DNA from: Candidatus Zixiibacteriota bacterium
Lineage (GTDB): Bacteria > Zixibacteria > MSB-5A5 > GN15 > JAAZOE01
Direction of reading: 5' to 3'
Assembly (NCBI GenBank): GCA_023138975.1
Contig: JAGLON010000018.1
Span: forward strand, 160,381-224,380
DNA length: 64,000 nt
The notes beneath the pieces are model-generated. The model did not search any database and was not told where the DNA came from. It was given only the letters and a program-made list of their open reading frames with translations. The position numbers were made by a program, and so were the translations under genes. Positions 1 to 64,000 of this stretch are shown here, piece after piece; positions within the stretch are counted from its first letter, which is position 1, and each line of letters starts with the position of its first letter.

Positions 1-84
1 ATCAACTGTTTCCTGCGTCAATTCGGCGTGAATAGGAAGGACGAACATAACACTTATCAGAAGACTTAATATAATTTTTCTCAT
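1..84 (-). CDS. 5-prime end of a secreted-protein gene that runs off the left edge of the window
   Basis: ATG at 84 (minus strand), 13 nt after the stop of the 692-aa ORF. Translation MRKIILSLLISVMFVLPIHAELTQETVD looks like a signal peptide. Truncated, so absent from the ORF track. Confidence 0.4.
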   Translation of the reverse strand, partial: MRKIILSLLISVMFVLPIHAELTQETVD

Positions 85-97
85 AATCATTATCTCA

Positions 98-2176
98 CTA
101 TTTTTTAACGTCGGTCGAATCCGGTTTTGGCAAAGACTCATCTAATCCTGCGCCCCATTTGCCGGGGACATTCCAGAAGAGATTGTTCCCGCCGTTTCCC
201 TGATAGCGATCATCACCGTCCATATCAAGGAATATCCCAATAGAACCGTAATCACGCCTCGGATTGCCGTAACCTTGAGTATTGTGCTTGTCGTGCGTGT
301 AATAGCCGTCATCACCGGTGAGGTCGTTGAAAATCCCGATGCCGTTGGCCTGACCGGCTCCCTGTGCCAATCCCTGAGCCGTATAGATATCGTTGCCGCC
401 TTTGTCTAACAGCCACCCGCAGGAATAATCATGCCCGCATCCCTGACAAACGCCGTGCGAACGGTAAACATCGTCGCCGTCGCAATCCATCAGCATCCCC
501 AGTGTCATGTGAGCTCCGGCTCCCTGAGCGTACTGATAGGAGGAATAAAGATCATTGCCCGATTTATCGTAAATCATACCCAGCGACCACCAGTACGAAG
601 ATGCTTGAGCGAAAAAGTCGGCCAGGTAGGAATCATTGCCGCCGTAGTCACAGATGAATCCGAAACCGCCGGACATGTGAGGTCTCACACCAATTCCAAA
701 GCCCTGAGACAGCGATGTGTAATGATTGCCGACATGGAAGTACTCTTTATACTTCGGCTGAATGATATAGGAATCGTTGCCGTCGTAATCGATAATGCCG
801 CCGATTCCTTTCACGAAGCCGAATCCCTGACTCTGGAGATTAGCTGTATAGACATCTGAGCCTTCTTCGTCTATTAACAGGCCGTAGCCGAATGTTCCTG
901 CGCCTTGTACAAATGTATCGCCGAAGTATTTATCGTTACCTTTTTTATCCCAGAGAATGCCGACACCGAAGTATCCGGCACCGAGTCCAAAATTTTTGGC
1001 TTGATAGATATCATCGCCTTCGTAGTCGATTAGGAGTGAAAAGTCCAGTGCGCCACAGGCGAGGGCATAGTCGGTCGTGGCATTATAGAAATCATTGCCG
1101 GAGTAATCAACGATGATGCACGGGTGCGGATTGTTGATATCATAGGACAAGTTATAGATATCATCCCCGCCCGGATCAATGATTAGTAAATAGTCACCAT
1201 CGTAAACATCATTCCCTTCGGTGCCAATCGCTACTTTGAACTTACCTTTTTTCTCAAAGTCCTTAGTCTTTTTCGCGACTTTCTTTCGAAACCCTTTGTC
1301 AATTAACGGACGCAATTCAGCAAACAGACTATCCAGCTTTCTTATTTCATCTATAGGTATTCTTGCCGGTGTAATCTCTTTTCCATTTTCTGCAAATTTA
1401 ATGGCCCATGCTTCTTCTATATTCTGAATGGAATCGAGCTGCTCGTTCGTCCATTTACGGTAATCGGGATCATCAAGAATGAGCTCTGGAAAAGTATCTT
1501 TCACGAATACCATGAGCTTGGCTTTATCATTTTTTTTATCACTATAATTGTATCTGTATTGTAATCTTGAAGGCGCTCTCAAGTAAAACTTGTAACTTAT
1601 AAAATATGGAGAAGCATATATCTGATTAAATATGCTTCCAGCATCCCCTTTTATATCAATGGGACTTCCCCAACGCTCTTCCAGATAGACAATGGGAGAC
1701 CACAAGTTTGGCTCCGGTGATCTGTGTCCTCGGGCTCTTACTTTCACTGACTGTATGTAAGTTTCCGCCGACCAAAGACTACGGTCTTCTTTACTATCAG
1801 ACAGGTCCTCACCATCAGACAGGTCTCCACCATCAGACAGGTCTCCGAACAGATATTGCAGCAGTGATAAAGCAACTTCGGGCTTATCTCCAAACCCCCG
1901 CATCACATCGGCAAAGTTGTCCGTGAAGTCGGCCATCCGAATCGGTCGGGTCATCAGGCTGTCGACTATCTTCAGCCGATATGGGTCTTTGGCAGTATAG
2001 TCATCCCGGAATCTGAAATCATCCCGGGTCAAGAGCATATTATTCAGGATACGATCCATCCCGGCATCAAGCAGGCTGTCTCTATCTATTGTCGTTGTGT
2101 CGGTGGGAGTCTCCTGAGCGGCTGTGGGAGCGCACGCCAGAGCCATCAATACGAGGGTAATAATGATTTTCTTCAT
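98..2176 (-). CDS. secreted repeat protein; C-terminal half carries about 12 G-[ND]-D-x-Y / QG-G-G repeats (RTX/beta-roll-like); function unknown
   Basis: 692-aa ORF with signal peptide MKKIIITLVLMALACAPTAAQ. Recurring GNDVY, GDDIY, GNDFY, GNDKY, GSDVY, GNDSY, GNDLY, GDDVY, GNDIY, GDDGY, GDDRY motifs every 20-40 aa. Confidence 0.75.
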   Translation of the reverse strand: MKKIIITLVLMALACAPTAAQETPTDTTTIDRDSLLDAGMDRILNNMLLTRDDFRFRDDYTAKDPYRLKIVDSLMTRPIRMADFTDNFADVMRGFGDKPEVALSLLQYLFGDLSDGGDLSDGEDLSDSKEDRSLWSAETYIQSVKVRARGHRSPEPNLWSPIVYLEERWGSPIDIKGDAGSIFNQIYASPYFISYKFYLRAPSRLQYRYNYSDKKNDKAKLMVFVKDTFPELILDDPDYRKWTNEQLDSIQNIEEAWAIKFAENGKEITPARIPIDEIRKLDSLFAELRPLIDKGFRKKVAKKTKDFEKKGKFKVAIGTEGNDVYDGDYLLIIDPGGDDIYNLSYDINNPHPCIIVDYSGNDFYNATTDYALACGALDFSLLIDYEGDDIYQAKNFGLGAGYFGVGILWDKKGNDKYFGDTFVQGAGTFGYGLLIDEEGSDVYTANLQSQGFGFVKGIGGIIDYDGNDSYIIQPKYKEYFHVGNHYTSLSQGFGIGVRPHMSGGFGFICDYGGNDSYLADFFAQASSYWWSLGMIYDKSGNDLYSSYQYAQGAGAHMTLGMLMDCDGDDVYRSHGVCQGCGHDYSCGWLLDKGGNDIYTAQGLAQGAGQANGIGIFNDLTGDDGYYTHDKHNTQGYGNPRRDYGSIGIFLDMDGDDRYQGNGGNNLFWNVPGKWGAGLDESLPKPDSTDVKK
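1796..1849 (-). repeat. in-frame 18-bp tandem repeat (3 copies) inside the 692-aa gene
   Basis: atcagacaggtcYYcacc repeated at 1796, 1814 and 1832. Encodes GDLSDGGDLSDGEDLSDS. Confidence 0.85.
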
Positions 2177-2270
2177 ACCCTATTAAAGGGCCAAACCGCC
2201 TATGCTGTCAATCATAATAGATATCTGTTTTCTAGACCTGAATCTATATATACATTCATTCTTCTATTTG

Positions 2271-2299
2271 TTGGTAATCACGTCGAATTGTACTATAAT
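2271..2299 (+). promoter_or_regulatory. candidate sigma-70 promoter (TTGGTA-17 nt-TATAAT) for the 2331 gene
   Basis: ttggta at 2271-2276 and tataat at 2294-2299 with a 17-nt spacer, 32 nt upstream of the ATG. Confidence 0.35.
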
Positions 2300-2330
2300 T
2301 AAATAGTTGTTTTTTCTAGGAGGAAAGAGA

Positions 2331-2906
2331 ATGGACTCAACGACAATATTTCTTGATACCATCAAAGTCGCAATAGCAAACTCAACTTCAAATAGCCTTT
2401 ATGAATTTTTGCTCAAAATCGGACCTATCATAGTTTCATTGATAGCAGTGCTTATTTCATTGTATATGGCTCGCATTACAGCCCAAAAGAATAAGGACGC
2501 AAATTCTCTTATAGAAAAGCAGATTGAAGTTGGTGTAGAGAATACTCGTAAACAAATAATTCTGTCTTATCGTCAGCAGAAAGTAAATGAATTGAAGGAT
2601 TGTTCAGTCAAATTGATTACTGCATGCAAGTCCATATGGTTTAATCCTGAACCAATAACTGAAACTATGCTGATGGACAACATTAATTCGCAACGAGCTT
2701 TGAATGAATATAGTACTAAGATTGACCTGATATTGGATATTGGCAATAAAGATGATTTGGAGCTTAGACTAAAAATGTCAGACCTATGTATAAGTATTCT
2801 TAAAAATAAGGATTCTGATTGTCCAGATTTTGACAGCTTGGCTAATAGTCTGAATCTTAAAATCAAGAATGAAGAACAACAATTAGAAAAGTGGAACGAG
2901 ATTTAA
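2331..2906 (+). CDS. hypothetical single-pass membrane protein (AT-rich orphan)
   Basis: ATG at 2331 is preceded by AGGAGG (2319-2324). The ORF-track start at 2307 lacks an RBS. One hydrophobic helix (IGPIIVSLIAVLISLYMA). I recognise no family motif. Confidence 0.55.
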   Translation: MDSTTIFLDTIKVAIANSTSNSLYEFLLKIGPIIVSLIAVLISLYMARITAQKNKDANSLIEKQIEVGVENTRKQIILSYRQQKVNELKDCSVKLITACKSIWFNPEPITETMLMDNINSQRALNEYSTKIDLILDIGNKDDLELRLKMSDLCISILKNKDSDCPDFDSLANSLNLKIKNEEQQLEKWNEI

Positions 2907-2962
2907 TCAGGATATTTCTATAAATCGGCCTTTCACAAAGTGGCGAAAGTAAAATCTATCTA

Positions 2963-3745
2963 TCACATCCTCTTGGGCCTGACAACAAATACCCACGCAG
3001 GAAGGATGGGAAAAATAATCTTGCGGAACAGCCAGCGAGGCATCCTTGACAGAAATGAACCGGGTTGAATCACATCATCGGCGGTATACTTTTTCGGGTC
3101 GTCAATCAGCTTTTCTGTATAATCTATCATCTCGAAGTTTTTTAACAGCTTCCGCAAATTCCTCAACGACAGTAAAAAGACATCGTATTTGACTTTTCGA
3201 CCCATCAGCTTCAAATATAAATGCGACGCCCATAAAGGCATCCATGATAAAAATGGCAAAAAATAATGACCTTCTATAAGTACAAACCGGTTACCGGCCC
3301 CAAAATAACAGAACCCGTTCGGAGACAGCAAACGTTCAATTTCAAATGCCAATCCGTGCTGATCTTCGACATGCTCATAGACTTGATTGCAGATAATGAC
3401 ATCGACTGAGCCGTCAACTAATCCAGACTTGGTACCGTCTGAGCAAACGTAATCAATATTGGATGCACTCGTTTGTTTCTTACCCGATTTCAATCCGACA
3501 TCATCGACATCAAGCGCAATCACCCGTTTGAAATGCCCGGCGAAATATTCGGTCATAATAGAAGTTGAAGCTCCCAAGTCCAGTGCGACTAATTGGTCAA
3601 GCGGTTTATCGGCAAAGTCACGGCACACAGCAATAACTTTTTCCGCCTTCTTATTGCGTTGGTCCTCGTTGTACAGGACAGGGAATCGTTCGGAGAAGGT
3701 CCCCTCTTTTTCATAGTCATATTTTGGTTCAGTAGCTACGCTCAT
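2963..3745 (-). CDS. class I SAM-dependent methyltransferase
   Basis: Motif I-like VALDLGASTS and the later DVIICNQVYEHV. 4-nt overlap with the upstream gene, so operon member. Confidence 0.8.
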   Translation of the reverse strand: MSVATEPKYDYEKEGTFSERFPVLYNEDQRNKKAEKVIAVCRDFADKPLDQLVALDLGASTSIMTEYFAGHFKRVIALDVDDVGLKSGKKQTSASNIDYVCSDGTKSGLVDGSVDVIICNQVYEHVEDQHGLAFEIERLLSPNGFCYFGAGNRFVLIEGHYFLPFLSWMPLWASHLYLKLMGRKVKYDVFLLSLRNLRKLLKNFEMIDYTEKLIDDPKKYTADDVIQPGSFLSRMPRWLFRKIIFPILPAWVFVVRPKRM

Positions 3746-4422
3746 TTGATTTTTAACCTGTAAATTTGTGATAATGAAAATAGTCCCGGAATCAGCCGGG
3801 CTATAAACCTGCCAACAGCCTGCAATGCCTTTAATTTGGGCGGTACGACCGAGACCGAAATCGTTTTATCAATAGTCAGCCCGCATTTATCAAACAGCTC
3901 CCTCGCCCGTCCTGGAGAAAACAGTCTGATATGCGACTCCTCAAAATGTCCCAGATGGCTCTTGCCCAGTAACAGTTTTAATCTTGATAGAATATGAAAC
4001 TCATTCGGTACTGAGATTATCAGATAACCACCCGGATTAAGAGCTTTTCTCATCTTGGCTATAACCGCTTCCGGATCGAATATCTGCTGGAGAACCTCAA
4101 GGCACATCAGAACATCATACTTACCCGGAATCGGGTCAGTTTCAAGATCACATAAAAAAGCATCGAATCCAGATTGAGAGAGTTCTCTGATTGTATCTGA
4201 CGAAATATCACAACCGTTGACATTAAACCCTGACTGAAACAATTGCCGCATAACAGTTCCGCGTCCGCATCCGACATCGATAATCTTTTTGTTTTTATCT
4301 GGTTCAAAAAGCGTTTGTATAATATCGGCTCTTTGAATCGAACGCAGATCGGCGCTTGAGATATCCCGGGTTTTCCAGTATTGATTAAAATACTGTTTTT
4401 TCTCATCGGTTCCATTTAACAT
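3742..4422 (-). CDS. class I SAM-dependent methyltransferase
   Basis: IIDVGCGRGTV (GxGxG motif) and YDVLMCLEVLQQI. Overlaps both neighbours. Confidence 0.8.
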   Translation of the reverse strand: MLNGTDEKKQYFNQYWKTRDISSADLRSIQRADIIQTLFEPDKNKKIIDVGCGRGTVMRQLFQSGFNVNGCDISSDTIRELSQSGFDAFLCDLETDPIPGKYDVLMCLEVLQQIFDPEAVIAKMRKALNPGGYLIISVPNEFHILSRLKLLLGKSHLGHFEESHIRLFSPGRARELFDKCGLTIDKTISVSVVPPKLKALQAVGRFIARLIPGLFSLSQIYRLKIK

Positions 4423-5570
4423 GCGACAGATTCCCGGCGCACACTATCTTTTGACAGATAGGAGATCAGCCAATCGGCGAATGAGTCGGCGGCGCGGTCA
4501 ATATTTAGTTCATTAACACATTCATCAAATCTTTGTTTTACGGGAGTACCATTTGTGATAAATAACCGTAATGCTTCAGCAAGCTTTTCAGGAGACTGGG
4601 CAGGCACGACCGTACCGACCTGATATTTCTCAATGAAATACCGCAAATCCCCAACATCGGTGGCAATCACCGGGTGATTCAACTGCATCGCTTCACCAAA
4701 GGTCAACGGCAGTGAATCGGCATGAGTCGGAATCACAACTGCCGATGATTTTACAATGGCTCGGTACATATTTTCACGAGGCACAAATCCCAATGATTTC
4801 ACCCGGTTTGATAATCCATATTTCTCGATACGATTTTCAAGTTCGCTTCGGGCAGAACCGTCACCGATAAAATACAATTGCCATTCGGGAAATTCTGATG
4901 AAACAATTTTAAATGCCTCAAGCAAATCATATACGCCTTTGGCTTCTTCAACCCGTCCCGGACAGACAATCAGTTTTTCTCTTTTCTCATGTTTTGAAGG
5001 AGGATAATTCACTTTACGCATCGATGGAAGAAAAAAGGACTCTTTTCCACACAGCTCAGACGCTCTTTCTCCGAGTTCATAACCGTCGCTATAAATTCGC
5101 TCAGCCTGCTTTAGGACACTGATAATTTGTCCTCGGATGACAGGTATTTTTGGATAAGTATGAATATCTGAACCAAGGCACCAGACGGCATAGTCGAGAT
5201 CATACTTCTTTTTTAGATTGCGGGCGAATATCCCCGACGGAGCCGCCCACAACGCCAAACAAAAATCGAATTTATTAGTTTGATGCAGCTGCTGGGCAGT
5301 GTTGTTTCCACGATATAAATAATTCGCTATTTTCAGCCAGCTTAAAGGCGAATACTTTGATAGCGAACCGATGGTCTGGTTTTCTTCACCCCATTTAAAC
5401 CGAACAATGTTCTCCGTATTATCATACTTCTCAGAAAAATGATACGGCGTTAATACAGTCGTTTCGATATCATGACGGTTGAGGCCCTTGACGAAGTCTG
5501 ACACAAACGGCGAGGCAGCGTCATCAGCGTGAGCCGGATATCGATTGGATATAAGCAGCAGTTTAATCAA
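4416..5570 (-). CDS. GT4-family (GT-B) glycosyltransferase
   Basis: C-terminal PTHADSLPLTFGEAMQLNHPVIATDVGD (E-x7-E type motif). The ORF-track N-terminus overlaps the GT2 gene. Likely TTG start at 5570 (LIKLLLISNRYP) overlapping the GT2 stop; the start is uncertain. Confidence 0.75.
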   Translation of the reverse strand: MIKLLLISNRYPAHADDAASPFVSDFVKGLNRHDIETTVLTPYHFSEKYDNTENIVRFKWGEENQTIGSLSKYSPLSWLKIANYLYRGNNTAQQLHQTNKFDFCLALWAAPSGIFARNLKKKYDLDYAVWCLGSDIHTYPKIPVIRGQIISVLKQAERIYSDGYELGERASELCGKESFFLPSMRKVNYPPSKHEKREKLIVCPGRVEEAKGVYDLLEAFKIVSSEFPEWQLYFIGDGSARSELENRIEKYGLSNRVKSLGFVPRENMYRAIVKSSAVVIPTHADSLPLTFGEAMQLNHPVIATDVGDLRYFIEKYQVGTVVPAQSPEKLAEALRLFITNGTPVKQRFDECVNELNIDRAADSFADWLISYLSKDSVRRESVAC

Positions 5571-6618
5571 CGACCGAAACCCTTTCGGTTTTATTAATTT
5601 TGTAATCTGTAGTTTTCTTCGCCTCACTGAGCTGATTGACCTGCTGAATGATTTCTCCCTGCCGCCTTTGAACCCGGAATATCTCACGCCGTAGGCTGAC
5701 CAACAACGACCCTAAAAATCCAAACAAGAGCACCTGCATTCCAGCCAGTAGAACAATAACCATCAGGGTCATCAGGGGTCGATTTGGATTGAGCGTTCCG
5801 GCCTGCCAGAGATACACGATATAACTTCCGGCTGCCAATCCGGCCACAACTAACAATGACCCGACGACTCCAAACAAGATTGAAGGTTTTTCAAAAAACG
5901 AAAATAGTATATGAGATATCGCGGTCGCTTTGAATCGGAATTTAGATTTGCCTTTCTTTCGGGATGTAAGCACCGCAGGAAATTCGATGATCCGGAATCC
6001 GGCCGCAATGCCTTTGGATATGATTTCAAGATGAATCTCTTTACCGTCGGCTTCAAGATCGAGTGCCTGAATCTCCGAGGCTTTGTAGCCTCGTAAAATC
6101 CCCGTAACAGTATGGATATTGCCCGGCATAATACGCGAAAGGATTATATTGCCAAGTTTTGAGATAAACAAGCGATTGGCCGGGACATTCTCGGTCCCGC
6201 CGCCTTCCATATAGGGCGAGCCGATAACCATATCGGGAGCTTCCGGGGCGCTTAACAATTGGTACATGGCAGGCAAATAGGCTTCGTCATATGATAAATC
6301 AGCATCGCAGGTCATTATATATTTGCCCCGGGCATGAGAAATACCGGTACGCAGAGCTCGTCCTCGCCCTGAATTAACGGGATACCCGACCGGACGCAAG
6401 CAATCGTCATCTTGAGCCATTTCTGTCAGCTTAATGAGAGTGTCGTCGCTCGAACCGTCATCGACCGGAATTATTTCAAAACTTTGACCGGTCAGCTTCA
6501 ACGCGCTTTTTATCCGCTCAATATTGCCGGGAAGATTCGCGGCCTCATTGAACATTGGCACGACAACTGATATTGTAACTTCATTATTATACATATTAGC
6601 TAAGCTTTCTCGCTTCAA
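5563..6618 (-). CDS. GT2 polyprenyl-phosphate sugar synthase-like glycosyltransferase (DPM1/ArnC/GtrB-like) with C-terminal TM helices
   Basis: ISVVVPMFNEAANL, PVDDGSSDDT, CDADLSYD (DxD), then two C-terminal hydrophobic helices. Confidence 0.85.
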   Translation of the reverse strand: MKRESLANMYNNEVTISVVVPMFNEAANLPGNIERIKSALKLTGQSFEIIPVDDGSSDDTLIKLTEMAQDDDCLRPVGYPVNSGRGRALRTGISHARGKYIMTCDADLSYDEAYLPAMYQLLSAPEAPDMVIGSPYMEGGGTENVPANRLFISKLGNIILSRIMPGNIHTVTGILRGYKASEIQALDLEADGKEIHLEIISKGIAAGFRIIEFPAVLTSRKKGKSKFRFKATAISHILFSFFEKPSILFGVVGSLLVVAGLAAGSYIVYLWQAGTLNPNRPLMTLMVIVLLAGMQVLLFGFLGSLLVSLRREIFRVQRRQGEIIQQVNQLSEAKKTTDYKINKTERVSVVD

Positions 6619-8485
6619 TGCTATTCAAAATCTTTTCTGCTTCGGGACAGCCATCACCAGTCACAACCGCCTGCTTCAATAACTCAACAGCATCCTGGCT
6701 TCTTCCGGCATTCAAAAACGCAATCCCAAGTCTTAACAGGTATTCGGGATTTTCGGCATCGGTCTCAATAGCGTATTGAAAGAATTCCAAAGCGTCTTTA
6801 GATTGACCTATTTTATCGAAATAGACTCCGTAATTGAAAGCGTTGCGGGCCGTGAATTCGATAGTTAATAAGTCGGTAGCGTTTCCGGCAATTAACTTAA
6901 GGATTCGAGATGTTCCGCCGGACGGTAGAGGGTTAACTATCTTCTCCGCTGAATACCGGAATAAGAAGCCATCTGGACTCAGGTTATCAGTTACAACTCC
7001 CGGCGTCCCAAACTGTACTTGAATCGGCCGGGCGTCATAATTCAACGAGCAAATTTGGGCGACGAGATTATCCAGATTGTTAATTTTGTACTCGTCGATA
7101 CCCTCCGGGAAATGCAGTTCGGGATATAATTGCTGAACCTGATTTCTATAGGCGGGCCGATACAAGGCTCCCGCTGAAATAACGGCAACATCCGGCCTCC
7201 TGTGGGCGGCAAAACAATGATACCAGAGCGGCAGTGCAACATCATCTTCATTGACAATCAGGAGCGCGTCTTTAGGCGCGAATTGGAAAACAGCTTCGGC
7301 TAAAATATCCGGTCCCTCGGTGTCTGTCAGGTCGGCATCATAGAGATTTCCATAAAATTCAAAGAATGCCATTAGGATAAAAATCATTGGAAGAAATTTA
7401 ACCGCGGTTTTTCCTTGGTACTTTTCAACGAGGGTGTATAGGCCGGTAAAAGATAGCATGATTGTGAGAATAAGCGGCAATCCGGCATAAGCGACGATAT
7501 CGAAATTGACCGTCCTAAAATCAGCCGCCCAGATAGTTATTAAAAATCCCAGGCTTGCCATAAGACCAAAACAGGCAGCGAGCAAACGCTTTTTCTTAAT
7601 TGTCGCGGCGATGGCTAAAATGAGTCCGATAATAATAAAGCCGCCGGTTTGATAAAAAAGAAACTGCATCAATTTTGTCGCTCGCGCCAAATAGTCGGCT
7701 GGCGGCACCGCACCCTCCGGTAGAAAATCCTCGCCGCTGCGGGTAATCGCGTTATAGGCCGTCTCCATCGTCTTGGGCTGGCCGGAATTAATAGCAGGAT
7801 CTTGATTTGACCGAATTGGCAAATACAGATACACAGAGATTGAAATGGCAAATAGTATTACCGCAACAGCCGCAATACGCATAAAGCTCTGAACTGGCGT
7901 TTGCCGATATGTCATCCAGATTAAAATCGGAATTACCGGTAAAGTGATAATTGCCAAAAGCGAATGATTGGTAAAAGATAATCCTTGAAAGAAAATAGTC
8001 AGAAATATAAACATCTGCCAGTTCCGATTGTCTCTATCCAATAAAGCTCGTGTAAAGAAATACAGGGTCAACAGGGCTAGGAGAATTTGAAGTGCATAGA
8101 CTTCGGCCCGCACGGAAGATTGCCAGACCGGTAGACTCATAAACGCAAAAAAGGTTCCACAGACGGCAGTAATACCAATGTACTTCTTTAACTTGCTCAG
8201 GCGGGTCAGAAGTAATCTTAATATCAGAAAAAAGACAACTCCCCCGGCCGCCGATGAAACTGCTGAATAGACATTGCTTGCTTGAGCGGGATTATCGAAG
8301 AAGAGATGAAACACCCGACCTAAAATCGTATATAACGGAAAACTCGGAGAATGCGGTAATCCGAGGATTTCATTGCAGGTCGCAAACGCGGCCGAATCCA
8401 CCCAAAAATTCCCGGGCGCAAGCGTCCACAAATATACCATTAACAGACTTATGAAGATCGATACGGGCGCTGTAATTTGTTTCAT
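6596..8485 (-). CDS. DUF2723-type GT-C membrane glycosyltransferase with C-terminal TPR repeats
   Basis: 629 aa and multi-pass. N-terminal FWVDSAAFATCNEILGLPHSPSFPLYTILGRVF signature. C-terminal TPR-like NAFNYGVYFDKIGQSKDALEFFQYAIE... Confidence 0.8.
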   Translation of the reverse strand: MKQITAPVSIFISLLMVYLWTLAPGNFWVDSAAFATCNEILGLPHSPSFPLYTILGRVFHLFFDNPAQASNVYSAVSSAAGGVVFFLILRLLLTRLSKLKKYIGITAVCGTFFAFMSLPVWQSSVRAEVYALQILLALLTLYFFTRALLDRDNRNWQMFIFLTIFFQGLSFTNHSLLAIITLPVIPILIWMTYRQTPVQSFMRIAAVAVILFAISISVYLYLPIRSNQDPAINSGQPKTMETAYNAITRSGEDFLPEGAVPPADYLARATKLMQFLFYQTGGFIIIGLILAIAATIKKKRLLAACFGLMASLGFLITIWAADFRTVNFDIVAYAGLPLILTIMLSFTGLYTLVEKYQGKTAVKFLPMIFILMAFFEFYGNLYDADLTDTEGPDILAEAVFQFAPKDALLIVNEDDVALPLWYHCFAAHRRPDVAVISAGALYRPAYRNQVQQLYPELHFPEGIDEYKINNLDNLVAQICSLNYDARPIQVQFGTPGVVTDNLSPDGFLFRYSAEKIVNPLPSGGTSRILKLIAGNATDLLTIEFTARNAFNYGVYFDKIGQSKDALEFFQYAIETDAENPEYLLRLGIAFLNAGRSQDAVELLKQAVVTGDGCPEAEKILNSIEARKLS

Positions 8486-8582
8486 ATTAGTTAGTTCGGT
8501 ACATACTGAGAATCATTGACCTAAAAAAAGACGACACCAATCAGCATCGCCTTTTCAAATTTCTTATAACTAGATATTTCAA

Positions 8583-9014
8583 CTAAAACTCGGAATCATT
8601 ACTGGTGCAGATTATCAGTCCCTCTTCATCACATGTCCAGGTATCAAGTACGGCATCATCATCCAGAATACTGCTTGTTGCCGTTATTAGCAAATCGCTT
8701 ACGTCTGCCGTTGTAATCGTATAGGTATATATAGCTGTTGGCATTATCTCAACGGCAATTGGGTTGAAGGCATTTTGAGCCGCCGCTGAAGCCGAGACAC
8801 CAGCTCCCCAATAAGTAGTATGATCTTGGCGATACGTTCGTTCCATTGAGTAGATCTGTTTTAGAATCTGTTTGGCTTCGGACTGCTTGGACTTAGTCGA
8901 TGCTCTCATGAACCTGGGTATTGCGAGTGAGGCAAGAATACCGATAATAACTACGACAATCATTAACTCAATCAATGTAAATCCGCGTTGACGTTTCTGA
9001 ATTATAGTAAACAT
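8583..9014 (-). CDS. type IV pilin / pseudopilin (prepilin N-terminal methylation domain), paralogue 2
   Basis: MFTIIQKRQRGFTLIELMIVVVIIGILA class III signal. ATG at 9014 is preceded by AGGAGG (9021-9026); the ORF-track start at 9038 is rejected. C-terminal Cys pair TWTCDEEGLIIC. Confidence 0.85.
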   Translation of the reverse strand: MFTIIQKRQRGFTLIELMIVVVIIGILASLAIPRFMRASTKSKQSEAKQILKQIYSMERTYRQDHTTYWGAGVSASAAAQNAFNPIAVEIMPTAIYTYTITTADVSDLLITATSSILDDDAVLDTWTCDEEGLIICTSNDSEF

Positions 9015-9084
9015 CGGTAACCTCCTAAACCGCTTCACTAATCGCCTCGTCTTTAAAACCGCTTCATTCTGGTCATTTCTACCT

Positions 9085-9120
9085 AAAAGAATAAAAAGGG
9101 CGGAAGTATTCTTCCGCCCT
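9085..9120 (-). terminator. rho-independent terminator after pilin paralogue 1
   Basis: agggcggaag-tatt-cttccgccct (10-bp stem, 9097-9120) followed on the minus strand by TTTTTATTCTTTT. Confidence 0.8.
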
Positions 9121-9141
9121 AAAGGTGCTTAAATAATCTAG

Positions 9142-9573
9142 TTAGTTGACGACATCATCACTGGTGACCTGTAGCAGGCCCGCCTCGTCAATGGTCCAGG
9201 TATCAATCGTTGCATCATCATCAAGTACACTGCAAGTTGCTGTCACCAAGAGATCGGTTGCGTCCGCGGTTGTAACTGTGTAGGAATATATCGCCGTCGG
9301 CATAACTTCTACACCAATTGTATTAAGTGTGTTTGGAGCCGCGGCAGAAGCTGTAACACCAGCACCCCAATAAGTGTTATGATCCTGACGATAAGTACGT
9401 TCCATTGTGTAGATCTGCTTCAGAATCTGCTTGGCTTCCGACTGTTTTGACTTAGTCGATGCTCTCATGAAACGGGGAATCGCTAAAGCGGCAAGAATAC
9501 CAATGATGACAACCACGATCATGAGCTCGATAAGTGTGAAACCTCTCTGACGGTTATGGAATTTTGAGAACAT
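9142..9573 (-). CDS. type IV pilin (prepilin N-terminal methylation domain), paralogue 1, probable major pilin
   Basis: MFSKFHNRQRGFTLIELMIVVVIIGILA. RBS GGAGG at 9582-9586. Has its own sigma-54 promoter and its own terminator. Confidence 0.9.
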   Translation of the reverse strand: MFSKFHNRQRGFTLIELMIVVVIIGILAALAIPRFMRASTKSKQSEAKQILKQIYTMERTYRQDHNTYWGAGVTASAAAPNTLNTIGVEVMPTAIYSYTVTTADATDLLVTATCSVLDDDATIDTWTIDEAGLLQVTSDDVVN

Positions 9574-9631
9574 TGAAAACCTCCTTAAAAACGTTAACGT
9601 TTACCAATTATTTTTTCATTACCCAACCTTT

Positions 9632-9647
9632 TGCAAAGTCTGTGCCA
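9632..9647 (-). promoter_or_regulatory. sigma-54 (-24/-12) promoter of the pilin gene
   Basis: Minus strand reads TGGCAC-agact-TTGCA, an exact match to TGGCAC-N5-TTGCW with correct GG/GC spacing, about 60 nt upstream of the ATG at 9573. Confidence 0.75.
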
Positions 9648-9827
9648 GAGAACTTTCATTCTCGCCACATCTCGCAAATACTTCATAACCCCTTGCCGCA
9701 CAACAAGACATTTTTCTTAGTCGTTGGGTTTTGACCAAGCCAACTGCCCAGTATGGGATTAATTCTATACTTTTTTATTTGTAAACTGCCTGTACCGTTG
9801 CAAATTGCCATGAATATCTTCTGCCTA

Positions 9828-11213
9828 TTATTTATCTTTTTTATTTGAATTTAAGCCGGATTTGTATTTTTCCAGCTTACGATATAGCGTAGAGGTATCT
9901 ATTCCTAACGTGCGGGCTGCTTTTGACTTATTTCCCTCCGACTGATCCAAGACCCAATGGATATAAGCCTTTTCTATAAATTCAAGGGAGGGTGTTTTGT
10001 GATCGGTCGGTCCGACAAGGCTATCACTTTTGCCTTTAATAATTATATCCGGGAATGCATCCGATTCCAATTTCGTACCCTTATTGAGTAAAACAGCACG
10101 TTCAATCGTGTTTTCCAATTCACGTACATTGCCGGGCCAACTATATGCGGCGAGCATATTATAAATCTCCGGCTGAATAACCTTCGTTCCCAGATTATGA
10201 CGGCGACAGAACTTCTCGACAAAATGATCAATAAGTATCGGTATGTCATCTGTCCTGTCCCTCAACGGGTCAATTACAATCGGAATGACATTTAGGCGGT
10301 AGAATAAATCAGCGCGAAAGCGCCCCTCCTGAACTTCCTGCTCCAAATTTGCATTAGTAGCAGTAATCAACCGGACATCAATGTCAATGGGCTGAGTCTC
10401 ACCGATAGGAGTTATTCTCTTTTCCTCAATAACACGCAAAAGCTTCACCTGAATCGACGGAGACGTATCACCGATTTCATCGAGGAAAAAAGTCCCTCCA
10501 TCGGCCGCCTTAAAATGTCCATCTTTCGAACTTATCGCTCCGGTAAAAGCGCCTTTGCCATGACCGAACAACTCAGATTCTAATAATGTTTCAGGAATAG
10601 CGGCACAGTTGATACTGACCAAACGGCCGTCGTTACGATCGGAAAGCGTATGAATAGCCCGGGCCACCAAATCTTTTCCTGTACCTGATTCGCCGCGAAT
10701 TAGAATAGTGGAATCAGCTTTGGCCACCTGGCGAATCATTTCTTTAAGCTTCATAATAGACTCGGAGACCCCGATAATACTATCGAGCCCCTGAACCTGA
10801 GCCAATTGTTTCCGCAGAGTTATATTTTCACCAATGATTCGGTTATGAGATAAGACCTTATCAATCGTCAGTTTAATTTCATCGATTTTGAACGGCTTGG
10901 TGACGTAATCAGCAGCGCCAATTTTCATTGCCTCAATTGCAGATTCGACCGAAGCGAACGCCGTCATGACAATAAAGTCCTGCTCGGTTTTACGCTTTTT
11001 TACCTGGCCCAGAAGTTCAAGACCGGACATTTCCGGCATCATCATATCCGTAATTACCAGATCATAAGAACCGTTGCAGATTCGGTCAACTGCCTGCCGG
11101 CCGTCAGTGCTGGTTTCGACTTCATACCCCTCCTTTTGGAGCATGATAGCCATGAAATTACACATTGACTCTTCGTCATCTACTATGAAAATTCTACGCG
11201 TCATGTTACCCAA
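9828..11213 (-). CDS. sigma-54-dependent response regulator (REC + AAA+ + Fis-type HTH; NtrC/PilR-like)
   Basis: IFIVDDEESM...DLVITDMMMP (REC), GESGTGKD (Walker A), GAFTGA loop, ELFGH, C-terminal AARTLGIDTSTLYRKL. Confidence 0.9.
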   Translation of the reverse strand: MGNMTRRIFIVDDEESMCNFMAIMLQKEGYEVETSTDGRQAVDRICNGSYDLVITDMMMPEMSGLELLGQVKKRKTEQDFIVMTAFASVESAIEAMKIGAADYVTKPFKIDEIKLTIDKVLSHNRIIGENITLRKQLAQVQGLDSIIGVSESIMKLKEMIRQVAKADSTILIRGESGTGKDLVARAIHTLSDRNDGRLVSINCAAIPETLLESELFGHGKGAFTGAISSKDGHFKAADGGTFFLDEIGDTSPSIQVKLLRVIEEKRITPIGETQPIDIDVRLITATNANLEQEVQEGRFRADLFYRLNVIPIVIDPLRDRTDDIPILIDHFVEKFCRRHNLGTKVIQPEIYNMLAAYSWPGNVRELENTIERAVLLNKGTKLESDAFPDIIIKGKSDSLVGPTDHKTPSLEFIEKAYIHWVLDQSEGNKSKAARTLGIDTSTLYRKLEKYKSGLNSNKKDK

Positions 11214-11504
11214 CTTGATTCAGAGTCCTTTACAGCTTTACTTTCTTTACAGGGAATCGGCAACATGCACCTCCCCTAAACCGGGTAATTGCAATTTGCA
11301 ATATATTTCAACAGCTATGCGAAGGTGGCTATTGCATTACGGGGCAAAAGATTAACAAGACAGAGTAAGTAACCCTGTGGATCCATCGTGTTTCTGAAGT
11401 TAATTGTCCAATTATTACACAGTGTTTTCGGTAAGGATGACGTTTTTTCTTTGCAAGATTGATATTTTATAGTAATATTTCTGATTGACTGAAGGGATAG
11501 TATT

Positions 11505-11960
11505 ATGATAAATCATAGTCTGTTAGACGAGCTAAAATCTGTTTCTATTAGCAATTCATCCCGTGATGAATATCTGTTAAATACAGCAGAATTAATTCAA
11601 AAGCACTTTCCAGTCTATATTTGGATTGGCTATTACTTCTTAAAAGGTGATAAACTGCATGTCGGCCCCTATGTCGGTAAACCGACTCCTCATACAGTTA
11701 TAGACCTTCATAAAGGAATCTGCGGAGCCGCCGTAAGCCAAAAAGCTACCATTATAGTAGATGACGTCAACGCTGACCCTCGTTATTTGGCTTGCTCCCT
11801 TGAAACCAAATCGGAAATTGTAATTCCGCTGATTGTAAACGGCCGGATTATCGGCGAGCTCGATATTGATTCGGATAAAAAAGCAGCCTTTTCTGAAGAT
11901 GATAAGTTGATACTTGAGGCGGCGGTAGAAATTATTGGCCAAGCTTTGGCCAAAACATAG
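11505..11960 (+). CDS. msrC: single-GAF-domain protein of the free methionine-(R)-sulfoxide reductase type
   Basis: 151 aa with WIGYYFLKGDKLHVGPYVGKP...KGICGAAV...VDDVNADPRYLACSLETKSEIVIPL...IGELDIDS, the YebR/fRMsr pattern. Confidence 0.7.
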   Translation: MINHSLLDELKSVSISNSSRDEYLLNTAELIQKHFPVYIWIGYYFLKGDKLHVGPYVGKPTPHTVIDLHKGICGAAVSQKATIIVDDVNADPRYLACSLETKSEIVIPLIVNGRIIGELDIDSDKKAAFSEDDKLILEAAVEIIGQALAKT

Positions 11961-11964
11961 CCGT

Positions 11965-14127
11965 TTATTCCCGGCTTAACACCCCGCTGGTCAATGCGTT
12001 GATACGATTTTTAACTTTATTTATAATCGCCGGAGGTTTTTCTCCAGGATAATCTAAAACTGATTGGTAGCTGCTAATTGCGTTTTCTCCATACCCCGGC
12101 ATCTTTTCATAAATGACTGCCTTATTATAATGAAGCAACGGATTATTAGGCTCAATAGTTATCAGACTATCAAAAGATTCAATAGCCTGAATATAATCGC
12201 GCCGCCTTATGGCAATCTCAGAAGTCACCAAAAATAAATTGTAGCGGGCGACTTCATAGTCAGGACTGATCTTGATTGCTCTCTCCAATGCCTGACTGGC
12301 TTCATTCAGTTTTCCTAACTGCCGATTCAACATACCAAGAGTGACATAAATTTCGCGTGAAATATATGAAGGCTGGTCATCCTTTTCGGACATTTCAATC
12401 CAATAATAGCTTTCATTCGTTATGTCCCTGTTTATGAAAAATTGCGCTATCGCTAACTTTGTCATGACATCATCAATCGAAGTCTCTAATTGACGAAAAG
12501 AACGAAGAGCATCATTTAGCCGCATATCCCGAGTTGTAATAAAATTATCGATTCTATTTAAAGCGTATTCAATATAAACCTGCTGCAGTTTATAATCGTC
12601 GGTATCGAAATTATATCTGGCCAGGTCATACTCTGTCTCGCTAAGAAAATCATTATTATACTCAGGGTTACTAACAATATGCCCGGGGACATCTATTAGA
12701 CCTCGAGAGACATAACTGGCTGCAGGTTGTTCACTTTCCGGATGAATTAAAAACTCTCGCCCCCAACAGACGACATTGTTTTGTTTTAATTTACTAATGG
12801 CTTCGCTGAAACTCTTAGCACCTGTATTATTGAGCAGTCTCGTTAACGTTCCATTAGTTGTGTAAAGTCGAATATCGGATCTATAGTTTTCACAGTACCT
12901 CATATACAGAGCTGAATGGGCGGCATTATCCGACCGTAGTAATAAAACCGCGTTTTGGGGGACGGCATCAAGGATATCCCTGGCGTAAACCTCGCCTGTA
13001 ATTTCCGACGACAAATCACAACGGGAATAGTTGGTGAGAATCGGGACGGCTACGAGGATAACAATCACTACATTTATTATGACGGGATATTTTTTTAATA
13101 TAGTCCGCTGCACTCGCTTTAACAACTGATGCAACCCGATTATCAGAGCAATAACTAACGGAATAATATACCCCTCATAGTCCGGAATTCGATAACAGCA
13201 GACTATTATTCCGCTGACAAAGGCAGGAATAGAAAACAGTACAAATAAGCGGATATTACGCCTAAAACCAATTATCAATCCAAGGAAACCAATTATGAGA
13301 ATACCCGGTCCGCTATACCAGAATAATTCTATTATTGTTCGTTTGAGGAATAATAGTAAATCGAAGAAAGTGGGCGTATAAACAAACTGCTGATAAATTG
13401 TCGCATTGATACTCTGCCAGAGTGATTTTAAGGAATTATCTGCCATCCAATTAATTGGCAGTGAGTTATCAAAACGAAACAAAAGGAAACCGTAAAGGAA
13501 TAAAGGCATAACAAATAATGCTATCGCGACTCCGGCTTTACGCAAAATGATAGTTTCGGTTTTTGACTTGATTATTATTGCCAGAACGGCTGACAAAATA
13601 ACCACTCCCCCGGAGAAATGATGCGTCAGCAGCAACCCGCATAAAATTGCAATCGAATAGAGACGTTTCATTGAAGCATGCTGATAATACAGAACGATTG
13701 CATATAAAGCGGAAAGATACAACATCGCTCCAAAAGTATAGACTTCAGCAAACACCGCATGCATCCAAACCGGATAGGAAAAGGCAAAAACCAATGCCAG
13801 AGACATATTCATTGAGGTTGAGAGTTTTCTTGAGGATAAGCTGGCTAGTAATCGATACATAATGGCTGCGGAACAGGCGGCGGCAAAGGCTGAAAAAAGA
13901 TTAGCCGCATATGCCGGTCGAAGAAAGAAAAACAGCTTTACCCATAGATAGCCCAGGATAGTATACAACGGATACCCGGGTGGATGGGCAATCCCACCCG
14001 TAGTTAAAATCGTAGTAAGTTCTCCGGCATCACCCACAAATACTGTGCGGCAACAAGTGATAACGTAAACTGTCAGCGCGATAATAAAAATTACAATGGT
14101 GTCAGTTTTGTGCGCTCCGTTAATCAT
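11965..14127 (-). CDS. DUF2723-type GT-C membrane glycosyltransferase with C-terminal TPR repeats (second paralogue)
   Basis: VFVGDAGELTTILTTGGIAHPPGYPLYTILGYLW signature, many TM helices, C-terminal TPRs. Start taken at MINGAHK (14127); the ORF-track start at 14160 is also possible. Confidence 0.8.
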   Translation of the reverse strand: MINGAHKTDTIVIFIIALTVYVITCCRTVFVGDAGELTTILTTGGIAHPPGYPLYTILGYLWVKLFFFLRPAYAANLFSAFAAACSAAIMYRLLASLSSRKLSTSMNMSLALVFAFSYPVWMHAVFAEVYTFGAMLYLSALYAIVLYYQHASMKRLYSIAILCGLLLTHHFSGGVVILSAVLAIIIKSKTETIILRKAGVAIALFVMPLFLYGFLLFRFDNSLPINWMADNSLKSLWQSINATIYQQFVYTPTFFDLLLFLKRTIIELFWYSGPGILIIGFLGLIIGFRRNIRLFVLFSIPAFVSGIIVCCYRIPDYEGYIIPLVIALIIGLHQLLKRVQRTILKKYPVIINVVIVILVAVPILTNYSRCDLSSEITGEVYARDILDAVPQNAVLLLRSDNAAHSALYMRYCENYRSDIRLYTTNGTLTRLLNNTGAKSFSEAISKLKQNNVVCWGREFLIHPESEQPAASYVSRGLIDVPGHIVSNPEYNNDFLSETEYDLARYNFDTDDYKLQQVYIEYALNRIDNFITTRDMRLNDALRSFRQLETSIDDVMTKLAIAQFFINRDITNESYYWIEMSEKDDQPSYISREIYVTLGMLNRQLGKLNEASQALERAIKISPDYEVARYNLFLVTSEIAIRRRDYIQAIESFDSLITIEPNNPLLHYNKAVIYEKMPGYGENAISSYQSVLDYPGEKPPAIINKVKNRINALTSGVLSRE

Positions 14128-14313
14128 ACTCAGCCCCTTTCGAGTATGAAGGCAGTGCATACATATGTGTTACAACCCGTTAGCCCAAATATAATACAAT
14201 ATGCAATAATCGCAACCGCTAATTTGCGGCTGAATCATTCTAGAATGAGTTAAGAATACTATTGTCAGAACAGTTAAATACTGTTTATTTGTACTGTATC
14301 ATCGGAGGTGTCA

Positions 14314-14475
14314 ATGTTCTTAGGTATTGTTTTAGTTTTAGTTGGTAGTATCTGGCTGTTAAATGAATTCGGGATAATCTATTGGAACAACTGGGGGAAA
14401 CTCTGGCCGGTAATAGTTATCGCCCTGGGTGCGAAAATGATTTTCAATAGTAAAAAAACGGATTCGACAGACTAA
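14314..14475 (+). CDS. small (53 aa) two-helix membrane protein
   Basis: Below the ORF-track cutoff. GGAGGTG RBS at 14304-14310, ATG at 14314. MFLGIVLVLVGSIWLLNEFGIIYWNNWGKLWPVIVIALGAKMIFNSKKTDSTD. Followed directly by a terminator. Confidence 0.5.
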   Translation: MFLGIVLVLVGSIWLLNEFGIIYWNNWGKLWPVIVIALGAKMIFNSKKTDSTD

Positions 14476-14477
14476 AT

Positions 14478-14499
14478 AAACCGGACGATTGTCCGGTTT
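14478..14499. terminator. bidirectional rho-independent terminator between convergent genes
   Basis: aaaccggac-gatt-gtccggttt hairpin with A/T runs on both sides. Confidence 0.7.
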
Positions 14500-14518
14500 A
14501 TTTCGAGTTATTACAATT

Positions 14519-15073
14519 TCACTTTTTTGTATATACCGCTTTCATAGTGGAAAACCATGTCTTGCCGCCATCAATTGACATTTCCATTAACCAGTCAAAT
14601 GATTTCTCCGTTAAACTTGAAATAGTCATTCGGGAAAGATATGCTTTTCCCATGTAGAGTTCTTCACCCTGAACAACAAATTTACCATCCACCATATTGC
14701 CTTCATATATACTCAATTGGGCAAACATATTATCTAACCAAGTCACCTGCCACTTTTTTAACTCTCGATTGTAACACATGGTGCTCTCACCAACAAAAGG
14801 CATCCCCATCATTTCGCCTTTATAGTTCTGACGAATGGCTGCGCCATTGAGAATATAGTCATAAGAACCGCTTGATTTCATGTCTTGCCAGGGCTGACTT
14901 GGATCCTGACGCATTTTCATATCAACATCCCAGGCTCCAATAAGATACTTGAGTTCTTTTAATTCAACGGGCGGCCCCATCGGCGGCATACTTTCTTCCG
15001 TTTTCGTCGAATCGACAGCAAAAACCGGAACAATGAGAACTAATAGAATAATTGTCAAAAACAGATGCTTCAT
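14519..15073 (-). CDS. secreted DUF1579-like protein
   Basis: Signal peptide MKHLFLTIILLVLIVPVFA. GAWDVDMKM...NGAAIRQNYKGEMMGMPFVGESTMCYN...WQVTWLDNM pattern. Confidence 0.65.
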   Translation of the reverse strand: MKHLFLTIILLVLIVPVFAVDSTKTEESMPPMGPPVELKELKYLIGAWDVDMKMRQDPSQPWQDMKSSGSYDYILNGAAIRQNYKGEMMGMPFVGESTMCYNRELKKWQVTWLDNMFAQLSIYEGNMVDGKFVVQGEELYMGKAYLSRMTISSLTEKSFDWLMEMSIDGGKTWFSTMKAVYTKK

Positions 15074-15194
15074 TACTTCCTCCTTAATTATCCATCACTA
15101 TACTTTGAGCTATCCAAAAATTCATTACATGCCAAGTATACGTGTAAAGCTGGTTATGGAAATAACAAATTAACAGGAAGTGAAGTTTGTGATA

Positions 15195-15716
15195 TTATTC
15201 CAGATTCAGTTTTTTAATAATTCGGCTTACTTCAGCCAGGTGGTGATCGTCATGTTCGGCCATAAAAAAAGCAGAATCTATTACTCTCATTGTTTGATCC
15301 AGACGGGGATGCCTGGCCGTCGCCTGTTTCTGCTTGGGCGTCAATGTTTCAATTTGTCTGATGAGTTTATCTCGTGAGCTTCGAAATTCTTTTAACAAAT
15401 ACTCAATTGAAGTATTATTATGATTGGCTTCATGAGTCTTTTTATTGGTAAGTTCTGCCGGTCGCAACCGTTCCCGTCCGGCAATGAAATCCTCTATCCG
15501 ACCGTACCAGAGCGGTTCCAGATCCCACAGGTGTCCAACATTTTCCTGAATAGACCAGCAGTCATTGACTCGTTCAATAAGTTTGTCCTGAGGTACTTCG
15601 CGAATTCGCTCTCCGATTCGGATCGGTGTTCCCCGCAACCGTTCGACAACCATAGGAAACATCTCTATCGGCATTTCAAAGTTGAATGTCCTATCGAACC
15701 ACAGGATAGATTTCAT
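15195..15716 (-). CDS. DinB-family (four-helix bundle, metal-binding) protein
   Basis: VGHLWDLE and AEHDDHHLAEV His-rich motifs; 173 aa. Confidence 0.75.
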   Translation of the reverse strand: MKSILWFDRTFNFEMPIEMFPMVVERLRGTPIRIGERIREVPQDKLIERVNDCWSIQENVGHLWDLEPLWYGRIEDFIAGRERLRPAELTNKKTHEANHNNTSIEYLLKEFRSSRDKLIRQIETLTPKQKQATARHPRLDQTMRVIDSAFFMAEHDDHHLAEVSRIIKKLNLE

Positions 15717-15737
15717 AATTTACTCCGTCAGATTAAG

Positions 15738-16424
15738 CTATAAAACCTTAAAAATATATGACAGGCAGTAATAAATACCTACAATAATGAATACGACACC
15801 GGTGATCCTCCGAGCCCAGTATTCTACTTTACTCAGAAGATCATACGCCCGACCGATTTTTTGAGCGCTAAAGGCGATGATGAACGCGAAAATCATGACC
15901 GGTACAGCCGTCCCGATACCATAAATAACCGGTAATGCAATCGGGTCATTGTATTGAAGAGATAATGAGATCAAGCTACCGAAAAACAAAGCCGCTGATA
16001 CCGGACAAAATGATAAGGCGAATAAAAAACCAAGTAAAATGGCTGTCCACTTGCCGCCGGATTCTGCTCTTTTCTGAAGCTTTTCGCTCACGCCCCGGCC
16101 TTTGGTTCCGAAGGCTATCATCTCCAAAAGAAACATCCCCACAATTATTAAAATCGGCCCCAGCGCTTGATTCATATATTTCTGAAGAGATAGTGAGATA
16201 TCCTTAACAGTAAGCAGACTGGTAACCAAAATAGCGGCCAAAATCAGGTAGGCCAGAGTTCGTCCCAGAGTGTAAAGAAGCCCCGTCAACAAAACCTGTC
16301 TGGCAGTCTTCACCCGCTTGCCTATAAATGATATCGCGGCAATATTCGCCGCCAGCGGACAGGGACTTATCGAAGTCAGGATTCCAAGCCAGAGCGCCGT
16401 TCCTATCGCGAGAATAAATTCCAT
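15738..16424 (-). CDS. CcdA/DsbD-like thiol-disulfide transfer membrane protein (ArsG-family-like)
   Basis: Six TM helices. SISPCPLAANIAA and SFCPVSAALF Cys-Pro motifs in TM1 and TM4. Confidence 0.8.
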   Translation of the reverse strand: MEFILAIGTALWLGILTSISPCPLAANIAAISFIGKRVKTARQVLLTGLLYTLGRTLAYLILAAILVTSLLTVKDISLSLQKYMNQALGPILIIVGMFLLEMIAFGTKGRGVSEKLQKRAESGGKWTAILLGFLFALSFCPVSAALFFGSLISLSLQYNDPIALPVIYGIGTAVPVMIFAFIIAFSAQKIGRAYDLLSKVEYWARRITGVVFIIVGIYYCLSYIFKVL

Positions 16425-16891
16425 TAATTGCGCTCCAAATAGGCAGCGATTCCCGCTTGGACATAATCAGTAAACTGCTCCTCATCCCACACCAAATCCC
16501 ATATTTTTTCCAGATTACTCCAATTACCATTTTGATTTGGCCGGTTATCCACAATTACAAGCGACTGAACGATTAAATCATACTTTTCAGCAAACTGTAA
16601 ATTCTCCGGTTCCTCAATATTTGCGATCTTCCACCGGAGTTTCCCAGAGGCAATTTCATCGGCAAACTTCTCATGCACCGCAGTATAGGATAGCTTCTCA
16701 ATCTTAGTGCAGGTCGGGCATCTTTTACTGTTATGAAAATAATAAACCGTAATACCATCAAACGAGTCGGCGGCAATCTCGACAACAGAAACCGGCTCAG
16801 TCGATTTTAGCACATTATTATAAACAAAATGAGACACGCTCACGACGACAAAAAGAGCCAAAACCACGGTGTAGATTGTTTTGCTTTTCAT
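16424..16891 (-). CDS. membrane-anchored thioredoxin-fold protein with CPTC motif
   Basis: N-terminal anchor helix and YFHNSKRCPTCTKIE. Stop/start overlap with the CcdA-like gene. Confidence 0.7.
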   Translation of the reverse strand: MKSKTIYTVVLALFVVVSVSHFVYNNVLKSTEPVSVVEIAADSFDGITVYYFHNSKRCPTCTKIEKLSYTAVHEKFADEIASGKLRWKIANIEEPENLQFAEKYDLIVQSLVIVDNRPNQNGNWSNLEKIWDLVWDEEQFTDYVQAGIAAYLERN

Positions 16892-16908
16892 TCTAACCTC
16901 GATTCAAA

Positions 16909-17142
16909 TTAGCTGATCATTTTTTTGATTTCATCGAGCGATGGTACCGTACCCGAAACTTTAACATCACCGTCAACCACCAGTGCCGGTGTTATCATTA
17001 CACCGTAAGTTGTAATTTGCATGATATCAGTCACTTTTGTAAACACATAATCAAAACCGATTTCATCAGCCGCCTGCTGCGTCAATTCGGCCAGCTTCTG
17101 GCATTTGGCACAACCGGGTCCTAAAACTTCTATTTTCTTCAT
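16909..17142 (-). CDS. small thioredoxin-fold protein (redox-active disulfide protein 2 type)
   Basis: 77 aa, MKKIEVLGPGCAKCQKL (CxxC). Confidence 0.8.
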   Translation of the reverse strand: MKKIEVLGPGCAKCQKLAELTQQAADEIGFDYVFTKVTDIMQITTYGVMITPALVVDGDVKVSGTVPSLDEIKKMIS

Positions 17143-17154
17143 TACTTCTCCCTT

Positions 17155-18453
17155 TTAGAACATAAGCCCATAAACAATACCGCTAATGGTTGACATGATA
17201 ACAACCAAGAAAACATAGACAACTGTTTTTTTCAACCCCATAACGCTCTTTATTACCAGCATATTCGGCAGTGATAACGCAGGACCGGCCAAGAGCAGAG
17301 CCAATGCTGGTCCCTTACCCATGCCGCTGCCGATTAAGCCCTGCAAAATTGGTACTTCGGTCAGTGTCGCAAAATACATAAATGCTCCTGCCACCGATGC
17401 AAACAAATTGGCGGCGATAGAATTACCTCCAACCGCGGCTGCTATCCACTCATTTGGTATAAGACCTTGATGACCGGGTCGTCCCAAAAGTAATCCAGCG
17501 ACCAAAACTCCATAGAACAATAGTGGCATGATTTTCTTGGCAAAATCCCAGCTTTGAGCGAACCACTCCCCGGTTTCATCCTTCGCTGTACCGGTTATTA
17601 CCGATAACCCGATAACAGCTGAAGTGAAAGATAGTGCCGGTGCTTCTGGAAAAAAGCCCCATAGTATTACCGGAGGAATTGCGATAAACAGGATTTTCCA
17701 CCAGACGATTTTAAACCAATTGATAAGAATCAATCCCAGAACCCCTCCCAGGAATGACACAACAATCCATTTATTGGCGTAGATACTCGCCCAGAGACCG
17801 GTTACTTCCTCCGGTTTGCTCCAGGTAGCGAAAATCAAAATTCCTATCATTACAGCAAAATAAATGGCTGTTTGAAGCAGATTTCTTGAAGAATCCTCGT
17901 CTGGAATTACCGCCTCGGCAGCTTTAGCGCTTTCTTCACGGCGATAAATAAATTGCATAATCAGCCCGATTACGATACTGAATATCACGGCTCCAACTGC
18001 GCGGGCGACACCAAGTTCAAAACCCAAAATCCGGGCGGTTAAAATAATAGCCATGATATTGATAGCCGGACCGGAGTACAAAAACGCAACCGCCGGTCCA
18101 AGTCCGGCTCCCATGCGGTAAATACCAGCAAAAAGCGGTAGAATCGTACAGGAACAAACCGCGAGTATTGAACCTGCTACGGAAGCCACAGGATAGGCAA
18201 TATATTTCTTGGCCCGCGGTCCGAGATATTTCATAACCGATGCTTGACCAATAAAAACGCCGATGGCTCCGGCGATGAAAAAAGCCGGTACCAGACACAG
18301 TAAAACATGCTCGCGAGCATACCATTGCGTCAAGTATACCGCTTCAAACAGAGCCGATTGAATTCTATCTAAATCTTTGGGTATAAAGTAGAATATCAAA
18401 AAGACGACGACAATTGCGGTCAGCGGCTTCCATTCTTTCTTCCAGTTGATCAT
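17155..18453 (-). CDS. DUF318/ArsP-like permease
   Basis: 432 aa with about 10 TM helices. Vicinal cysteines in SILAVCSCTILPLF. Confidence 0.75.
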   Translation of the reverse strand: MINWKKEWKPLTAIVVVFLIFYFIPKDLDRIQSALFEAVYLTQWYAREHVLLCLVPAFFIAGAIGVFIGQASVMKYLGPRAKKYIAYPVASVAGSILAVCSCTILPLFAGIYRMGAGLGPAVAFLYSGPAINIMAIILTARILGFELGVARAVGAVIFSIVIGLIMQFIYRREESAKAAEAVIPDEDSSRNLLQTAIYFAVMIGILIFATWSKPEEVTGLWASIYANKWIVVSFLGGVLGLILINWFKIVWWKILFIAIPPVILWGFFPEAPALSFTSAVIGLSVITGTAKDETGEWFAQSWDFAKKIMPLLFYGVLVAGLLLGRPGHQGLIPNEWIAAAVGGNSIAANLFASVAGAFMYFATLTEVPILQGLIGSGMGKGPALALLLAGPALSLPNMLVIKSVMGLKKTVVYVFLVVIMSTISGIVYGLMF

Positions 18454-18462
18454 ATTGAAGCC

Positions 18463-18783
18463 CTATTTTAACATTAACAACTGATTTTTTGCTGAGTTTT
18501 CCAAAACCTGCTCCACACATCCGAAAAAGATCATCACACAGTGCATGTGGAGTGAGTAGTTCACCTGCGTGCCCTTTTTGGCGCTGGTAATAATTCCGGC
18601 GTTTTTAAGGATTGAGAGGTGCTTGGAAACGGTGGACATATCGGCACCGATAATTTTCGTTAATTCCGCCACACACATATCCTGCTGTGAGAGCATATCA
18701 ACGATACAGAGCCGAGTGGGGTGTGCCATAGCCTTAATAACCCGGGCCCGTATTTCATATTTGGTCATATCAATGGTTTTCAT
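18463..18783 (-). CDS. ArsR/SmtB-family metalloregulator
   Basis: HPTRLCIVDMLSQQDMCVAELTKIIGADMSTVSKHLSILKNAGII winged-HTH pattern. Confidence 0.85.
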   Translation of the reverse strand: MKTIDMTKYEIRARVIKAMAHPTRLCIVDMLSQQDMCVAELTKIIGADMSTVSKHLSILKNAGIITSAKKGTQVNYSLHMHCVMIFFGCVEQVLENSAKNQLLMLK

Positions 18784-18804
18784 AGAATACCCTTATTTTC
18801 TTAT

Positions 18805-18820
18805 TTGGCAATATAGCCAA
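18805..18820. promoter_or_regulatory. candidate ArsR operator (inverted repeat TTGGC-N6-GCCAA)
   Basis: ttggcaatatagccaa, 22 nt upstream of the arsR-family ATG. Confidence 0.3.
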
Positions 18821-19134
18821 ACATGCGGCCTACACAAGACTTTTTTATTGATTTTTCTCTTTTCTGACAAATTTTGTCACAAAAAAACAGTTTGAGGGGT
18901 ATTTTTAGGGGCTAATTGACCCACCTTTTAACAATCGGGATAGCGGGTGTCACAATTCCAAAATCCCTGCCTCACCGCAGGGATTTTCCTGTTTCAGGCA
19001 AGAACTCTTGTAGTATTCACATTTCCACGCAATAGAGCGGATTACATTATATTATAAAATCACTTTCAAATTTCTCATTATTCTGCTATCTTATTGGCAT
19101 ACAGAGAACCACTACTTTTCAGGAGGGCTACCTC

Positions 19135-22008
19135 ATGTTAAAGAGCCGTAAAACTTTAATTGCCGTTTTGTATTTTGTTTTAATTTGCAGTTCAGTTTTA
19201 TTTGCCGCCCAGCTTCAATTGACTACTCCGAGAATAACAGAAGAATTAGAAGAAGCTGCTAATACTCGAATTGAAGATTACACATCATATATCGATGCCA
19301 ATCGGATATTTATGTTTGTGACCAATGAAGGAATGTTCGGTCGTGACCTGGCTGGAGTTTTCGGAAACGACTACGGAACCTACTATCCATATACTTCTAC
19401 CTCTGATATCATAAACGGTTTTAATACCTCGTCGCCTCTCTATGCTGCTGGTATCTGGATTGGCGGAAAAGTAAATGGGCAGACAAGAGTGGCCGTCGCA
19501 GAGTATTCAACTGAATATGTTCCCGGACCTATGCAAAACGGAACCTATCAGCCCGATCAATATGATTTCAAAAATTACAAGCTCTACAATGATAGCATGG
19601 AAAGTAATCCAAATAGTGACTATCTCAATTGGCCCGTTGATCAGGGTGCTCCGGTTGATGAATCTGGAAGACCGGTAATTAAAGGCAACCAGATGCTATG
19701 GAGCGTCTATAATGACGCAAATCCATGGCAGCATATGAGTAACCCCGGAAATACTGATCCATTAGGTATTGAAATTCAACAGTCTGTATATGCTTATAAT
19801 ATGGGCGGATTTGACTCTACCATTATACCTTCAGCACTTGAAGTCACTCATCTGGGCAGCTCCGATATAGGTTTGTCGGCCTATGGAGCAACAACTGATG
19901 TTCTGGAGGGACATGAATACATGTTGATCGTCAAGAAATTTGGTCCAGCTTCACATGAATGGAGTTTATCAAACTTGACTTCGGGAACCATACTTCTGGA
20001 TAATCAAACTCATTCCAACTTTGGCCCGATAGAGGGTTTACGTATTAACCTGGATTTCGGGACATCGGCCATATGGGAGTATGAGAGTGCCACCCCGGCT
20101 AATATCAGCCCGGTTGCAATGCAGGATTATCCGTCCTATACCGGAGGCAGATGGTTTTCCGGTACGGATTTTGGAGGCGAACTCTTTTTTGGTGGTGTCT
20201 TCATGGAACCCAGCTTCTGGGGAGTAACATCGGTTGCGCCAAATGACATCAAGCCGGTAGAAATTCGATTTCAGCCTATGGCCTCGTACACGGATCTCAC
20301 CGGTGACGGACAGTATACCATCGGCGAACCGTTTACAGTCGATGATCCGGGCCAGACACAAGGCGCATTCATGTACTACACTTTTGACGGCAATGCCTAT
20401 GAAGGTTTCTATCCCATTCCGTTCACTGCCTGGGATATATCTGATCCGGGAAATCATCGTCAGCTGAATGTTATCATCAGAGATAGAGACCAAAACCATG
20501 CTTGGAATCTGTACAGCGATGAGTACAACGCCTCCCTTCCCAATGACGGTGATTTACGTTATAACTATACTTGGATACAAGATTCTGACTATGATCCGAC
20601 CGGTACATACTATGGCGATGGTTCCGGAGGTTCGATTGATTTTTGGTCCTATAATGGCGGAAACGGCATCTGGGACGGCATGTGGGTACTCTATCTGAGA
20701 GACCGGTATAACGGAGGTATGCTCGCCGAAGAAGGAACTTTCCGGCTTTTGCCCAATACTGGCATGTCTGTGGATACGTTTTTATTCACAGCCATAGCCC
20801 CCGAGGTGATTTTTAGCGGTCCTGAAGATCAGGCGATTTATCTTGAATATAAATTGTTTAACAAAGGCTCAAACACGATAAGTGATATGTATATATCAAT
20901 GTGGGCCGATCCCGATCTGGGAGGCTTGGCAGATGATCTGGTCGGATGTGATACTATCAATGATGTGTACTTCTGCTATAATCACGATAGTTATGATGAT
21001 CAGTATTTCGATAACCCACCCGCCTTAGGCTTCAAAGTCCTGCGTGGTCCGCTGGTTCCTTCTCCTGGAGATACGGCTTACTTTGACAATATCCCTGTTC
21101 CCAATTACAAGAATATAGGTATGTCATCGTTTAATCTCTATGTCAATGGAACTGATCCGGACAACGCTGCTGAAACGTATAACTACATGCAGGGCCTTCA
21201 GCGGAACGGCGCTCCTCTCCCGAACGGAACTAAATATATGGTTCCCGGCAATCCTGTAGCAGGCACCGGTGATTTAGATGCCGCACCTGCGGACAAGCGC
21301 ATGATGGCCAGCTTTGGACCGTTTAACTTCAATCCGGGCGACAATCAATATGTACTAGTCAAAATGGCCGTCGGACGAGGTGCTGATCGGTTAGAATCAA
21401 TTACTCGGGCCATTCAAGTTCTCAATAACGATCCCGGTGGATTCCCCGATGACCCGTATCAGATGCTCTGTTCGTTATACCCTGATCCTCAGTATGCCCT
21501 TTTTCAATATGCAATCGATCCGATTCTTGATACAATCATATTAGGTCGGCTCGGTGAAGATATTGAAGACATCAATCTGGCCTCTATTCGTATTAATAAT
21601 GACTTGGTACCAATATCCACAGAGTACTTAACCGAATACGAAGGCTTCGGCGGCCGTGTCCTCCGCATAATATTCAACGGCTCTGAATTTGTTGCAGGAT
21701 ATGGCGTTGTATGGGATATGCAGTCTAAGCCATATACTGTCTCCGGACAATTTTCAGACAGTTCGCCGCTATTTTATGAAGGGATCTTTTTGCTTCGAGG
21801 CCACACCAGCGGTGACGCCAATTCTGATGGAATAATAAACGCTGCTGATGCTGTCTATCTCATCAACTATATATTCAAAAGCGGCCCGGCGCCCGATCCG
21901 ATAGAACTGGGCGACGCTAACAATGACAGCAGGATTAATGTCGGCGATGCGGTCTTCTTGATAAATTACATCTTCCGCAACGGCCCGGCACCGGGGCAAC
22001 GGCAGTAA
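19135..22008 (+). CDS. large secreted protein with a C-terminal dockerin-like double repeat; N-terminal 850 aa of unknown function
   Basis: Signal peptide MLKSRKTLIAVLYFVLICSSVLFA, RBS AGGAGGG. C-terminus GDANSDGIINAADAVYLINYIF ... GDANNDSRINVGDAVFLINYIF (two EF-hand-like Ca loops). Confidence 0.85.
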   Translation: MLKSRKTLIAVLYFVLICSSVLFAAQLQLTTPRITEELEEAANTRIEDYTSYIDANRIFMFVTNEGMFGRDLAGVFGNDYGTYYPYTSTSDIINGFNTSSPLYAAGIWIGGKVNGQTRVAVAEYSTEYVPGPMQNGTYQPDQYDFKNYKLYNDSMESNPNSDYLNWPVDQGAPVDESGRPVIKGNQMLWSVYNDANPWQHMSNPGNTDPLGIEIQQSVYAYNMGGFDSTIIPSALEVTHLGSSDIGLSAYGATTDVLEGHEYMLIVKKFGPASHEWSLSNLTSGTILLDNQTHSNFGPIEGLRINLDFGTSAIWEYESATPANISPVAMQDYPSYTGGRWFSGTDFGGELFFGGVFMEPSFWGVTSVAPNDIKPVEIRFQPMASYTDLTGDGQYTIGEPFTVDDPGQTQGAFMYYTFDGNAYEGFYPIPFTAWDISDPGNHRQLNVIIRDRDQNHAWNLYSDEYNASLPNDGDLRYNYTWIQDSDYDPTGTYYGDGSGGSIDFWSYNGGNGIWDGMWVLYLRDRYNGGMLAEEGTFRLLPNTGMSVDTFLFTAIAPEVIFSGPEDQAIYLEYKLFNKGSNTISDMYISMWADPDLGGLADDLVGCDTINDVYFCYNHDSYDDQYFDNPPALGFKVLRGPLVPSPGDTAYFDNIPVPNYKNIGMSSFNLYVNGTDPDNAAETYNYMQGLQRNGAPLPNGTKYMVPGNPVAGTGDLDAAPADKRMMASFGPFNFNPGDNQYVLVKMAVGRGADRLESITRAIQVLNNDPGGFPDDPYQMLCSLYPDPQYALFQYAIDPILDTIILGRLGEDIEDINLASIRINNDLVPISTEYLTEYEGFGGRVLRIIFNGSEFVAGYGVVWDMQSKPYTVSGQFSDSSPLFYEGIFLLRGHTSGDANSDGIINAADAVYLINYIFKSGPAPDPIELGDANNDSRINVGDAVFLINYIFRNGPAPGQRQ

Positions 22009-22023
22009 TAGATTTTGCAGATT

Positions 22024-22056
22024 GACTGTGATTATTCCTTTGGGGTAATCACAGTC
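22024..22056. other. 11-bp-stem hairpin at convergent gene ends
   Basis: gactgtgatta-N11-taatcacagtc. Overlaps the 3-prime end of the minus-strand lipoprotein gene. No T-run. Confidence 0.4.
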
Positions 22057-22532
22057 ACTCGCACGTTGCGATTTTCTAAATGTAGTCGGCAAGGTAATAA
22101 TTCATCTACTCGTAAAAACATCTGATGAGAATCTGTGATATAGTCTGAAATAGCACAGCCTCTTTTCGTCATCGAATAATACGACCAAAACCCACCGTCA
22201 TAGCCAAATTCCGATACCGCCTCATTTGTTTCTACCCAAAGGAGTGTTTTGATATTGCGTACGTGATGCGCAAATTGTAACACCGTACTTGAAAAATATG
22301 AGACTTCAATATCATCAATTGTGCCCGCTTGAATCCCATCAATACCGGAGAAATCAAAAATGAATTGACAATGGGTTGTGTCGGCTGTCGGTATTATTTC
22401 GACGGTGAAAGTATCCATAAGAGTGTTTTGCGATCCGCTATTGTCAGGGTCAGTCGATTTTCCACACGATACTACTAACAGAAACACCAGAACTGCAATC
22501 AGACCGTAGTAAATGACATTAAACTTCTTCAT
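22032..22532 (-). CDS. hypothetical lipoprotein
   Basis: MKKFNVIYYGLIAVLVFLLVVSCG lipobox; 166 aa. Confidence 0.65.
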   Translation of the reverse strand: MKKFNVIYYGLIAVLVFLLVVSCGKSTDPDNSGSQNTLMDTFTVEIIPTADTTHCQFIFDFSGIDGIQAGTIDDIEVSYFSSTVLQFAHHVRNIKTLLWVETNEAVSEFGYDGGFWSYYSMTKRGCAISDYITDSHQMFLRVDELLPCRLHLENRNVRVTVITPKE

Positions 22533-22659
22533 GATCCCCTCCCATCAGAATAACGCCTACAGTATATAGACTATTATAATACTGTTTTTGTTTATTTTAG
22601 GCTATGAAATATTTCCTCACAGCATTTGCATTAGTCGATGATTGTACTATCAGCCTTGT

Positions 22660-23160
22660 AGATTTAACCACCCCCTCGCCCCCTCCTTACTAAGGAGGGG
22701 GATGGGGGAGGTTCGCTGTAAACATGGATAGTAGGGCAGGTTCCCTTAGGAACCTGCCAATGCCAAACATAGGTGACATTCCTATGGCAGGACCCCTAAC
22801 AATATTAGGACTATAGCCTTTATTTCCCCTCTCTAGAGGGGACCTGTATCACGCCATCTTAGTTTATAATTCATTTGAGATGTCCAGAATAATTGCTTGT
22901 GTGTTAAAATAGACTCCAATAATTAAACCTAAACTGCAGAAATTAACAACATCGTCCCCTCTATAAGAGGGGTGCCCGACAGGCTATAGTCCCGCTCTGC
23001 GGGGGCGGGGTGTGTTAACTTGTGGAAAGCGTAAAATGGGTTTACTTGTCTGTTTAGAAAATCTTTCGAGCGTAAGCGAGTTAGATTATCTTAATCCCGC
23101 ATTTTAATGCGGGACGACGAGTACTCCGTGGATGCTCATTTTTTAAAGTTTTTTGAGTAG
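22660..23160. repeat. hairpin-module mosaic A (REP/BIME-like)
   Basis: Modules shared with other gaps: 22666-22712, 22731-22766, 22808-22818, 22948-23018, 23053-23114, 23133-23154 (see findings). Confidence 0.85.
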
Positions 23161-23439
23161 TCCTGATTCGGTTGATATGCTGGCAATGCCTTATTGAGGC
23201 CACCCGGCATGGGTTTCTAGCTACCGCGGTAATTATAATATTCTTAAGGTTTACCGTGAACATAGTTATCCATTGTTTAGACTGTTAGTTATAGAGGTGT
23301 ATTCGAGATTTGCAGTGAATTGGTACTGAATCTGTTACCTAAGTGCCTAGGCTATAGTGTCACTCAATTTTCTGAGAGATACAATTTTGAATTTCTGTTT
23401 GAACAGATTGTATCATCTGTTTCCTGCGGACACAAAGCA

Positions 23440-23466
23440 CTTGGCGGGAGAATTCTCCCGCCCAAG
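23440..23466 (-). terminator. terminator-like hairpin after the FG-GAP/dockerin gene
   Basis: cttggcgggag-aatt-ctcccgcccaag, 24 nt past the stop. Weak T-run (tgctttgtg). Confidence 0.45.
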
Positions 23467-23489
23467 TATTTAATATTGTTCACTTTAGC

Positions 23490-25844
23490 TTATTTTCCGC
23501 ATCCGTCAAGCGGTGGGCCCCCATCCCGGAAAATGAAATTAATCAGATACACAGCATCAGCGAGATTAACAATTTCATCGCCATTCATATTTCCCGCACA
23601 TAAAGGACTTGGTGCAGCTCCAGCTCTAAAAATATAGTTAATGAGAAAAACAGCATCACTGAGGTGGAGAATCCCATCACCGTTGGCGTCACCGGGCACT
23701 ACTTGACTTCCATTACTAAAGGTCTTGTTATAAAGTGTGGCGTATACTGTTGTAATATCAATGTCTCCGTCAGAGTCAAAATCAATTCCTACCGGGTTGC
23801 TCCCAATGATATGATAATGATCGGGCTCAGCAAAAGTACCATCCCCGGCTCCCAACAAAACTGTCAAGTTGCCCGATATTACCCCGGTTATATCAGGAAA
23901 TCCATCGCTATTGATATCAGCGCACAAAGGCTGTCTGCCTCCACACTCGTAATGAACAGGACCTGAGAATGTCCCATTCCCATTATTTAGAAAGATTGAT
24001 GTATTATCGTCGGTTGAAGCCGCTATATCATTGTCTCCGTCATTATCAAAATCCTCCGCCAGCAAACCATAAACTCTATCAATACTGCCCGTAGTATAGC
24101 TTACCGTATCGGCAAATGTTCCATTACCGTTACTCAGCAAGACAACAAAGCCATCTACTATTCCATATTCCAAAAACACCAGATCAACATCACCATCATC
24201 ATCTAAATCAGTAACATCCATAGCACCGGGTGCACCCCCTTCATGAAGATAAGTAGCCGTGCCGAATGTCCCGTCACCGTTATTCAGGCTTATAAAGACG
24301 CCTGATGGATAACTTGAATACGAAATAGTTAGATCGATATCTCCATCCCCATCAAAATCTCCACCCGATAGATATTTGGCTTTACTCCCAATGGAAGAAA
24401 TAATAGCTGACCCAAAAGTTCCATCACCATTATTCGGATATATATATATATCCGTCAAAAGAGAAAATCCTACTGCCAAATCAATATAATCGTCACCGTT
24501 ATAATCAGAACCAAATACTGACAGCGGACGGTCAGGAAGTGCGATGTAGTACGGTGTGTTGTAGGGATCAGGACTATTATTCAGATAAACTGAAATAGAG
24601 CTATCGCTATAATTTGCAGTAGCAATATCATCATGCATCCAATCACCATCAAGGTCGCCGACCCACATATTATAAATCGATCTTACAGCCCGATAAGGTG
24701 TTCCAGCAAACGTTCCATCGCTATTATTCATCAAGACTGCAATTGCGGTTCCTTGACTTACTGCCAGATCAACATTTCCGTCATCATCAAGATCACCAGC
24801 AACCAGCGCGGCTTTGAGACTACCGCCATAATAACCTATTGGCGAAGCAAATGTTCCATCTCCATTGTTTGAAAGAATAGCAATAGTATACGTCCCTCCC
24901 CTGCCAACAACCGCCAGATCAATATCACCATCCGCGTCAAAATCGGCGGCATTTATAGTATTCGATTTTTCAGTTGCGGCATATTTAATAGCCGCACCAA
25001 AAGCACCACTGCCGTCATTTATAAGGATTGAAACGGTATCGGTAACGCTATTAGCGAAAGCAAGGTCCTTATAACCATCACCGTTAAAATCTGCTCCGGT
25101 TACAGAATTCTGAGCCTCACCCAGATCATAATAAACGCCTGCTGCAAACCCTCCAGAACCATTGTTCAGTCGAACGCAGGCACTATTACTTCCCTTGCTG
25201 CCGACCGCCACATCGATATCTCCATCACCATTCAGGTCAGATGCAAAAATTGAATAGGGCAAGGAGCCAACCGTATGGTAGGTGGGTGTTCCAAATACGC
25301 CTGTGCTATCGTTTAGCATTATTGAAATCTGGTTATTGGTAGTTGCTGTGATTACCAGATCATTATCAAAATCACCATCAATATCGGCTATCGTCACGAA
25401 TCGAGGCTGACCGTGAGTATAGTAGCTGATTCTACTTTCAAAGGTTCCATCACCATTATTTTTCGAAACAAAGACATTTCTGCTGCCGGTAAGAATACTG
25501 GATACGCACACCAGATCGATATCGTTATCACCATCAATATCGGCTCCGCTTATAGACATCGGCAACATCCCGGTTAGGTATTCCTCCGCTTCGGCATAGG
25601 TCCCATCGCCATTGTTCAGCAAAACCGAAATATAACTATTATTTTGCGCATCAACTCTTGTGTAAACAACCGCCAAGTCAATATCGCCATCACCATCAAA
25701 ATCCGCAGCGAACATATCCCCGGCACTCCAGACCTCATAAATGGGCGGAAGCCAGTCAAAAAGGTCACCGGCTATAACATTAGCTGTGGGCGTTGAAATC
25801 ATAAAAACGGTTAATATTGTGAGTGTCATCAGCAATTTTCGCAT
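23490..25844 (-). CDS. secreted FG-GAP/VCBS-repeat (beta-propeller) protein with a C-terminal dockerin-like double repeat
   Basis: At least 11 repeats of FxxADFDGDGDIDLxV type. C-terminus GDANGDGILHLSDAVFLINYIF ... NMNGDEIVNLADAVYLINFIF. Start set at MRKLLMTLTIL (25844, GGAGA RBS); the 94-codon upstream extension in the ORF track is rejected. Confidence 0.85.
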   Translation of the reverse strand: MRKLLMTLTILTVFMISTPTANVIAGDLFDWLPPIYEVWSAGDMFAADFDGDGDIDLAVVYTRVDAQNNSYISVLLNNGDGTYAEAEEYLTGMLPMSISGADIDGDNDIDLVCVSSILTGSRNVFVSKNNGDGTFESRISYYTHGQPRFVTIADIDGDFDNDLVITATTNNQISIMLNDSTGVFGTPTYHTVGSLPYSIFASDLNGDGDIDVAVGSKGSNSACVRLNNGSGGFAAGVYYDLGEAQNSVTGADFNGDGYKDLAFANSVTDTVSILINDGSGAFGAAIKYAATEKSNTINAADFDADGDIDLAVVGRGGTYTIAILSNNGDGTFASPIGYYGGSLKAALVAGDLDDDGNVDLAVSQGTAIAVLMNNSDGTFAGTPYRAVRSIYNMWVGDLDGDWMHDDIATANYSDSSISVYLNNSPDPYNTPYYIALPDRPLSVFGSDYNGDDYIDLAVGFSLLTDIYIYPNNGDGTFGSAIISSIGSKAKYLSGGDFDGDGDIDLTISYSSYPSGVFISLNNGDGTFGTATYLHEGGAPGAMDVTDLDDDGDVDLVFLEYGIVDGFVVLLSNGNGTFADTVSYTTGSIDRVYGLLAEDFDNDGDNDIAASTDDNTSIFLNNGNGTFSGPVHYECGGRQPLCADINSDGFPDITGVISGNLTVLLGAGDGTFAEPDHYHIIGSNPVGIDFDSDGDIDITTVYATLYNKTFSNGSQVVPGDANGDGILHLSDAVFLINYIFRAGAAPSPLCAGNMNGDEIVNLADAVYLINFIFRDGGPPLDGCGK

Positions 25845-26134
25845 GTAGGATTTCTCCATAGCTAATAGGATGGTAAATATCTTCATAATATCCCCCGATG
25901 GGTGAATAACTAGTAGATGTCCGCAAATCGATTTGCCCCAGTATAAACGGATAGGCCTACCCAAATGCCCCAAACTTGGTATTGTCTCGTGTGCTCTTTT
26001 GATGCCCCGCAACGCAATAATTGCATGCGGAGAAAAGTGATACTTGTATCTATATATAATATGCAATTGTGATTCTGTCAATAGAGCTTTTTCTTCAGAC
26101 TGTAAAGCCAATAAGAGTACTCTCAACCACAGAA

Positions 26135-26170
26135 CAAAAAAGCCCCTTCGAGGTTACTCAAAAGGGCTTT
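26135..26170 (-). terminator. rho-independent terminator after tRNA-Leu
   Basis: Minus strand reads aaagccctt...aaggggcttt followed by TTTTTTG. Confidence 0.6.
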
Positions 26171-26178
26171 CAAATCTA

Positions 26179-26262
26179 TGCCGAAGGAGGGATTCGAACC
26201 CTCACGCCCGTAAGGACACTGCGCCCTGAACACAGCATGTCTACCAGTTCCATCACTTCGGC
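26179..26262 (-). tRNA. tRNA-Leu (anticodon CAG), long variable arm, CCA not encoded
   Basis: Minus strand reads GCCGAAGTGATGGAACTGGTAGACATGCTGTGTTCAGGGCGCAGTGTCCTTACGGGCGTGAGGGTTCGAATCCCTCCTTCGGCA. 7-bp acceptor stem, anticodon stem CTGTG/CGCAG with loop TTCAGGG, GGTTCGAATCC T-loop. Confidence 0.9.
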
Positions 26263-26449
26263 TTTTCCGAGCAGATAATATATATAAATATTTGGACTAA
26301 GCAACTGTTTTTTCGTCCTAATATTGCAGCCAAAAAGCTCGGAACATTCACCCCATTTGCCGATTATAACTTGTAATGATTGTTTTTGTTGTTAATCGGG
26401 AAATGAAACCAGTTCTTGTGGAAGACCCGAATAGTTTTAAGGAGACTAA

Positions 26450-27817
26450 ATGAAAGTCTGTATTAGTGTTACTCTTCTCATCTGTCTGTTATTACCATTT
26501 CCAGTCTTTGCGGTATCGCCGTATCAGCAGGAAATTTATAGCGCTCGTGACCGTGTTTTACCGGCGCTTATTCATATTCAGCCGGTGGTAATCGACTACA
26601 TTACCGGCCGGGAAAAGAAACATTCCGTGGTCGGTTCGGGAATCATTATCTCCGCCGACGGCTACGCTGTAACCAACTATCATGTTGCCGGCCGAGCCGA
26701 GCGGATCATCTGCACCCTGCATGACAGGGAGCAGGTTCCTGCAGTCCTTATCGGAGGCGATCCGGCCACCGATCTGGCCGTTATCAAATTAGACCTTTCA
26801 GAGTATTCCGGCAAGCTTGACCCGGCTGTCTTCGGTTCATCAAGCGACTTGCAAGTTGGACAAACGGTGCTGGCACTGGGTTCTCCTCTGGCTCTATCCC
26901 GCTCGCTGTCCAAGGGCGTAATATCGACTTTAAACCGCTTCTTCCCCGGCAATATAAGACTTCCCTCCGGTGAAAAAACCGGTAAGTATAATACCTGGCT
27001 GCAAACCGACGCGGCCATCAACCCCGGCAACTCCGGCGGACCGTTAGTAAATCTTGATGGCGAAGTCATGGGGATAAATACCCGAGGCGTTTTCTTTGCC
27101 GAAAACATAGGCTTTTCGATTCCGGTTGATATCGTCAAGGAAGTAACGGCCAAGCTAATTGAATTCGGAAAGGTTGACCGCAGTTGGATTGGCGTTCACG
27201 CTCAACCGCTGCAGGATCTGGAATCATTCTTCGGAACCGAAACTAACCGCGGCGTATTGATAGCCTCAATCGACCCCGGCTCACCAGCTGAGAAAGCGGG
27301 ACTGAAGGCAGGACAGATTATCCTGAAATATAATGGCCATGATGTATCGGCCCGGTTTGAGGAAGAATTGCCGGCCTTTTATCAGATTATAGCATCTTCT
27401 CCAGCCAATACCGAAGTTGAAGTTGTTCTTCATAACGGTGATGATAAAGTTATAAAGATTATTCCGAGAGCGCTGGGCGCTCTTCAGGGTGATGATTTCG
27501 ATTTCGAGAAATGGGGTTTCACCGCCAAAGCGATTACCAATCAAATGGCTATCGATCGCAGACTCGATGATACTCTGGGCGTTTTTGTGACTCAATCGGC
27601 AATGGCCGGTGCCGCCTTTAGCGGAGGTCTTCATCGAGGCGATGTTATCATGGAGCTAAACAATAAACCGGTCAACAGCCTCGATGAACTAAAAACAACC
27701 TATGATGAAATGCAGGAAGCGGAAAAAATCCTTCTGACGATTAATCGTAGCGAAACCCGCCGCCTGGTCCTGATGAAACTGGACAACGAAGAGGATACTG
27801 AAGACGATGAAAAATAA
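26450..27817 (+). CDS. htrA: HtrA/DegP-family periplasmic serine protease with two PDZ domains
   Basis: Signal peptide. Catalytic TNYHV (His), DLAVIKL (Asp), GNSGGPLV (Ser). PDZ motifs GSPAEKAGLKAGQIIL and GLHRGDVIMELN. Confidence 0.9.
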   Translation: MKVCISVTLLICLLLPFPVFAVSPYQQEIYSARDRVLPALIHIQPVVIDYITGREKKHSVVGSGIIISADGYAVTNYHVAGRAERIICTLHDREQVPAVLIGGDPATDLAVIKLDLSEYSGKLDPAVFGSSSDLQVGQTVLALGSPLALSRSLSKGVISTLNRFFPGNIRLPSGEKTGKYNTWLQTDAAINPGNSGGPLVNLDGEVMGINTRGVFFAENIGFSIPVDIVKEVTAKLIEFGKVDRSWIGVHAQPLQDLESFFGTETNRGVLIASIDPGSPAEKAGLKAGQIILKYNGHDVSARFEEELPAFYQIIASSPANTEVEVVLHNGDDKVIKIIPRALGALQGDDFDFEKWGFTAKAITNQMAIDRRLDDTLGVFVTQSAMAGAAFSGGLHRGDVIMELNNKPVNSLDELKTTYDEMQEAEKILLTINRSETRRLVLMKLDNEEDTEDDEK

Positions 27818-29204
27818 GCTGTTTGTTCTAATAATCACGATGCTGTCCGTTTCAGTTCTTTGGGCCGGAGACGCTAATTTCCAAAAGCTGTTTGATAAAG
27901 TGAACCCGCACCTCGTTTCGGTGGAATATAAGGCCGAGATGAATTTTATGGGTCAGTCCGAAGATATCGAGGGACGTGTCCCCGGCATCATTATCAACGG
28001 CAATATTGTTATCTTCGACGGGACATCATTGGGAGCCGGAAGACTGGCAACCGACATGTACGGCTCGCCTCAGGTTGATAAACCGAAATCCATCAAAATC
28101 ACGGATTATAACGACAACACGTATGATGCCGAGTATATCGGCGTTGATGATTACAGTCTAATCGCGTTTTGCCGTCTCCCCGATTCGGCCATGAAAAACC
28201 TGAAAGCAGTAGAGCTTAAAAATAAATCATTGCGGCTGGGTGAGGAAGTTTACGTTTTCTGGATGCTGCCGAAAAGCTACAATCCCAAATATCAACTGAC
28301 CAAAACCAGAATCACCTCGGTCCTGACTAAACCGGAAAAATTCTATCTCACCGGTGAACTGCCTCAGGAGTTTGTTCTGTCTCCGGTCGTTACGGCCAAA
28401 GGAGAGATGATCGGTATTATCACCCCGGTAACACAGGTACCGTCTTATACCCGCTTTGATTACGGTAACGTTTTCGGCAATCCGGTCGGGATTATGCCTC
28501 TGGAGCGGTTTGAGAAAATCATCAATAACCCGCCCGAAGAGGATAAAGTAAAACGCGGCTGGATGGGAATTTCACTTCAGGCGCTCGACCCGGAAATTGC
28601 TGAATTCTGGGATGTCAAAGTTGACGGCGGGATTATCCTAACGGATATAATCGATAATTCTCCCGCGGAAAAGGCCGGTCTGAAAGCCGGTGATTTCTTG
28701 ATCAAACTCAACGGCGAATCAATTGATGTTACGGAAGATGAAAACATTTCTATCTTCCAAAAGAAAGTTTCCGAATTAGGCGCTGGCTCGGAAATTACAC
28801 TGCTCTATATTCGTCCCGGTGACAATCAAGTGGATTCGAATGAAGTTACCATCGTTTTGGCCGAACGGCCGGGCGCTCGCAGTGACGCTCCCAAGCATGA
28901 AGATGAAAACTTCGACCTGACGGTACGGGATATGGTTTTTGCCGACTATAATGCCCGTAATCTAAAAGAGGACGAAATCTCCGGCGTCATCGTCGAGAAA
29001 ATCGAACAAGGCGGATGGGCCGCGGTCGGAGGTCTCCGTACCGGTCTTATCATCACGCAAATCAATGGCAACGAGATTGTCTCGGTTGAGGACTTCAAGA
29101 CCATCATGGCCGAGATTGAGAGCAGCAAAGACAAAGAAGTTGTATTCATGACGTGGCGGCGCAACAAGACAAAATTTGTGCACGTCAAAACCCACTGGGA
29201 ATAA
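27807..29204 (+). CDS. HtrA-like protein with two PDZ domains but a degenerate catalytic triad (pseudo-protease)
   Basis: Overlaps htrA by 11 nt. Where htrA has TNYHV it has VIFDG, and where htrA has GNSGGPLVNLDGEVMGI it has EFVLSPVVTAKGEMIGI. PDZ motifs NSPAEKAGLKAGDFLIKLNG and GLRTGLIITQING. Confidence 0.8.
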   Translation: MKNKLFVLIITMLSVSVLWAGDANFQKLFDKVNPHLVSVEYKAEMNFMGQSEDIEGRVPGIIINGNIVIFDGTSLGAGRLATDMYGSPQVDKPKSIKITDYNDNTYDAEYIGVDDYSLIAFCRLPDSAMKNLKAVELKNKSLRLGEEVYVFWMLPKSYNPKYQLTKTRITSVLTKPEKFYLTGELPQEFVLSPVVTAKGEMIGIITPVTQVPSYTRFDYGNVFGNPVGIMPLERFEKIINNPPEEDKVKRGWMGISLQALDPEIAEFWDVKVDGGIILTDIIDNSPAEKAGLKAGDFLIKLNGESIDVTEDENISIFQKKVSELGAGSEITLLYIRPGDNQVDSNEVTIVLAERPGARSDAPKHEDENFDLTVRDMVFADYNARNLKEDEISGVIVEKIEQGGWAAVGGLRTGLIITQINGNEIVSVEDFKTIMAEIESSKDKEVVFMTWRRNKTKFVHVKTHWE

Positions 29205-29902
29205 GGGAGGATGCCCCCCCTTTTTTAGGCTATTTAGAAAATCTTACGAGTTATAACGAGTTAGATTATCTTAATCCCGCGTTTTAATGCGGGAACGCGT
29301 AGATGACCTGGGTTTTATAATCATGAGTTTGCTTTTATACGGCACAGCTTCGCCTGCCTGAAGATATAAACTTTTTTTCTGACAGGGATACTCCCTTTTC
29401 AGGCAAAGCCTACTACTAAAAAGATGATTTTATAATTAACCACCCCCCATCCCCCTCCTTAGTAAGGAGGGGGGTTTCGACATTGTTCTGCCATTGTAAC
29501 TGGTCATATCCCGGCAGATGTAGATATCCCGCAACGCAGGACAATAGCCTGCCAGGCACAAAACTCCATTATGAAATTCGGTAGGTCAAGACCCCTGCGG
29601 TCTTGACAGTCGGTAGGGCAAGTTCACCCCCTACATGGGCACAATAGCCCTTAGGAACCTGCCATTGCCAACCAAAGGTTGGCAACCTAGATTCCCGCCT
29701 GCCATCAGAGGATAACTTTGTTTTTATGGTCAATCCTCTTCGTAGGGGCTGACTATGTCAGCCCGAAAAGACTTTGGCTGTGATTCCATCCGGGTCGACA
29801 GAGTCGCCCCCTACAGGGAAAATAGAATCCACTTTTTATAGAAAATGTTCAGACCATTTTTCGCCACCAATGGGTGCGGTACAAACTGCTCTAACCTACT
29901 CT
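29205..29902. repeat. hairpin-module mosaic B (REP/BIME-like)
   Basis: Modules at 29233-29294, 29346-29362, 29438-29475, 29520-29549, 29581-29607, 29637-29668, 29742-29814 and 29857-29885, all with copies in other gaps. Confidence 0.85.
29742..29814 (+). repeat. 73-bp REPIN-like inverted doublet (copy 1)
   Basis: GTAGGGGCTGAC-tat-GTCAGCCC ... GGGTCGAC-aga-GTCGCCCCCTAC. The reverse complement of 46035-46107 aligns end to end. Confidence 0.8.
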
Positions 29903-31945
29903 TTACTTCATTGATTTTAACGCTTTTTCGATATTATCTTTTTGAGGACTGTCGGGTACTTGCTCAAGATAGTAAGTCAAATATTTCTCTGCCTTTTTGC
30001 CATCTTTAACATAATAAGCACTGTACCCTGCTAATACATAGTTCTCTAGTCTTTCTGGAAGCACAGATGTCATTTTTTCATAATACACCAACGCCGAATC
30101 ATATTTCTGTAATGTGAAATATGCTGTTGCCATTGCTTCTGTCACTCGGTGATACTCAGGATCAATCTTCAGAGCCTTGTTATAATACTGAAACATTCTA
30201 TAATAATCTTTTATCTTAAAATATAGAACGCCCAAATTTGCATGATTTATTGAACTGTAAGGTTCAAATTCCAGTGCAAGTTTAAGATCAGATTCAGACT
30301 TTTTTAACTGGCCTAAATTTAAATAGGTTACTCCTCGTAGAGCATAAGATCCCGCTTTGTAGGGTTCGATGTTAACAAGCTTATGAGCCAATGGCAGCGC
30401 TTCAGCATACTTTCCCGCAGTATTCAGCCCTTCGGCCTGTCGCAGATAGGTTATTTCTGGAAAAATCTGGCGCGTATGCATTTGAGTACTATTTGCCTGA
30501 GCAGAATCGCCCAAATTTAAATAGTAGTCCTGTAAAACCACATACCCGGTTTTGCTTTTTGGCGTATCAAGTTTCAATAAGTATGTGTAGTAATCTATGG
30601 AAGGTTTAGTCTGCAAATTAACAAAAAAGTATGGTAGTATTAAGAGAAATGACAGAATCGTAATGGCCGGAATAAACTGCTTATGGCGTGTATTACCAAA
30701 ATTCATTGAGGCCAACAAAAGAAGCAACAGCGCAAAACCGCATAGAGAAAACAAGTCCCAATCTCGTCCCATACCAATTCGGGGGTCGAGGATCAATATC
30801 AAACCTAAACCTCCGATAAAAAATACCCATAGGAAATTGCGGGCTGGAGATTTGCCGTTGGCTTTTCGATTTTTTATAGCAAAGTAGAGTAATATTGGCC
30901 ATAGAGGAACCAAGAGGCTGAATTCATTGATAATATCAAGCATATGCGAAATAGAAATCAGTGCATACTCCGTCGCAGGAGCCCGCCCTGAGAATAATGG
31001 CAGAAAATGAACTTCGAATCCGGGCGACGTAAAGTATTTGTAGAAGAATAAGACGGCACCCCCGGCAATTAAAACAGATGCCCCGATCAGGAAGATAGTT
31101 TTGTATTTCTCGAAGAGTTTTCTACCTGGATTAATCGCAATTAATAATACTGGCATTGAGATAAGGAAAAACAGGCTTTGCAGATGCATCACAATAGCAA
31201 GCAAGGCTAACAATACCGGCCAAATAATTCCGCAGTTCTTGTTTATATACTTCAGTGAAAAATAAACATAACCGGATATTGATGCCCACAGAAGCGGATA
31301 ATTTTCAGCATACCCCATAAACAGGAGCATCCACCCGCTGAAAATTGAAAGCGCAAGAATAAATAGTCGATTGATATTCTCCTGAGTTATCTCAAAAGCT
31401 ATCCCGCACAGGAAGAAAACAGTAACGCCTCCGGATAAGACAGAGACTACAGCAAAGGCGGTTTCGCCTCCCTCTTTGCCGGCAACCGGTAATATTGAAT
31501 AGACAAGTTTGACAACAGCAATCGATCCGATTTCCGTCCACTTATACATGACCGGGTTATCGCTCCCGATGTGACCGATAACAGTATATCCGTCTCCCAG
31601 AAAATGAGTCGGCATCTTAAGGATCCAGAAAAGAATCATAAGGACTACTGAAAAAAGCATCCACTTGATCTGTTTCTTACCGGAAAATAGAAATCCGAGA
31701 GATTCAAAAAGTTGAAGAACCGCCTTGTTAAAACTCTTAATTAGAAACAGAAACAAAAGAAGAAAACAGCAGAGATAAGGAATCAGGGTAGCATCCGGTA
31801 AAAACTGCAGATGATTAAATCCCCAAATACGACCTTCTGGAAGAACCAGGTGAATGAAACGTACGAGAACCAGCATCAATCCCAATGCAGTGACTATGAT
31901 TGGGTTGATTGTGTAGTTTTGATCATTGTAAGAATTGCTTTTCAT
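29903..31945 (-). CDS. multi-pass membrane protein with C-terminal TPR repeats (GT-C-like architecture; family not recognised)
   Basis: 680 aa, about 12 TM helices, then TPR-like repeats (AEALPLAHKLVNIEPYKAGSYALRGVTYLNLGQLKKSESDLKLALEFEP...). Confidence 0.7.
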   Translation of the reverse strand: MKSNSYNDQNYTINPIIVTALGLMLVLVRFIHLVLPEGRIWGFNHLQFLPDATLIPYLCCFLLLFLFLIKSFNKAVLQLFESLGFLFSGKKQIKWMLFSVVLMILFWILKMPTHFLGDGYTVIGHIGSDNPVMYKWTEIGSIAVVKLVYSILPVAGKEGGETAFAVVSVLSGGVTVFFLCGIAFEITQENINRLFILALSIFSGWMLLFMGYAENYPLLWASISGYVYFSLKYINKNCGIIWPVLLALLAIVMHLQSLFFLISMPVLLIAINPGRKLFEKYKTIFLIGASVLIAGGAVLFFYKYFTSPGFEVHFLPLFSGRAPATEYALISISHMLDIINEFSLLVPLWPILLYFAIKNRKANGKSPARNFLWVFFIGGLGLILILDPRIGMGRDWDLFSLCGFALLLLLLASMNFGNTRHKQFIPAITILSFLLILPYFFVNLQTKPSIDYYTYLLKLDTPKSKTGYVVLQDYYLNLGDSAQANSTQMHTRQIFPEITYLRQAEGLNTAGKYAEALPLAHKLVNIEPYKAGSYALRGVTYLNLGQLKKSESDLKLALEFEPYSSINHANLGVLYFKIKDYYRMFQYYNKALKIDPEYHRVTEAMATAYFTLQKYDSALVYYEKMTSVLPERLENYVLAGYSAYYVKDGKKAEKYLTYYLEQVPDSPQKDNIEKALKSMK

Positions 31946-32039
31946 TGACTAGTCCGTGTTTTTTGACTTATTCAAGCTATAATATAAGTCAAAATAATGG
32001 CTTTGGATATCAAGTTATCTATTTTTTCTATTGGCTCAA

Positions 32040-32640
32040 TAATAAAGAGAAGGTCAAGACCTACCCACTGCGTGGGTACTATAGCCTGTGATCCTGACAT
32101 TGCCAACTGTTTTTCAAACGGGTCATTTCACCGCGCAAAATGCAACATCGTCCCCTCTATGAGAGGGGTGCCCGACAGGGCGGGGTGTGTTAATGCAATC
32201 TCATCCAATTCGCGCTCTGCGCGAAACGGCTTCGCCTGCCTGAAATTCTTCTACCCGGTATCCCACGGCTTCAGCCGTGGGTTTTTCCTTATTGATAGCA
32301 AGTCGACTAATTTCGCACCCAATGGGTGCGGTACACTGTAGCCACAAATCATCTACTAATAACATACACACATTTTCGCCACAACTTCGTTGGTGATTTC
32401 GAATTGCTCATCTTTTTATAGATATCCTTATATGTTATAGCGGAGAGACCATTATGCTCGCCTGTAAAAACCAAATCAAATTCAATCGCCAAAACGACCA
32501 ACTTTCAATCTTGCTTATTTCTGGCAATTTACACAAAGCCGAAAACAAAAAAACTTTAAAAAATGAGCAAGCAAACCCAATTCCTCGTAACGCCCTGTAT
32601 GGTAATCAGTAACGAGACTTTTTAAGGAAATAGGTCTCAA
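32040..32640. repeat. hairpin-module mosaic C (REP/BIME-like)
   Basis: Modules at 32052-32105, 32144-32192, 32228-32244, 32262-32281, 32311-32338, 32548-32569 and 32610-32628, with copies in other gaps. Confidence 0.85.
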
Positions 32641-32708
32641 AAAATATACGTTAATATGAAAAACAAAGCCATTTTCCGGATGAAAAACGCGAAGTACTCG
32701 TCGTAGAC

Positions 32709-32994
32709 GAGTGTCTCCCCTGCGAAAGCAGGGGTCCATGCCGAGATTGACTTTGCTTGGGCATGGATTCCCGTTTTCACGGGAATGACAAAATGATAAT
32801 TTGAGTATTAGAGTGTCTCCCCTGCGAAAGCAGGGGTCCATGCGGAGATTGACTTTGCTTGGGCATGGATTCCCGTTTGCACGGGAATGACAAAATGATA
32901 ATTTGAGTATTAGAGTGCCTCCCCTGCGAAAGCAGGGGTCCATGCGGAGATTGACTTTGCTTGGGCATGGATTCCCGTTTTCACGGGAATGACA
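32709..32994. repeat. tandem repeat, 102-bp unit x 2.8, each unit carrying three hairpins
   Basis: Units start at 32711, 32813 and 32915 with only about 3 substitutions in total. Hairpins cccctgc-gaaa-gcagggg, ccatgc..gcatgg and attcccg-ttttca-cgggaat. Confidence 0.9.
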
Positions 32995-33109
32995 TATCTG
33001 AAATTGGCTCAAATAATAAAACTTATTAGGATAATGCCAAACTTTTCAAATCTACTTTCCAATCTGACTTGACAATGGTTTTGCCACCATTTTGCCTGTT
33101 TTTGATTCC

Positions 33110-33124
33110 GGCACAGGCTTTGCA
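33110..33124 (+). promoter_or_regulatory. sigma-54 (-24/-12) promoter of the cohesin/T9SS gene
   Basis: cGGCAC-aggct-TTGCA with the GG-to-GC offset of 12 nt, 95 nt upstream of the ATG at 33219. An AT-rich tract lies between it and the tandem repeat. Confidence 0.6.
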
Positions 33125-33218
33125 ATATATACACTTCAGAATATGAAGAACTTATTGAACGACATACTATTGAGAGAATATATCGTATAATGATAGAGGA
33201 GTAGAAAGGACCGACATC

Positions 33219-34064
33219 ATGAAACATATGCTAAAGCATTTCACAGTGGCTGCAATAGTTTTCGCACTTTGCACAATTGCCGCACCGGTTTTCGCTGTTG
33301 ATATATCGGTTGGGTCTGCGACAGGCGCTCCGGGAGATCAAGTTGTTGTTCCCGTTTACCTTAACAACAATGACGTCAGGATTGCGTCTCTTACCGTACC
33401 GCTTCAGTTCTCCAATACCTACCTTAATATCGATTCGGTATCTTACGCAGGAACACTCATAAAGCCGAATATGTCTCCCCTGACCCATATCGATAACCCG
33501 GGGCAGTTTTTACGGATCACTTATATTCCCAGCGCCGGTCTACCACTGATTGAGGATTCTCAGGGACTGCTGGCCAATATTTACTTCACGATCTCTCCAT
33601 CGTCCCCGGATCATATTATTTACGTGGACTCGGTAAATAGTTTGACAACCATACAGAGCCTTGATATATGGGTGCGTATGGAAATTAGCGATTCTCTGGG
33701 AGAGAGCTTGGTCTTTCCTGACTTCTCAGCCGGGACAGTCGAAGTCAGAAATCCTCTTGATGCCGATGATGATGAATTTGGTTTGCCTAATGTACTGGCC
33801 TTGAACCAGAATTATCCTAACCCGTTCAACCCGACAACGACAATCAAGTTGGCCGTTCCTGTTGCCTCCGATTATTCATTGGAGATTTACAACATTGCCG
33901 GTCAGAAGATTCGTTCCTTCAGTGGCTTTGCCAATGCTGGAAACGTTGAAATCGTGTGGGATGGTAAGGACAATTCCGGCAGCACGGTTGCTACAGGTGT
34001 CTATTTCTACAAGGTTATAGCTGGAGAATTCTCCGCTACCAAGAGAATGGTCATGCTGAAGTAA
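33219..34064 (+). CDS. secreted cohesin-domain protein with a T9SS type-A C-terminal sorting domain
   Basis: Signal peptide. Cohesin-like ISVGSATGAPGDQVVVPVYLNNNDVRIASLTVPLQFSNTYLNIDSV. C-terminus LNQNYPNPFNPTTTIKLAVP...GVYFYKVIAGEFSATKRMVMLK (Por_Secre_tail pattern). Confidence 0.8.
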   Translation: MKHMLKHFTVAAIVFALCTIAAPVFAVDISVGSATGAPGDQVVVPVYLNNNDVRIASLTVPLQFSNTYLNIDSVSYAGTLIKPNMSPLTHIDNPGQFLRITYIPSAGLPLIEDSQGLLANIYFTISPSSPDHIIYVDSVNSLTTIQSLDIWVRMEISDSLGESLVFPDFSAGTVEVRNPLDADDDEFGLPNVLALNQNYPNPFNPTTTIKLAVPVASDYSLEIYNIAGQKIRSFSGFANAGNVEIVWDGKDNSGSTVATGVYFYKVIAGEFSATKRMVMLK

Positions 34065-34097
34065 TCAAGCTTTGTCTGAAATCACAGCTTGTTTCGT

Positions 34098-34132
34098 ACC
34101 CTCGTGCCTCTTCGGCACGGGGGTATTTTTTT
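34098..34132 (+). terminator. rho-independent terminator after the cohesin gene
   Basis: ccctcgtgcc-tctt-cggcacggggg followed by TATTTTTTT. Confidence 0.8.
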
Positions 34133-34187
34133 GTCTGCGCCGTATCCGTAATTGACTTAGCCTCTTCATTTCCGTACTATTTTATCG

Positions 34188-34613
34188 ATGGAAAATAAAC
34201 GATATTTAGGGATTGACTATGGCACCCGGAGAGTCGGCGTGGCCGTGTCGGATCCGATGGGAGTGATTGCCAGACCGCTCGATACGCTCATAATAGACTC
34301 AATGGGTCAGGCCGTCGAAAAAATAGGCGATTTGATTGTCGAGTATGAGCCGGTTGGAGTAGTTGTTGGAAATCCTATTTCTATGTCCGGGGACGAGTCG
34401 GAATTGTCGCTTTTGGTTGATGAGTTTGTGGAGCTTCTAAAAGATACAACCGATGTACCGGTGACTTATGAAGATGAGCGGTTAAGCTCGGTACAAGCGA
34501 AACAAGTACTGCATTCGCACGGTAAAAAGATAAAAGGGAATAAAGAAATAATTGATCGTATCGCCGCCGCGATTGTTCTTCAGTCATTCCTTGACCGGAA
34601 TAGTGGTGTGTGA
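34188..34613 (+). CDS. ruvX: Holliday-junction resolvase-like / pre-16S rRNA nuclease YqgF
   Basis: YLGIDYGTRRVGVAVSD N-terminus; 141 aa. Confidence 0.9.
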   Translation: MENKRYLGIDYGTRRVGVAVSDPMGVIARPLDTLIIDSMGQAVEKIGDLIVEYEPVGVVVGNPISMSGDESELSLLVDEFVELLKDTTDVPVTYEDERLSSVQAKQVLHSHGKKIKGNKEIIDRIAAAIVLQSFLDRNSGV

Positions 34614-34635
34614 CAAGAATAAAATTGCCGATATA

Positions 34636-34800
34636 ATGACTAAAGCTAACAAAAATAATGATGTGCCGCTGCCAGCCAGATTCAGAAAAACCGTCTGGGT
34701 GAAAATTCATTACCGGTTCTGGACACTGTTTATTCTTATGCTGAGTCCGGTCGCGAAACTTTTTGGAATATTAGAGTCGAGTATTAAACAGGATGAGTAA
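34636..34800 (+). CDS. possible 54-aa single-TM protein translationally coupled to mltG
   Basis: ATG at 34636 in the frame of ORF 34552..34800. Hydrophobic FWTLFILMLSPVAKLFGIL. ATGAGTAA stop/start overlap with mltG. No clear RBS. Confidence 0.3.
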   Translation: MTKANKNNDVPLPARFRKTVWVKIHYRFWTLFILMLSPVAKLFGILESSIKQDE

Positions 34801-35779
34801 AGTAAAAAAATATATAATGCTGTTCACGCTCCTGCTGGTAGTTGGAATTATTTCCGGTTGCTGGTGGCTTTTTGCGCGACATGATATATACCCGGCTTCG
34901 ATTATGGTCGAGCATGGAGATCCGTTTTATAAGGTCGTTGTCAAACTCGATGACCGGGAGATTGTCTCAACGCCGTGGATATTTTCCAAAGTTGGGATTC
35001 TCATCGGTATCGATAAGAAAATCATTCCAGGCCGTTATGATTTCAATACTCGCACATCGAACTATAACGTCTTCCGAAAACTATGGAAAGGCGATATCGC
35101 TGTTTTATCGATAACAATACCGGAAGGATATAATCTTAAGAAGATCTCCAAATTGCTTCATCAAAAATGCGGGGTTAACCGTCAACGTTACGATTCTCTG
35201 GTTCGGGATTCTCAATACCTGTTGACCCTGGGCATTGACGCAGGGTTTGCGGAAGGATTTCTGTTCCCTGAAACATATCGTTTCGCCTGGGGAGTCACCG
35301 CCGCCGAAGCGATTGAGGCGATGTCGCATCAGTTGTTTTCCCGCATCGACGAACCGATCCGGAGACGGGCCGGGGAGATGGGGTATACTATCAACGACAT
35401 GCTGAATATGGCCTCGATTATCGAGCTTGAGGGATGTATGCCGGACGAGTATCCGACGATTGCGTCAGTTTATCGCAACCGCTACGACATCGGAATGCGG
35501 CTGCAGGCTGACCCGACTGTGATTTATGCGATGGGAGGTCTCGACCGAAAGCTGATGGTCAAAGATTATAGTTTCCCGTCAACCTATAATACATATCTGC
35601 ACAAAGGGTTGCCGCCGACACCAATATGCTCACCCGGAATGGACGCGATCATGGCGACGCTTTATCCTGCCTCAACCGAGTATTTATATTTTGTGGCCGA
35701 CGGCCGCGGTCGTCATGTTTTCAATAAAACCCACAAAGAGCATCGCAAGGATGTTTACCGTATCAAACGGGGGGGGTAA
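34793..35779 (+). CDS. mltG: endolytic murein transglycosylase MltG (YceG-like)
   Basis: N-terminal TM, ASIIELEG, VYRNRYDIGMRLQADPTVIYA, YNTYLHKGLPPTPICSPG. Confidence 0.9.
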   Translation: MSKVKKYIMLFTLLLVVGIISGCWWLFARHDIYPASIMVEHGDPFYKVVVKLDDREIVSTPWIFSKVGILIGIDKKIIPGRYDFNTRTSNYNVFRKLWKGDIAVLSITIPEGYNLKKISKLLHQKCGVNRQRYDSLVRDSQYLLTLGIDAGFAEGFLFPETYRFAWGVTAAEAIEAMSHQLFSRIDEPIRRRAGEMGYTINDMLNMASIIELEGCMPDEYPTIASVYRNRYDIGMRLQADPTVIYAMGGLDRKLMVKDYSFPSTYNTYLHKGLPPTPICSPGMDAIMATLYPASTEYLYFVADGRGRHVFNKTHKEHRKDVYRIKRGG

Positions 35780-35798
35780 CACGCGGAAGCGTGTTTTC
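35778..35798 (+). terminator. terminator-like hairpin at the mltG stop
   Basis: aacacgc-ggaa-gcgtgtt followed by ttc. Short T-run. Confidence 0.5.
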
Positions 35799-35819
35799 AA
35801 CTACTACATTCTAAGCACC

Positions 35820-36045
35820 GTCATACCCGTGAAAACGGGTATCCAGAGCGGAGTTCGGTCAATCTCACTACTGGATTCCCGACTCGTCCCGTTTTACGGA
35901 ACTCTCGGGAATGACAGGGAGATGGCAACCGCTGGCTAGCAATGGCAGGATAGTTACCCACTGCGTGGGCACTATAGCTCGTGATCCTGACATTCGTGCG
36001 AAGCACGATAAGTACTCGTAAAGGTGACAGGCTATAATACCCACA
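35820..36045. repeat. hairpin-module mosaic D
   Basis: 35823-35842, 35871-35918, 35955-35994 and 36030-36042 have copies elsewhere. Confidence 0.8.
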
Positions 36046-36111
36046 TAGTGAGCGAACTCTCCTACTACTAAATTCAATTGACATAATGCCGGCGACGAGC
36101 TAATTTCATGC

Positions 36112-37368
36112 ATGAATATTATCAGACCATTTATCGTAATCATCATTATTCTAACCATCATTTCATGCGCCAATGATGACAGCCGGCAAGAGACTTTCAA
36201 TACTGTATGGCAAACTGTAAATGAAACATTTCCTGACAGCGCCTTCGGCGGTAAAAACTGGGAGAGCATCAAGAGTACTTATGAGCAGAACCTGAGTGGC
36301 ATTACTTCCGATTCCGAAATATGCAGTCTCATCAATAAGATGCTGTTTGAACTCAATGTCTCGCACACCTTCATCGGGCCAATATCAGAAATTCAGCAAA
36401 AAGCGTCTCCCTATATGTTCCAACCGGGAAGCCCGGGATTTGATATACGCATTCTTGATGATGAAGTTATTGTAACCCGGATAGATAATCCTCAGGTTGA
36501 GAAATCCGGACTTCAACCGGGATGTGAGCTTGTTTCAATAGACGGTTATCCCGTCGAGGAAATAATATCAGAGGCATCACTGATGCCTCCCTACAATAAC
36601 CGTTATAAGCATTTTCTGCAAACCGAGGAAGTTCTGAGGCATCTATATGGGCAACCCGAATCGACATTCCAAATCGAATACGAGGACGTTAATGGGAGCG
36701 TTCAATCTCAAAAAATCATTCGCATTGCGCGCGAGAATTCTATCGTACTCGCCCCCGAAATTCCTCCGATATATCTTGAGTGTGAGTGGAGAAAACTGGA
36801 GAATGAGGTTGGGTACTTGCGTTTTAACGCTTTTCAACCGGAGAATCCCACAGAGGTTCTCGCCGCTCTGGATTCGTTATCCGATTCAAAAGGGTTGATT
36901 CTTGATCTCCGGGGAAATAATGGCGGTTCAACATCCGCCCAGCAAGCTATCGGCGGAAGGTTTTTTGCAGATACAGTTGCGGCGGCTATCATTGGTACCC
37001 GGCACAATGATGATACGCTTTATTATTATGGAAGCCATGATACATTGACGGGACCGGTTGTGATACTCGTTGACGAAGTTAGTATTTCGGCGGCTGAGAT
37101 GTTTCCGGCGGCCATGCAGTCTCTTAACCGGGCAACAATTATTGGCGCGCAAACGCCCGGCGCCGTCATGGGCGGGGATTTAATATTTCTAAATGATAGT
37201 TTGTGTTTGGTTCATCCAATCTTTTCCGTTAAAACAGTTCAAGGGATAATGCTTGAAGGTCAGGGAGTAATCCCTGATATTGAAATCGCATTGAACAAAG
37301 AATTATTATCAAAAGGAATTGACACCCAGCTTGAAGCAGCCAAAGATTATTTGAAAGATAAAATGTAA
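36112..37368 (+). CDS. S41-family (tail-specific/C-terminal processing) peptidase lipoprotein with PDZ-like domain
   Basis: MNIIRPFIVIIIILTIISCAND lipobox. DLRGNNGGS and VDEVSISAAEMF (Ser nucleophile context). Confidence 0.8.
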   Translation: MNIIRPFIVIIIILTIISCANDDSRQETFNTVWQTVNETFPDSAFGGKNWESIKSTYEQNLSGITSDSEICSLINKMLFELNVSHTFIGPISEIQQKASPYMFQPGSPGFDIRILDDEVIVTRIDNPQVEKSGLQPGCELVSIDGYPVEEIISEASLMPPYNNRYKHFLQTEEVLRHLYGQPESTFQIEYEDVNGSVQSQKIIRIARENSIVLAPEIPPIYLECEWRKLENEVGYLRFNAFQPENPTEVLAALDSLSDSKGLILDLRGNNGGSTSAQQAIGGRFFADTVAAAIIGTRHNDDTLYYYGSHDTLTGPVVILVDEVSISAAEMFPAAMQSLNRATIIGAQTPGAVMGGDLIFLNDSLCLVHPIFSVKTVQGIMLEGQGVIPDIEIALNKELLSKGIDTQLEAAKDYLKDKM

Positions 37369-37439
37369 TGTTGGTTTTAGTCTCTTTGATTTATGCTTCT
37401 TGGTCTGCCACCATGCGATTGAACAATTATAAATCGTTA

Positions 37440-37790
37440 TGCTAACCACCCCCATCCCCCTCCTTGGTAAGGAGGGGGCGAAGGGGAGGTCTTCCTGTCC
37501 TAAACAAAAAAGTCTCGTTACTTCTTATCACACAGAGCGTTATAGCGAATTGGCTTCACTCGTCTTTGACGAGTACCCTGTGCTTGCTCACTTTTAAGGT
37601 TTTTATTTTTTGAATTAAGATTTAGCGGTTCAGAGGATAGATCTCGTCTCTGTGAGATTGCTGTTTTCATCAGTTTCCCTTTTTGATGGTGTTTACTAAA
37701 GAATCTATCTTCGGGATTTGAATCGAATTGGTAGTGAAAGTGTTGCTGTTACCGATGAGGACATCCCGCATAGCAGGACTATAGTCTGCC
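37440..37790. repeat. hairpin-module mosaic E
   Basis: 37444-37490, 37505-37610 (about 75% identical to the reverse complement of 32545-32630) and 37757-37786. Confidence 0.8.
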
Positions 37791-37797
37791 GGCCACA

Positions 37798-38412
37798 TTA
37801 ACTGTTTATATACTTCGCGACATTGGTATAATCGTGCATGTAAGTATAAGCACGACTTAATTCAAGATTTACTAAGCTTTCTCCATAGGATGATTCATAG
37901 TCATCCGTTATTTGAGATTCTTTATAATTGGCTTTATAGGCATCCTCAAAATCAAGAACTGCCTCACTGAATTTTTTCAGACACATATAAGTTCTACCCC
38001 TATTGAGATAATATAAATAGAGGTCTGAATATCGCTCTTCGTCTTCATATATGCTGAGAAGATCTGAAATATTTTCCAAATTGATTAAAGCTTTTCCGTA
38101 TTGGGATTGATGATAGAAGGAAAAGCCGAGATATTGATAACAGAGCAAATAGGGTGTTGATATTTTCTCATCATCGGGAAGTAGCTTTAAACATCTTATT
38201 AAGTATTTTTGACAGTCCTTATACTTATTAAGGTAGTAATAACTTTCATCAAGATGAAGGCTAATGTTCCATTCTTCAATTGTATCCGTGTGGTATTCAA
38301 GTAAATGCTTTAACAAAGGAACCGCTTTTTCATACAAAAAGTTATCGCTATAATCCGCAGCCTCCAGAAGCATTATTCCAGCATTTTCTCTCGAATGAAT
38401 TTCACATTTCAT
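37798..38412 (-). CDS. hypothetical TPR-like helical-repeat protein (AT-rich gene)
   Basis: 204-aa ORF with helical-repeat character (YEKAVPLLKHLLEYH, YGKALINLENI, FSEAVLDFEDAYKAN). No signal peptide. Markedly AT-rich. Confidence 0.55.
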   Translation of the reverse strand: MKCEIHSRENAGIMLLEAADYSDNFLYEKAVPLLKHLLEYHTDTIEEWNISLHLDESYYYLNKYKDCQKYLIRCLKLLPDDEKISTPYLLCYQYLGFSFYHQSQYGKALINLENISDLLSIYEDEERYSDLYLYYLNRGRTYMCLKKFSEAVLDFEDAYKANYKESQITDDYESSYGESLVNLELSRAYTYMHDYTNVAKYINS

Positions 38413-38489
38413 TTTCTTATTTGTCCTTTATTACTATAACAACACAGGTGAGTAATATTCACTCAATCCCAATAATTTATTAAGTGAAT

Positions 38490-38575
38490 GCCAACCTGCG
38501 ATTGGCAATGTCAGGAGCACGGGGCTCCTGACCTACGGGGCTATAGTGCCCCACGCAGTGGGTAGGTTTTGACCA
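38490..38575. repeat. hairpin-module cluster H
   Basis: The reverse complement of 38502-38573 matches 32052-32105 with an internal GTAG-headed hairpin (gtaggtcaggagc-cccgt-gctcctgac). Confidence 0.8.
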
Positions 38576-38583
38576 ACAGCTTT

Positions 38584-39090
38584 CTACAATCTCTTAGATG
38601 TAAACTTTTTGGCGAGCATCTTGGAATGCTTGCGGCGCTCAAGCCGCCGCTGGTAACGCTCAGGGGCGCTCTGGTGGAGTTCTTTTTCGAAATCAGTCTC
38701 TGGAATCACCGGCAATACCGGAATGGTTTTACCGTCCTCTCCAATAGCAACAAAAGTCAAAAACGACGAGGCACAAACCTTACGTTCCGCAGTCTTCAGA
38801 TTCTCACTGATGATATTTACATAGACTTCCATCGAGGTATTATGCGTCCAGGTCACGAAGGCTTCCATACAGATCATTTCACCGACATTGATAGCATGAA
38901 GAAAATCGACCGAGTCGGTCGAAGCGGTGACGACTTGCTGACGGGCATGGCGGTAGGCGGCTATCGAGGCGATGTCGTCAATATAGTTCATGACCATGCC
39001 GCCAAACATGGTGCCCAGCACATTGGAATCGGGAGGAAGAACGAGCATGGCTTTGATGGTACGAGATTGCGCTACGGTTTTTGACTCCAC
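38584..39090 (-). CDS. acyl-CoA thioesterase (hotdog fold, YciA/BFIT-like)
   Basis: LVLPPDSNVLGTMFGGMVMNYIDDIASIAA. GTG start at 39090 is preceded by AAGGAG (39097-39102); the longer ORF-track N-terminus runs into repeat modules. Confidence 0.8.
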   Translation of the reverse strand: MESKTVAQSRTIKAMLVLPPDSNVLGTMFGGMVMNYIDDIASIAAYRHARQQVVTASTDSVDFLHAINVGEMICMEAFVTWTHNTSMEVYVNIISENLKTAERKVCASSFLTFVAIGEDGKTIPVLPVIPETDFEKELHQSAPERYQRRLERRKHSKMLAKKFTSKRL

Positions 39091-39408
39091 AAGGTTCTCC
39101 TTCTTGGGCCTGATTGTTTTATTTATACCGTCGGGCCACACTCCTGCCAGCGGCGGGGGCCAAGCCCTCAACTATATTGGGACTATAGCCGACAGAATAG
39201 GTCATTATTTTTTGTATTGTTTCGTTGGGTCTTGGCGTGCCAACGGTGCGGTGTGACCCAGCGATAGTAGTTATATAAAGTTACGAGTCGGAGGTAAAGT
39301 CAAGTTGATAATGTTTTGGAATCTCCGTATCACATTTTTAACGGTTAACTTGCTGATAGAGTAAAATAACTATAGATTGTAAGAAATAAAAAACAGCAGG
39401 AATATTTT

Positions 39409-39900
39409 ATGGATGCCACTTGCAAAGAGATGGTCTGGCGACAACTTGGCGCCGCAATCGATACTCTTGAGAACTGTATAACGGAATGCCCTGATGAACG
39501 ATGGGATGATCGAGCCAGGAGGGTAAAATACTGGTATGATGTTTTCCACGCTCTGTTCTGGCTGGACTATTATATGTCGGATGATCATGATAGTTTTCAT
39601 CCGCCGGAGCCGTTTGGTCTTGAGGAGATGGATCCGGCTGGGATAATACCCGCGCGAGCTTATACCAAAGAGGAGTTGTTGACTTATCTGAATTTTGGCC
39701 GGGAAAAAGCCAGAGCAAGGATAGAGTCTATGACGGTTGAGAAAGCGTCTGAGGTTTATAAATTCAGGAAAGCCGATGTCAGGTTAGATGAATTATTCTT
39801 GTACATTATGCGTCATATTCAGCATCATGCGGGTCAATTGAATCTGATATTGCGCGATGAATACGACCAAGGTAGTCGCTGGGTATTTCAGGCTAAATAG
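39409..39900 (+). CDS. DinB-family protein
   Basis: 163 aa; C-terminal MRHIQHHAGQL. Confidence 0.7.
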   Translation: MDATCKEMVWRQLGAAIDTLENCITECPDERWDDRARRVKYWYDVFHALFWLDYYMSDDHDSFHPPEPFGLEEMDPAGIIPARAYTKEELLTYLNFGREKARARIESMTVEKASEVYKFRKADVRLDELFLYIMRHIQHHAGQLNLILRDEYDQGSRWVFQAK

Positions 39901-39930
39901 TTACACGAACTGAACTTAAAATATTATTAT

Positions 39931-40046
39931 GTGGGCGGCAGATGTCCCATCTGCCCCTTAAATACAAAAACGGGTATATGGTTCACTGTTGTTTTTCTGG
40001 ATTCCCGACTCGTCCGCCTAACGTGCGGACTCTCGGGAATGACAGG
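39931..40046. repeat. hairpin-module cluster G
   Basis: GTGG-headed hairpin gcggcagatg-tcc-catctgcccc (39931-39957), and ctggattcccga...tcgggaatgacagg (39997-40046), a paralogue of 35871-35918. Confidence 0.8.
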
Positions 40047-40127
40047 GGTAGATGAGGGTAACTATTCTATTCCGAGCATGGAGTTTATCAACAGGCTCAA
40101 TAGCGTAATGCTTCCAATAACTCAATG

Positions 40128-40679
40128 CTACGCCGCGTTGAATGCTTGGTTGATATATAGTCCGGCGGTGAGTTCAGCTACTATCCCCTCGCCAAGCCCG
40201 TCAATATATGTACCGAAGGCGCCTTCGCTCTCAGATGATAAAGTCAGGAGTCCTACTTTTTGGCAGTCATACATAAGCGGAATAATCAAGACCGACTTAG
40301 TTCTCTCAGAGAGTATTATTTTTCTCTCAATAATGTTTGATGATATATGATCAGGATAATTGTCAGCTACAGGATATCCTTGCATAAGAACCTGATACAT
40401 GTTTGAGTTATTGTTTTGTATGATTAAGGTCAAGCCAGTGTTCCATCGGCGTCTTTTGTATATGTGTGTAACATGAAGGTTGTTTTGATTTGGATTAAAG
40501 TGCGACAGCGAGGCTTTTTCAATACTGAAAAAGCGCGATAGTTTGGCTATTGTTTGTCTTAGAAGCGTATCAATTCCTTTGGGGTCTATTTTAGTGTCCG
40601 AATAAGGTGTTTCTTTTTGATAAGTCGGCTGGTTCATTAATGACTCCACACTGCATTGATGATTCCACAAATCCGCCAT
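40128..40679 (-). CDS. GAF-like domain protein
   Basis: 183 aa; SVLIIPLMYDCQKVGLLTLSSE pattern. Last gene of the HK-RR operon. Confidence 0.55.
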   Translation of the reverse strand: MADLWNHQCSVESLMNQPTYQKETPYSDTKIDPKGIDTLLRQTIAKLSRFFSIEKASLSHFNPNQNNLHVTHIYKRRRWNTGLTLIIQNNNSNMYQVLMQGYPVADNYPDHISSNIIERKIILSERTKSVLIIPLMYDCQKVGLLTLSSESEGAFGTYIDGLGEGIVAELTAGLYINQAFNAA

Positions 40680-40704
40680 ACAAAGGCCCCCTTGATTTTA
40701 GGAT

Positions 40705-42078
40705 TTATTTCATTTTGGCCGGCTGGGCCAAATTAAATTTCTTTATTTTTCGCCACAAAGTCGTTCGTCCTATGCCCAGTTGGTTGGCGGTTAATGAATG
40801 ATTCCAGTTATTCTCTTCAAGCGATTTCAGTATTTGCAGTTTTTGACCATCCTGCAACGAGCGGGTACTTAATGAAATAGTTGGATGAGTTGTCAATTGT
40901 GTTTCTCTCGGTGAAATGAAGATAATGTCCTCATATTGAATCTGATTGCGCCCCGAAAGAGCCACTGCCCGTTTGAGAGTATTTTCCAACTCCCGGACGT
41001 TGCCGGGCCAGTTGTGCTTGAGAAGTAATTCGAGACCGTCGGCCGACAATGTAATCGGTGACCGGTTGTATTCTTTGGAAATGTTCTTCAAAAAGTATTC
41101 TGCCAGCGCCGGAATATCCTCGGGCCGTTCCCGGAGTGCTGGAATAAGTATTGGCATTACATTGAGCCGGTAATAAAGATCCTCGCGGAAGGTGCCCTCG
41201 CTGACCATCTTACTCAAATCAGCATTAGTCGCGGCAATGATTCGAACATTAATCTTGCGGGAATGATTGCCTCCCACCGGACGGACTTCTTTTTCCTGTA
41301 AAACGCGCAGGATTTTTGCCTGAAGCGGGTAGGGCAGATCGCCGACTTCGTCTAAGAATATCGTGCCGCCTTCAGCTTCCTCAAAAAGACCCTTTTTATT
41401 GGTAATGGCATTAGTAAAGGAGCCTTTAACGTGTCCGAATAACTCGGATTCCAAGAGATTTTCCGGGATGGCGGAGCAGTTGATGGGAACGAATGACTTG
41501 TCACGGCGGTCACTATGATGATGGGTCACCTTGGCGAATAATTCTTTGCCGGTACCTGATTCCCCGGTAATCAGAATCGAGATATTCATTCCGGCTATTC
41601 GATCGATGACCGATTTCAGATTGTCAATAATCTTTGAGGTTCCAATGATATTATCATACCCGAATTGATGAGCAACTTCCTGCCGTAGGTAACGGATAGT
41701 ATGTCTCAGGTCGATATGTTCTAGAGCTTTATTTACTTTGAAAACAACTTCAGCGCTTTTAAATGGTTTGGTGATATAATCCGAGGCGCCGTTTAGAATT
41801 GCCTGAACTGCGGTTTCGACGGTTCCGTAGGCGGTCATAATAATAACTTCGGTTTCTGGATGGATTCGCTTGGAATTCATTAATATATCAAGCCCTGAAT
41901 CTGAACCCAGGCGGAGATCGGTTAACACTAAATCAAAAACCTGTGATTCAAGATGAATGATGGCTTCTTTTTTATCCTGTGCTACAGAGGTATCAAATCC
42001 ATTCTTTGTAAATAACCTGAAAAGCATATTCCGCATTCCGGGTTCATCATCAACTATCAAAATCGAGGGCATTACCAC
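40705..42078 (-). CDS. sigma-54-dependent response regulator (REC + AAA+ + HTH)
   Basis: ILIVDDEPGM...DLVLTDLRLG, GESGTGKE, GSFTNA (GAFTGA variant), ELFGH, ANQLGIGRTTLWRKIKKF. Confidence 0.9.
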   Translation of the reverse strand: MVMPSILIVDDEPGMRNMLFRLFTKNGFDTSVAQDKKEAIIHLESQVFDLVLTDLRLGSDSGLDILMNSKRIHPETEVIIMTAYGTVETAVQAILNGASDYITKPFKSAEVVFKVNKALEHIDLRHTIRYLRQEVAHQFGYDNIIGTSKIIDNLKSVIDRIAGMNISILITGESGTGKELFAKVTHHHSDRRDKSFVPINCSAIPENLLESELFGHVKGSFTNAITNKKGLFEEAEGGTIFLDEVGDLPYPLQAKILRVLQEKEVRPVGGNHSRKINVRIIAATNADLSKMVSEGTFREDLYYRLNVMPILIPALRERPEDIPALAEYFLKNISKEYNRSPITLSADGLELLLKHNWPGNVRELENTLKRAVALSGRNQIQYEDIIFISPRETQLTTHPTISLSTRSLQDGQKLQILKSLEENNWNHSLTANQLGIGRTTLWRKIKKFNLAQPAKMK

Positions 42079-42805
42079 TCCTTTTATGAGTTCCGGTATT
42101 AAGAGTAATAGTTACGGTCGTACCAATGTGTTTTTCTGATTGTATACGCATATTACCGTTATGACGGCGCACAGCCTGGTCGGCAATAGATAGCCCGAGC
42201 CCGGTTTTACCCGGTTTGGTTGTAACAAATGGACAGGCAACCAGAGGCAACTGTTCGGGAGGAATCCCGGAACCATTGTCACGGATTTCTATGGTGATAC
42301 TATTGTCCTGTGAACAAACGGATAGCTTTATAGATCCGCCTGAAATATTGGTGATACTCTCAAAGGCATTTTCAAGGAGACTATCTATCATCACGCAAAT
42401 AATTTCGGAATCACCATTGAAAAACAGGTCGTCGGTACTGGAAACGAATTCTGCATTGACCGAGCTTGATTGCCCGGAGGCGCGGTCGGAGGCATGGGCT
42501 AAGCGGGATTGACACAGTTCGTTTAGATCAATCTGTATTTGAGTATTATTGTTATGGCAGGCAAAAAGGGTAAAACGCTTGAGAACGTCGTTGAGTGAAT
42601 CGGCTGCTTCTATTATACTGCGAATAAATGACAATTCGTCTTCACCAATTGGTTCATCAGGAGTCAATTCAATCTGGCTGGCAGCGGTCGTGATTACACT
42701 CAGAGGATTTCGTAACTTGTGCGTGAGCCTCTGTGCGATCCAGGGAAGCGATTGATAATCATCTGTGGAAGGACACTTTGGCACAAGCAGTGAAAGATCA
42801 CTCAT
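42050..42805 (-). CDS. soluble histidine kinase (HisKA + HATPase_c, no sensor or TM region)
   Basis: H-box RLTHKLRNPLSVI. DNGSGIP and GKTGLGLSIA (G-boxes). 251 aa. Overlaps the RR gene by 29 nt. Confidence 0.85.
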   Translation of the reverse strand: MSDLSLLVPKCPSTDDYQSLPWIAQRLTHKLRNPLSVITTAASQIELTPDEPIGEDELSFIRSIIEAADSLNDVLKRFTLFACHNNNTQIQIDLNELCQSRLAHASDRASGQSSSVNAEFVSSTDDLFFNGDSEIICVMIDSLLENAFESITNISGGSIKLSVCSQDNSITIEIRDNGSGIPPEQLPLVACPFVTTKPGKTGLGLSIADQAVRRHNGNMRIQSEKHIGTTVTITLNTGTHKRSGNALDFDS

Positions 42806-43187
42806 AGACTAACATTACCTTTTGTTTCAATCTGCAACATTTACTTAAGATATCGGCGGATTACCGCTTATATTAACAACCGGAGATCGGTTTTTTTAAT
42901 GTGATAGAGTCTGAAAAGTGATCTCCCGTTAAAGGCAAGGCCGTAACTAATGCCATATCAATACGTTACCACCGGTAAAGGGTATAGTTTTAAAATCTGA
43001 CGAGTTTAGTTTGGTCTTACTTTAGGCATCCCATTGTTTGCAGGAAGATGAATATATATTAAATTAATTCTGGTTCATCTTGAAATGAGAAAACCAAATG
43101 AAAGTAAAAATAAGGATATTTTGCGCTTTGTTTATGGCATTTCGTTTTTTTTCTTGACTAAAGAGGGCATTTTTTATAACTAAGCCT

Positions 43188-43469
43188 ATGCCAATATCAA
43201 TGGAGCAAGTCGAGCGTGTGGCCGGTCTGGCACGGCTGAAATTAACCCCCACAGAAAAAGAGTCTCTAAAAACCGAACTCTCTCAAATTATCACTTATTT
43301 TGATTTGCTCAGCGAAGTTAACACCGAAAACATTAGTCTGATTGAGGAGAATGTTTCTCCAAGGCAGCTTCGCGATGATATTCCAACCAAATCACTGGAT
43401 GTAGAAGACGCGCTTAAAAACGCTTCTCGAACAAAGGATAATTGTATTATCGTGCCTCGGATTTTATAA
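43188..43469 (+). CDS. gatC: Asp/Glu-tRNA amidotransferase subunit C
   Basis: MPISMEQVERVAGLARLKLTPTEKE...; 93 aa. Confidence 0.9.
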   Translation: MPISMEQVERVAGLARLKLTPTEKESLKTELSQIITYFDLLSEVNTENISLIEENVSPRQLRDDIPTKSLDVEDALKNASRTKDNCIIVPRIL

Positions 43470-43471
43470 CA

Positions 43472-44221
43472 GTGTCCCATGTGACCGCCATTATTCCCGC
43501 CCGCCTGCAAAGCAAGCGGTTTCCCCGCAAGGTGTTATTCCCTTTAAAAGGAAAGCCGCTGATTTATTATGTATGGAAAGCGGCGACTCAATCCAAACTA
43601 ATCAATCAAATCTTCATCGCCACTGATTCGGAAGAAATCGGACGGACGGTCAACAGTTTCGGCGGCGCCGTGATTATGACTTCAGCCAAACCAAAAAATG
43701 GGTCTGAGCGGGCGGCCGAAGCGGTTCGGGAAATGAAGACTAATATCGTGGTCAATATCCAAGCGGACAACCTAGGGCTAAAGGGTAGTATCCTTGATCG
43801 GGTTATTCGGGAAATGATAGCCGATCGGAAAATCAATTTCGCGACACTGGCTCGCAAAATCGACGGCAAGGACTGGAAGAAGAAGATTAACAACCCTGAT
43901 GTTGTAAAAACCATTATGACTGCAGACAGCCATGCCGGGTGGTTTTCACGATTACCGATTCCATACATTCAGCGTCCGGGCAGAAAACGGTCAATTGATT
44001 TATATAGTTTTTTGGAACACATCGGTGTATATTTTTATCGTAAGCAGGCTTTGATGGACTATGCCTTGTGGGACCGAGCCATGACTGAAAAAGTCGAGTC
44101 TTTGGAGCAGCTTCGGATTTTGGAAAATGGGGGTAGGATTCGACTATTTACTACTCGCACCAATATCCTGTCAGTTGACAGTAAGAAAGTATTGGAAAAA
44201 ATAGGCAATATTTTAAAATAG
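43472..44221 (+). CDS. kdsB: 3-deoxy-manno-octulosonate cytidylyltransferase (CMP-KDO synthetase)
   Basis: VTAIIPARLQSKRFPRKVL..LKGKPLIYYVW...IATDSEEI...NGSERAAEAV. GTG start chosen just after the gatC stop (uncertain by a few codons). Confidence 0.85.
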   Translation: MSHVTAIIPARLQSKRFPRKVLFPLKGKPLIYYVWKAATQSKLINQIFIATDSEEIGRTVNSFGGAVIMTSAKPKNGSERAAEAVREMKTNIVVNIQADNLGLKGSILDRVIREMIADRKINFATLARKIDGKDWKKKINNPDVVKTIMTADSHAGWFSRLPIPYIQRPGRKRSIDLYSFLEHIGVYFYRKQALMDYALWDRAMTEKVESLEQLRILENGGRIRLFTTRTNILSVDSKKVLEKIGNILK

Positions 44222-45895
44222 ATGGAGAGAGACGTGGAGGAGCGTAAGACTAAATATGTGTTTATTACCGGCGGGGTAGTATCCTCATTGGGAAAAGGGA
44301 TAGCATCGGCATCGCTGGGATTACTTCTAAAAAAACGGGGACTTTCGGTCAATATTCTCAAACTCGACCCGTATCTGAATGTTGATCCGGGGACGATGAA
44401 TCCGTTCCAGCATGGCGAGGTATATGTTCTTGATGATGGTTCCGAGACTGATCTGGATTTGGGGCATTACGAGCGGTTTCTCAATCAATCAATGTGCTCG
44501 GACAATAATGTCACTTCGGGACAAATTTATCATACCATTATTACTCGCGAACGGCGCGGAGATTATCTCGGCGCGACGGTACAGGTTATTCCTCATGTGA
44601 CAGCTGAGCTAAAATCATCGATTAAAAAACTGAGCAAAATCAACGGTCACGTTGACGTGATCATCGCTGAAATCGGCGGCACTGTTGGTGATATTGAATC
44701 GCTACCGTTTATGGAAGCGATCCGTCAAATGGGCCTGGAAGGCGACCCGTCCGATACGATGTTTATTCATCTGACATTGGTGCCGTATATTGATGCGGCC
44801 GGCGAGCTAAAAACCAAACCGACACAGCATTCGGTCAAGGCTCTCAGGGAGATCGGTATTCAGCCGAATATGCTTTTGTGCCGTACGGCCAAGACGTTAG
44901 GTGATGATATCCGCAATAAAATAGCGCTGTTCTGTTCGGTGCCGAGCAAGAACGTTATTGAAGCCATAGACGCTTCGACGATATATGAAGTACCTCTGCT
45001 GTTTGAGGAGCATGATTTTTCCAATATCGTTCTCAAGCATTTGAATATTGAGGCTCCCGAGCCGGATTTGACCGAATGGGAAGATTTGGTCAATCGTATC
45101 AAACATCCCAATAACCGGATAAAAATCGCCATTTGCGGTAAATATGTCTATCTGAAGGACGCTTATAAATCCATCATGGAAGCGTTCTATCATGCCGGAG
45201 CCGAGAATGATGCCCGGGTTGATCTGGTCTGGGTTTCTTCTGAGGATATCAAAAAAGGCGGAGCGGCCAAGTTCCTTGACGATATCGACGGCCTCTTGAT
45301 TCCGGGAGGATTCGGCGAACGGGGAGTTGAGGGTAAGATTGAGTCTATCCGGTTTATCCGCGAAAATAAAATTCCGTTTTTAGGGATTTGTCTCGGTATG
45401 CACTGTGCCGTGATTGAATACGCTCGCAATGTCTGCGGATTGAAAGACGCTCATTCGTTTGAATTTTATCGCGAACTGAAAAACCCGGTGATTCATCTCA
45501 TGGCCGATCAGGAAAAGATTACCGGTCTGGGCGGAACTATGAGGCTGGGTTCGTATCCGGCGGTCATTGAAAAAGATAGCCTTACGTATAAAGCGTATGG
45601 CGAAACAGAAATTGCCGACCGTCATCGTCATCGTTATGAGTTTAACAATAAGTACCGCGACATGGTGACCAAGGACGGAATGAAACTGGTCGGTTTGTCG
45701 CCTGATGGTAAACTGGTGGAGGTTGTTGAAATAGAGAATCATCCATGGTATGTAGCAGTGCAGTATCATCCGGAACTGAAGTCGCATCCGACCAAGCCGC
45801 ATCCGTTGTTCAGAGATTTCATTGCGGCGGCGGTGAAGTACCATAAGGAGCGTCGTTCGGCGGTAGAAAACCCGGAACAAAACTCAATAGCGTAA
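44222..45895 (+). CDS. pyrG: CTP synthase
   Basis: KYVFITGGVVSSLGKGI, GTMNPFQHGEVYV, and the glutamine amidotransferase domain PFLGICLGMH. Confidence 0.95.
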   Translation: MERDVEERKTKYVFITGGVVSSLGKGIASASLGLLLKKRGLSVNILKLDPYLNVDPGTMNPFQHGEVYVLDDGSETDLDLGHYERFLNQSMCSDNNVTSGQIYHTIITRERRGDYLGATVQVIPHVTAELKSSIKKLSKINGHVDVIIAEIGGTVGDIESLPFMEAIRQMGLEGDPSDTMFIHLTLVPYIDAAGELKTKPTQHSVKALREIGIQPNMLLCRTAKTLGDDIRNKIALFCSVPSKNVIEAIDASTIYEVPLLFEEHDFSNIVLKHLNIEAPEPDLTEWEDLVNRIKHPNNRIKIAICGKYVYLKDAYKSIMEAFYHAGAENDARVDLVWVSSEDIKKGGAAKFLDDIDGLLIPGGFGERGVEGKIESIRFIRENKIPFLGICLGMHCAVIEYARNVCGLKDAHSFEFYRELKNPVIHLMADQEKITGLGGTMRLGSYPAVIEKDSLTYKAYGETEIADRHRHRYEFNNKYRDMVTKDGMKLVGLSPDGKLVEVVEIENHPWYVAVQYHPELKSHPTKPHPLFRDFIAAAVKYHKERRSAVENPEQNSIA

Positions 45896-45920
45896 GGGGG
45901 GATGAACCCCCAGAATTAAT

Positions 45921-45950
45921 AAAAGCCTCGTATTGTACGGGGCTTTTTTT
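45921..45950 (+). terminator. rho-independent terminator after pyrG
   Basis: aaaagcctcg-tattgta-cggggc followed by TTTTTTT. Confidence 0.8.
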
Positions 45951-46034
45951 ATAGTACCTAGCAGATGTGGACCTCCCGCAAGGCAGGACTATATCCTTCG
46001 GCCTCCTCGCAGTGACGGGTTAATTACTTTCGAG

Positions 46035-46107
46035 GTAGGGGACGACTCTGTCGTCCCGTCTGGAATCACTACATGAAATTTTTCGGGCTGACAAAGTCAG
46101 CCCCTAC
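46035..46107 (-). repeat. 73-bp REPIN-like inverted doublet (copy 2, inverted relative to 29742-29814)
   Basis: GTAGGGGACGAC-tct-GTCGTCCC ... GGGCTGAC-aaa-GTCAGCCCCTAC. Confidence 0.8.
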
Positions 46108-46430
46108 GATGAAACATGTGTGAATCCCAGAATCATATTGTGATATTAGCTTTCCCAGTAGCTGTGGACATCTCTCAAGCCGGGACTATAACGTGCCAAG
46201 AACACAACAGTTCTATTCGTCATCGCGAGGAGCCATGGTGACATGGCGATCTGTCAACATCCTAAACAGACTGCCACAAAACCCTTCAGGTTTCTCGCAG
46301 TGACGGATCATTTATCTTAGCATGAGATTAGATCGGTGGCCCATCCCGTAAGAGGTTCTTACCTCGTCGGGTGGTCTAAAGTCTCATTTGGTTCCCGCTT
46401 AGCGGGATCTGAGTGACGTAGGACATAATT

Positions 46431-46491
46431 GGTAACCCATGGCTTTAGCCATGGGAAACAAAAACACCCACGGCTAAAGCCGTGGGGTACC
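46431..46491. repeat. second REPIN-like doublet (two inverted copies of the cccaYggc-ttta-gccRtggg hairpin)
   Basis: ggtaacccatggctttagccatggg-aaacaaaaaca-cccacggctaaagccgtggggtacc. Confidence 0.75.
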
Positions 46492-46525
46492 GGAACATGA
46501 ACCCCCTTATAAAAGATCCCTATAA

Positions 46526-46556
46526 CAAAAAGCCCCGTATTGTGCGGGGCTTTTTT
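46526..46556 (-). terminator. rho-independent (bidirectional) terminator after the 832-aa gene; near-duplicate of 45921-45950
   Basis: aaaaagccccg-tattgtg-cggggctttttt. Confidence 0.8.
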
Positions 46557-46577
46557 GTAACACTTGTCTAAAATACT

Positions 46578-49076
46578 TTACTTCTGTGATTCTTTGACCA
46601 GCTCCGTGTATTGATCTATCAAGACTTTCAGGGCATCTTCGGATTCGGACTCGGCGAAAACCGTGAAGGCCGCCGTGAGCCGGTCAGGAACGACTAAGAC
46701 AGTTCCGCCGTCTTCAAAGACTCGCACACCGTCGATTAACTGGCGGTTCTTATTATCGGTTTCGCTTATCAAGGTTCGCATGACCTGCCCTTTTTTGCCC
46801 CAGGGACATGGTACCGATACGGTTCGGCGGACATAGCCGGAATGTTCTTCGCGCATATCGGAAAGATTAAGTTCTGAACTGGCCATCATTTCAAGCAGAT
46901 GCGCCGTCGCGAACATAGCATCGGCTCCGATTTGGAATCCGGGGAAAATGAAACCTCCGAGGGTACCACCGACAAAGTCAGCTCCCTGACGAATATGAGC
47001 ATCCATCATCGCCAGATGGTCGTTGCGTACCCGGATGACTTCAACATCATAGCGTTCTGCTATTTTCTCGACACCCATTGAGGCGGCGACCGGAACGGCT
47101 ATGCGCCGGGCGTTGTGATTTTTAAGGTATAGGTCAGTAATCATTAAAAGCAGCATTTGAGAACCAATAGCTGTTCCGGTACGATCGATTACAGTCATTT
47201 TTTCTGCGGCGGGATTTATCATGACACCCAAGTCAGCCGAAAGAGCGGTAACAATAGTGGACAACTGCCCGATCTTCTCATCGGAACTGCGGGAATGCTC
47301 AGAGGCGCGCGATGGATTCGGGAAGGCGTTTAAGCTAATAGCGTCGATTCCGAGGGCTGATGTTATTTCCGGAAAAAACTGTCCGGCCGAGCCATAGGAA
47401 TAGTCGATGACGATGCGAAAATCTTTATGTTTTACTTTATCCCGGTTGATGGACCGGAGGAATTCCGCTTTATAGTTTTTGAAAAGCCCTTCCTGCAGTT
47501 CCAGATGGCCGGTTTCGGCCATTGAAGCTCGCGGGAAATCCTCATTGGCAAACGAACGCTCGACCTTCTTGGCTTTGGCGGTCGGGAGGTCAAGGCCGGA
47601 GGCATCGAGGAAAATTATATCAACCATGTTGTAGTTGGCCGGGTTGTGACGGAGATAAACTCCGGCGCCGTAATTGCCGTTTTTCAGCGCATGGCGCAAA
47701 ACAGGTGAGGGGAGAATTTCGAGATCATCAACATCAACACCGGTGGCCATCAGTCCGCACATGATCGAGCGTTTTAACAGCCGGGTGGCATCGGAAGCGT
47801 CACGACTGGCGACAATGCGTTGATTGCGTCCCAGAGAAGCTCCGAAAGCGGCTCCGAGTTTAACCGCCATTTCCGGAGTTATTTCGGTCAGTCCCAAGCC
47901 GGAAACTTTTGAATCGGTAAACAGTTCACGGTTCCATTTTTCGCCCCAGACAATGGATGATGAGACGACCGCGCCTTCATCGACGATTTTTCCCGGCCAG
48001 ATTTTGCAGTTGGCTCGAATACTGGCTCCGGCTCCAATTTTACAATCATCAGATATAACGGCCCGGTCCAAAATAGATGATTCGCGTCCGATTTGTACTC
48101 GATTGGTAATGATGGAACTTGATATTGAGGTCAGGTCGCCGATGTTTGTATCCGACCAGATAGTCGTGTCGGATATCTTGGCTTCCGCGCCAATCACTAC
48201 CTTGGCTCCTATGATGGAGTTTCCAATAATAGCACCTCGGCCAATATGGGAGCCATCGCCAAGAAAAACGGTTCCGGTAAAAGTCACTTTGTCGGCGATA
48301 TCCACGTTTTTTCCTTGATAGACAACAGTATCACCCTGCTCAGTGCGTTCATCGGTTTGATAGATTGTCACATCCCCGTCGAGGATGTCCTGCTGGGCAT
48401 GAGTATATTCGTCGATGTTACCGATATCGCGCCAGTAGCCTTGCGATATCTTACCGAGGAGATTCATCTCTTTCTGGAGCATGATGGGGAATAGATTTTG
48501 AGAAAAATCAAAATTTGTTTTGGGCGGTATGAGTTTAACCGTATCCGGTTCGAGAATGTAAATTCCGGTATTGATAGTATCGGAGAACATCTCGCCCCAG
48601 GACGGTTTTTCCATAAATCTGGTGATGCGGTTGTTTTTATCGGTGATAACAATACCATAGGCCAGCGGATTTTCGAGCCTCGTGAGTACGATAGAGGCAT
48701 CGCCGTTATTTGCCTTGTGAAAATCGACAGCTTCGGTCAGGTTAAAATCGGTCAGGACGTCGCCGGAAATAATAAGAGTTGTTTCGTCGCAAAAATCGGA
48801 TGCCGCGCGTACGGCTCCGGCTGTTCCGTAATCCTGATCGGGAAGCATATAATTCATTTTGACGCCAAATTTTCGGCCGTCCTTAAAGTAGTCGGTGATA
48901 ATTTCATGCTGGAAGAAGAGCAATGTCATGATTTCATCGAATCCGTTTTCGCGGCAGAGATTGACGACGTGTTCCATCATCGGCAGGTTACCGATTGGTA
49001 CCATCGGTTTGGGCATGTTAATGGTCAGGGGCCGCAAGCGGGTCCCGAATCCTCCGGCCATGATTATTGCTTTCAC
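46578..49076 (-). CDS. sugar-phosphate nucleotidyltransferase (NTP_transferase + left-handed beta-helix) fused to a degenerate phosphohexomutase-like domain
   Basis: N-terminus MKAIIMAGGFGTRLRPLT. Hexapeptide-repeat middle region. The C-terminal PGM/PMM-like fold has YLRHNP in place of TASHNP and INPAAEK in place of DGDGDR. Confidence 0.8.
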   Translation of the reverse strand: MKAIIMAGGFGTRLRPLTINMPKPMVPIGNLPMMEHVVNLCRENGFDEIMTLLFFQHEIITDYFKDGRKFGVKMNYMLPDQDYGTAGAVRAASDFCDETTLIISGDVLTDFNLTEAVDFHKANNGDASIVLTRLENPLAYGIVITDKNNRITRFMEKPSWGEMFSDTINTGIYILEPDTVKLIPPKTNFDFSQNLFPIMLQKEMNLLGKISQGYWRDIGNIDEYTHAQQDILDGDVTIYQTDERTEQGDTVVYQGKNVDIADKVTFTGTVFLGDGSHIGRGAIIGNSIIGAKVVIGAEAKISDTTIWSDTNIGDLTSISSSIITNRVQIGRESSILDRAVISDDCKIGAGASIRANCKIWPGKIVDEGAVVSSSIVWGEKWNRELFTDSKVSGLGLTEITPEMAVKLGAAFGASLGRNQRIVASRDASDATRLLKRSIMCGLMATGVDVDDLEILPSPVLRHALKNGNYGAGVYLRHNPANYNMVDIIFLDASGLDLPTAKAKKVERSFANEDFPRASMAETGHLELQEGLFKNYKAEFLRSINRDKVKHKDFRIVIDYSYGSAGQFFPEITSALGIDAISLNAFPNPSRASEHSRSSDEKIGQLSTIVTALSADLGVMINPAAEKMTVIDRTGTAIGSQMLLLMITDLYLKNHNARRIAVPVAASMGVEKIAERYDVEVIRVRNDHLAMMDAHIRQGADFVGGTLGGFIFPGFQIGADAMFATAHLLEMMASSELNLSDMREEHSGYVRRTVSVPCPWGKKGQVMRTLISETDNKNRQLIDGVRVFEDGGTVLVVPDRLTAAFTVFAESESEDALKVLIDQYTELVKESQK

Positions 49077-49100
49077 GATTATTTTCCTTCTCAGTGTAAA

Positions 49101-49793
49101 TTAAATCAAATTGGGAAATTGCTCGGTTAACAGCTTTGTTATACCAGAAAAATTGTCAAATGGCAAGAATTCTATTTTTTTCTCATGGCAGTAATTAGCT
49201 AAGTAATCTTTGGCGAAAATAATATCCGCCTCCGGCAGGGCGCACAGATCCGACTTGCCGTCACCAATATATATAGAAGTGTGACCCTCCGGGCAAAGCG
49301 TTTTGATATGATAGCCCTTGCAATTGGCACAACTGCCGCAGGAATGCTCGAAGTATGGAAACTCAAATTTAAATCCATCAGGTGTCACGATAGCTTTATT
49401 GGCAAACACAGGAATACCGTTGATGTTGTTATTAGCCAATATGCGGTTTATATATAAATCGAGACCGTCGGACAGCAAATAGAGCGGTATATCATTCCGG
49501 CGAATTAGAGAGAGAAATTCATGAAAAGAAGTATCGATTTCAAATGAATCGATAAACTCAAACAGTTCATCGGCGGTAAACGGTCTCATCGAAGCGGCTT
49601 CACCAATAAGGCATTGGCGCGAGTCGATCTCATTTCGCTGCCATTTACCGACGGTTTCCTCAGATTTTCCCTGAGAGAAATGGTGGAAAAGTCTGTTGCC
49701 GACATCCTGAGTCGATATTGTGCCGTCGAAATCCGAAAAAACTACCAGATTATGATTTGTCCCGTTACTTTTCATAAGGATTATATACGCCAA
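49101..49793 (-). CDS. HAD-IB phosphatase (MtnX/PSPase-like)
   Basis: VVFSDFDGTIS (DxDxT), SDGLDLYI, YIGDGKSD. Confidence 0.75.
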   Translation of the reverse strand: MAYIILMKSNGTNHNLVVFSDFDGTISTQDVGNRLFHHFSQGKSEETVGKWQRNEIDSRQCLIGEAASMRPFTADELFEFIDSFEIDTSFHEFLSLIRRNDIPLYLLSDGLDLYINRILANNNINGIPVFANKAIVTPDGFKFEFPYFEHSCGSCANCKGYHIKTLCPEGHTSIYIGDGKSDLCALPEADIIFAKDYLANYCHEKKIEFLPFDNFSGITKLLTEQFPNLI

Positions 49794-49832
49794 TTATGGC
49801 ATTTGCGCATGTTAAAATTGTGTTAGCTTTAC

Positions 49833-49861
49833 AAAAAAAGCCCGGTGTGACCGGGCTTTTT
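49833..49861 (-). terminator. rho-independent terminator after the cyclophilin gene
   Basis: aaaaagcccgg-tgtga-ccgggcttttt; T-run on the minus strand. Confidence 0.8.
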
Positions 49862-49883
49862 GAGATTTATCTGTATTCGGTAA

Positions 49884-50564
49884 TTATGGTTTTTCGATGC
49901 GGACCACATCCAGAATCAACACCGGTTCGACCGGAACATCTCCATGGCCTGCCTGCCTGTGAGTTTTTACAGCCTTAATGATATCGACAACATCCAGACC
50001 CTCGATGACTTTTCCGAAGACAGCGTAGCCGGCGCCATCGCTCTGTTTCATATCCAGGTTGCGGTTGTCCTTGACGTTAATAAAGAACTGGTTGCTTGCC
50101 GAATGGATATTTCCGCCGCGGCGGGCCATGGCGATCGTACCGCGCAGATTCTGGAGGTCGTTGCCCCATTCGTTCTTAATCTCAGGCTTGGTCGGGCGCT
50201 TGGTCATGTCGGCGTTGAAGCCGCCGCCCTGAATCATAAAATTGGAGATAACACGATGGAAAATAGTGCTGTCGTAAGAATTTTCATCAACATAATCGAG
50301 GAAATTCTTGACCGTAATAGGAGCCTTCTCACGGTTGAGTTCGATAATAATATCACCTTTGGAGGTCACCATCTTTACGTACTCAAGAGCATTGCCTTCA
50401 GATTCCGAATTGATATCTTTTTGTGATCTAATTTCCACTTTTTTCACCTTTACTTTACCGTCAGTTGAATTTTTAATTTGACCGAATCCGATTGAGGTCA
50501 GGCCGAATATCATTAGCATAAAAGCCATCCCGAAAAATACCAGTTGTTTGTTTCCTAAACGCAT
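49884..50564 (-). CDS. periplasmic cyclophilin-type peptidyl-prolyl isomerase
   Basis: Signal/anchor helix. FHRVISNFMIQGGGF and GTIAMARR. Confidence 0.9.
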   Translation of the reverse strand: MRLGNKQLVFFGMAFMLMIFGLTSIGFGQIKNSTDGKVKVKKVEIRSQKDINSESEGNALEYVKMVTSKGDIIIELNREKAPITVKNFLDYVDENSYDSTIFHRVISNFMIQGGGFNADMTKRPTKPEIKNEWGNDLQNLRGTIAMARRGGNIHSASNQFFINVKDNRNLDMKQSDGAGYAVFGKVIEGLDVVDIIKAVKTHRQAGHGDVPVEPVLILDVVRIEKP

Positions 50565-50728
50565 ATGCAGTTATCCTTTCGCTTCACAAGTAATTTGGGT
50601 CTTGAAGTTCTCCTCAGCAACCTCAGTAATCTACACAATTATACGTCAAAATCAAGAAATCAGTCTCTGAAAAAATGAACAATTTTATAAGTTCCCGATA
50701 TGCCTGAATATAAATCTCTATCTAATTC

Positions 50729-52321
50729 CTACTGAATATCTGAAACAAGCTCACTACTTGGCTCTAATATATTTTTGTACTCATCGGGGTTTAGGAGGAT
50801 TTTGGAAGCGAGTCTAATGTCTGAGCGCCCCGGGACAATAACATGTTTATAAGATGCCGTTTGTCCTTCATTTTGCTCAACGACTAATCTTCGAATATGA
50901 TAAAGTAAAAATTCTTTTTGCCTGACAAAGGCCCTTGAGTCTATTATTTCCGAATGCTGACGGAGCTTGTTTAACTGCTTTATGACGGCATCTGAAGCCT
51001 CCTCAACCGCCTGTCGCATAATTGCCAGGGCTATGACGTCAGTTGTAGAGGAGGAATATTTGACGTTTTGGGCTTTAAGGAAGTTTCCAAACAGAGTGAC
51101 AACCGAATCCGGATAGGCGAACTCATGCGGTAGCGAGGACAGAAACTCACGATGCTCCTCGATAAAATCATAAAGTAGAAACCCGGAGAGAAGGAGTCGT
51201 TGAAAGGAAATTTCGGCGTTTCCCATATGAATAATATCGGGAGCCAGCCCGGAAAAAGCGAGAGCCGAATCGGGCGGATTTAGAAATCGGCCGTCGGCAA
51301 AATAATATCTTGAAGTTGTCAACCGGATAGCGTCGCCGTTAGAAAGTCCAAAAACCGATTGAACCAGACCTTTGCCAAATGTAGTATCGCCGACAACAAC
51401 GGCGCGATTAACGCCCCGGAGTGCTCCGGAGAATATCTCGGCGGCGGAGGCTGAGCCTTGATTAGTTAGAATGACTATCGGTTTAGCGGTGAGCGGATCA
51501 GAACTGGAAAACAGTTCCCGTTTTTCCCATTTGGATCTGCTGTCGGTACCGACAATCAAATCACCGTCATTCATGAAAACATCAGCAGCGTCGATTGCCT
51601 CATACAGATATCCGCCGGGATTGTTCTTCAAATCTATGATATAGCCGACCGGGTTTTGTTTTTCCAATACTTCAATCTGTTCGTAGATATCCTCGGCTGC
51701 TCCGGCTTCGAAGTCGGTCACATGAATATAGGCTACACCATCATCATTCAAACCGGCATAGGGAATATGCACAAGCTTAATTGATTCGCGGATAATTTCC
51801 AGTTTCAGAATGTCGGAAAGCGAGGGACGGTAAACCGAAATGGCGACGGTAGTACCGGATTCACCTCGAATGTGATCGGTAACAGAACGGGGATCATCGT
51901 GCGGAACATCCACACTATCGACCCGAATAATATAGTCACCGCTTCTCATGCCTCCGATAAAGGCGGGGCCGTCCGTGCGTACCGAGAGAACCATCAATAG
52001 AGTATCTCTGGGCGCGACAGTTATGCCGATACCGCCGTATTTTCCTGACGATTCCTCACGCATCTGGCTATAATCATTCTTGGCCATTCTAAAGGAGAAT
52101 GGATCAAGAGTACCGAAGAGAGCGTTTTCGGCGGCATGCAGAGCCGTTCCTTGCGAGAATGGGAGAGGGTATCTTTCGGCGATTAGATGTGCAGCTGCGG
52201 TAAAAGTAATAGTCTGATGAAGCATCGGATCTCCGATAAGAGATAGCCCGGCGAGAAATAATGTAAGGAAAATAGCAATGGCCGAAACGAATCCGACAAT
52301 AATGGCTTTTTTATCCGGCAA
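50729..52321 (-). CDS. S41 C-terminal processing peptidase (Ctp-like) with PDZ domain
   Basis: DLKNNPGGYL, TNQGSASAAEIF (Ser), TTFGKGLVQ (Lys). N-terminal TM anchor. Confidence 0.85.
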   Translation of the reverse strand: MPDKKAIIVGFVSAIAIFLTLFLAGLSLIGDPMLHQTITFTAAAHLIAERYPLPFSQGTALHAAENALFGTLDPFSFRMAKNDYSQMREESSGKYGGIGITVAPRDTLLMVLSVRTDGPAFIGGMRSGDYIIRVDSVDVPHDDPRSVTDHIRGESGTTVAISVYRPSLSDILKLEIIRESIKLVHIPYAGLNDDGVAYIHVTDFEAGAAEDIYEQIEVLEKQNPVGYIIDLKNNPGGYLYEAIDAADVFMNDGDLIVGTDSRSKWEKRELFSSSDPLTAKPIVILTNQGSASAAEIFSGALRGVNRAVVVGDTTFGKGLVQSVFGLSNGDAIRLTTSRYYFADGRFLNPPDSALAFSGLAPDIIHMGNAEISFQRLLLSGFLLYDFIEEHREFLSSLPHEFAYPDSVVTLFGNFLKAQNVKYSSSTTDVIALAIMRQAVEEASDAVIKQLNKLRQHSEIIDSRAFVRQKEFLLYHIRRLVVEQNEGQTASYKHVIVPGRSDIRLASKILLNPDEYKNILEPSSELVSDIQ

Positions 52322-52949
52322 GTTTAATTTTCTTTCCGGCCACAGCCTTTTGGACGACGGTTAAAACCTGTTCGGATAATGTCTCGATATCCTTTTTACC
52401 ATTCAGTAGAATGATTCGTCTTTTTCCGGCTAACTCTTTAAATCCCTTGCGCACCCGGTTAAAGAATGCCTGCTTCTCTTTTTCGAGCCGATCTGGGGTT
52501 TTATTCCGACGGCTAAGGGAGGTCTGGTAGTTAACATCAAAGACAAAAGTGATATCAGGAGTGGTATAGTAGCTGGCGACCCTATTGAGGCGATTAATAA
52601 AGTTGATATCAAGTTTTCTGCCATATCCCTGATAGGCGATAGTCGAGTCATAGTAACGGTCGCATATAACAATTCCGTTTGATTCTAAAACCGGCAGGAT
52701 TTTTTTGGCAGTGATTTGAGCTCGGGCCGCTTCATATAACAGTAGTTCGGCTTCAGGGTTTATATCGAGATTACGATCAAGCAGAATTTTTCTAATTTTT
52801 TCCGATACCGGAGTTCCTCCCGGTTCACGCAGCAGTACAACCGGATAGCCTTCTTTTTTTAAAAGACTGAATGCTTTTTTGGCTTGAGTGGATTTGCCGC
52901 AGCCGTCGATACCCTCGAAAGTTATAAATAGTCCGTTTCGTTTTTTCAT
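52311..52949 (-). CDS. tmk: thymidylate kinase
   Basis: MKKRNGLFITFEGIDGCGKSTQ. Start set at 52949 because a strong terminator (52984-53013) lies inside the longer ORF-track extension. Confidence 0.9.
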   Translation of the reverse strand: MKKRNGLFITFEGIDGCGKSTQAKKAFSLLKKEGYPVVLLREPGGTPVSEKIRKILLDRNLDINPEAELLLYEAARAQITAKKILPVLESNGIVICDRYYDSTIAYQGYGRKLDINFINRLNRVASYYTTPDITFVFDVNYQTSLSRRNKTPDRLEKEKQAFFNRVRKGFKELAGKRRIILLNGKKDIETLSEQVLTVVQKAVAGKKIKLAG

Positions 52950-52983
52950 ATTACTCAATACGCTGATTCCCGATAAATACCCA

Positions 52984-53013
52984 CAAAAAAAGGCGGCCAT
53001 TATATGACCGCCT
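52984..53013 (-). terminator. rho-independent terminator after the inositol-1-phosphate synthase gene
   Basis: Minus strand reads aggcggtcatataatggccgcct followed by TTTTTTTG. Confidence 0.75.
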
Positions 53014-53030
53014 CTAAAGTACAAAAATTA

Positions 53031-54215
53031 TTAAGCTAATTCAGCTTTTTTTTTGCGAGAAGCAGCTTTCTTCTTGGCTGGAGTTTTTTTAGCAGAGCCC
53101 TTAATAGTCAGGCGAGAAGTTTTCTTTTTACTCTTCTGACCGTACTTTTCAATGAACTCTTCAACCATCTCGCGAGCTTCATCATCTCGGTATTGGACCG
53201 GAGGTGATTTTTTGAAATAGGCTGATGGAGCCAGGAGGGCGCCTTTGAGGCCGTTATCCAGACCCAGTTTACAACAGCGTACGGCATCAATGACGACACC
53301 GGCTGAGTTGGGGCTGTCCCAGACCTCAAGTTTTAATTCGCAATTTAAAGGGACGTTACCAAAGGTAGTACCTTCAAGGCGAATATAAGCCCATTTGCGG
53401 TCATCAAGCCATTGGACGTAATCGGACGGGCCGATATGGACGTTCTTGGCGCCGATATCATAATCCAGCTGGCTGGTGACAGCGTTGGTTTTGGAGATTT
53501 TTTTGGATTCTAGACGTTCACGCTCAAGCATGTTCAAAAAGTCGGTGTTGCCGCCGACGTTAAGCTGGCTGGTACGTTCGAGTTTGACACCACGATCTAA
53601 AAACAGGCGGGTCAGGATACGGTGGACGATAGTCGCACCAACCTGAGATTTAATATCGTCGCCGATAACCGGCAGGCCTTTTTCCTCAAATCTCTTCTGC
53701 CAATACTGCTCTCTGGCAATAAAGACCGGGATGCAGTTAACGAATCCGCAACCGGCTTCAAGAATCTGCTCGACATACCATTTGGTGGCATGTTCAGAAC
53801 CGACTGGAAGATAACTGATGACAACGTCAGTTTTTGTATCTTTTAGCAGTTTGACGATATCAACCGTATCGCCGGGGGCTTTCGTGATGATTTCGCTGAG
53901 ATATTTGCCGAGACCGTCGTGGGTCATACCGCGCTGAACTGTGATGCCGGTTTTGGGGACATCACAGAACTTGTAAGTATTGTTCGGTTTGGTGTAGATT
54001 GCTTCGGCCAGGTCTTTACCGACTTTGTTGGCGTCAATATCAATAGCAGCGGAAAATTCGATATCCGAGATATGATAACCGCCAAGGTTAACATGCATTA
54101 AGCCGGGGACAAAATCCTTGTCGTCGGCATCTTTGTAAAAATGTACGCCCTGGACTAATGACGAGGCGCAGTTACCGACGCCGATAATGGCGACTCTTAC
54201 TTTTCTATTAGCCAT
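53031..54215 (-). CDS. myo-inositol-1-phosphate synthase with a Lys/Ala-rich C-terminal tail
   Basis: [23 protein letters not shown] (Rossmann), [22 protein letters not shown] at 54215 with GAGGAGA RBS. Tail [34 protein letters not shown]. Confidence 0.85.
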
Positions 54216-54495
54216 TGTATTCTCCTCTTCCCTGAAAAGGGCTATAATTAAATACTTTATTGTCGCTAATTGTGGCACGAATATATAGTAGTACCCAAAA
54301 GATTGCAAATTGTTTCAAGTAATTATTACATGTATATACATAGAATAATAGGGTCAATTAACTGATACAAGATGGAGTCCGTTTTACAGTCTTTATGTAA
54401 GGATGAGTTAAATGCTTGGTAACATATTGTAATACAGTAAGATATGTGTGTTGTGGTAAACGATATGAGAGAGTATCTCTATGTTGATATTCTGT

Positions 54496-54524
54496 TTGAC
54501 ATATTATCTGTATATACATATAAT
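54496..54524 (+). promoter_or_regulatory. consensus sigma-70 promoter (TTGACA-17-TATAAT) of the marR-family gene, with the TGTATATACA palindrome in its spacer
   Basis: ttgaca at 54496-54501 and tataat at 54519-54524. The ATG at 54530 lies only 5 nt after the -10 box, so the mRNA is probably leaderless. Confidence 0.5.
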
Positions 54525-54529
54525 AAACA

Positions 54530-54964
54530 ATGGATGATAAAATTGCAAAAGATCTGGATAAATTGTTGTGCTTCTTGTGGGCAAAACGCCAGACAATGCT
54601 GCGTTATTACCTCAAGGATAAATCTGACTATAGCAGTCCTGTGCATACTCCCGAGCAGTTTTCTATTATCACTATTTTGGATGCCTACGGTCATGGTGTT
54701 CCGGTCAAGGATATTGCTTCGCAAATTGATATCCCACATTCCAATGTCTCAAGGACTTTGGATGGGCTGGAAAAACGGGGTTTGATACGGAGAACAAAAG
54801 GAAAAACCGACCGCAGGGAGGTTAGTATTCATTTAACTCTTCAGGGGAAAAAGGCAGCGCGATTTGTGGGCGATGTTTCCTCGCGGCTGCTCAAGGCTAT
54901 GTGGGGGGACTTACCCGAAAATGAGACAACCCAACTCTATGAAACCCTGCTGAAAGTAATCTGA
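54530..54964 (+). CDS. MarR-family transcriptional regulator
   Basis: ITILDAYGHGVPVKDIASQIDIPHSNVSRTLDGLEKRGLIRR...DRREV winged-helix pattern. Confidence 0.85.
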   Translation: MDDKIAKDLDKLLCFLWAKRQTMLRYYLKDKSDYSSPVHTPEQFSIITILDAYGHGVPVKDIASQIDIPHSNVSRTLDGLEKRGLIRRTKGKTDRREVSIHLTLQGKKAARFVGDVSSRLLKAMWGDLPENETTQLYETLLKVI

Positions 54965-54979
54965 ATGATTTAGGTGCGC

Positions 54980-55008
54980 TTGACATGATGGCGCCATGTT
55001 CATAATAT
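54980..55008 (+). promoter_or_regulatory. candidate sigma-70 promoter (TTGACA-17-TAATAT) of the TonB-dependent receptor gene, with palindrome ATGGCGCCAT in its spacer
   Basis: ttgaca at 54980-54985, taatat at 55003-55008, palindrome at 54988-54997. Confidence 0.45.
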
Positions 55009-55077
55009 TGTCCTCAATGATAGAGATGAGAATAAGTTAGCCCCTGTTTGCTGAACCGAGTAAAGGATCGTTTTGTA

Positions 55078-56901
55078 ATGCGAATGATTTTACTGTTTAC
55101 TGTACTGTTAATAGCAACTCCGATTTTATCCGAAGATATCGTTGACAGCGTTGTCCAGATGGATGATGTGGTCGTTACCGGTTCGCGTACTCCGATTGTA
55201 AATTCAGAATTGGCGCGCAGTGTGGTTGTTATCAGCCGGAATGAAATAGCCAATTCGCCGGCCCGGTCGGTTGAGGATATAATTGCGCAGGCGGGAGGGG
55301 TTGATATAAGGCGCCGGGGTGCGGCTGGGGTTCAGTCAGACCTGAGCATTCGCGGGACGACGTTTGAGCAAACGCTTATTCTAATTGACGGCATTAAAGT
55401 AAACGATCCGCAAACCGGACATCACAACGGTGATATTCCGGTATCTTTGGATGAGATCGAAAAGATTGAAGTCCTCAAGGGTCCGGCTTCAAGACTCTAC
55501 GGCCCCAATGCCATGGGGGGAGTTGTTAATATTATTACAGCGGATAGTTCCGGCCGGAAGATAACAGTGGAATCATCAGCCGGCGATTTTGGGTTATTTG
55601 AGCGGCGCTTATCGATGATGTATCCTTCGGGCGCGGTGAGCCATAAGTTATCGGTCTCCAAACGAAACTCAACCGGGCATCTGAACAACACCGAGTTTGA
55701 TATCCTGAATGTTTCCTATAATTCCCAGCTTACAATTCAACCGGGTAAGATTAATTTATCGGCTCGCTACTCGGACAAAGATTTTGGCGCGCATAGTTTT
55801 TATTCCGATAGATTCCCAGATGAGTATGAATCCACTGAAACGATGTTCTTTTCCGGCAGTGCCGATTTACTATTAGGAAAAATAAAGATTAATCCTCGAC
55901 TGTTCTGGAAACAGCACAAGGACGATTTTATCCTCGACCGCAACCGCCCCGATTGGTACCGCAATAAACATACGACTGATATGTACGGAGGTGAATTACA
56001 GGCCAGCATAATGATGACCAAAATGGTTTTTTCGTTTGGCGGAGAACTGGCCGCTGAGGAAATCGAAAGTACCAATCTGAAAAATCATTATCGTAATCGC
56101 TATGGTGTCTTTGCCGAGGTTTCTTATTTACCGACCAGAAGATTATCAGTTGTCACCGGAGTATCATTGTTCGGGTATTCGACCTATCCTCTCAAAGCAT
56201 GGCCCGGGATAGATATCGGGTATCAATTATCAGGATCTTTGCGGCTTTACAGCTCGGCAGGAAAATCGTTCAGGGTCCCGACCTTTACCGATTTGTATTA
56301 TTCTTCACCAGCCAATAACGGGAATGAAAATCTATATCCCGAGCAAAGCTGGACGTATGAATTCGGCGCCAAATATAACCGTGGAGCATTGTCTCTCAAC
56401 CCTGCTGTATTCCATCGTGAAGGCCGTAACATGATCGATTATATCTGGCTCGAAGAAAATTCGCTCTGGCAGGCGGAGAATATATCAAGTTCCACGACTC
56501 GCGGCATTGAGTTGAACGCTCGTTTAAAGACAGAGCTATTATTTGACTCGTCACCGATATCGTACATAAATTTTCACTATGCGTTTCTGGAAACCGAGTG
56601 GGATGCCGGAGGCTTTGATTCCAAGTATTTACTCGAACATCTCAAACATCAAATAGTCTTTGATGCGGCATCGGTCGAGGTTTACTCTATCTCAAATTAT
56701 TGGCGGTTAAGATATCAGGATAGATTTGGCGGCGAAAAGTATCTGATTGCAGACACTAGATTAAACTGGATGTATGGCAGCCTAAAACTATCTCTGGATG
56801 TGACCAATGTTTTTGATAAAGAATACAGCGAAATCGGAACTATTCCGATGCCGGGTCGCTGGCTTCGTGCCGGTTTGAAATATAGCTTATCTATAGATTA
56901 A
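55078..56901 (+). CDS. TonB-dependent outer-membrane receptor (BtuB-size)
   Basis: Signal peptide MRMILLFTVLLIATPILS. Plug motifs DDVVVTGSRTP and IEVLKGPASRLYGPNAMGGVVNII. C-terminal LRAGLKYSLSID. ATG at 55078 preferred over the TTG at 55048. Confidence 0.85.
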   Translation: MRMILLFTVLLIATPILSEDIVDSVVQMDDVVVTGSRTPIVNSELARSVVVISRNEIANSPARSVEDIIAQAGGVDIRRRGAAGVQSDLSIRGTTFEQTLILIDGIKVNDPQTGHHNGDIPVSLDEIEKIEVLKGPASRLYGPNAMGGVVNIITADSSGRKITVESSAGDFGLFERRLSMMYPSGAVSHKLSVSKRNSTGHLNNTEFDILNVSYNSQLTIQPGKINLSARYSDKDFGAHSFYSDRFPDEYESTETMFFSGSADLLLGKIKINPRLFWKQHKDDFILDRNRPDWYRNKHTTDMYGGELQASIMMTKMVFSFGGELAAEEIESTNLKNHYRNRYGVFAEVSYLPTRRLSVVTGVSLFGYSTYPLKAWPGIDIGYQLSGSLRLYSSAGKSFRVPTFTDLYYSSPANNGNENLYPEQSWTYEFGAKYNRGALSLNPAVFHREGRNMIDYIWLEENSLWQAENISSSTTRGIELNARLKTELLFDSSPISYINFHYAFLETEWDAGGFDSKYLLEHLKHQIVFDAASVEVYSISNYWRLRYQDRFGGEKYLIADTRLNWMYGSLKLSLDVTNVFDKEYSEIGTIPMPGRWLRAGLKYSLSID

Positions 56902-56919
56902 TGTTAAAGGCAGAAAAGA

Positions 56920-58050
56920 TCAGTTAACCGGCAAGGCTAACTTTTCCTTCCATGGAGTCAACACCTGGCGAGGGTTACCGTCCTCATCATAGAAGCCGGT
57001 GTCTTTCCATAGCTTGTTGATATCATCCGGCGAACCAAGCCATTCCCATAGTTCGTCGTAATCCCTCAGCACAAAATTAATAATAAACTCAGCCTCGACT
57101 GCGTCGCACCGGTTAAACAGGGTGTCAAAAAAATCTACCTGTTTGCTTTCGCTGCCGTTGAAAAATAAAGATCCCCCTTGAAGGGAAAATGTGTCGGAGG
57201 GAAAACTTGTTTCACATACCGCAATCGGTTTGGTACTGAGGGCAAAGATATTATCGAATACCGAGCCGGGGAGACTGTCGGCCATAAAGACACTTATCAT
57301 AGTATGCAGCGAAAGACCAAAATAGTCGGTATAATTGATGATGTCATTGAAACCGCTCATTTGGTCGGCGTGATTGGCTCCGGTGTAGCCTTTGACTAAA
57401 TCCATACCGGTGAATGAGAGCATGATCGGCAGATCGGGATATTCGGTTTTCAATCTTGGGTAAACATACTTATGCAGCTCGGCATAGGCGTCCCATTGTG
57501 TCAGCGTCGGGTCAGTGTCGATTAGCAGGTTTACCTCAATGCCAATACAGCAATAATCCGGATTGAAGAAATCAATTGCTCGACGGCAATAGTTCAAGTA
57601 AGCCGCCTTGACGCTGTCATGATCAAAGGTATATGTGTCCCAGGGAGAAGGAAGCGGCATATCGGCGGTTTCACCTCTGTACGGCGCAATCGTATCACGG
57701 GTGATTGCTATTGGTGTTATCGACAGGAAAGTTTTGTGTGTTGCGGGCGTCGCGTTTTTTCGACCGTTCCAGTCGTCCATGATGTTGACATGGAACGAAT
57801 CGCCGTGCAAAGCCTCCGGCCAGGGAACACCGTCATCCAAATGATGCGATATTATATCGGCATCTGTTTCAAGTTTACTGTACACATACTCAAGCGCTTG
57901 GATATTGACCGCATGCGGAAGTGGTGTGAAACCGAGATAGTACGAACGGGTTTGACCCGGAGGAGGCGGTTCCGTCGGTGAACTATCATCGCCGCACGAA
58001 GATAGCAATAGTATTATTAGTACGCTGAAGGAAAAGTTAATTACTCGCAA
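56920..58050 (-). CDS. lipoprotein, possible clan GH-A (TIM-barrel) glycoside-hydrolase-like protein
   Basis: TTG start at 58050 after AGGAG gives MRVINFSFSVLIILLLSSCG (lipobox). CIGIEVN and AVCETSFPS resemble acid/base and nucleophile Glu contexts. The functional call is weak. Confidence 0.5.
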   Translation of the reverse strand: MRVINFSFSVLIILLLSSCGDDSSPTEPPPPGQTRSYYLGFTPLPHAVNIQALEYVYSKLETDADIISHHLDDGVPWPEALHGDSFHVNIMDDWNGRKNATPATHKTFLSITPIAITRDTIAPYRGETADMPLPSPWDTYTFDHDSVKAAYLNYCRRAIDFFNPDYCCIGIEVNLLIDTDPTLTQWDAYAELHKYVYPRLKTEYPDLPIMLSFTGMDLVKGYTGANHADQMSGFNDIINYTDYFGLSLHTMISVFMADSLPGSVFDNIFALSTKPIAVCETSFPSDTFSLQGGSLFFNGSESKQVDFFDTLFNRCDAVEAEFIINFVLRDYDELWEWLGSPDDINKLWKDTGFYDEDGNPRQVLTPWKEKLALPVN

Positions 58051-58134
58051 AGTGACTCCTAAAATAGTTTTCGGTTTTTCAAAATCAGGCCATGTAATAT
58101 CCTGATGGCTGCTCCTTTGATGATTTGCTTGCAC

Positions 58135-58527
58135 TTAGCTGGAATAGTAAACAATAGCTTCACAAAAGACTACTATTACTCCCATGACAAATACAACTGG
58201 AAGGATTTGTTTCTTATTCATTTTCAATCTTTGCCAAATAAATGCGGGGCGATCAGCAAATATTCCATTAGAGAAAGTCATGTATTGATAAATAAATCCT
58301 GAAAGCATTAAGCCAGCCCAAGGAATAGCAGCAATCCAAAATAGGATCATCATTATTATAGTCGGAGCCTCCTCCGAAACAATTCCGATTCGTATCATCA
58401 AATATATGTTAGTGATGAAAACACCCACTATAATTGGTGTTTTATTGAGTATAGGAACAACTACTCGTAGGATTCCTACCTCTTCAACATCATCCAAATC
58501 TCGGCACATACTCGGATCCATATACAT
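58135..58527 (-). CDS. small multi-pass membrane protein (paralogue of the upstream gene)
   Basis: 130 aa. GILRVVVPILNK matches GLLRITYPILKI in the neighbour. AT-rich. Start uncertain (overlaps the neighbour by 38 nt). Confidence 0.5.
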   Translation of the reverse strand: MYMDPSMCRDLDDVEEVGILRVVVPILNKTPIIVGVFITNIYLMIRIGIVSEEAPTIIMMILFWIAAIPWAGLMLSGFIYQYMTFSNGIFADRPAFIWQRLKMNKKQILPVVFVMGVIVVFCEAIVYYSS

Positions 58528-58906
58528 ACATGAGAATTAGACCAAAGGTTAAACTGCAAAGCATTATCATTATTAACGATAAAACCACATGTTTTATAAT
58601 CGGAAAATAACGACCAGTATCAAACATATTAAAGATATTTTTTCCTGAGTGAATACTTATGATAAAATCAATGAGACATATCGCACCAAGGATTAGAAGA
58701 ATTCCATTTCCGTATAGTTTCCCAATACTGCTTAGTTCTTCAGGATATGTAGCGCCCTGTCGGGTTAATTCTCTCAAAAAGTGATTATATAGTATAATCG
58801 GGCCGAATATCCACCCCTGAATTTTAAGTATAGGGTAGGTTATACGAAGAAGTCCCTGGTCTTTGACTTTATCTGATTCGCAAATTTGGTCTTCTTGTAA
58901 TGGCAT
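58490..58906 (-). CDS. small multi-pass membrane protein
   Basis: 138 aa with 3-4 hydrophobic helices; AT-rich. Confidence 0.5.
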   Translation of the reverse strand: MPLQEDQICESDKVKDQGLLRITYPILKIQGWIFGPIILYNHFLRELTRQGATYPEELSSIGKLYGNGILLILGAICLIDFIISIHSGKNIFNMFDTGRYFPIIKHVVLSLIMIMLCSLTFGLILMYVYGSEYVPRFG

Positions 58907-58961
58907 ATTTATTTATTATAGTGAGAAATCAGCTCACTAAAAATACAAAAAACTATTTCCT

Positions 58962-59150
58962 CTACGCCATCCGGCTCTGGCCGATGCCAAGAATCTTATG
59001 GCAGTGAGGGCAGAAATAGATCACGTTTTTGCCGACAAAAAGACCCAGTCCTTTGGTGCGGTAATACATATGATTGAGTTCATTGCTGCAATGAGGGCAT
59101 ATCGGCGCGATATCCTCTCTTTTGGATAGCTGTAAAGTTTGAATTGACAT
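58962..59150 (-). CDS. 62-aa zinc-ribbon protein (two CxxC pairs)
   Basis: CPHCSNEL ... CPHCHKIL. ATG at 59150 is preceded by GGAG; the ORF-track start at 59162 overlaps the RBS. Confidence 0.55.
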   Translation of the reverse strand: MSIQTLQLSKREDIAPICPHCSNELNHMYYRTKGLGLFVGKNVIYFCPHCHKILGIGQSRMA

Positions 59151-59235
59151 AATACACTCCAATAATCCATAGACTTACTTTATATACATATTGAAGATTT
59201 GTTTATTCAAAGAATTGACGGAATAAATGGGGGCG

Positions 59236-59664
59236 TTAGTTTTCCGATGAAAAGTTATAACTTATGATTTTAAAATGATCTTCGGAATTGGCCCGGTACA
59301 TGATCAGAGTCTCGTATGATAGAGTATCTGAGTAAAGAACCTTGTACTGCAGGGTAACAAAAATTCCCGATAGAGGATTGTTTCCTAATTGCTTATTGAC
59401 GTGCCATCCGCTGAGTTCATACGATTCCAGAGTACCCAGCGTGTCTTTAATGGCAGGGAAAATCAGACGTACTTTACTTTCCGATGTTTCCTTAAAGAAT
59501 TCCGGCGAGATATGAACTATAATACCGTTTATATCGTCAGCTTTGACCGACTCATAAAACGCCGCGGCGATCTGAGCCGCCTCATTGCGGTCATTTGTAA
59601 ATCCGCATCCGGCTGCCATAACTATAGTTAAGGCACAGACGAGAAAGCGGGTAGAGATTTTCAT
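59236..59664 (-). CDS. hypothetical lipoprotein
   Basis: MKISTRFLVCALTIVMAAGCG lipobox. ATG at 59664, 11 nt after GGAG. Confidence 0.6.
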   Translation of the reverse strand: MKISTRFLVCALTIVMAAGCGFTNDRNEAAQIAAAFYESVKADDINGIIVHISPEFFKETSESKVRLIFPAIKDTLGTLESYELSGWHVNKQLGNNPLSGIFVTLQYKVLYSDTLSYETLIMYRANSEDHFKIISYNFSSEN

Positions 59665-59777
59665 TTTGGTCCTCACTCCTGCAGTAACTGGTAGACAGCA
59701 AGAGAATAATAGATAATATTAATCTGTCAAGGGGTATTTATTGAGAAAATGAAAACCGAAAGCGGTTAATTATGTTT

Positions 59778-60200
59778 TCAATCTTTTGGCAGGGAGTAGT
59801 AAAACTCGGCTTTGGCGCAGGCTTCATAGGCATCGGATAATAGTTTTCCCTCAACGCCGACGTTGTCATAGGGATGCTCATCAATATGAATTACCGGTTT
59901 CCAATCCGGATTACCGACTGATTCGGCAAAGGCCAGGGTCATCTTTTTTATAATGATTTGCTTAACTGAGCGTTTCAGGCGGGGACAGTAAAGCATGAAA
60001 TGCAGATATGGGCGGCTCTCGCCGCCGTTCCAAATTTTCCCACCAATAGAAACTTCGCCCGAATTGTACTCATTAAAATGAATAGCGAAGATATCGGCTC
60101 CCATCCCGGTCGCTTCGGAGAAGATAATCGTCAGCTTTTCAGCCAAAGCTGTTTTTGTCTCAGCAGTGGTCTGAGGCATAGTGATTTCGAGACACGGCAT
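59778..60200 (-). CDS. tautomerase-superfamily (4-OT/MIF-like) protein
   Basis: N-terminal Met-Pro (MPCLEITMP), consistent with a catalytic Pro1; 140 aa. Confidence 0.55.
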   Translation of the reverse strand: MPCLEITMPQTTAETKTALAEKLTIIFSEATGMGADIFAIHFNEYNSGEVSIGGKIWNGGESRPYLHFMLYCPRLKRSVKQIIIKKMTLAFAESVGNPDWKPVIHIDEHPYDNVGVEGKLLSDAYEACAKAEFYYSLPKD

Positions 60201-60273
60201 GGTCTGTTACTCCTTTAATCTAATTGAAATCCCACCGGCATACAATAATTATCGGCCATGATTGGCAATATGA

Positions 60274-60789
60274 TTACTCCGCAGATTTTCGGGAGAGTGC
60301 CCTGATGATTTCTCCGACATAGACGCGATGGTAGTCATTGTTGTACTCGGTATCAATCTTCGGGTCGAGGAAATTAGCCGGATCGATATCCTGATAATAA
60401 ATTTTTCTGCATTCCAGTACTATACGAGCTTCTTCAAAATAGACTGACCCCGCTTCGGTTTCAATTGGCGTTAGACCAATGCCGGAGATTTTATCGATAT
60501 CCCGGCCGGACTTGGTTCCGCATAGTTTTAGTACATCACGGTATTTCTTATCAAAAAAACTCAGCGTGAAAGTATCATGCTTTTCCATAAATTTGTAGGT
60601 GTAACGCTGGGGACGAACATAGCAGTAGGCGACTTTCTTGTGCCACAGCTCTCCCAATGTCCCGTAACTGGCGGTCATGGTATTGAATGACTTAAGCGTT
60701 CCGGCGGTTATTAGCATCCAGTCAGAGCCGATGAGTTGAAACGGGTTGTCTTTAATGAGTGACGGATCTATGGGTAAAAGTCTATTCAT
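60274..60789 (-). CDS. flavin reductase-like (FMN-binding split-barrel) protein
   Basis: 171 aa; IGSDWMLITAG...NTMTASYGTLG pattern. Confidence 0.6.
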   Translation of the reverse strand: MNRLLPIDPSLIKDNPFQLIGSDWMLITAGTLKSFNTMTASYGTLGELWHKKVAYCYVRPQRYTYKFMEKHDTFTLSFFDKKYRDVLKLCGTKSGRDIDKISGIGLTPIETEAGSVYFEEARIVLECRKIYYQDIDPANFLDPKIDTEYNNDYHRVYVGEIIRALSRKSAE

Positions 60790-60918
60790 ACGGTTTTCTC
60801 CTTTGTCAGCCTAAATAAAAGAGTACGGGTATTAAAGAAGATGAGCAACTTGAAACAGCTTTGATTTATTATTTAATGTCAATTACGCCCGGGAAGGGCG
60901 CAATTGAGTATCTTTTAA

Positions 60919-62232
60919 TTAACTATCCCGCCGGGATAATATAGTTGCTCCAATAGCGAACGTCAGGGTGCCGATGCCGATCAACATGCCCAGAGGCATA
61001 AGCATATCGGAGAATGTGAAATTGCGCCAGACACCGCCTTCGATAGCGAGAATACCCCATTTGACCGGACTAAAGTGGCTGATTGTCACCAGCCAGCCGG
61101 GCATGAACATTAGCGGAATCATACCTCCGCCGGTCATGGCCGAAACAAGCAGTATCCCCCAGGAGGCTCCGCCGACCGATTCTTCGGTTTTTCCAATAGT
61201 GCTCACAAGCATTGATATTCCAACAAAACAGTATGATGTCGCTATAACGGCGATTAGCAGGATGACCGGATTGCCGATACGTACTCCGAAAACAAGGTTT
61301 CCGAACAACAACAATATGATTGTAACTACTAAGCTGGATAGAAAACAGGCCAGACCCTTTCCGGCCAGGATTTGCATGCGGGAAATTGGAGCTAATCTTA
61401 AACGGAGAAAGGTTCCCGCAGTGCGTTCTTTGACAATCGATACCGCAAAAGCCGAGGCGATACCGATTAATGCCCAGAGCATTGATGAAGGGAATGTTAT
61501 TTCAAACGACGAACGGGGTCCGGCCTCATCATTGGTTATGGTTGTCATCTTCATCGGGAAAAGATTAAAACCATCCTCTTTCTTAGCCTCTGCCGTCGTT
61601 CCGGCGCTGTCCGATGTGGTATCCGATGTGCCTGTTTCGCCACTGGTTGAAATATAATGAGATAGTTCTTTGAAGCTACCTATAATACTTCTGCCAATTT
61701 CTTCTGTCCCTGGAGGGGCTTTCTCCCAGAAACTGGTATCGGCCAACAGAGAATCCATACCCATACGCCATGATTCCGGATCGGCATATCTTTTTTGCAG
61801 AAGCCTAAAATGCGACTGTGTTAAAAGTCCCTGAAGATATCCCACGGTCATTTTACGCGACGGATCAACACCGATTTCAATCATAGCCGAATCAGTGAAC
61901 ATGCCCAGGGTTTGGCCAAAGCCTTTTTTTATTGTTACGACGGCTGACAATTTACCGCGTCGTACTTTATCAATAGCGCTGTCAGCCGGTATTCTTGATA
62001 CCTGCAGAGAGGATAGTCCGCTCAGCTCTTCAGCGAAAGCGATGGAATAATCGGTGCTATCGGTGTCAACAACGGCGATTTTCATTCCGCTGGGACCGCC
62101 ACCGCCTCCGGAGAATATACTTCCAAAAAATAAAGCGACAAGTAGAGGGAAGAACAAGACCCAGAAAACGGAACCTTTATCCCGAGAAAGGACTTTCAGG
62201 TCTTTGAGCGCAAGTGTGATTATTTTACCCAT
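60919..62232 (-). CDS. ABC-2 type transporter permease
   Basis: N-terminal TM, large extracytoplasmic loop with a Ser/Thr-rich linker, five C-terminal TM helices. ATGA overlap with the ATPase gene. Confidence 0.8.
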   Translation of the reverse strand: MGKIITLALKDLKVLSRDKGSVFWVLFFPLLVALFFGSIFSGGGGGPSGMKIAVVDTDSTDYSIAFAEELSGLSSLQVSRIPADSAIDKVRRGKLSAVVTIKKGFGQTLGMFTDSAMIEIGVDPSRKMTVGYLQGLLTQSHFRLLQKRYADPESWRMGMDSLLADTSFWEKAPPGTEEIGRSIIGSFKELSHYISTSGETGTSDTTSDSAGTTAEAKKEDGFNLFPMKMTTITNDEAGPRSSFEITFPSSMLWALIGIASAFAVSIVKERTAGTFLRLRLAPISRMQILAGKGLACFLSSLVVTIILLLFGNLVFGVRIGNPVILLIAVIATSYCFVGISMLVSTIGKTEESVGGASWGILLVSAMTGGGMIPLMFMPGWLVTISHFSPVKWGILAIEGGVWRNFTFSDMLMPLGMLIGIGTLTFAIGATILSRRDS

Positions 62233-63122
62233 CAGTCTCTTAGGCTCCTTCCCGTTATGTTCAAAAACACCGTTTCCAGATCCGGTTGGTCGATACGAAG
62301 CTGACGTAAAGTATGGCCGTTGCGAGTGAGTTTGGCCAAGTCTTCCATCGGTTTTTCGGTTTCGATCCGAACTGTATTACCCTCAAATTCTCCCGGCAAT
62401 CCTGAAATATCATCAGGAAGAGATTCATATTCTGCTTCTATCAAGGCTGGCCCGCCGTATTGTTTGGTCAAGTCTCTAACCGTACCGAGGTCAAGAATCT
62501 TTCCATGGTCGATGATGGCGACCTCATCGCAGAGGCGCTCAGCTTCTTCCATATAATGAGTTGTATAGACAATCGTGCGCCCCTGAGCCTTCAGGTCCTC
62601 AATACTGTCGAAAATCATATTGCGTGACTGTGGGTCCACTCCGACGGTTGGTTCGTCAAACAGAATTACTGGAGGGTCGTGGATAACAGCACCGGCCATG
62701 TTCAGGCGGCGTTTCATGCCTCCGGAATAAGTACCGACCCTGTCCTTTTGCCGGTCGGTTAACCGTCCGAAGTCGAGTGCCCAATCAACTCGTTCCTTGA
62801 GTTTTGATCCACTAAGTCCATACAGTTTACCAAAAAATTCAAGGTTTTCCCGCCCGCTCAACATATCGTACAGAGCCAATGTCTGAGGAGCATTCCCGAT
62901 ACGTGTGCGGACACTTGATTTGGTCGGGTCGCTATTCCCGTCTATTTCCACCAAACCGGAGTCGGGTTTGAGGAGGCCAACAATTATATTTATCGTCGTC
63001 GTTTTGCCGGCGCCATTTGGCCCCAGCAGGCCGAATACTTCCCCTTTATTAATAGAGAAAGAGACATCATCAACGGCGGTTAATTCACCGAATGATTTTT
63101 TTAGGTTTTTAACGGTTATCAT
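62232..63122 (-). CDS. ABC transporter ATP-binding protein
   Basis: GLLGPNGAGKTTT (Walker A), YSGGMKRRL (signature), ILFDEPTVGVD (Walker B). Confidence 0.9.
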   Translation of the reverse strand: MITVKNLKKSFGELTAVDDVSFSINKGEVFGLLGPNGAGKTTTINIIVGLLKPDSGLVEIDGNSDPTKSSVRTRIGNAPQTLALYDMLSGRENLEFFGKLYGLSGSKLKERVDWALDFGRLTDRQKDRVGTYSGGMKRRLNMAGAVIHDPPVILFDEPTVGVDPQSRNMIFDSIEDLKAQGRTIVYTTHYMEEAERLCDEVAIIDHGKILDLGTVRDLTKQYGGPALIEAEYESLPDDISGLPGEFEGNTVRIETEKPMEDLAKLTRNGHTLRQLRIDQPDLETVFLNITGRSLRD

Positions 63123-63246
63123 ACATCCCTTGCCTTAGAGAAGATTGAAGCTCAGTACTCTGTATTATACTGTAATTTTTTAATTCTCTTGTACCTGATT
63201 GGTATCTAATACGTGAATGTGAACAATTAGTTTCTTCAGCGCAATA

Positions 63247-63286
63247 GAATAAAAGAACCCTCGTATGACTGTCATACAAGGGTTTC
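63247..63286 (-). terminator. rho-independent terminator after the outer-membrane protein gene
   Basis: 13-bp stem aaccctcgtatga / tcatacaagggtt. Minus strand is followed by CTTTTATTC. Confidence 0.6.
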
Positions 63287-63319
63287 TTCACGAAATGGAA
63301 GGATGGGTGTCTTAATTGC

Positions 63320-64000
63320 CTAAAAATCAAAGAAGTTTATCGAAAAATTGAAATCTTTCGTTTTATAATCACTCAACTGCCAACTGAGTTTAGTGGATAG
63401 GTTGAAGATACCCAGCCATGGTGTCAGGTTATGCAGACCGAATCCAATTTCACTGTAAACTTGAGGCGCAATCAGGCCGATTTCTCCGGTTGGTATCATA
63501 GGGCGGTTTTTGTATTCCGACCACATAACCCCACCATGTATTGAGAACCCAACCGGGATTTGTTTGAGAAAGTTTATACCGCTGTTTCGGAACATAAACT
63601 TGCCGAAATCATGTTCGGCGAACAGATACGCCATGCGGTCGCCGACAAAACTGGTATCGGGAAAGGTGATGAGCCCCATCGTTTGATAGATGATCCAATC
63701 CATATAACTGGCAACAAACCTGCTTTGGACGGGAAGGTTGCCGTCGGATGCCCCGGCGAAACCGAATATCGATGTTGTTCCCAGTCCTAACAATTTGAAC
63801 TGACCTTCGACCTGCGCAAAGTAGCGTTTGAAATCAAAATCAGAATTTCCAAAATCGGGTGAGGAGTACTCAATACCCGCTATGCCCTTGATATATTTGG
63901 AGGTCGGTACTATTCTAATGCGGCCTTTATCGTTTATTAGGGGGCGGGAATCAAAGCGGATGGCTGCGCTAACAGAGCGTTTGCTGCCCTCAGTAATCGG
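63320..64000 (-). CDS. 3-prime part of an outer-membrane beta-barrel (Omp85/BamA-like) gene entering from the right edge
   Basis: The reading frame stays open from 63793 to position 64000 (checked codon by codon). Ends ...FNFSINFFDF with a C-terminal Phe, typical of OM beta-barrels. Confidence 0.6.
   Translation of the reverse strand, partial: PITEGSKRSVSAAIRFDSRPLINDKGRIRIVPTSKYIKGIAGIEYSSPDFGNSDFDFKRYFAQVEGQFKLLGLGTTSIFGFAGASDGNLPVQSRFVASYMDWIIYQTMGLITFPDTSFVGDRMAYLFAEHDFGKFMFRNSGINFLKQIPVGFSIHGGVMWSEYKNRPMIPTGEIGLIAPQVYSEIGFGLHNLTPWLGIFNLSTKLSWQLSDYKTKDFNFSINFFDF

Follow-up and report, generated by a model that had tools for sequence, protein, structure and literature searches.

A probable REPIN-type doublet of GTAG-tagged hairpins in intergenic DNA of a Candidatus Zixiibacteriota genome

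Two intergenic regions in the 64,000-nt stretch of a Candidatus Zixiibacteriota genome analysed here (the window) each carry a copy of one 73-nt element, the copies lying in opposite orientation at 29742-29814 on the plus strand and 46035-46107 on the minus strand. The element is probably a head-to-head heterodimer of two GTAG-tagged REPs, that is, a doublet of REPIN type. So read, it belongs to a known class of ordinary genomic parasites or passengers, with nothing to suggest a new kind of system, and where it now sits it is most likely carried along as a passenger, neutral or mildly useful. A preliminary description of this DNA had already called the architecture REPIN-like, a proposal sustained by the match between its anatomy and that of published GTAG REP HH dimers and REPINs.

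In the survey by Di Nocera, De Gregorio and Rocco (2013; PMC3733652), most REPs are sorted into a GTAG-tagged superfamily with stems of 6-13 bp and loops mostly of 2-3 nt, whose subfamilies differ by complementary changes in the stem and of which several families can be present in one genome. Dimers are frequent, the commonest being of the 'HH' type, in which the GTAG termini lie on the outside; HH dimers are often heterodimers, a property suggested to protect them from cruciform processing. Dimer spacers extend from 1-2 bp, as in Opitutus terrae, up to 20-100 bp, and the GTAG REPs favour gaps between convergent or unidirectional ORFs (PMC3733652). An operational definition of a REP allows 0-2 nt between GTAG or GTGG and the hairpin on its 3′ side, which has a stem of 7-20 bp and a loop of 2-5 nt (Quentin 2018; PMC6006769). 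Inverted REP doublets were named REPINs by Bertels and Rainey (2011; PMC3116915), who made the case that RAYTs copy such doublets as units. Enzymes of the TnpA-REP type act on REPs folded as single strands, which they bind and cleave; the determinants are GTAG and, in small perfect palindromes, specific loop bases (Corneloup 2021; PMC8266576).

Anatomy of the doublet

Each copy consists of GTAG, an 8-bp stem with a 3-nt loop, a 27-nt spacer and an inverted second hairpin that closes with CTAC. The two copies and their parts are listed here, with covariance model (CM) scores for the REP units:

29742..29814 (+): doublet copy 1, putative HH heterodimer of 73 nt (left REP, 27-nt spacer, inverted right REP), recognised by sequence, inverted repeat and ssDNA fold
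29742..29764 (+): left-type REP of copy 1, GTAG GGGCTGAC tat GTCAGCCC; perfect 8-bp stem; CM 39.7 bits, E 4e-7
29765..29791 (+): spacer of copy 1, 27 nt, GAAAAGACTTTGGCTGTGATTCCATCC; 17/27 identical to the copy 2 spacer
29792..29814 (-): right-type REP of copy 1, GTAG GGGGCGAC tct GTCGACCC; G/A mismatch at stem pair 4; CM 37.9 bits
46035..46107 (-): doublet copy 2, putative HH heterodimer of 73 nt, recognised by sequence and fold
46085..46107 (-): left-type REP of copy 2, GTAG GGGCTGAC ttt GTCAGCCC; CM 39.3 bits
46035..46057 (+): right-type REP of copy 2, GTAG GGGACGAC tct GTCGTCCC; perfect stem; CM 38.9 bits

The two 73-nt sequences quoted in the preliminary description read as given there, one of them in reverse complement, and the pair of GTAG-headed hairpins in inverted orientation that it saw in each copy is borne out by both sequence and fold. 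Its central observation, that of a 73-nt inverted doublet present twice in opposite orientation, is also upheld, the cores being identical at 60/73 positions in an ungapped, position-by-position comparison. In a repeat search the doublet pair emerges as the longest inverted repeat of the 64-kb window (88 nt, 80% complementary).

Conservation is not evenly spread along the element. The hairpin arms (two 23-nt units) are identical at 43/46 positions between the copies, whereas the spacer is identical at 17/27, and this excess of conservation in the arms is significant (Fisher p = 0.003). Spacer identity of at least 17/27 is nevertheless expected by chance with a probability of only about 6e-5, indicating that the spacers are homologous too; both contain GAAAA and GTGATTCCA blocks at matching offsets. 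The borders of the copies are sharp and similarity falls to chance within the flanks, the 40 nt on one side matching between the copies at 9/40 positions and those on the other at 14/40. That the flanks are unrelated shows these to be two copies of one bounded element, not part of a larger duplication, as the preliminary description had argued from the same flanks.

Further regularities emerge when the four REP units of the window are set beside the two of a third doublet, found in the metagenome-assembled genome (MAG) AC1.147 and described below. GTAG directly abuts the stem, with 0 nt between them, in 4/4 window units and 2/2 AC1.147 units; the 8-bp stem is perfect in five of the six, the exception being the unit at 29792-29814 with its single mismatch; and the first base of the loop is T in 6/6. 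The dinucleotides 5′ of GTAG vary (TC, CT, TC, AG, TT, TC) and lack the constant CT of some other REP systems, a point that speaks against the REP reading. All of the anatomical features fit small perfect-palindrome GTAG REPs arranged as an HH heterodimer.

Folding and compensatory changes in the stems

When folded as single-stranded DNA, the doublet strands reach z scores of about -3.5 to -6.1 (-3.5/-3.9 for copy 1 and -4.7/-6.1 for copy 2). For ssDNA, the folding check called for in the preliminary description has a clear outcome: all four strands beat their shuffled counterparts, 0/200 of which fold as well. The accompanying claim, that the whole element can fold into one long hairpin, needs qualification. 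Such a fold is possible, but its energy is only about that of the two hairpins formed separately (-15.4 vs -14.2 kcal/mol in copy 1; -15.3 vs -17.1 kcal/mol in copy 2), because the arms differ at 2/8 stem positions.

Covariation in the stems was assessed in an alignment of six REP units, four from the window and two from the AC1.147 locus. Six of the eight stem pairs are invariant; the two variable pairs account for five double-sided changes and one unpaired cell. Overall, 97.9% of cells in the stem alignment are paired, a figure that drops to 22-46% in slid controls. The suggestion that the two arm types differ by changes that preserve pairing therefore holds for the five double-sided changes and fails in the unit at 29792-29814, the right hairpin of copy 1, where GGGGCGAC/GTCGACCC sets a G opposite an A and pairing is lost at that position.

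Copy number and a third doublet

Searching the window with an unfiltered covariance model (R1) returns these four REP units and nothing else above noise, with an E-value of about 1e-6 for each doublet half. No further copies are present in 20 kb of extensions beyond the window ends, giving two doublets in approximately 84 kb of the source genome. An independent deposit (GCA_030634725.1, contig DAOWAE010000005.1) is 99.995% identical over 21.7 kb.

REP units of this stem class can be described by the pattern GTAGGGGNNGACNNNGTCNNCCC. A scan of genome contigs, one genome per species, with GTAGGGGVYGACNNNGTCRBCCC matched at least 117 loci; the matches listed are chiefly chance occurrences in high-GC coding DNA, plus a family from Chthoniobacterales. 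Among the matches listed is the third doublet, in the Ca. Zixiibacteriota MAG AC1.147 (GCA_041394985.1), a close relative whose pyrG gene (encoding CTP synthase) belongs to the same 90% cluster as the pyrG of the window. This doublet reads GTAGGGGCTGACtacGTCAGCCC-gc-GGGTCGACagaGTCGACCCCTAC and thus comprises a left and a right type in the order seen in the window, separated by a 2-nt spacer. Set against the 27 nt of the window copies, this amounts to spacer loss between relatives.

Taking the window and the relatives' loci together (approximately 229 kb), all three occurrences of the stem class are doublets with the same left/right order, and singlets number 0. Wider searches added nothing: a scan of JGI metagenomes gave 0 matches to a strict doublet pattern and one match, by chance in high-GC coding DNA, to a looser single-REP pattern, and a BLAST search of plasmids with the 73-mer gave two matches at chance level only.

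GTAG-headed hairpins as a lineage feature

The doublet is not the only GTAG-tagged structure in this DNA. In a census of perfect hairpins of at least 7 bp, with expectations taken from tetramer frequency, GTAG is the commonest 4-nt hairpin head in the window, standing before 6/124 hairpins vs 0.21 expected (p = 1e-7) and spread over four different stem classes. Outside the doublets the window has the following:

22731..22758 (+): GTAG-tagged REP-like hairpin of another stem class, GTAG GGCAGGTTCC ctta GGAACCTGCC
29581..29607 (+): GTAG-tagged hairpin, GTAG GTCAAGACC cctgc GGTCTTGAC, in the intergenic gap that holds copy 1 and 135 nt upstream of it
38510..38536 (-): GTAG-tagged hairpin, GTAG GTCAGGAGC cccgt GCTCCTGAC

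Seven related Zixibacteria loci show the same bias, with GTAG heading 13/266 hairpins vs 0.41 expected (p = 7e-16), so that as a class these hairpins are enriched approximately 30-fold over expectation. The related loci include a further head-to-head dimer, with one compensatory difference, G:C to A:T (locus L157, 18446-18503), and a cluster of three GTAG hairpins (L165, 16430-16524). The AC1.147 locus (L130, 6300-6327) has a variant of the hairpin at 22731..22758 with compensatory inner-stem changes. Two more distant relatives have almost no GTAG-headed hairpins. The enrichment in both the window and its relatives points to a feature of the lineage, with the 73-mer as one family among several. 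The grounds for refutation named in the preliminary description, a lack of further copies together with a larger segmental duplication, find no support in what was seen: the flanks are unrelated, both REP types are paired again in a related genome, and GTAG-headed hairpins are strongly enriched in the clade.

Genomic setting

Copy 1 lies in a 698-bp gap between the convergent ORFs 27807-29204(+) and 29903-31945(-), for a PDZ protein and a protein of TPR/exosortase-like type. For copy 2 the gap is 682 bp long and separates the convergent genes pyrG, 44222-45895(+), and 46578-49076(-), the latter encoding an NTP-transferase/phosphomannomutase fusion. The AC1.147 doublet is likewise found between convergent ORFs, which places 3/3 doublets in convergent intergenic regions, each 68-140 nt from the nearest stop codon. 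Both window gaps are crowded with further families of short hairpin repeats.

Terminator-like hairpins were called at two places in the pyrG gap, 45921-45947(+) and 46486-46467(-), each directly after its gene and with copy 2 between them, indicating that the doublet is largely outside both transcripts; the same scan called nothing in the copy 1 gap. None of the REP stems is followed by a T-run. At the three doublets no target-site duplication is seen, the border dinucleotides being TC/AG, TC/CT and TT/GA. Membership of a known RNA family was considered and rejected, there being no Rfam 15 match at gathering score in the whole window and, below that score, only chance matches in the two intergenic regions.

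The preliminary description had also proposed a search for empty sites. At the pyrG flank no usable one was found: the five relatives, 82-91% identical, all have different gene content downstream, and the gene table of a sixth pyrG relative (84%) differs downstream as well; rearrangement beyond pyrG is thus common to all the relatives examined. The other assemblies found for the two sites represent the same genome. For the TPR/exosortase flank gene no ortholog of more than 45% identity was found. A strain-variant contig ends 78 nt past the gene, short of the site.

Comparison with known REP systems

The features shared with the GTAG superfamily (PMC3733652) are an unpaired GTAG directly 5′ of the stem, dimers with GTAG outside, a location between convergent ORFs, complementary stem changes and the presence of several stem families in one genome. 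Partner stems that differ are also a property of the GTAG-24 dimers of P. aeruginosa, and the 2-nt spacer of the AC1.147 doublet resembles that of the GTAG-17 dimers of Opitutus terrae, the 27-nt spacer falling within the 20-100 bp range (PMC3733652). The comparison made here with the superfamily, for which 24 consensus sequences are published, concerns anatomy; Zixibacteria are not among the hosts named in the parts of the survey consulted (PMC3733652). REP strings sought in the literature and in the available supplements of PMC3733652 returned only unrelated primers and oligonucleotides.

The REPINs of Pseudomonas fluorescens SBW25 similarly consist of two inverted REPs with a short spacer that can form an ssDNA hairpin, and there it has been shown that copies number in the hundreds, that doublets are in excess, that intermediates of excision occur and that a RAYT lies nearby (PMC3116915); the Zixibacteria doublet differs in that its two arms are unlike at 2/8 stem pairs. 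It is also similar to the 'group 3' REPs of Stenotrophomonas maltophilia and Marinomonas, which are short perfect palindromes preceded by GTAG, and the invariant first T of its loops recalls the essential loop positions of that group (PMC8266576). The dinucleotide 5′ of GTAG is not, however, consistently CT or CA. A more distant parallel is provided by the subterminal hairpins of IS200/IS605 elements, with recognition of folded ssDNA, a 5′ tetranucleotide at the guide position and no target-site duplication; the doublet, in contrast, has no transposase gene between its hairpins and an interior of just 27 nt or 2 nt.

We infer from these parallels that the doublet may be mobile. On the model of REP/RAYT systems (PMC8266576, PMC3116915), copying would take in the whole doublet while the DNA is single-stranded, as at the replication fork, and would depend on an HUH/Y1 enzyme of RAYT (TnpA-REP) type acting in trans. 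This enzyme would recognise GTAG and the folded hairpin, cut nearby and rejoin the ends, and copying of this kind would leave no target-site duplication. Retention of the arms (43/46) alongside drift of the spacer (17/27) could then reflect constraint imposed by enzyme recognition or by hairpin formation. With a spacer that is homologous between the window copies, and with singlets of this stem class absent from the three occurrences seen, it is the whole doublet and not a single REP that appears to be copied.

Searches for a cognate enzyme were made in several ways. Pfam gene tables list no Y1/HUH transposase gene in the window and its 10-kb extensions (approximately 84 kb of the source genome) and none in approximately 150 kb of relatives' loci, and Pfam searches of 18 window ORFs likewise identified no Y1/HUH transposase. 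A set of 8,526 six-frame ORFs, drawn from the window and 157 other loci, gave nothing credible when searched by phmmer with E. coli RayT and with an HUH...Y-x3-NP regular expression. A homology search started from E. coli RayT stayed within the Enterobacteriaceae. RAYT genes (Pfam PF01797) are usually single-copy and tend to have REPs on either side, and absence from the stretches searched is, given the single copy, weak evidence.

Alternative explanations

The hairpin pairs could instead be host cis-acting signals (bidirectional terminators, stabilisers of mRNA 3′ ends or sites for a DNA-structuring protein) that are kept by selection at convergent 3′ ends and were not copied by a transposase. 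The siting of 3/3 doublets in gaps between convergent genes, with the nearest stop codon 68-140 nt away, is in keeping with this, as are the G+C-rich, stable stems and the fact that the transcript of the nearest gene meets the right-type REP first at all three doublets, an arrangement with a chance probability of 0.25; roles of this kind are moreover credited to REPs in other bacteria (PMC3733652). The terminator version can be rejected, however: a T-run is lacking after every stem, and the terminator scan skips the REP hairpins and calls separate, canonical terminator-like hairpins directly after each gene of the copy 2 gap. The doublet hairpins are not the terminator of either flanking gene. 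Independent origin, for its part, fails to explain the homologous 27-nt spacer (p = 6e-5). We therefore regard cis-acting signals as an unlikely substitute for copying; what they would explain is the retention of the doublet, not its origin, and to that extent they are compatible with the doublet having originated as a REPIN.

A classical MITE derived from an IS with a DDE transposase would also be a small non-coding element with sharp borders, and the 12-nt terminal inverted repeats GTAGGGGCTGAC ... GTCGnCCCCTAC, which agree at 10-11/12 positions, would then serve as transposase binding sites. Such an origin is very improbable and was rejected, for whilst terminal inverted repeats are present, direct repeats at the borders (target-site duplications) are absent from 3/3 copies. 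Each terminus is besides complete in itself as a GTAG-tagged palindrome; GTAG hairpins that stand singly and have unrelated stems are over-represented in these genomes, which fits REPs but not IS ends; and the AC1.147 copy is nearly without interior. Chance resemblance, a larger segmental duplication or an assembly artefact might be entertained on the grounds that the window holds two copies only, but the agreement of the cores, the homology of the spacers and the CM E-values of the halves all speak against chance; segmental duplication was rejected on the unrelated flanks, where similarity is at chance level; and the near-identical independent deposit and the cognate doublet in a different MAG, AC1.147, count against an artefact. 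Explanations of this last kind are scarcely credible, and a REPIN-type heterodimer of GTAG-tagged REPs is the identification that we retain.

REP cores in other phyla and significance

Both cores of the doublet recur outside Zixibacteria. Among the matches listed in the contig scan, the left-type core GTAG-GGGCTGAC-nnn-GTCAGCCC is also found as an intergenic singlet in Eubacterium/Clostridiales MAGs (Eubacterium MAG CM_BacEub722.144 has this core), at no fewer than five loci, each of which has the loop ATT and a C before the core, and likewise as an intergenic singlet in at least one Melainabacteria MAG and at least one Leptolinea (Chloroflexota) genome. An abundant 47-nt element of Chthoniobacterales/Udaeobacter has the right-type core GTAG-GGGACGAC-nnn-GTCGTCCC as its first hairpin. 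These occurrences raise the tentative and rather doubtful idea that one RAYT/REP recognition code is common to several phyla and that Zixibacteria host a previously unreported REPIN population. Horizontal transfer of a REPtron could account for a shared code, as could convergent evolution towards one protein-DNA code. It is also conceivable that REPs are maintained in Zixibacteria with no RAYT at all, and some other means of copying would then be indicated. Were the code indeed shared, Zixibacteria REPINs might offer a test case outside Proteobacteria.

No earlier report of repetitive extragenic palindromic elements in Zixibacteria was found in the literature searched. Although the doublet opens up no new mechanism, it has value for annotation and as a pointer to a cognate RAYT in Zixibacteria genomes, and it shows, in small and clean form, a heterodimeric doublet whose arms differ by compensatory changes and whose spacer has been lost between relatives. 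Repeats of this sort also break metagenomic assemblies and mark intergenic regions prone to rearrangement. If the identification is correct, as we think probable, the candidate phylum Zixibacteria (FCB group) joins the hosts of GTAG-tagged REPs and of REPIN-type doublets.

Rearrangement downstream of pyrG

The gatC-kdsB-pyrG block upstream is conserved among the Zixibacteria relatives examined, and the gene content found directly 3' of pyrG differs in every one of them (45896-46577 of the window was compared with the sequence from 11663 onwards in the retrieved relatives L157, L163, L165, L166 and L167, and from 1779 onwards in L164). The downstream region of pyrG is a rearrangement hot spot, and it coincides with repeat-rich intergenic DNA. 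In L163, the closest pyrG relative (91%), a GTAG hairpin lies just beyond the gene:

L163 11682-11710, GTAG hairpin GTAG GGCAGATTT cttaagc AAATCTGCC, 20 nt past the pyrG stop

Because a T-run follows this hairpin, at so short a distance from the stop codon, it looks like a REP that doubles as an intrinsic terminator.

Repeats in the window

The intergenic regions from 22.6 to 46.6 kb share several families of short dispersed repeats, identified in the window sequence and the repeat search (D, direct; I, inverted):

22664-22713, 29436-29473 and 37444-37490, three copies in both orientations of a 40-50 nt repeat around the palindrome CCCCCTCCTTAGTAAGGAGGGGG (D6/I3/I8)
29517-29546, 37754-37783, 45964-45993 and 46161-46190, 30-40 nt repeat present four times
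23041-23114 and 29221-29294, short dispersed repeat family
22947-22983 and 32143-32179, short dispersed repeat family
32052-32101, 35955-35994 and 38550-38574, short dispersed repeat family
32255-32286 and 46431-46493, short dispersed repeat family

Two copies of the 30-40 nt repeat, whose reverse-complement consensus is about TATAGTCCTGCnnnGCGGGAnnTCCACATC, flank copy 2 of the REPIN-type doublet (46035-46107) as direct repeats, at distances of 41 and 53 nt. Within the small stem of this repeat, a T/G position can pair on one strand only, which hints at an element acting at the RNA level. Most of the last four families terminate in small palindromes, examples being ATCCCGCnTTTTAATGCGGGA, TACCCACTGCGTGGGTA and CCCACGGCTAAAGCCGTGGG.

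A GTAG REP of a stem class distinct from that of the doublet is found at 22731-22758 (GTAG GGCAGGTTCC ctta GGAACCTGCC). The sequence at 29613-29662, GTAGGGCAAGTTCA...CTTAGGAACCTGCC, looks like a REP of this type carrying a loop insert of ~24 nt that includes CCCCTAC. Both are followed by a hairpin of the ATTGCCAACC-nnn-GGTTGGCA type, which is also present at 38500 and 35923 (I21).

The window also contains a tandem repeat and genes for the following proteins:

32709-33014, 102-bp unit in three tandem copies with 98% and 85% identity (D3)
23490-26126, minus strand, 878-aa protein carrying 12 FG-GAP-like repeats, with a dockerin at its C terminus
33219-34064 and 19135-22008, cohesin/T9SS-tail and dockerin proteins near the gene for the 878-aa protein

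The ~150-nt periodic repeats D1 and D4 originate from the 878-aa protein gene. No credible match in Pfam was obtained for the 165-aa ORF that overlaps the 102-bp units.

Related sequences in other bacteria and in viral contigs

Intergenic singlets with the exact core of the left-type REP, one of the two hairpin halves of the doublet, are present on three contigs of a single Eubacterium MAG and also in other Clostridiales-like MAGs (L039 5937, L069 3790, L075 173, L099 4624 and L126 5559, among the matches listed). Each of these singlets reads C-GTAGGGGCTGAC-att-GTCAGCCC, with the loop ATT throughout. Among the matches listed, one Melainabacteria MAG and Leptolinea sp. HRD-7 have the left-type core with non-ATT loops (L056 2827; L088 144). 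Some viral-classed contigs carry several copies of a high-GC relative, GTAGGGGCGGACnnnGTCCGCCC (L012 1577-1628, L037 553/1562/4099 and other IMG/VR loci), these copies including one tandem pair spaced 6 nt apart.

Abundant among the matches listed is an element of ~47 nt, GTAGGGGACGACgttGTCGTCCCatggGAAGCCaacGGCTTCCCCTAC, from Chthoniobacterales/Udaeobacter (Verrucomicrobiota) MAGs (L040, L043, L045, L050, L051, L062-L067, L070, L073, L078, L080, L083-L085, L092, L097, L102, L104, L107, L109, L111, L113-L115, L118, L120, L123, L131, L133, L134, L145 and L147-L149; L133 is labelled Chloroflexia). In this element a GTAGGG/CCCTAC frame surrounds two dissimilar hairpins. Most copies are directly preceded on the 5' side by CT, the T being almost invariable, and for some TnpA-REP systems CT has been reported as the dinucleotide at which cleavage occurs.

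GC skew and orientation of the doublets

GC skew is negative across 1-34 kb of the window and positive across 34-58 kb, and its cumulative curve is lowest at ~32-34 kb. This switch near 32000-34000 is origin-like and is located between doublet copies 1 and 2, which are oppositely oriented. Since the switch separates them, both copies may share a single orientation relative to fork movement, an arrangement that, with n=2, could also have arisen by chance.

Follow-up and report, generated by a model that had tools for sequence, protein, structure and literature searches.

The DNA between nucleotides 32709 and 32994 of the window (the whole 64,000-nt stretch that was analysed) is very likely a non-coding cluster of CGTC-tagged REPs, wherein the repeats belong to the CGTC-1 family and are of the dRS3/NTS/SRM type. 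Each unit joins two different CGTC/TGTC-tagged REP hairpins head to head, with the tags on the outside. In an earlier note on this DNA, the family to which the hairpins belong, CGTC-1 REP (dRS3/NTS/SRM), went unrecognised. The kind of element is already known, and what is new is the host lineage and a slightly unusual placement.

TRF reports 32709–32994 as a tandem array with a period of 102, 2.8 copies, 97% matches, and a score of 551, and this is the sole strong tandem array that the program reports in the window. The feature, to which no strand is assigned, rests on TRF, a repeat search, unit alignment, and an identical ENA assembly. Its 102-nt units occupy nucleotides 32709–32810, 32811–32912, and 32913–32994. 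Because unit 3 ends directly after ...GGGAATGACA, the layout is dimer-spacer-dimer-spacer-dimer, with three head-to-head hairpin dimers and two AT-rich spacers of approximately 20 nt between them. This AT-rich flank is co-duplicated with each dimer. Within the common 86-nt core, unit alignment reveals exactly three substitutions: a T to C change at 32918 that turns the tag TGTC of unit 3 into TGCC, a C at 32742 in unit 1 where units 2 and 3 carry G, and a T to G change at 32879 in a loop of unit 2. The earlier description of a near-perfect 102-bp tandem array with about three substitutions is thus borne out by both TRF and unit alignment. The recent amplification proposed with it is also supported, since near-identical copies imply recent tandem amplification or homogenisation. 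A CRISPR-like array was considered and rejected, since the “spacers” of the array are identical.

The left hairpin of unit 1 (32712–32738, plus strand), identified by structure scan and folding, reads TGTC/TCCCCTGC/GAAA/GCAGGGGT/CCA. It is CGTC-1-like, with a broken first stem pair (T.T) that leaves seven of eight pairs. Its counterpart in unit 2 (32814–32840, plus strand) is identical, and the one in unit 3 (32916–32942, plus strand) carries the mutated tag. The right hairpin of unit 1 (32763–32790, minus strand) reads TGTC/ATTCCCGT/GAAA/ACGGGAAT/CCAT and matches both the dRS3 and the SRM patterns. In unit 2 (32865–32892, minus strand), the change at 32879 replaces the GAAA loop with GCAA, which is still within the NTS loop consensus GMAV, and the right hairpin of unit 3 (32967–32994, minus strand) is again identical to that of unit 1. 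The two hairpins of each unit are separated by a conserved 25-nt spacer. In unit 1, the inner spacer segment (32736–32766, no strand assigned; fold, inverted repeats, and alignment) contains the motif GAGATTGAC, and the segment is repeated at 32838–32868 and 32940–32970.

Three predicted stems per unit fold on either strand, with DNA minimum free energies of −22 to −25 kcal/mol and z-scores of −5 to −6.6, and an RNA fold of the whole array gives a z-score of −7.4. The earlier claim of three hairpins per unit therefore stands insofar as three stems fold as described, on either strand. The unit nevertheless holds two hairpins of one type: both outer hairpins end in CCATGC, each in its own orientation, and the middle stem (“hairpin 2”) is only these two inverted tails pairing across the 25-nt spacer, such that we reject it as an independent hairpin. 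By-eye comparison of the inner spacer with the IHF site WATCAANNNNTTR revealed no match.

The hairpin family was said to occur elsewhere in the window on both strands, and this holds for two other loci. One is a second head-to-head dimer (35819–35920, no strand assigned) that lies in the opposite orientation to the array and has the spacer motif GAGATTGAC in common with the array units. Its first hairpin (35819–35846, plus strand; CGTC/ATACCCGT/GAAA/ACGGGTAT/CCAG) is the right-hand type of the array with two compensatory changes. This closer copy was overlooked in the earlier note, which had named only the variants at 35871–35918 and 39997–40046. Both variants exist and have long loops, each containing a further, nested hairpin. 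The first (ATTCCCGA...TCGGGAAT) is the partner in the second dimer, with its tag on the minus strand, and the other is a singleton of the form ATTCCCG...CGGGAAT-GACA on the minus strand between convergent genes. The 35819 dimer lies in a co-directional gap and the 39997 singleton in a convergent gap, and both are downstream of genes. Only three loci of the family occur in the approximately 88 kb of genome sequence scanned.

CGTC-tagged REPs have tails that fit CCA and occur mainly as head-to-head dimers with the tags outside, and their clusters have been described as “dimers reiterated in tandem with flanking DNA” (Di Nocera, De Gregorio and Rocco 2013, BMC Genomics 14:522; PMC3733652). Spacers of the head-to-head dimers are conserved, and heterodimers are frequent (PMC3733652). 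The CGTC-1 elements of Neisseria are the dRS3 repeats, which were redefined as NTS (CGTCATTCCCGCGMAVGCGGGAATCYRG) in a 2025 Nat Commun paper (PMC11893778). The array agrees with the description of CGTC-tagged REPs at every point except the first pairs of the left hairpin. The tag, for which CGTC, TGTC, or CCTC is allowed, is TGTC in five of the six array hairpins, TGCC in the remaining one, and CGTC at 35819. The hairpins show the 8-bp stem and the 4-nt loop, the stems of the right hairpins being perfect, and the tail reads CCAT in each of the six array hairpins and CCAG in the one at 35819. The head-to-head arrangement with tags outside holds in all three units and in the 35819–35920 dimer. 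The A-T/T-A first stem pairs are present in the right hairpins (AT...AT) and absent from the left ones (TC...GT), and relatives of the left hairpin in other phyla begin the stem with AC.

Pattern searches of the window point the same way. A structure scan (GTC, an 8-bp stem with at most one mismatch, a 3- to 8-nt loop, and CC) found seven sites in 64 kb versus 0.1 in resamples. These include five in the array and one at 35820, and the left hairpin of unit 3 was missed because its tag is mutated. The dRS3 pattern ATTCCC-N8-GGGAAT has three exact matches, all of them right hairpins, versus 0.02 expected. The SRM pattern, HGTCWYN(0-2)YYVSBRHN(0-5)WNVSBRGN(0-2)RNCYNB (PMC11893778), has four matches versus 0.16 expected, namely the three right hairpins and 35819–35846, and occurs nowhere else in the window; the left hairpins do not match it. 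At the gathering threshold, Rfam 15 yields no match across the window. At a permissive E-value, only sub-threshold chance matches fall over the array, one of which reflects the same hairpin type embedded in Francisella FtrB.

The same hairpins recur far beyond this lineage. The exact 25-mer of the left hairpin, CCCCTGCGAAAGCAGGGGTCCATGC, is present in Sedimentisphaerales, Thermaceae, Gemmatimonadales, and Sphingomonas, which represent four other phyla, and there it again forms GTCA-stem-GAAA-stem-TCCA hairpins in inverted pairs or clusters. Elsewhere it usually stands next to an inverted hairpin whose stem differs from its own (ATTCCTGC, ATGCCCGC, or ACCCCAGC). Across phyla, the tag, loop, and tail are conserved while the stems vary. 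The head-to-head pairing of ACCCCTGC and ATTCCCGC hairpins, in the same order as in the array, was found at no fewer than 120 metagenome loci, most with an 11- to 12-nt spacer and nested in a CTGTTGCGGAAA...TTTCCGCAACAG palindrome. These pairs are a MITE-like family that is also present in Sedimentisphaerales MAGs. Tandem clusters of the same hairpin also occur in metagenomes, at loci L115 (2 × 125 nt) and L130 (about 10 × 42 nt), the latter with approximately 10 head-to-tail copies of TGTCATTCCCGTGAAAACGGGAATCCA, exactly the variant of the window. The exact 43-nt unit core had no match in JGI metagenomes, from which either the organism or this very variant is absent, and a 14-kb Zixibacteria relative (P0002, L009; 45% identity) has neither CGTC hairpins nor synteny. 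One specific heterodimer, composed of ACCCCTGC and ATTCCCGC hairpins, recurs across distant phyla, which fits the recent idea that such repeats co-evolve with a conserved small ssDNA nuclease.

Among known elements, the CGTC-1 REPs (PMC3733652) resemble the array most fully. Their hairpins likewise combine an 8-bp stem with a 4-nt loop and are framed by an unpaired TGTC/CGTC tag and a CCA tail. They form head-to-head dimers with conserved spacers and partners with different stems, and build clusters in which dimers plus flanking DNA are repeated in tandem. They also coexist with GTAG-tagged REPs and have no adjoining transposase gene. The left hairpin of the array differs from typical CGTC-1 REPs in that it lacks the usual A-T/T-A first pairs. 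The host differs as well: the 2013 survey found CGTC repeats in Proteobacteria, Chlorobi, Bacteroidetes, Spirochaetes, and Thermotogae (PMC3733652), and Zixibacteria lies outside these five phyla. The literature searched contains no paper that connects REPs with Zixibacteria, and CGTC-tagged REPs of the dRS3/NTS/SRM type are now extended to this lineage. As for placement, the same survey puts REPs mostly downstream of genes, between convergent or co-directional open reading frames (PMC3733652), whereas the array lies between divergent genes.

Compared with Neisseria dRS3/NTS (PMC11893778), the right hairpins match ATTCCC-N8-GGGAAT exactly, together with the SRM pattern. Relative to the NTS consensus, four of their bases are changed, including two that make up a compensatory stem pair, and the first and last element bases are T and T in the array versus C and G in NTS. 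As with the NTS/NIME mosaics of Neisseria, the hairpins lie in a mosaic intergenic region beside a surface-protein gene. E. coli BIME-2 elements (tandem Y-Z2 REP pairs) are similar in that alternating REPs and linkers are amplified as a tandem unit, and their copy number can vary. However, they are GTAG-tagged and RAYT-associated and have no sequence relationship to the CGTC-tagged array. REPINs (Bertels and Rainey 2011, PMC3116915) likewise consist of two inverted REPs plus a spacer as a dispersed unit, but with GTAG tags and a single-copy RAYT flanked by the same REPs, whereas the array has the tag TGTC. Moreover, the stems of the array partners are non-complementary and therefore the dimer cannot fold into one long hairpin, unlike REPINs. 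The sediment-metagenome MITE-like family (L001, L004, and L010–L129) shares with the array the ACCCCTGC and ATTCCCGC hairpins in head-to-head order, the TGTC tags, and the GAAA loops. Its spacer is 11 to 12 nt long versus 25 nt in the array unit, and it has an outer CTGTTGCGGAAA...TTTCCGCAACAG palindrome that the array unit lacks; the array unit also differs in that its right hairpin closes with a T-A pair.

A gap of 1273 bp contains the array, and the divergent genes on either side encode a TPR membrane protein (29903–31945, minus strand) and a cohesin/T9SS-tail protein (33219–34064, plus strand; Pfam). The TPR protein shows 100% identity to a protein from a candidate division Zixibacteria MAG. 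Exact-protein look-ups for the cohesin protein, with two start choices, and for RuvX returned no record. Upstream of the cohesin gene, on the plus strand, is a sigma-54-type −24/−12 element, CGGCAC-N5-TTGCA (33109–33124). It is a neighbor of the array, has one mismatch to TGGCAC-N5-TTGCW, and starts 115 nt beyond the end of the array, as the earlier note had said. With at most one mismatch allowed, the window contains two sigma-54-like sites, both upstream of a correctly oriented gene; the other one (9632–9647) is perfect and precedes a pilin gene. TRF also reports shorter direct repeats at 33044–33076, between the array and the promoter.

Comparison with other assemblies bears both on the array and on its surroundings. 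An ENA assembly from the same sample matches window nucleotides 19903–33838 at 100%, including the three copies. The NCBI contig DAOWAE010000002.1 (508 kb) breaks off within unit 2, at window position 32874, five bases short of a copy-specific SNP; one assembler did not get across the array, although this contig still holds 1.6 units in tandem. The ENA scaffold departs from the window after 33838, and another NCBI contig, DAOWAE010000005.1, joins it only from 33807, with an 872-aa protein in place of the cohesin gene upstream of that point. The 32 nt common to both sides of the junction encode the T9SS motif NYPNPFNPTTTI. Moreover, the sign of the GC skew flips at the junction, whereas no such flip occurs on either side when the sequence is followed into its alternative continuation. 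Because the contigs diverge there and the skew flips, the window probably contains a chimeric join at 33807–33838. Both sides are still part of one MAG. One side carries the array, the promoter, and the cohesin N-terminus, and the other carries RuvX, MltG, the 35819 dimer, and the enhancer-binding protein (EBP) gene at 40705–42078, such that this EBP gene may be unlinked to the array. A replication origin with iterons, suggested by a cumulative GC-skew minimum at about 33 to 34 kb, was ruled out: the region from 30 to 36 kb contains no DnaA box even when one mismatch is allowed, and the change in skew sign coincides with the probable chimeric join.

These assembly data also raise the question of whether the tandem structure or the copy number is itself an artefact. 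A probable misjoin lies 0.8 kb from the array, one contig ends inside unit 2, and all assemblies appear to derive from one sample. We nevertheless regard an artefact as unlikely, given that two assemblies are base-for-base alike on 2.8 copies, that the copies can be told apart by three copy-specific substitutions, and that even the broken NCBI contig retains tandem units. The tandem structure is solid, and three is a minimum copy number, drawn from a single read set and not independently fixed because DAOWAE010000002.1 ends inside unit 2. A different challenge comes from the 165-aa open reading frame that passes through the array (32515–33012, minus strand), which might encode a real protein of 34-residue repeats. 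In favor of this, 102 nt is divisible by three, and the array can be read through in one frame. Of the six frames of the unit, one lacks a stop, but across 34 codons at least one frame would be open with a probability of approximately 0.6. The codon-usage score of the reading frame is −0.16 bits/codon, about 7 SD below that of real genes in frame (0.26 ± 0.06; out of frame, real genes score −0.53 ± 0.17 bits/codon). It begins with TTG and has no Shine-Dalgarno-like sequence, in agreement with the absence of a ribosome-binding site mentioned in the earlier note. No Pfam match exceeds the cut-off, and the reading frame is missing from the gene calls shown for both the ENA and the NCBI contigs. 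A homologue search of 5.8 billion proteins gave one weak match, itself a head-to-tail hairpin array, and the peptide words CHSRENGNP and MDPCFRRGD are the hairpins in translation. A genuine repeat protein is consequently extremely improbable, and codon usage, homologue search, Pfam, and gene calls all favor the earlier view of this reading frame as a by-product of the palindromes. We flag it as spurious, and the conspicuous array is accounted for without invoking a new system.

Two further explanations would give the array a role in gene expression. It could be an upstream activating or architectural element of the cohesin sigma-54 promoter, bound by EBPs or a bending protein, as the earlier note had suggested. 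The array ends 115 nt upstream of a good −24/−12 element, the DNA in between is AT-rich, and EBP genes occur in the window. There is also a precedent, in that E. coli BIMEs bind IHF and gyrase. However, four other phyla have hairpins of identical sequence in unrelated contexts, and the hairpins therefore did not evolve as the sites of a local regulator. Moreover, the 35819 dimer and the 39997 singleton have no sigma-54 site nearby, and the perfect promoter at 9632–9647 has no such hairpins upstream. Sites for EBPs are expected in the region nearest the promoter, whereas the array lies at about −115 to −400 from the −24/−12 element; the direct repeats at 33044–33076 are closer and more conventional candidates. 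The EBP encoded at 40705–42078, which had been named as a possible binder, is located beyond the probable chimeric join. An enhancer-like role thus finds no support here, and we consider it quite unlikely. The other explanation, which is very unlikely, is that a transcript of the array functions as a structured RNA, be it a small RNA, a processing or stabilizing element, or a roadblock in a long leader. In its favor, the predicted structure is strong and is the same on both strands, weak sigma-70-like matches arise at the dimer-spacer junctions, and REPs elsewhere are often transcribed and stabilize mRNA 3′ ends, according to the 2013 survey (PMC3733652). Here, however, no Rfam family matches and no terminator-like site flanks the array, which lies upstream of both divergent genes, between their likely promoters. 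Moreover, the nuclease SsnA, which alone among enzymes has a demonstrated action on this hairpin type, does not bind its RNA form (PMC11893778).

We therefore return to the reading of the array as a cluster of CGTC-tagged REPs. It is most likely a tolerated selfish or commensal repeat in a non-transcribed gap between two divergent promoters and, most likely, not a dedicated regulator of the cohesin gene. Its three dimers may have arisen from two adjacent ones via unequal recombination or replication slippage between near-identical dimers, and the expansion would be recent or accompanied by ongoing homogenisation, in line with accounts of such clusters from other bacteria. The element would act at the level of DNA, as extruded hairpins, and on single-stranded DNA each strand could extrude one “forward” tagged hairpin per unit. 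Small GIY-YIG Ssn nucleases of Neisseria and Wolbachia bind such hairpins and cut just upstream of the stem. SsnA, a 94-aa GIY-YIG protein, binds and cuts NTS as ssDNA, and does so on just one of the two strands; it depends on the three bases preceding the stem for cleavage and on the C that follows the stem for binding (PMC11893778). These critical positions, a GTC ahead of the stem and a C behind it, are conserved in the array hairpins. By analogy, an Ssn-type nuclease might recognize them, should the genome encode one.

Ssn systems typically have a motif-flanked cd10448 GIY-YIG gene. No Ssn-type GIY-YIG gene was found in the window, 24 kb of extensions, or the returned gene tables, and no RAYT or other transposase was found in the window and its extensions. 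No Y1 transposase was found among the window open reading frames scanned, and a REPIN/RAYT assignment does not fit, the tag being TGTC and not GTAG. A search of 120 metagenome loci for GIY-YIG or RAYT genes returned a single GIY-YIG open reading frame (L042), which is uninformative because it is flanked by a different inverted repeat. It is rather doubtful that the array is a functional cluster of targets for an Ssn-type ssDNA nuclease at the 5′ edge of the T9SS surface-protein gene, here in an uncultivated FCB-group phylum, where it would shape the recombination or uptake of incoming ssDNA near that gene in the way NTS clusters of Neisseria do near surface-antigen genes. Such a target array might double as an architectural element between the two divergent promoters. 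If the MAG does encode an Ssn homologue, this locus would offer it a natural substrate that already has three forward sites per strand.

The array resides in a genome that is hairpin-rich in general. The window contains 31 perfect hairpins of 8 bp or more versus 6.5 expected, and 25 of them are located in intergenic DNA, which makes up 16% of the window. At least six other repeated modules share the 1273-bp gap with the array. Dimers with GTAG tags, which belong to a different family, are present at 29737–29824 and 46025–46112. Note that such hairpin modules interrupt or mislead assemblies: they are where Logan contigs and one NCBI contig stop, the latter inside the array, and the probable misjoin lies close by.

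The heterodimer of head-to-head, CGTC-tagged hairpins that constitutes the unit of the array at 32709–32994 is also present, with a spacer of 11 to 12 nt, in a very abundant MITE-like element that we encountered in JGI sediment metagenomes (L010–L129) and at two loci from Sedimentisphaerales MAGs (L001 and L004). There, the heterodimer sits inside a CTGTTGCGGAAA...TTTCCGCAACAG palindrome. Because several copies of this MITE-like element carry an extra hairpin nested in the loop of the right-hand hairpin, as do the window elements at 35871 and 39997, the loop appears to be a recurrent insertion point. An exact match to the right-hand hairpin of the window (TGTCATTCCCGTGAAAACGGGAATCCA) also lies within the 42-nt unit of a tract of approximately 10 head-to-tail copies, which spans positions 265–665 of an 893-nt contig from ENA ERZ764753 (L130) and is annotated as a 193-aa protein (P0121). 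At metagenome locus L042 (approximately 11330–11640), two oxidoreductase-subunit genes are separated by an inserted small GIY-YIG ORF that has its own inverted repeat on both sides (GAGCCCCGTTAGACCT/AGGTCTAACGGGGTGAGC); no CGTC hairpins flank this ORF.

Two REPIN-like inverted hairpin dimers of 88 nt with GTAG tags (GTAGGGGCTGAC...GTCAGCCCCTAC) are located at 29737–29824 and 46025–46112 and exhibit 80% mutual complementarity. These dimers suggest that a RAYT-type system exists elsewhere in the genome, alongside the CGTC family. The long intergenic regions of the window hold at least four more families of recurring short hairpin modules, with sequences such as CCCCCTCCTT-nnn-AAGGAGGGGG and CCCACTGCGTGGG...CCTGACATT. 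Such intergenic modules were located at 22679–22701, 29451–29473, and 37456–37478; at 32062–32101, 35955–35994, and 38550–38574; at 32143–32179 and 22947–22983; and at 29517, 37754, 45964, and 46161. Perfect hairpins of 8 bp or longer number 31 in the window versus 6.5 expected, and 25 of the 31 are intergenic.

Immediately to the left of the array is a repeated module of approximately 80 nt (AAAAACTTTAAAAAATGAGCAAGCA...AGTAACGAGACTTTTT, 32548–32623), which is overlapped by a 52-aa ORF predicted by gene finders (32454–32612) and has further copies on the minus strand at 37507–37610 and 23133–23154. The small palindrome ACTCGTC-nnn-GACGAGT that adjoins the array (32692–32710) occurs a second time within the copy near 37.5 kb. 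The public 508-kb NCBI contig DAOWAE010000002.1 (L134) ends in the second array unit at 32874, five bases short of a copy-specific SNP, and Logan contigs likewise end within other repeat modules at 29786, 32171, and 35986.

A perfect sigma-54 −24/−12 element (TGGCACAGACTTTGCA, 9632–9647, minus strand) precedes two paralogous type IV pilin genes (9142–9573 and 8583–9038), and no CGTC hairpins were found upstream of it. The earlier note assigned enhancer-binding proteins to two genes, and the one at 40705–42078 is confirmed as a Sigma54_activat gene; the other, the ORF at 9828–11213 that adjoins the sigma-54 element, has repeats in common with it. The interval from the array to the sigma-54 promoter of the cohesin gene contains short direct repeats with a period of 12 to 13 nt (TTTCAAATCTAC/TTTCCAATCTGAC, 33044–33076). 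As candidate regulator-binding sites, these repeats are more conventional than the array.

A chimeric join is probable at 33807–33838, where the cohesin gene encodes the conserved T9SS motif NYPNPFNPTTTI. An ENA scaffold agrees with the window only up to 33838, beyond which the tail differs and a protein kinase is encoded, and agreement with NCBI contig DAOWAE010000005.1 starts at 33807, upstream of which that contig encodes an 872-aa protein. GC-skew changes sign at 33807–33838, and each alternative continuation retains the sign of its own side.

Follow-up and report, generated by a model that had tools for sequence, protein, structure and literature searches.

Near-identical copies of a predicted terminator hairpin flank an array of REP-type repeats between convergent genes in a Zixibacteria genome

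The window analyzed here (a stretch of 64,000 nt from Zixibacteria, to our knowledge a phylum without cultured members) contains two convergent genes, pyrG and a gene of 832 aa, and the 682-nt gap between them carries near-identical copies of one hairpin at its two ends. The locus raises the question of how the two copies came to bracket this gap, and of what the DNA between them is. In the preliminary description, which was made from the letters of the window, the bracketed DNA was suggested to be an insertion of ~570 bp that had duplicated its target.

Genes were assigned by Pfam. pyrG (CTP synthase; 44222-45895, + strand; CTP_synth_N at 3e-124 plus GATase) was the last gene of a gatC-kdsB-pyrG run, and the 832-aa gene (46578-49076, - strand) encoded an NTP-transferase/phosphomannomutase fusion (NTP_transferase and PGM_PMM I-III) with orthologues at 74-83% aa identity in other Zixibacteria. 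The sole ORFs in the gap were 41 and 47 aa long, and no gene was recognized there. The portion of the genome inspected was 83 kb (~2%) of MAG GCA_030634725.1, in which the window falls on contig DAOWAE010000005.1, and included contigs around the window (L094 and others). The independent Logan contigs L001 and L083, which derive from the same sample, agreed with the window at every base through each copy of the hairpin. Logan unitigs broke within the gap at 45964-45990, where a repeat of ~27 nt, below read size, was located, and a 298-kb MAG contig crossed this join. Rfam gave nothing at its gathering threshold anywhere in the window and, within the gap, sub-threshold matches only, which were driven by the terminators. 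Exact-protein look-ups placed the species in one sample and one MAG only and returned no strain variant; the collections searched held no strain closer than the relatives at 74-83% (832-aa protein).

The bracketing repeats and the predicted terminators

The window contained two copies of a 10-mer (ATGAACCCCC), at 45902-45911 and 46497-46506, and no others. The right copy had been described as starting at 46496; the repeat stood, and its start was moved by 1 nt. Shuffled sequences held a mean of 0.18 copies of this 10-mer, with 1 of 100 shuffles reaching two. Downstream of each copy on the + strand was the hairpin AAAGCCYCGTATTGTRCGGGGCTTTTTT (45922-45949 and 46529-46556), so that the 10-mer pair and the hairpin pair formed direct repeats at both ends of the gap, as had been claimed. 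As 29-mers (45921-45949 and 46528-46556) the hairpin copies were identical at 27 of 29 positions, and they lay 607 nt apart with a repeat array in between. No third copy of the hairpin was detected in the window at up to three mismatches, in agreement with the earlier statement that the hairpin occurs nowhere else in the window, and the shuffles gave none. Nor was there a third copy in the 83 kb of this genome, both being confined to the pyrG/832-aa gap. The 10-mer and the hairpin were separated by 9 nt on the left and by 20 nt on the right, spacers for which no convincing alignment was obtained. The bracketing units measured 49 nt and 60 nt, with two substitutions in the hairpin.

The hairpin is a palindrome between an A run and a T run, which leaves only ~11 free bases. 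A metagenome scan returned the identical hairpin from five unrelated, mostly AT-rich contigs, each time with different genes upstream and without the 10-mer; given these contexts they were rejected as homologues and judged to have converged on a favored terminator shape. The combination of hairpin and shared 10-mer at two neighboring sites is far beyond chance, and from their sequences the two copies in the gap are judged homologous, because an identical loop and a common upstream 10-mer exceed chance for one specified pair.

Both copies were predicted to act as intrinsic terminators. The left one (T-L; 45921-45950, + strand) was identified in a terminator scan as a strong hairpin followed by U7; its predicted + strand fold had a 12-pair stem and ended in the U7 run, 26 nt past the pyrG stop. 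On the - strand it was weak (-11.8 kcal/mol), the T at 45928 giving a C.A mismatch there and a G.U pair on the + strand. By fold energies the right one (T-R; 46527-46557) folded on both strands: at -18 kcal/mol on the - strand, followed by UUUUUGUU and located 21 nt past the 832-aa stop, and at -20 kcal/mol on the + strand, followed by U6. Both hairpin substitutions preserved + strand pairing. Each copy was predicted to have the features of a Rho-independent terminator (GC stem-loop, U-run, proximity to a stop codon, coding strand). Of the earlier proposal that a terminator was duplicated to leave one copy for each gene, the paralogy was upheld, and the distances of 21-26 nt from each stop and the predicted folding on the relevant strand agree with it. 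The predictions fit one terminator for each gene, perhaps with some strand specialization, although two substitutions are insufficient as proof of selection. The locus offers a concrete example in which a terminator duplication, and a possible specialization of the copies by strand, can be checked. No other terminator in the window was a repeat.

The left 10-mer was the 3' part of a 16-mer (GGGGGGATGAACCCCC; 45896-45911, + strand) that begins at the first base past the pyrG stop and, as a G-run, ATGAA and a C-run, was predicted to fold into a 5-bp G/C hairpin (H0). The right 10-mer (46497-46506, + strand) had no adjoining G-run. An identical 16-mer was located ~20 kb away in the same genome, directly past the stop of an anti-sigma gene (L094:3423-3438), where it opens another array and is not followed by a terminator hairpin of the AAAGCCYCGTATTGTRCGGGGCTTTTTT kind. 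The right 10-mer copy and the L094 copy had the 12-mer ATGAACCCCCTT in common, which the left copy lacked. The related post-stop motif that had been reported at 29202-29220 was present as the variant taaGGGAGGATGCCCCCCC, following a third gene at 29205. Because GGGGGGATGAACCCCC also follows the anti-sigma gene stop, the 10-mer belongs to a dispersed post-stop motif and is not a unique target sequence. Literature searches gave no relevant result for the CGTCATTGCGAG-type motif. A mini-ORF reading of GGGGGG-ATG-AAC-CCC was rejected, the peptides (MNPQN*, MNPLFLLSRR* and one of 24 aa) being alike only in MNP(L).

The interior of the gap and other arrays of the genome

The interior (546 nt) was made up of six or more short hairpin repeats in an array, members of which recurred singly in other gaps. 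Module A was present in two + strand copies (45957-45993, GATGTGGAC..CCCGCAAGGCAGGACTATA; and 46154-46190) that were 78% identical in the repeat comparison (family D2), with relatives at 37754-37783 (matching 45964-45993) and ~29515. Its first copy was followed by a degenerate CGTC-tagged element on the - strand (45988-46026, reading CCGTCACTGCGAGGAGG; tag at 46017-46014), a 74% direct repeat of 46276-46314. A REPIN-like inverted doublet of GTAG-tagged hairpins (GTAGGGGACGACTCTGTCGTCCC on the + strand, GTAGGGGCTGACTTTGTCAGCCC on the - strand) occupied 46028-46114, with arms 74% complementary and a fold z-score of -4.1; the doublet was repeated as a whole at 29735-29821 (89-97% identical), both hairpins and their arrangement being kept.

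Two further CGTC-tagged elements were identified by tag scan and fold. The first (46218-46254, + strand) read CGTC-ATCGC-(GAGGAG plus inner hairpin)-GCGAT-CTG, had a related 15-mer at L094:3129-3143 and shared the architecture of CGTCATTCTGAGGAG..GAGAATCTG in the relative L085; the second (46266-46305, - strand) read CGTC-ACTGC-(loop with inner hairpin)-GCAGT-CTG. Beyond them lay a long imperfect hairpin module (46322-46387; DNA fold -13.4 kcal/mol, z-score -4.3), a small hairpin (TCCCGCTTAGCGGGA; 46393-46407; inverted repeat I8 and fold) and an inverted doublet of CCCAYGGC-WWWR-GCCRTGGG hairpins (46431-46491; arms 88% complementary, I3; fold -41.7 kcal/mol, z-score -8.8). The CCCAYGGC hairpin (46466-46493) had a window copy at 32255-32282, and related genomes carried CCCAYGGC hairpins with compensatory stem changes (L084:1059-1085; L085:12925 and 14961). 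The - strand arm of this doublet was followed by TGTTTTTGTT and was terminator-like in the terminator scan. The recurring sub-modules were 28-87 nt long and each was found in a different gap; the whole segment was not seen to recur as a unit.

At the ends of the bracketed DNA (45951 and 46496) no terminal inverted repeats were found, only GTACC being common to both, in direct orientation, and neither the gap nor the genes next to it encoded a transposase or integrase. The gap contained no pseudogene remnants of the genes that stand at the junction in L085. Readings as integron attC/CALIN or dif/Xer sites were rejected, no core-site or dif-like sequence being seen when the gap was read by eye; a tRNA/att-site origin was rejected as well, the sole tRNA of the window lying at 26179-26262.

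The same repeat families filled five other gaps of the window (22533-23489, 29205-29902, 31946-32514, 35780-36111 and 37369-37797), and a 950-nt array just beyond it (L094:2486-3439) had modules in common with the pyrG/832-aa gap. Each of the seven arrays in the 83 kb adjoined the 3' end of a gene on at least one side, and four of them started right after a terminator-like hairpin. GTAGGG/CCCTAC was enriched 20-40-fold in the arrays. The in-gap GTAG hairpins read GTAG-GGGACGAC-TCT-GTCGTCCC (46035, + strand) and GTAG-GGGCTGAC-TTT-GTCAGCCC (46107, - strand), and others were located at 22731, 29581, 29742, 29814 and 38536, which brought the clear copies in 64 kb to seven, each of them intergenic, in a sample of ~2% of the genome. 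A canonical CGTC repeat was found at 35819 (CGTC-ATACCCGT-GAAA-ACGGGTAT-CCA), and three copies of TGTC-ATTCCCGT-GAAA-ACGGGAAT-CCA at 32790, 32892 and 32994 had the dRS3 form ATTCCC-N8-GGGAAT. Elements at 35916 and 40044 combined an 8-bp stem and a CCA tail with loops of 22-24 nt, and the three in-gap CGTC elements (46017, - strand; 46218, + strand; 46305, - strand) had the tag, but outer stems of only 5 bp, loops of 15-22 nt and CTG as the tail. Matches to a loose tag-plus-hairpin scan were overall not above shuffles, and only obvious perfect-stem copies were taken as evidence.

Repetitive extragenic palindromes with GTAG and with CGTC tags have been described as two superfamilies (Di Nocera et al. 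2013, PMC3733652). A GTAG REP is defined by an unpaired 5' GTAG tag and a short palindrome of 20-40 bp, and a CGTC repeat by a CGTC/TGTC tag, an 8-9-bp stem from AT, a 4-5-nt loop and a short CCA tail (PMC3733652). The GTAG repeats of the window have the attributes of REP/REPIN elements, namely a 5' tag with a palindrome, dispersed extragenic copies and an inverted doublet that recurs as a unit. From their sequence, the 'mosaics' that had been noticed across the window are read as REP-type arrays of the GTAG and CGTC superfamilies. The repeats belong to known families newly seen in Zixibacteria, where they were not previously described; literature searches returned nothing on Zixibacteria repeats. 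No Y1 transposase (RAYT, PF01797) was present among the Pfam-annotated genes of L082, L093 and L094 within the 83 kb, and no other mobilizing enzyme was seen.

The junction in relatives and the origin of the bracket

In the nearest species representative PyrG was 78% identical (aa) and the gene downstream of pyrG was not conserved. The junction was compared in four relatives with 832-aa orthologues. In L084 (83%) the block comprising gatC-kdsB-pyrG and kinase-regulator-GAF genes was inverted, and the 832-aa gene faced a GAF-domain gene over 61 nt that held a single hairpin of unrelated sequence next to a different partner gene. In L085 (81%) an arginase gene, a PvlArgDC gene, a 75-aa ORF and a different 459-nt array lay between the 832-aa gene and pyrG. 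In L095 (75%) a secretion-tail protein gene faced the 832-aa gene, and in L096 (74%) five genes (5.5 kb) separated it from pyrG. The orientation of pyrG relative to the 832-aa gene was kept in L085 and L096, and the genes that separate the two in relatives spanned 2.6-5.5 kb. The homologous gap of L085 contained a 42/43-nt perfect direct repeat (12876-12917 and 13287-13329) that brackets ~370 nt with the 75-aa ORF.

An empty site with a single terminator had been named as what would prove an insertion; none of the four examined (74-83% aa identity) had one. Because the junction was rearranged or gene-filled in all four, its sequence history is read as that of a long-standing variable hotspot. 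Array positions of the window coincided with synteny breaks relative to L085. The terminator sequences were not conserved between these genomes, and for this reason the 93% identity of the two copies would reflect an event within the lineage.

The account we favor, at somewhat better than even confidence, is local duplication of a unit of ~50-60 nt, between the copies of which repeat elements then accumulated. The paralogous unit would comprise the 3' half of the post-stop G/C hairpin, the spacer and the terminator hairpin, and it may have been duplicated by slippage, by unequal recombination or by short-homology recombination with other DNA. We infer that the array followed the duplication, growing piecemeal by repeat-element insertion and recombination in a pocket that would lie outside both transcription units, so that additions would cost little. 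The left copy would now serve pyrG and the right copy the 832-aa gene. In favor of this account are the restriction of the hairpin to this gap within the 83 kb, the predicted folds of both copies close to a stop codon, with T-L markedly weaker on the - strand, the composite interior and the variable junction. The unalignable spacer counts against local duplication, being odd for a recent contiguous duplication with an identical hairpin loop. The presence of the 10-mer in a dispersed motif also counts against it, since the 10-mer and the hairpin could then have arisen by different routes. Further points against it are the sample of ~2% of the genome, which leaves some room for a genome-wide family of terminator modules, and the lack of a RAYT or other mobilizing enzyme in the 83 kb.

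A clearly less probable account holds that the terminator is a dispersed module, copies of which reached, or were kept at, two gene ends independently, by coincidence and selection for terminators. It draws on the 16-mer GGGGGGATGAACCCCC, which is dispersed, follows another gene's stop and opens another array, on the sharing of ATGAACCCCCTT by the right 10-mer and the L094 copy to the exclusion of the left copy, on a spacer that is not conserved between the two copies and on the membership of every other part of the gap in dispersed families; if such modules landed only in array-type gaps, of which seven were seen, two in one gap would not be very improbable. However, the hairpin had no third copy in 83 kb, it did not trail the 16-mer in L094, and no other window terminator was a repeat, while the two copies at hand were both in direct orientation and both had the 10-mer upstream.

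That a single segment of ~546 nt entered one shared bidirectional terminator site and duplicated a target of ~50-60 nt, essentially the reading of the preliminary description, is now considered improbable. Staggered cleavage with fill-in, or integration (Campbell-type or site-specific) of a circle that contained a homologous copy of the unit, could have produced direct repeats exactly at both borders, and the mismatches would be accounted for if the integrated copy was a diverged paralogue. The ~370-nt segment of L085 suggests that repeat-bracketed segments may recur at this hotspot, and neisserial arrays have been proposed to be the work of a recombinase that acts on hairpin repeats (PMC1797815). 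Against a single insertion stands the composite interior, which is pieced together from modules that recur independently and includes an internal duplication (A/B copies, 74-78%), together with the lack of terminal inverted repeats and of any integrase or transposase gene within the gap or next to it, the repeats of 49 and 60 nt with unalignable spacers of 9 and 20 nt, and the four relatives without an empty site. Flanking by duplicated terminators, which had been suggested as a check on other arrays, was found for one of the seven arrays in the 83 kb, that of the pyrG/832-aa gap itself. We know of no transposition mechanism that yields a duplication of 49 and 60 nt with an unalignable spacer. 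Y1 transposases of the IS200/IS605 type, which are thought to mobilize REP-type elements, act by peel-and-paste transposition and leave no target duplication. Integration at an att site also fits poorly: the neighbors were pyrG and a sugar-nucleotide enzyme gene, and the repeats were not identical, with two differences in 29 positions and dissimilar spacers.

Hairpin-containing direct repeats of 43-60 nt bracket segments of a few hundred nt at the same hotspot in two Zixibacteria genomes, that of the window and L085. As a speculation held to be slightly less likely still, they could have been left by a recombination system whose cassettes enter at hairpins or terminators with duplication of the hairpin; if so, it would be an array-building mechanism of the kind hypothesized but never shown for dRS3 in Neisseria. 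Convergence of unrelated terminators, for which the five unrelated metagenome contigs with the same hairpin could be cited, and assembly of two loci through a repeat, for which the unitig break inside module A (45964-45990) could be, were together considered very improbable, given ~30+ bits in the identical loop and upstream 10-mer for one specified pair, a repeat of ~27 nt at the break that is shorter than a read, a 298-kb MAG contig that spans the join and an 832-to-pyrG orientation that is conserved in L085 and L096.

The bracket is no new kind of mobile element, and the duplicated terminator is a local curiosity. The wider significance lies with the REP-type arrays, which are located at the 3' ends of genes and where synteny breaks, and which explain the 'mosaics' across the window. 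Spurious small ORFs are called over them in annotation, and assemblies at k=31 break in them. The relatives illustrate genome rearrangement at such a site, the pyrG block being inverted or parted from the 832-aa gene by 2.6-5.5 kb of genes.

Comparison with known repeat systems

REP and REPIN elements are GTAG-tagged palindromes, reportedly so described by Bertels and Rainey in 2011. The repeats of the window resemble them in the 5' GTAG(G) tag, the 8-bp stem with a 3-nt loop, the extragenic position downstream of ORFs and the recurrence of an inverted doublet as a unit. They differ in that the host is a Zixibacteria MAG, that the copy number comes from 83 kb and that no RAYT gene was seen there. 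Published REPs are extragenic and for the most part follow ORFs in gaps between genes that are convergent or unidirectional, a distribution with which the seven arrays at gene 3' ends agree; GTAG/REP hosts have been reported from eight phyla, Zixibacteria not among them (PMC3733652). REPs usually lie between the stop codon and the terminator, whereas the array repeats described here lie beyond the terminators predicted for both genes. Because the array would thus be outside both transcription units, a DNA-level role, or none, is suggested by the modeled terminators in preference to mRNA stabilization.

The neisserial NIMEs are similar in that their arrays string together many kinds of 30-150-nt module, with CGTC-tagged hairpins at intervals; their dRS3 is a CGTC-1 repeat of the form ATTCCC-N8-GGGAAT that flanks RS elements (Bentley et al. 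2007, PMC1797815), and copies of the dRS3 form are present in the window. In both systems related genomes differ in what their arrays contain, and synteny breaks fall at the arrays. The in-gap CGTC elements differ in their 5-bp outer stems and in a CTG rather than a CCA tail, and no regular dRS3-RS-dRS3 periodicity was seen; neither a role in antigen variation nor a dRS3-targeting phage is evidenced in the Zixibacteria arrays.

Bidirectional or tandem Rho-independent terminators between convergent genes are matched in the GC stem between an A run and a T run, in the distance of 21-26 nt past the stop and in the predicted folding of T-R on both strands, but here there are two paralogous copies with an array between them in place of one common hairpin. 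In E. coli, BIMEs combine REP/PU with other motifs in clusters that lie between convergent genes. The Zixibacteria arrays have far more distinct module families each than these and, like them, are mosaics at the 3' ends of genes in which palindromic units alternate in orientation; by analogy, a DNA-level role through binding of gyrase or IHF where positive supercoils collide is plausible for the arrays.

Palindromes and hairpins of the repeat arrays

Hairpins of the form CCCA[T/C/A]GGC-loop-GCC[A/G/T]TGGG were found in the window at 46436-46486, within the gap between pyrG and the 832-aa gene, and at 32262-32281, and in the relatives at L084:1059-1085 and at L085:12925-12945 and 14961-14981. 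Pairing is preserved by compensatory changes, both between copies and between genomes, implying that the hairpin itself is under constraint. A second hairpin family, AACCACCCCC..CCCCCTCCTTAGTAAGGAGGGGG, is kept across genera, with copies in the window at 22656-22701, 29428-29473 and 37433-37478, beyond the window in the same genome (L094:3221-3257), and in relatives at L085:12510-12552 and L087:11530-11565. In L085 and L087 this hairpin immediately follows the stop of the 832-aa orthologue; at that position the window carries a copy of the terminator instead.

The palindrome CTATAG, which matches neither the GTAG tag nor the CGTC tag, was enriched ~11-fold in the arrays of this genome, usually as GGnaCTATAGyC adjoining a hairpin. 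Example sites in the window mosaics are 22811, 22984, 32079, 35972, 37779, 38541 and 39183, and further sites occur in L094:732-3171; no CTATAG was present in the arrays of the relatives L085, L087, L095 and L096. An exact copy of GGGGGGATGAACCCCC was located in L094, ~20 kb past the right end of the window, at 3423-3438, immediately 3' of an anti-sigma (zf-HC2) gene's stop codon, and is followed by TTTTCTTG and then by a 950-nt repeat array.

Rearrangement and direct repeats in relatives

Relative to window 40128-45895, the block comprising gatC-kdsB-pyrG and the histidine kinase, sigma-54 regulator and GAF protein genes is inverted in L084, the closest relative (83% identity in the 832-aa protein). 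The window also carries an extra block compared with L084 (S41 peptidase, TPR, thioesterase and DinB; 36112-39900), which separates YceG from the GAF-domain gene and has arrays at its bounds. In L085, the gap homologous to that between pyrG and the 832-aa gene contains a perfect direct repeat of 42/43 nt, TTCGCGCATCGCGCGA(T)TGGCAGGTCTGAGGACAAACCCGCCC, at 12876-12917 and 13287-13329, the only two copies in the 22.5 kb of L085 read; these enclose ~370 nt with one 75-aa ORF and two hairpin modules.

Tandem units, assembly and gene map

Window 32709-33014 comprises three tandem 102-nt units, 85-98% identical to each other, and the - strand of each contains TGTCATTCCCGTGAAAACGGGAATCCAT, a repeat of dRS3 form; a 165-aa ORF overlapping them (32515-33012) is probably spurious. 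Repeated units of ~150 nt at 24113-25714 fall within an 878-aa gene (23490-26126, - strand) whose product is probably a repeat-domain surface protein. An apparent 908-nt gap in the ORF map (5688-6595) is coding and holds no repeat array; in the Logan gene calls it is occupied by a 343-aa glycosyltransferase (L093:2846-3877). Both Logan (k=31) contigs of the pyrG/832-aa locus terminate within the repeat module A, at 45964-45990, where they overlap by 27 nt; assemblies of this organism made at short k therefore break up in its repeat arrays.

The terminator hairpin in other organisms

The exact 26-31-nt terminator hairpin was recovered from five metagenome contigs of other organisms (L088-L092), where it sits 3' of unrelated genes, illustrating how commonly bidirectional terminators arrive at an identical sequence by convergence.
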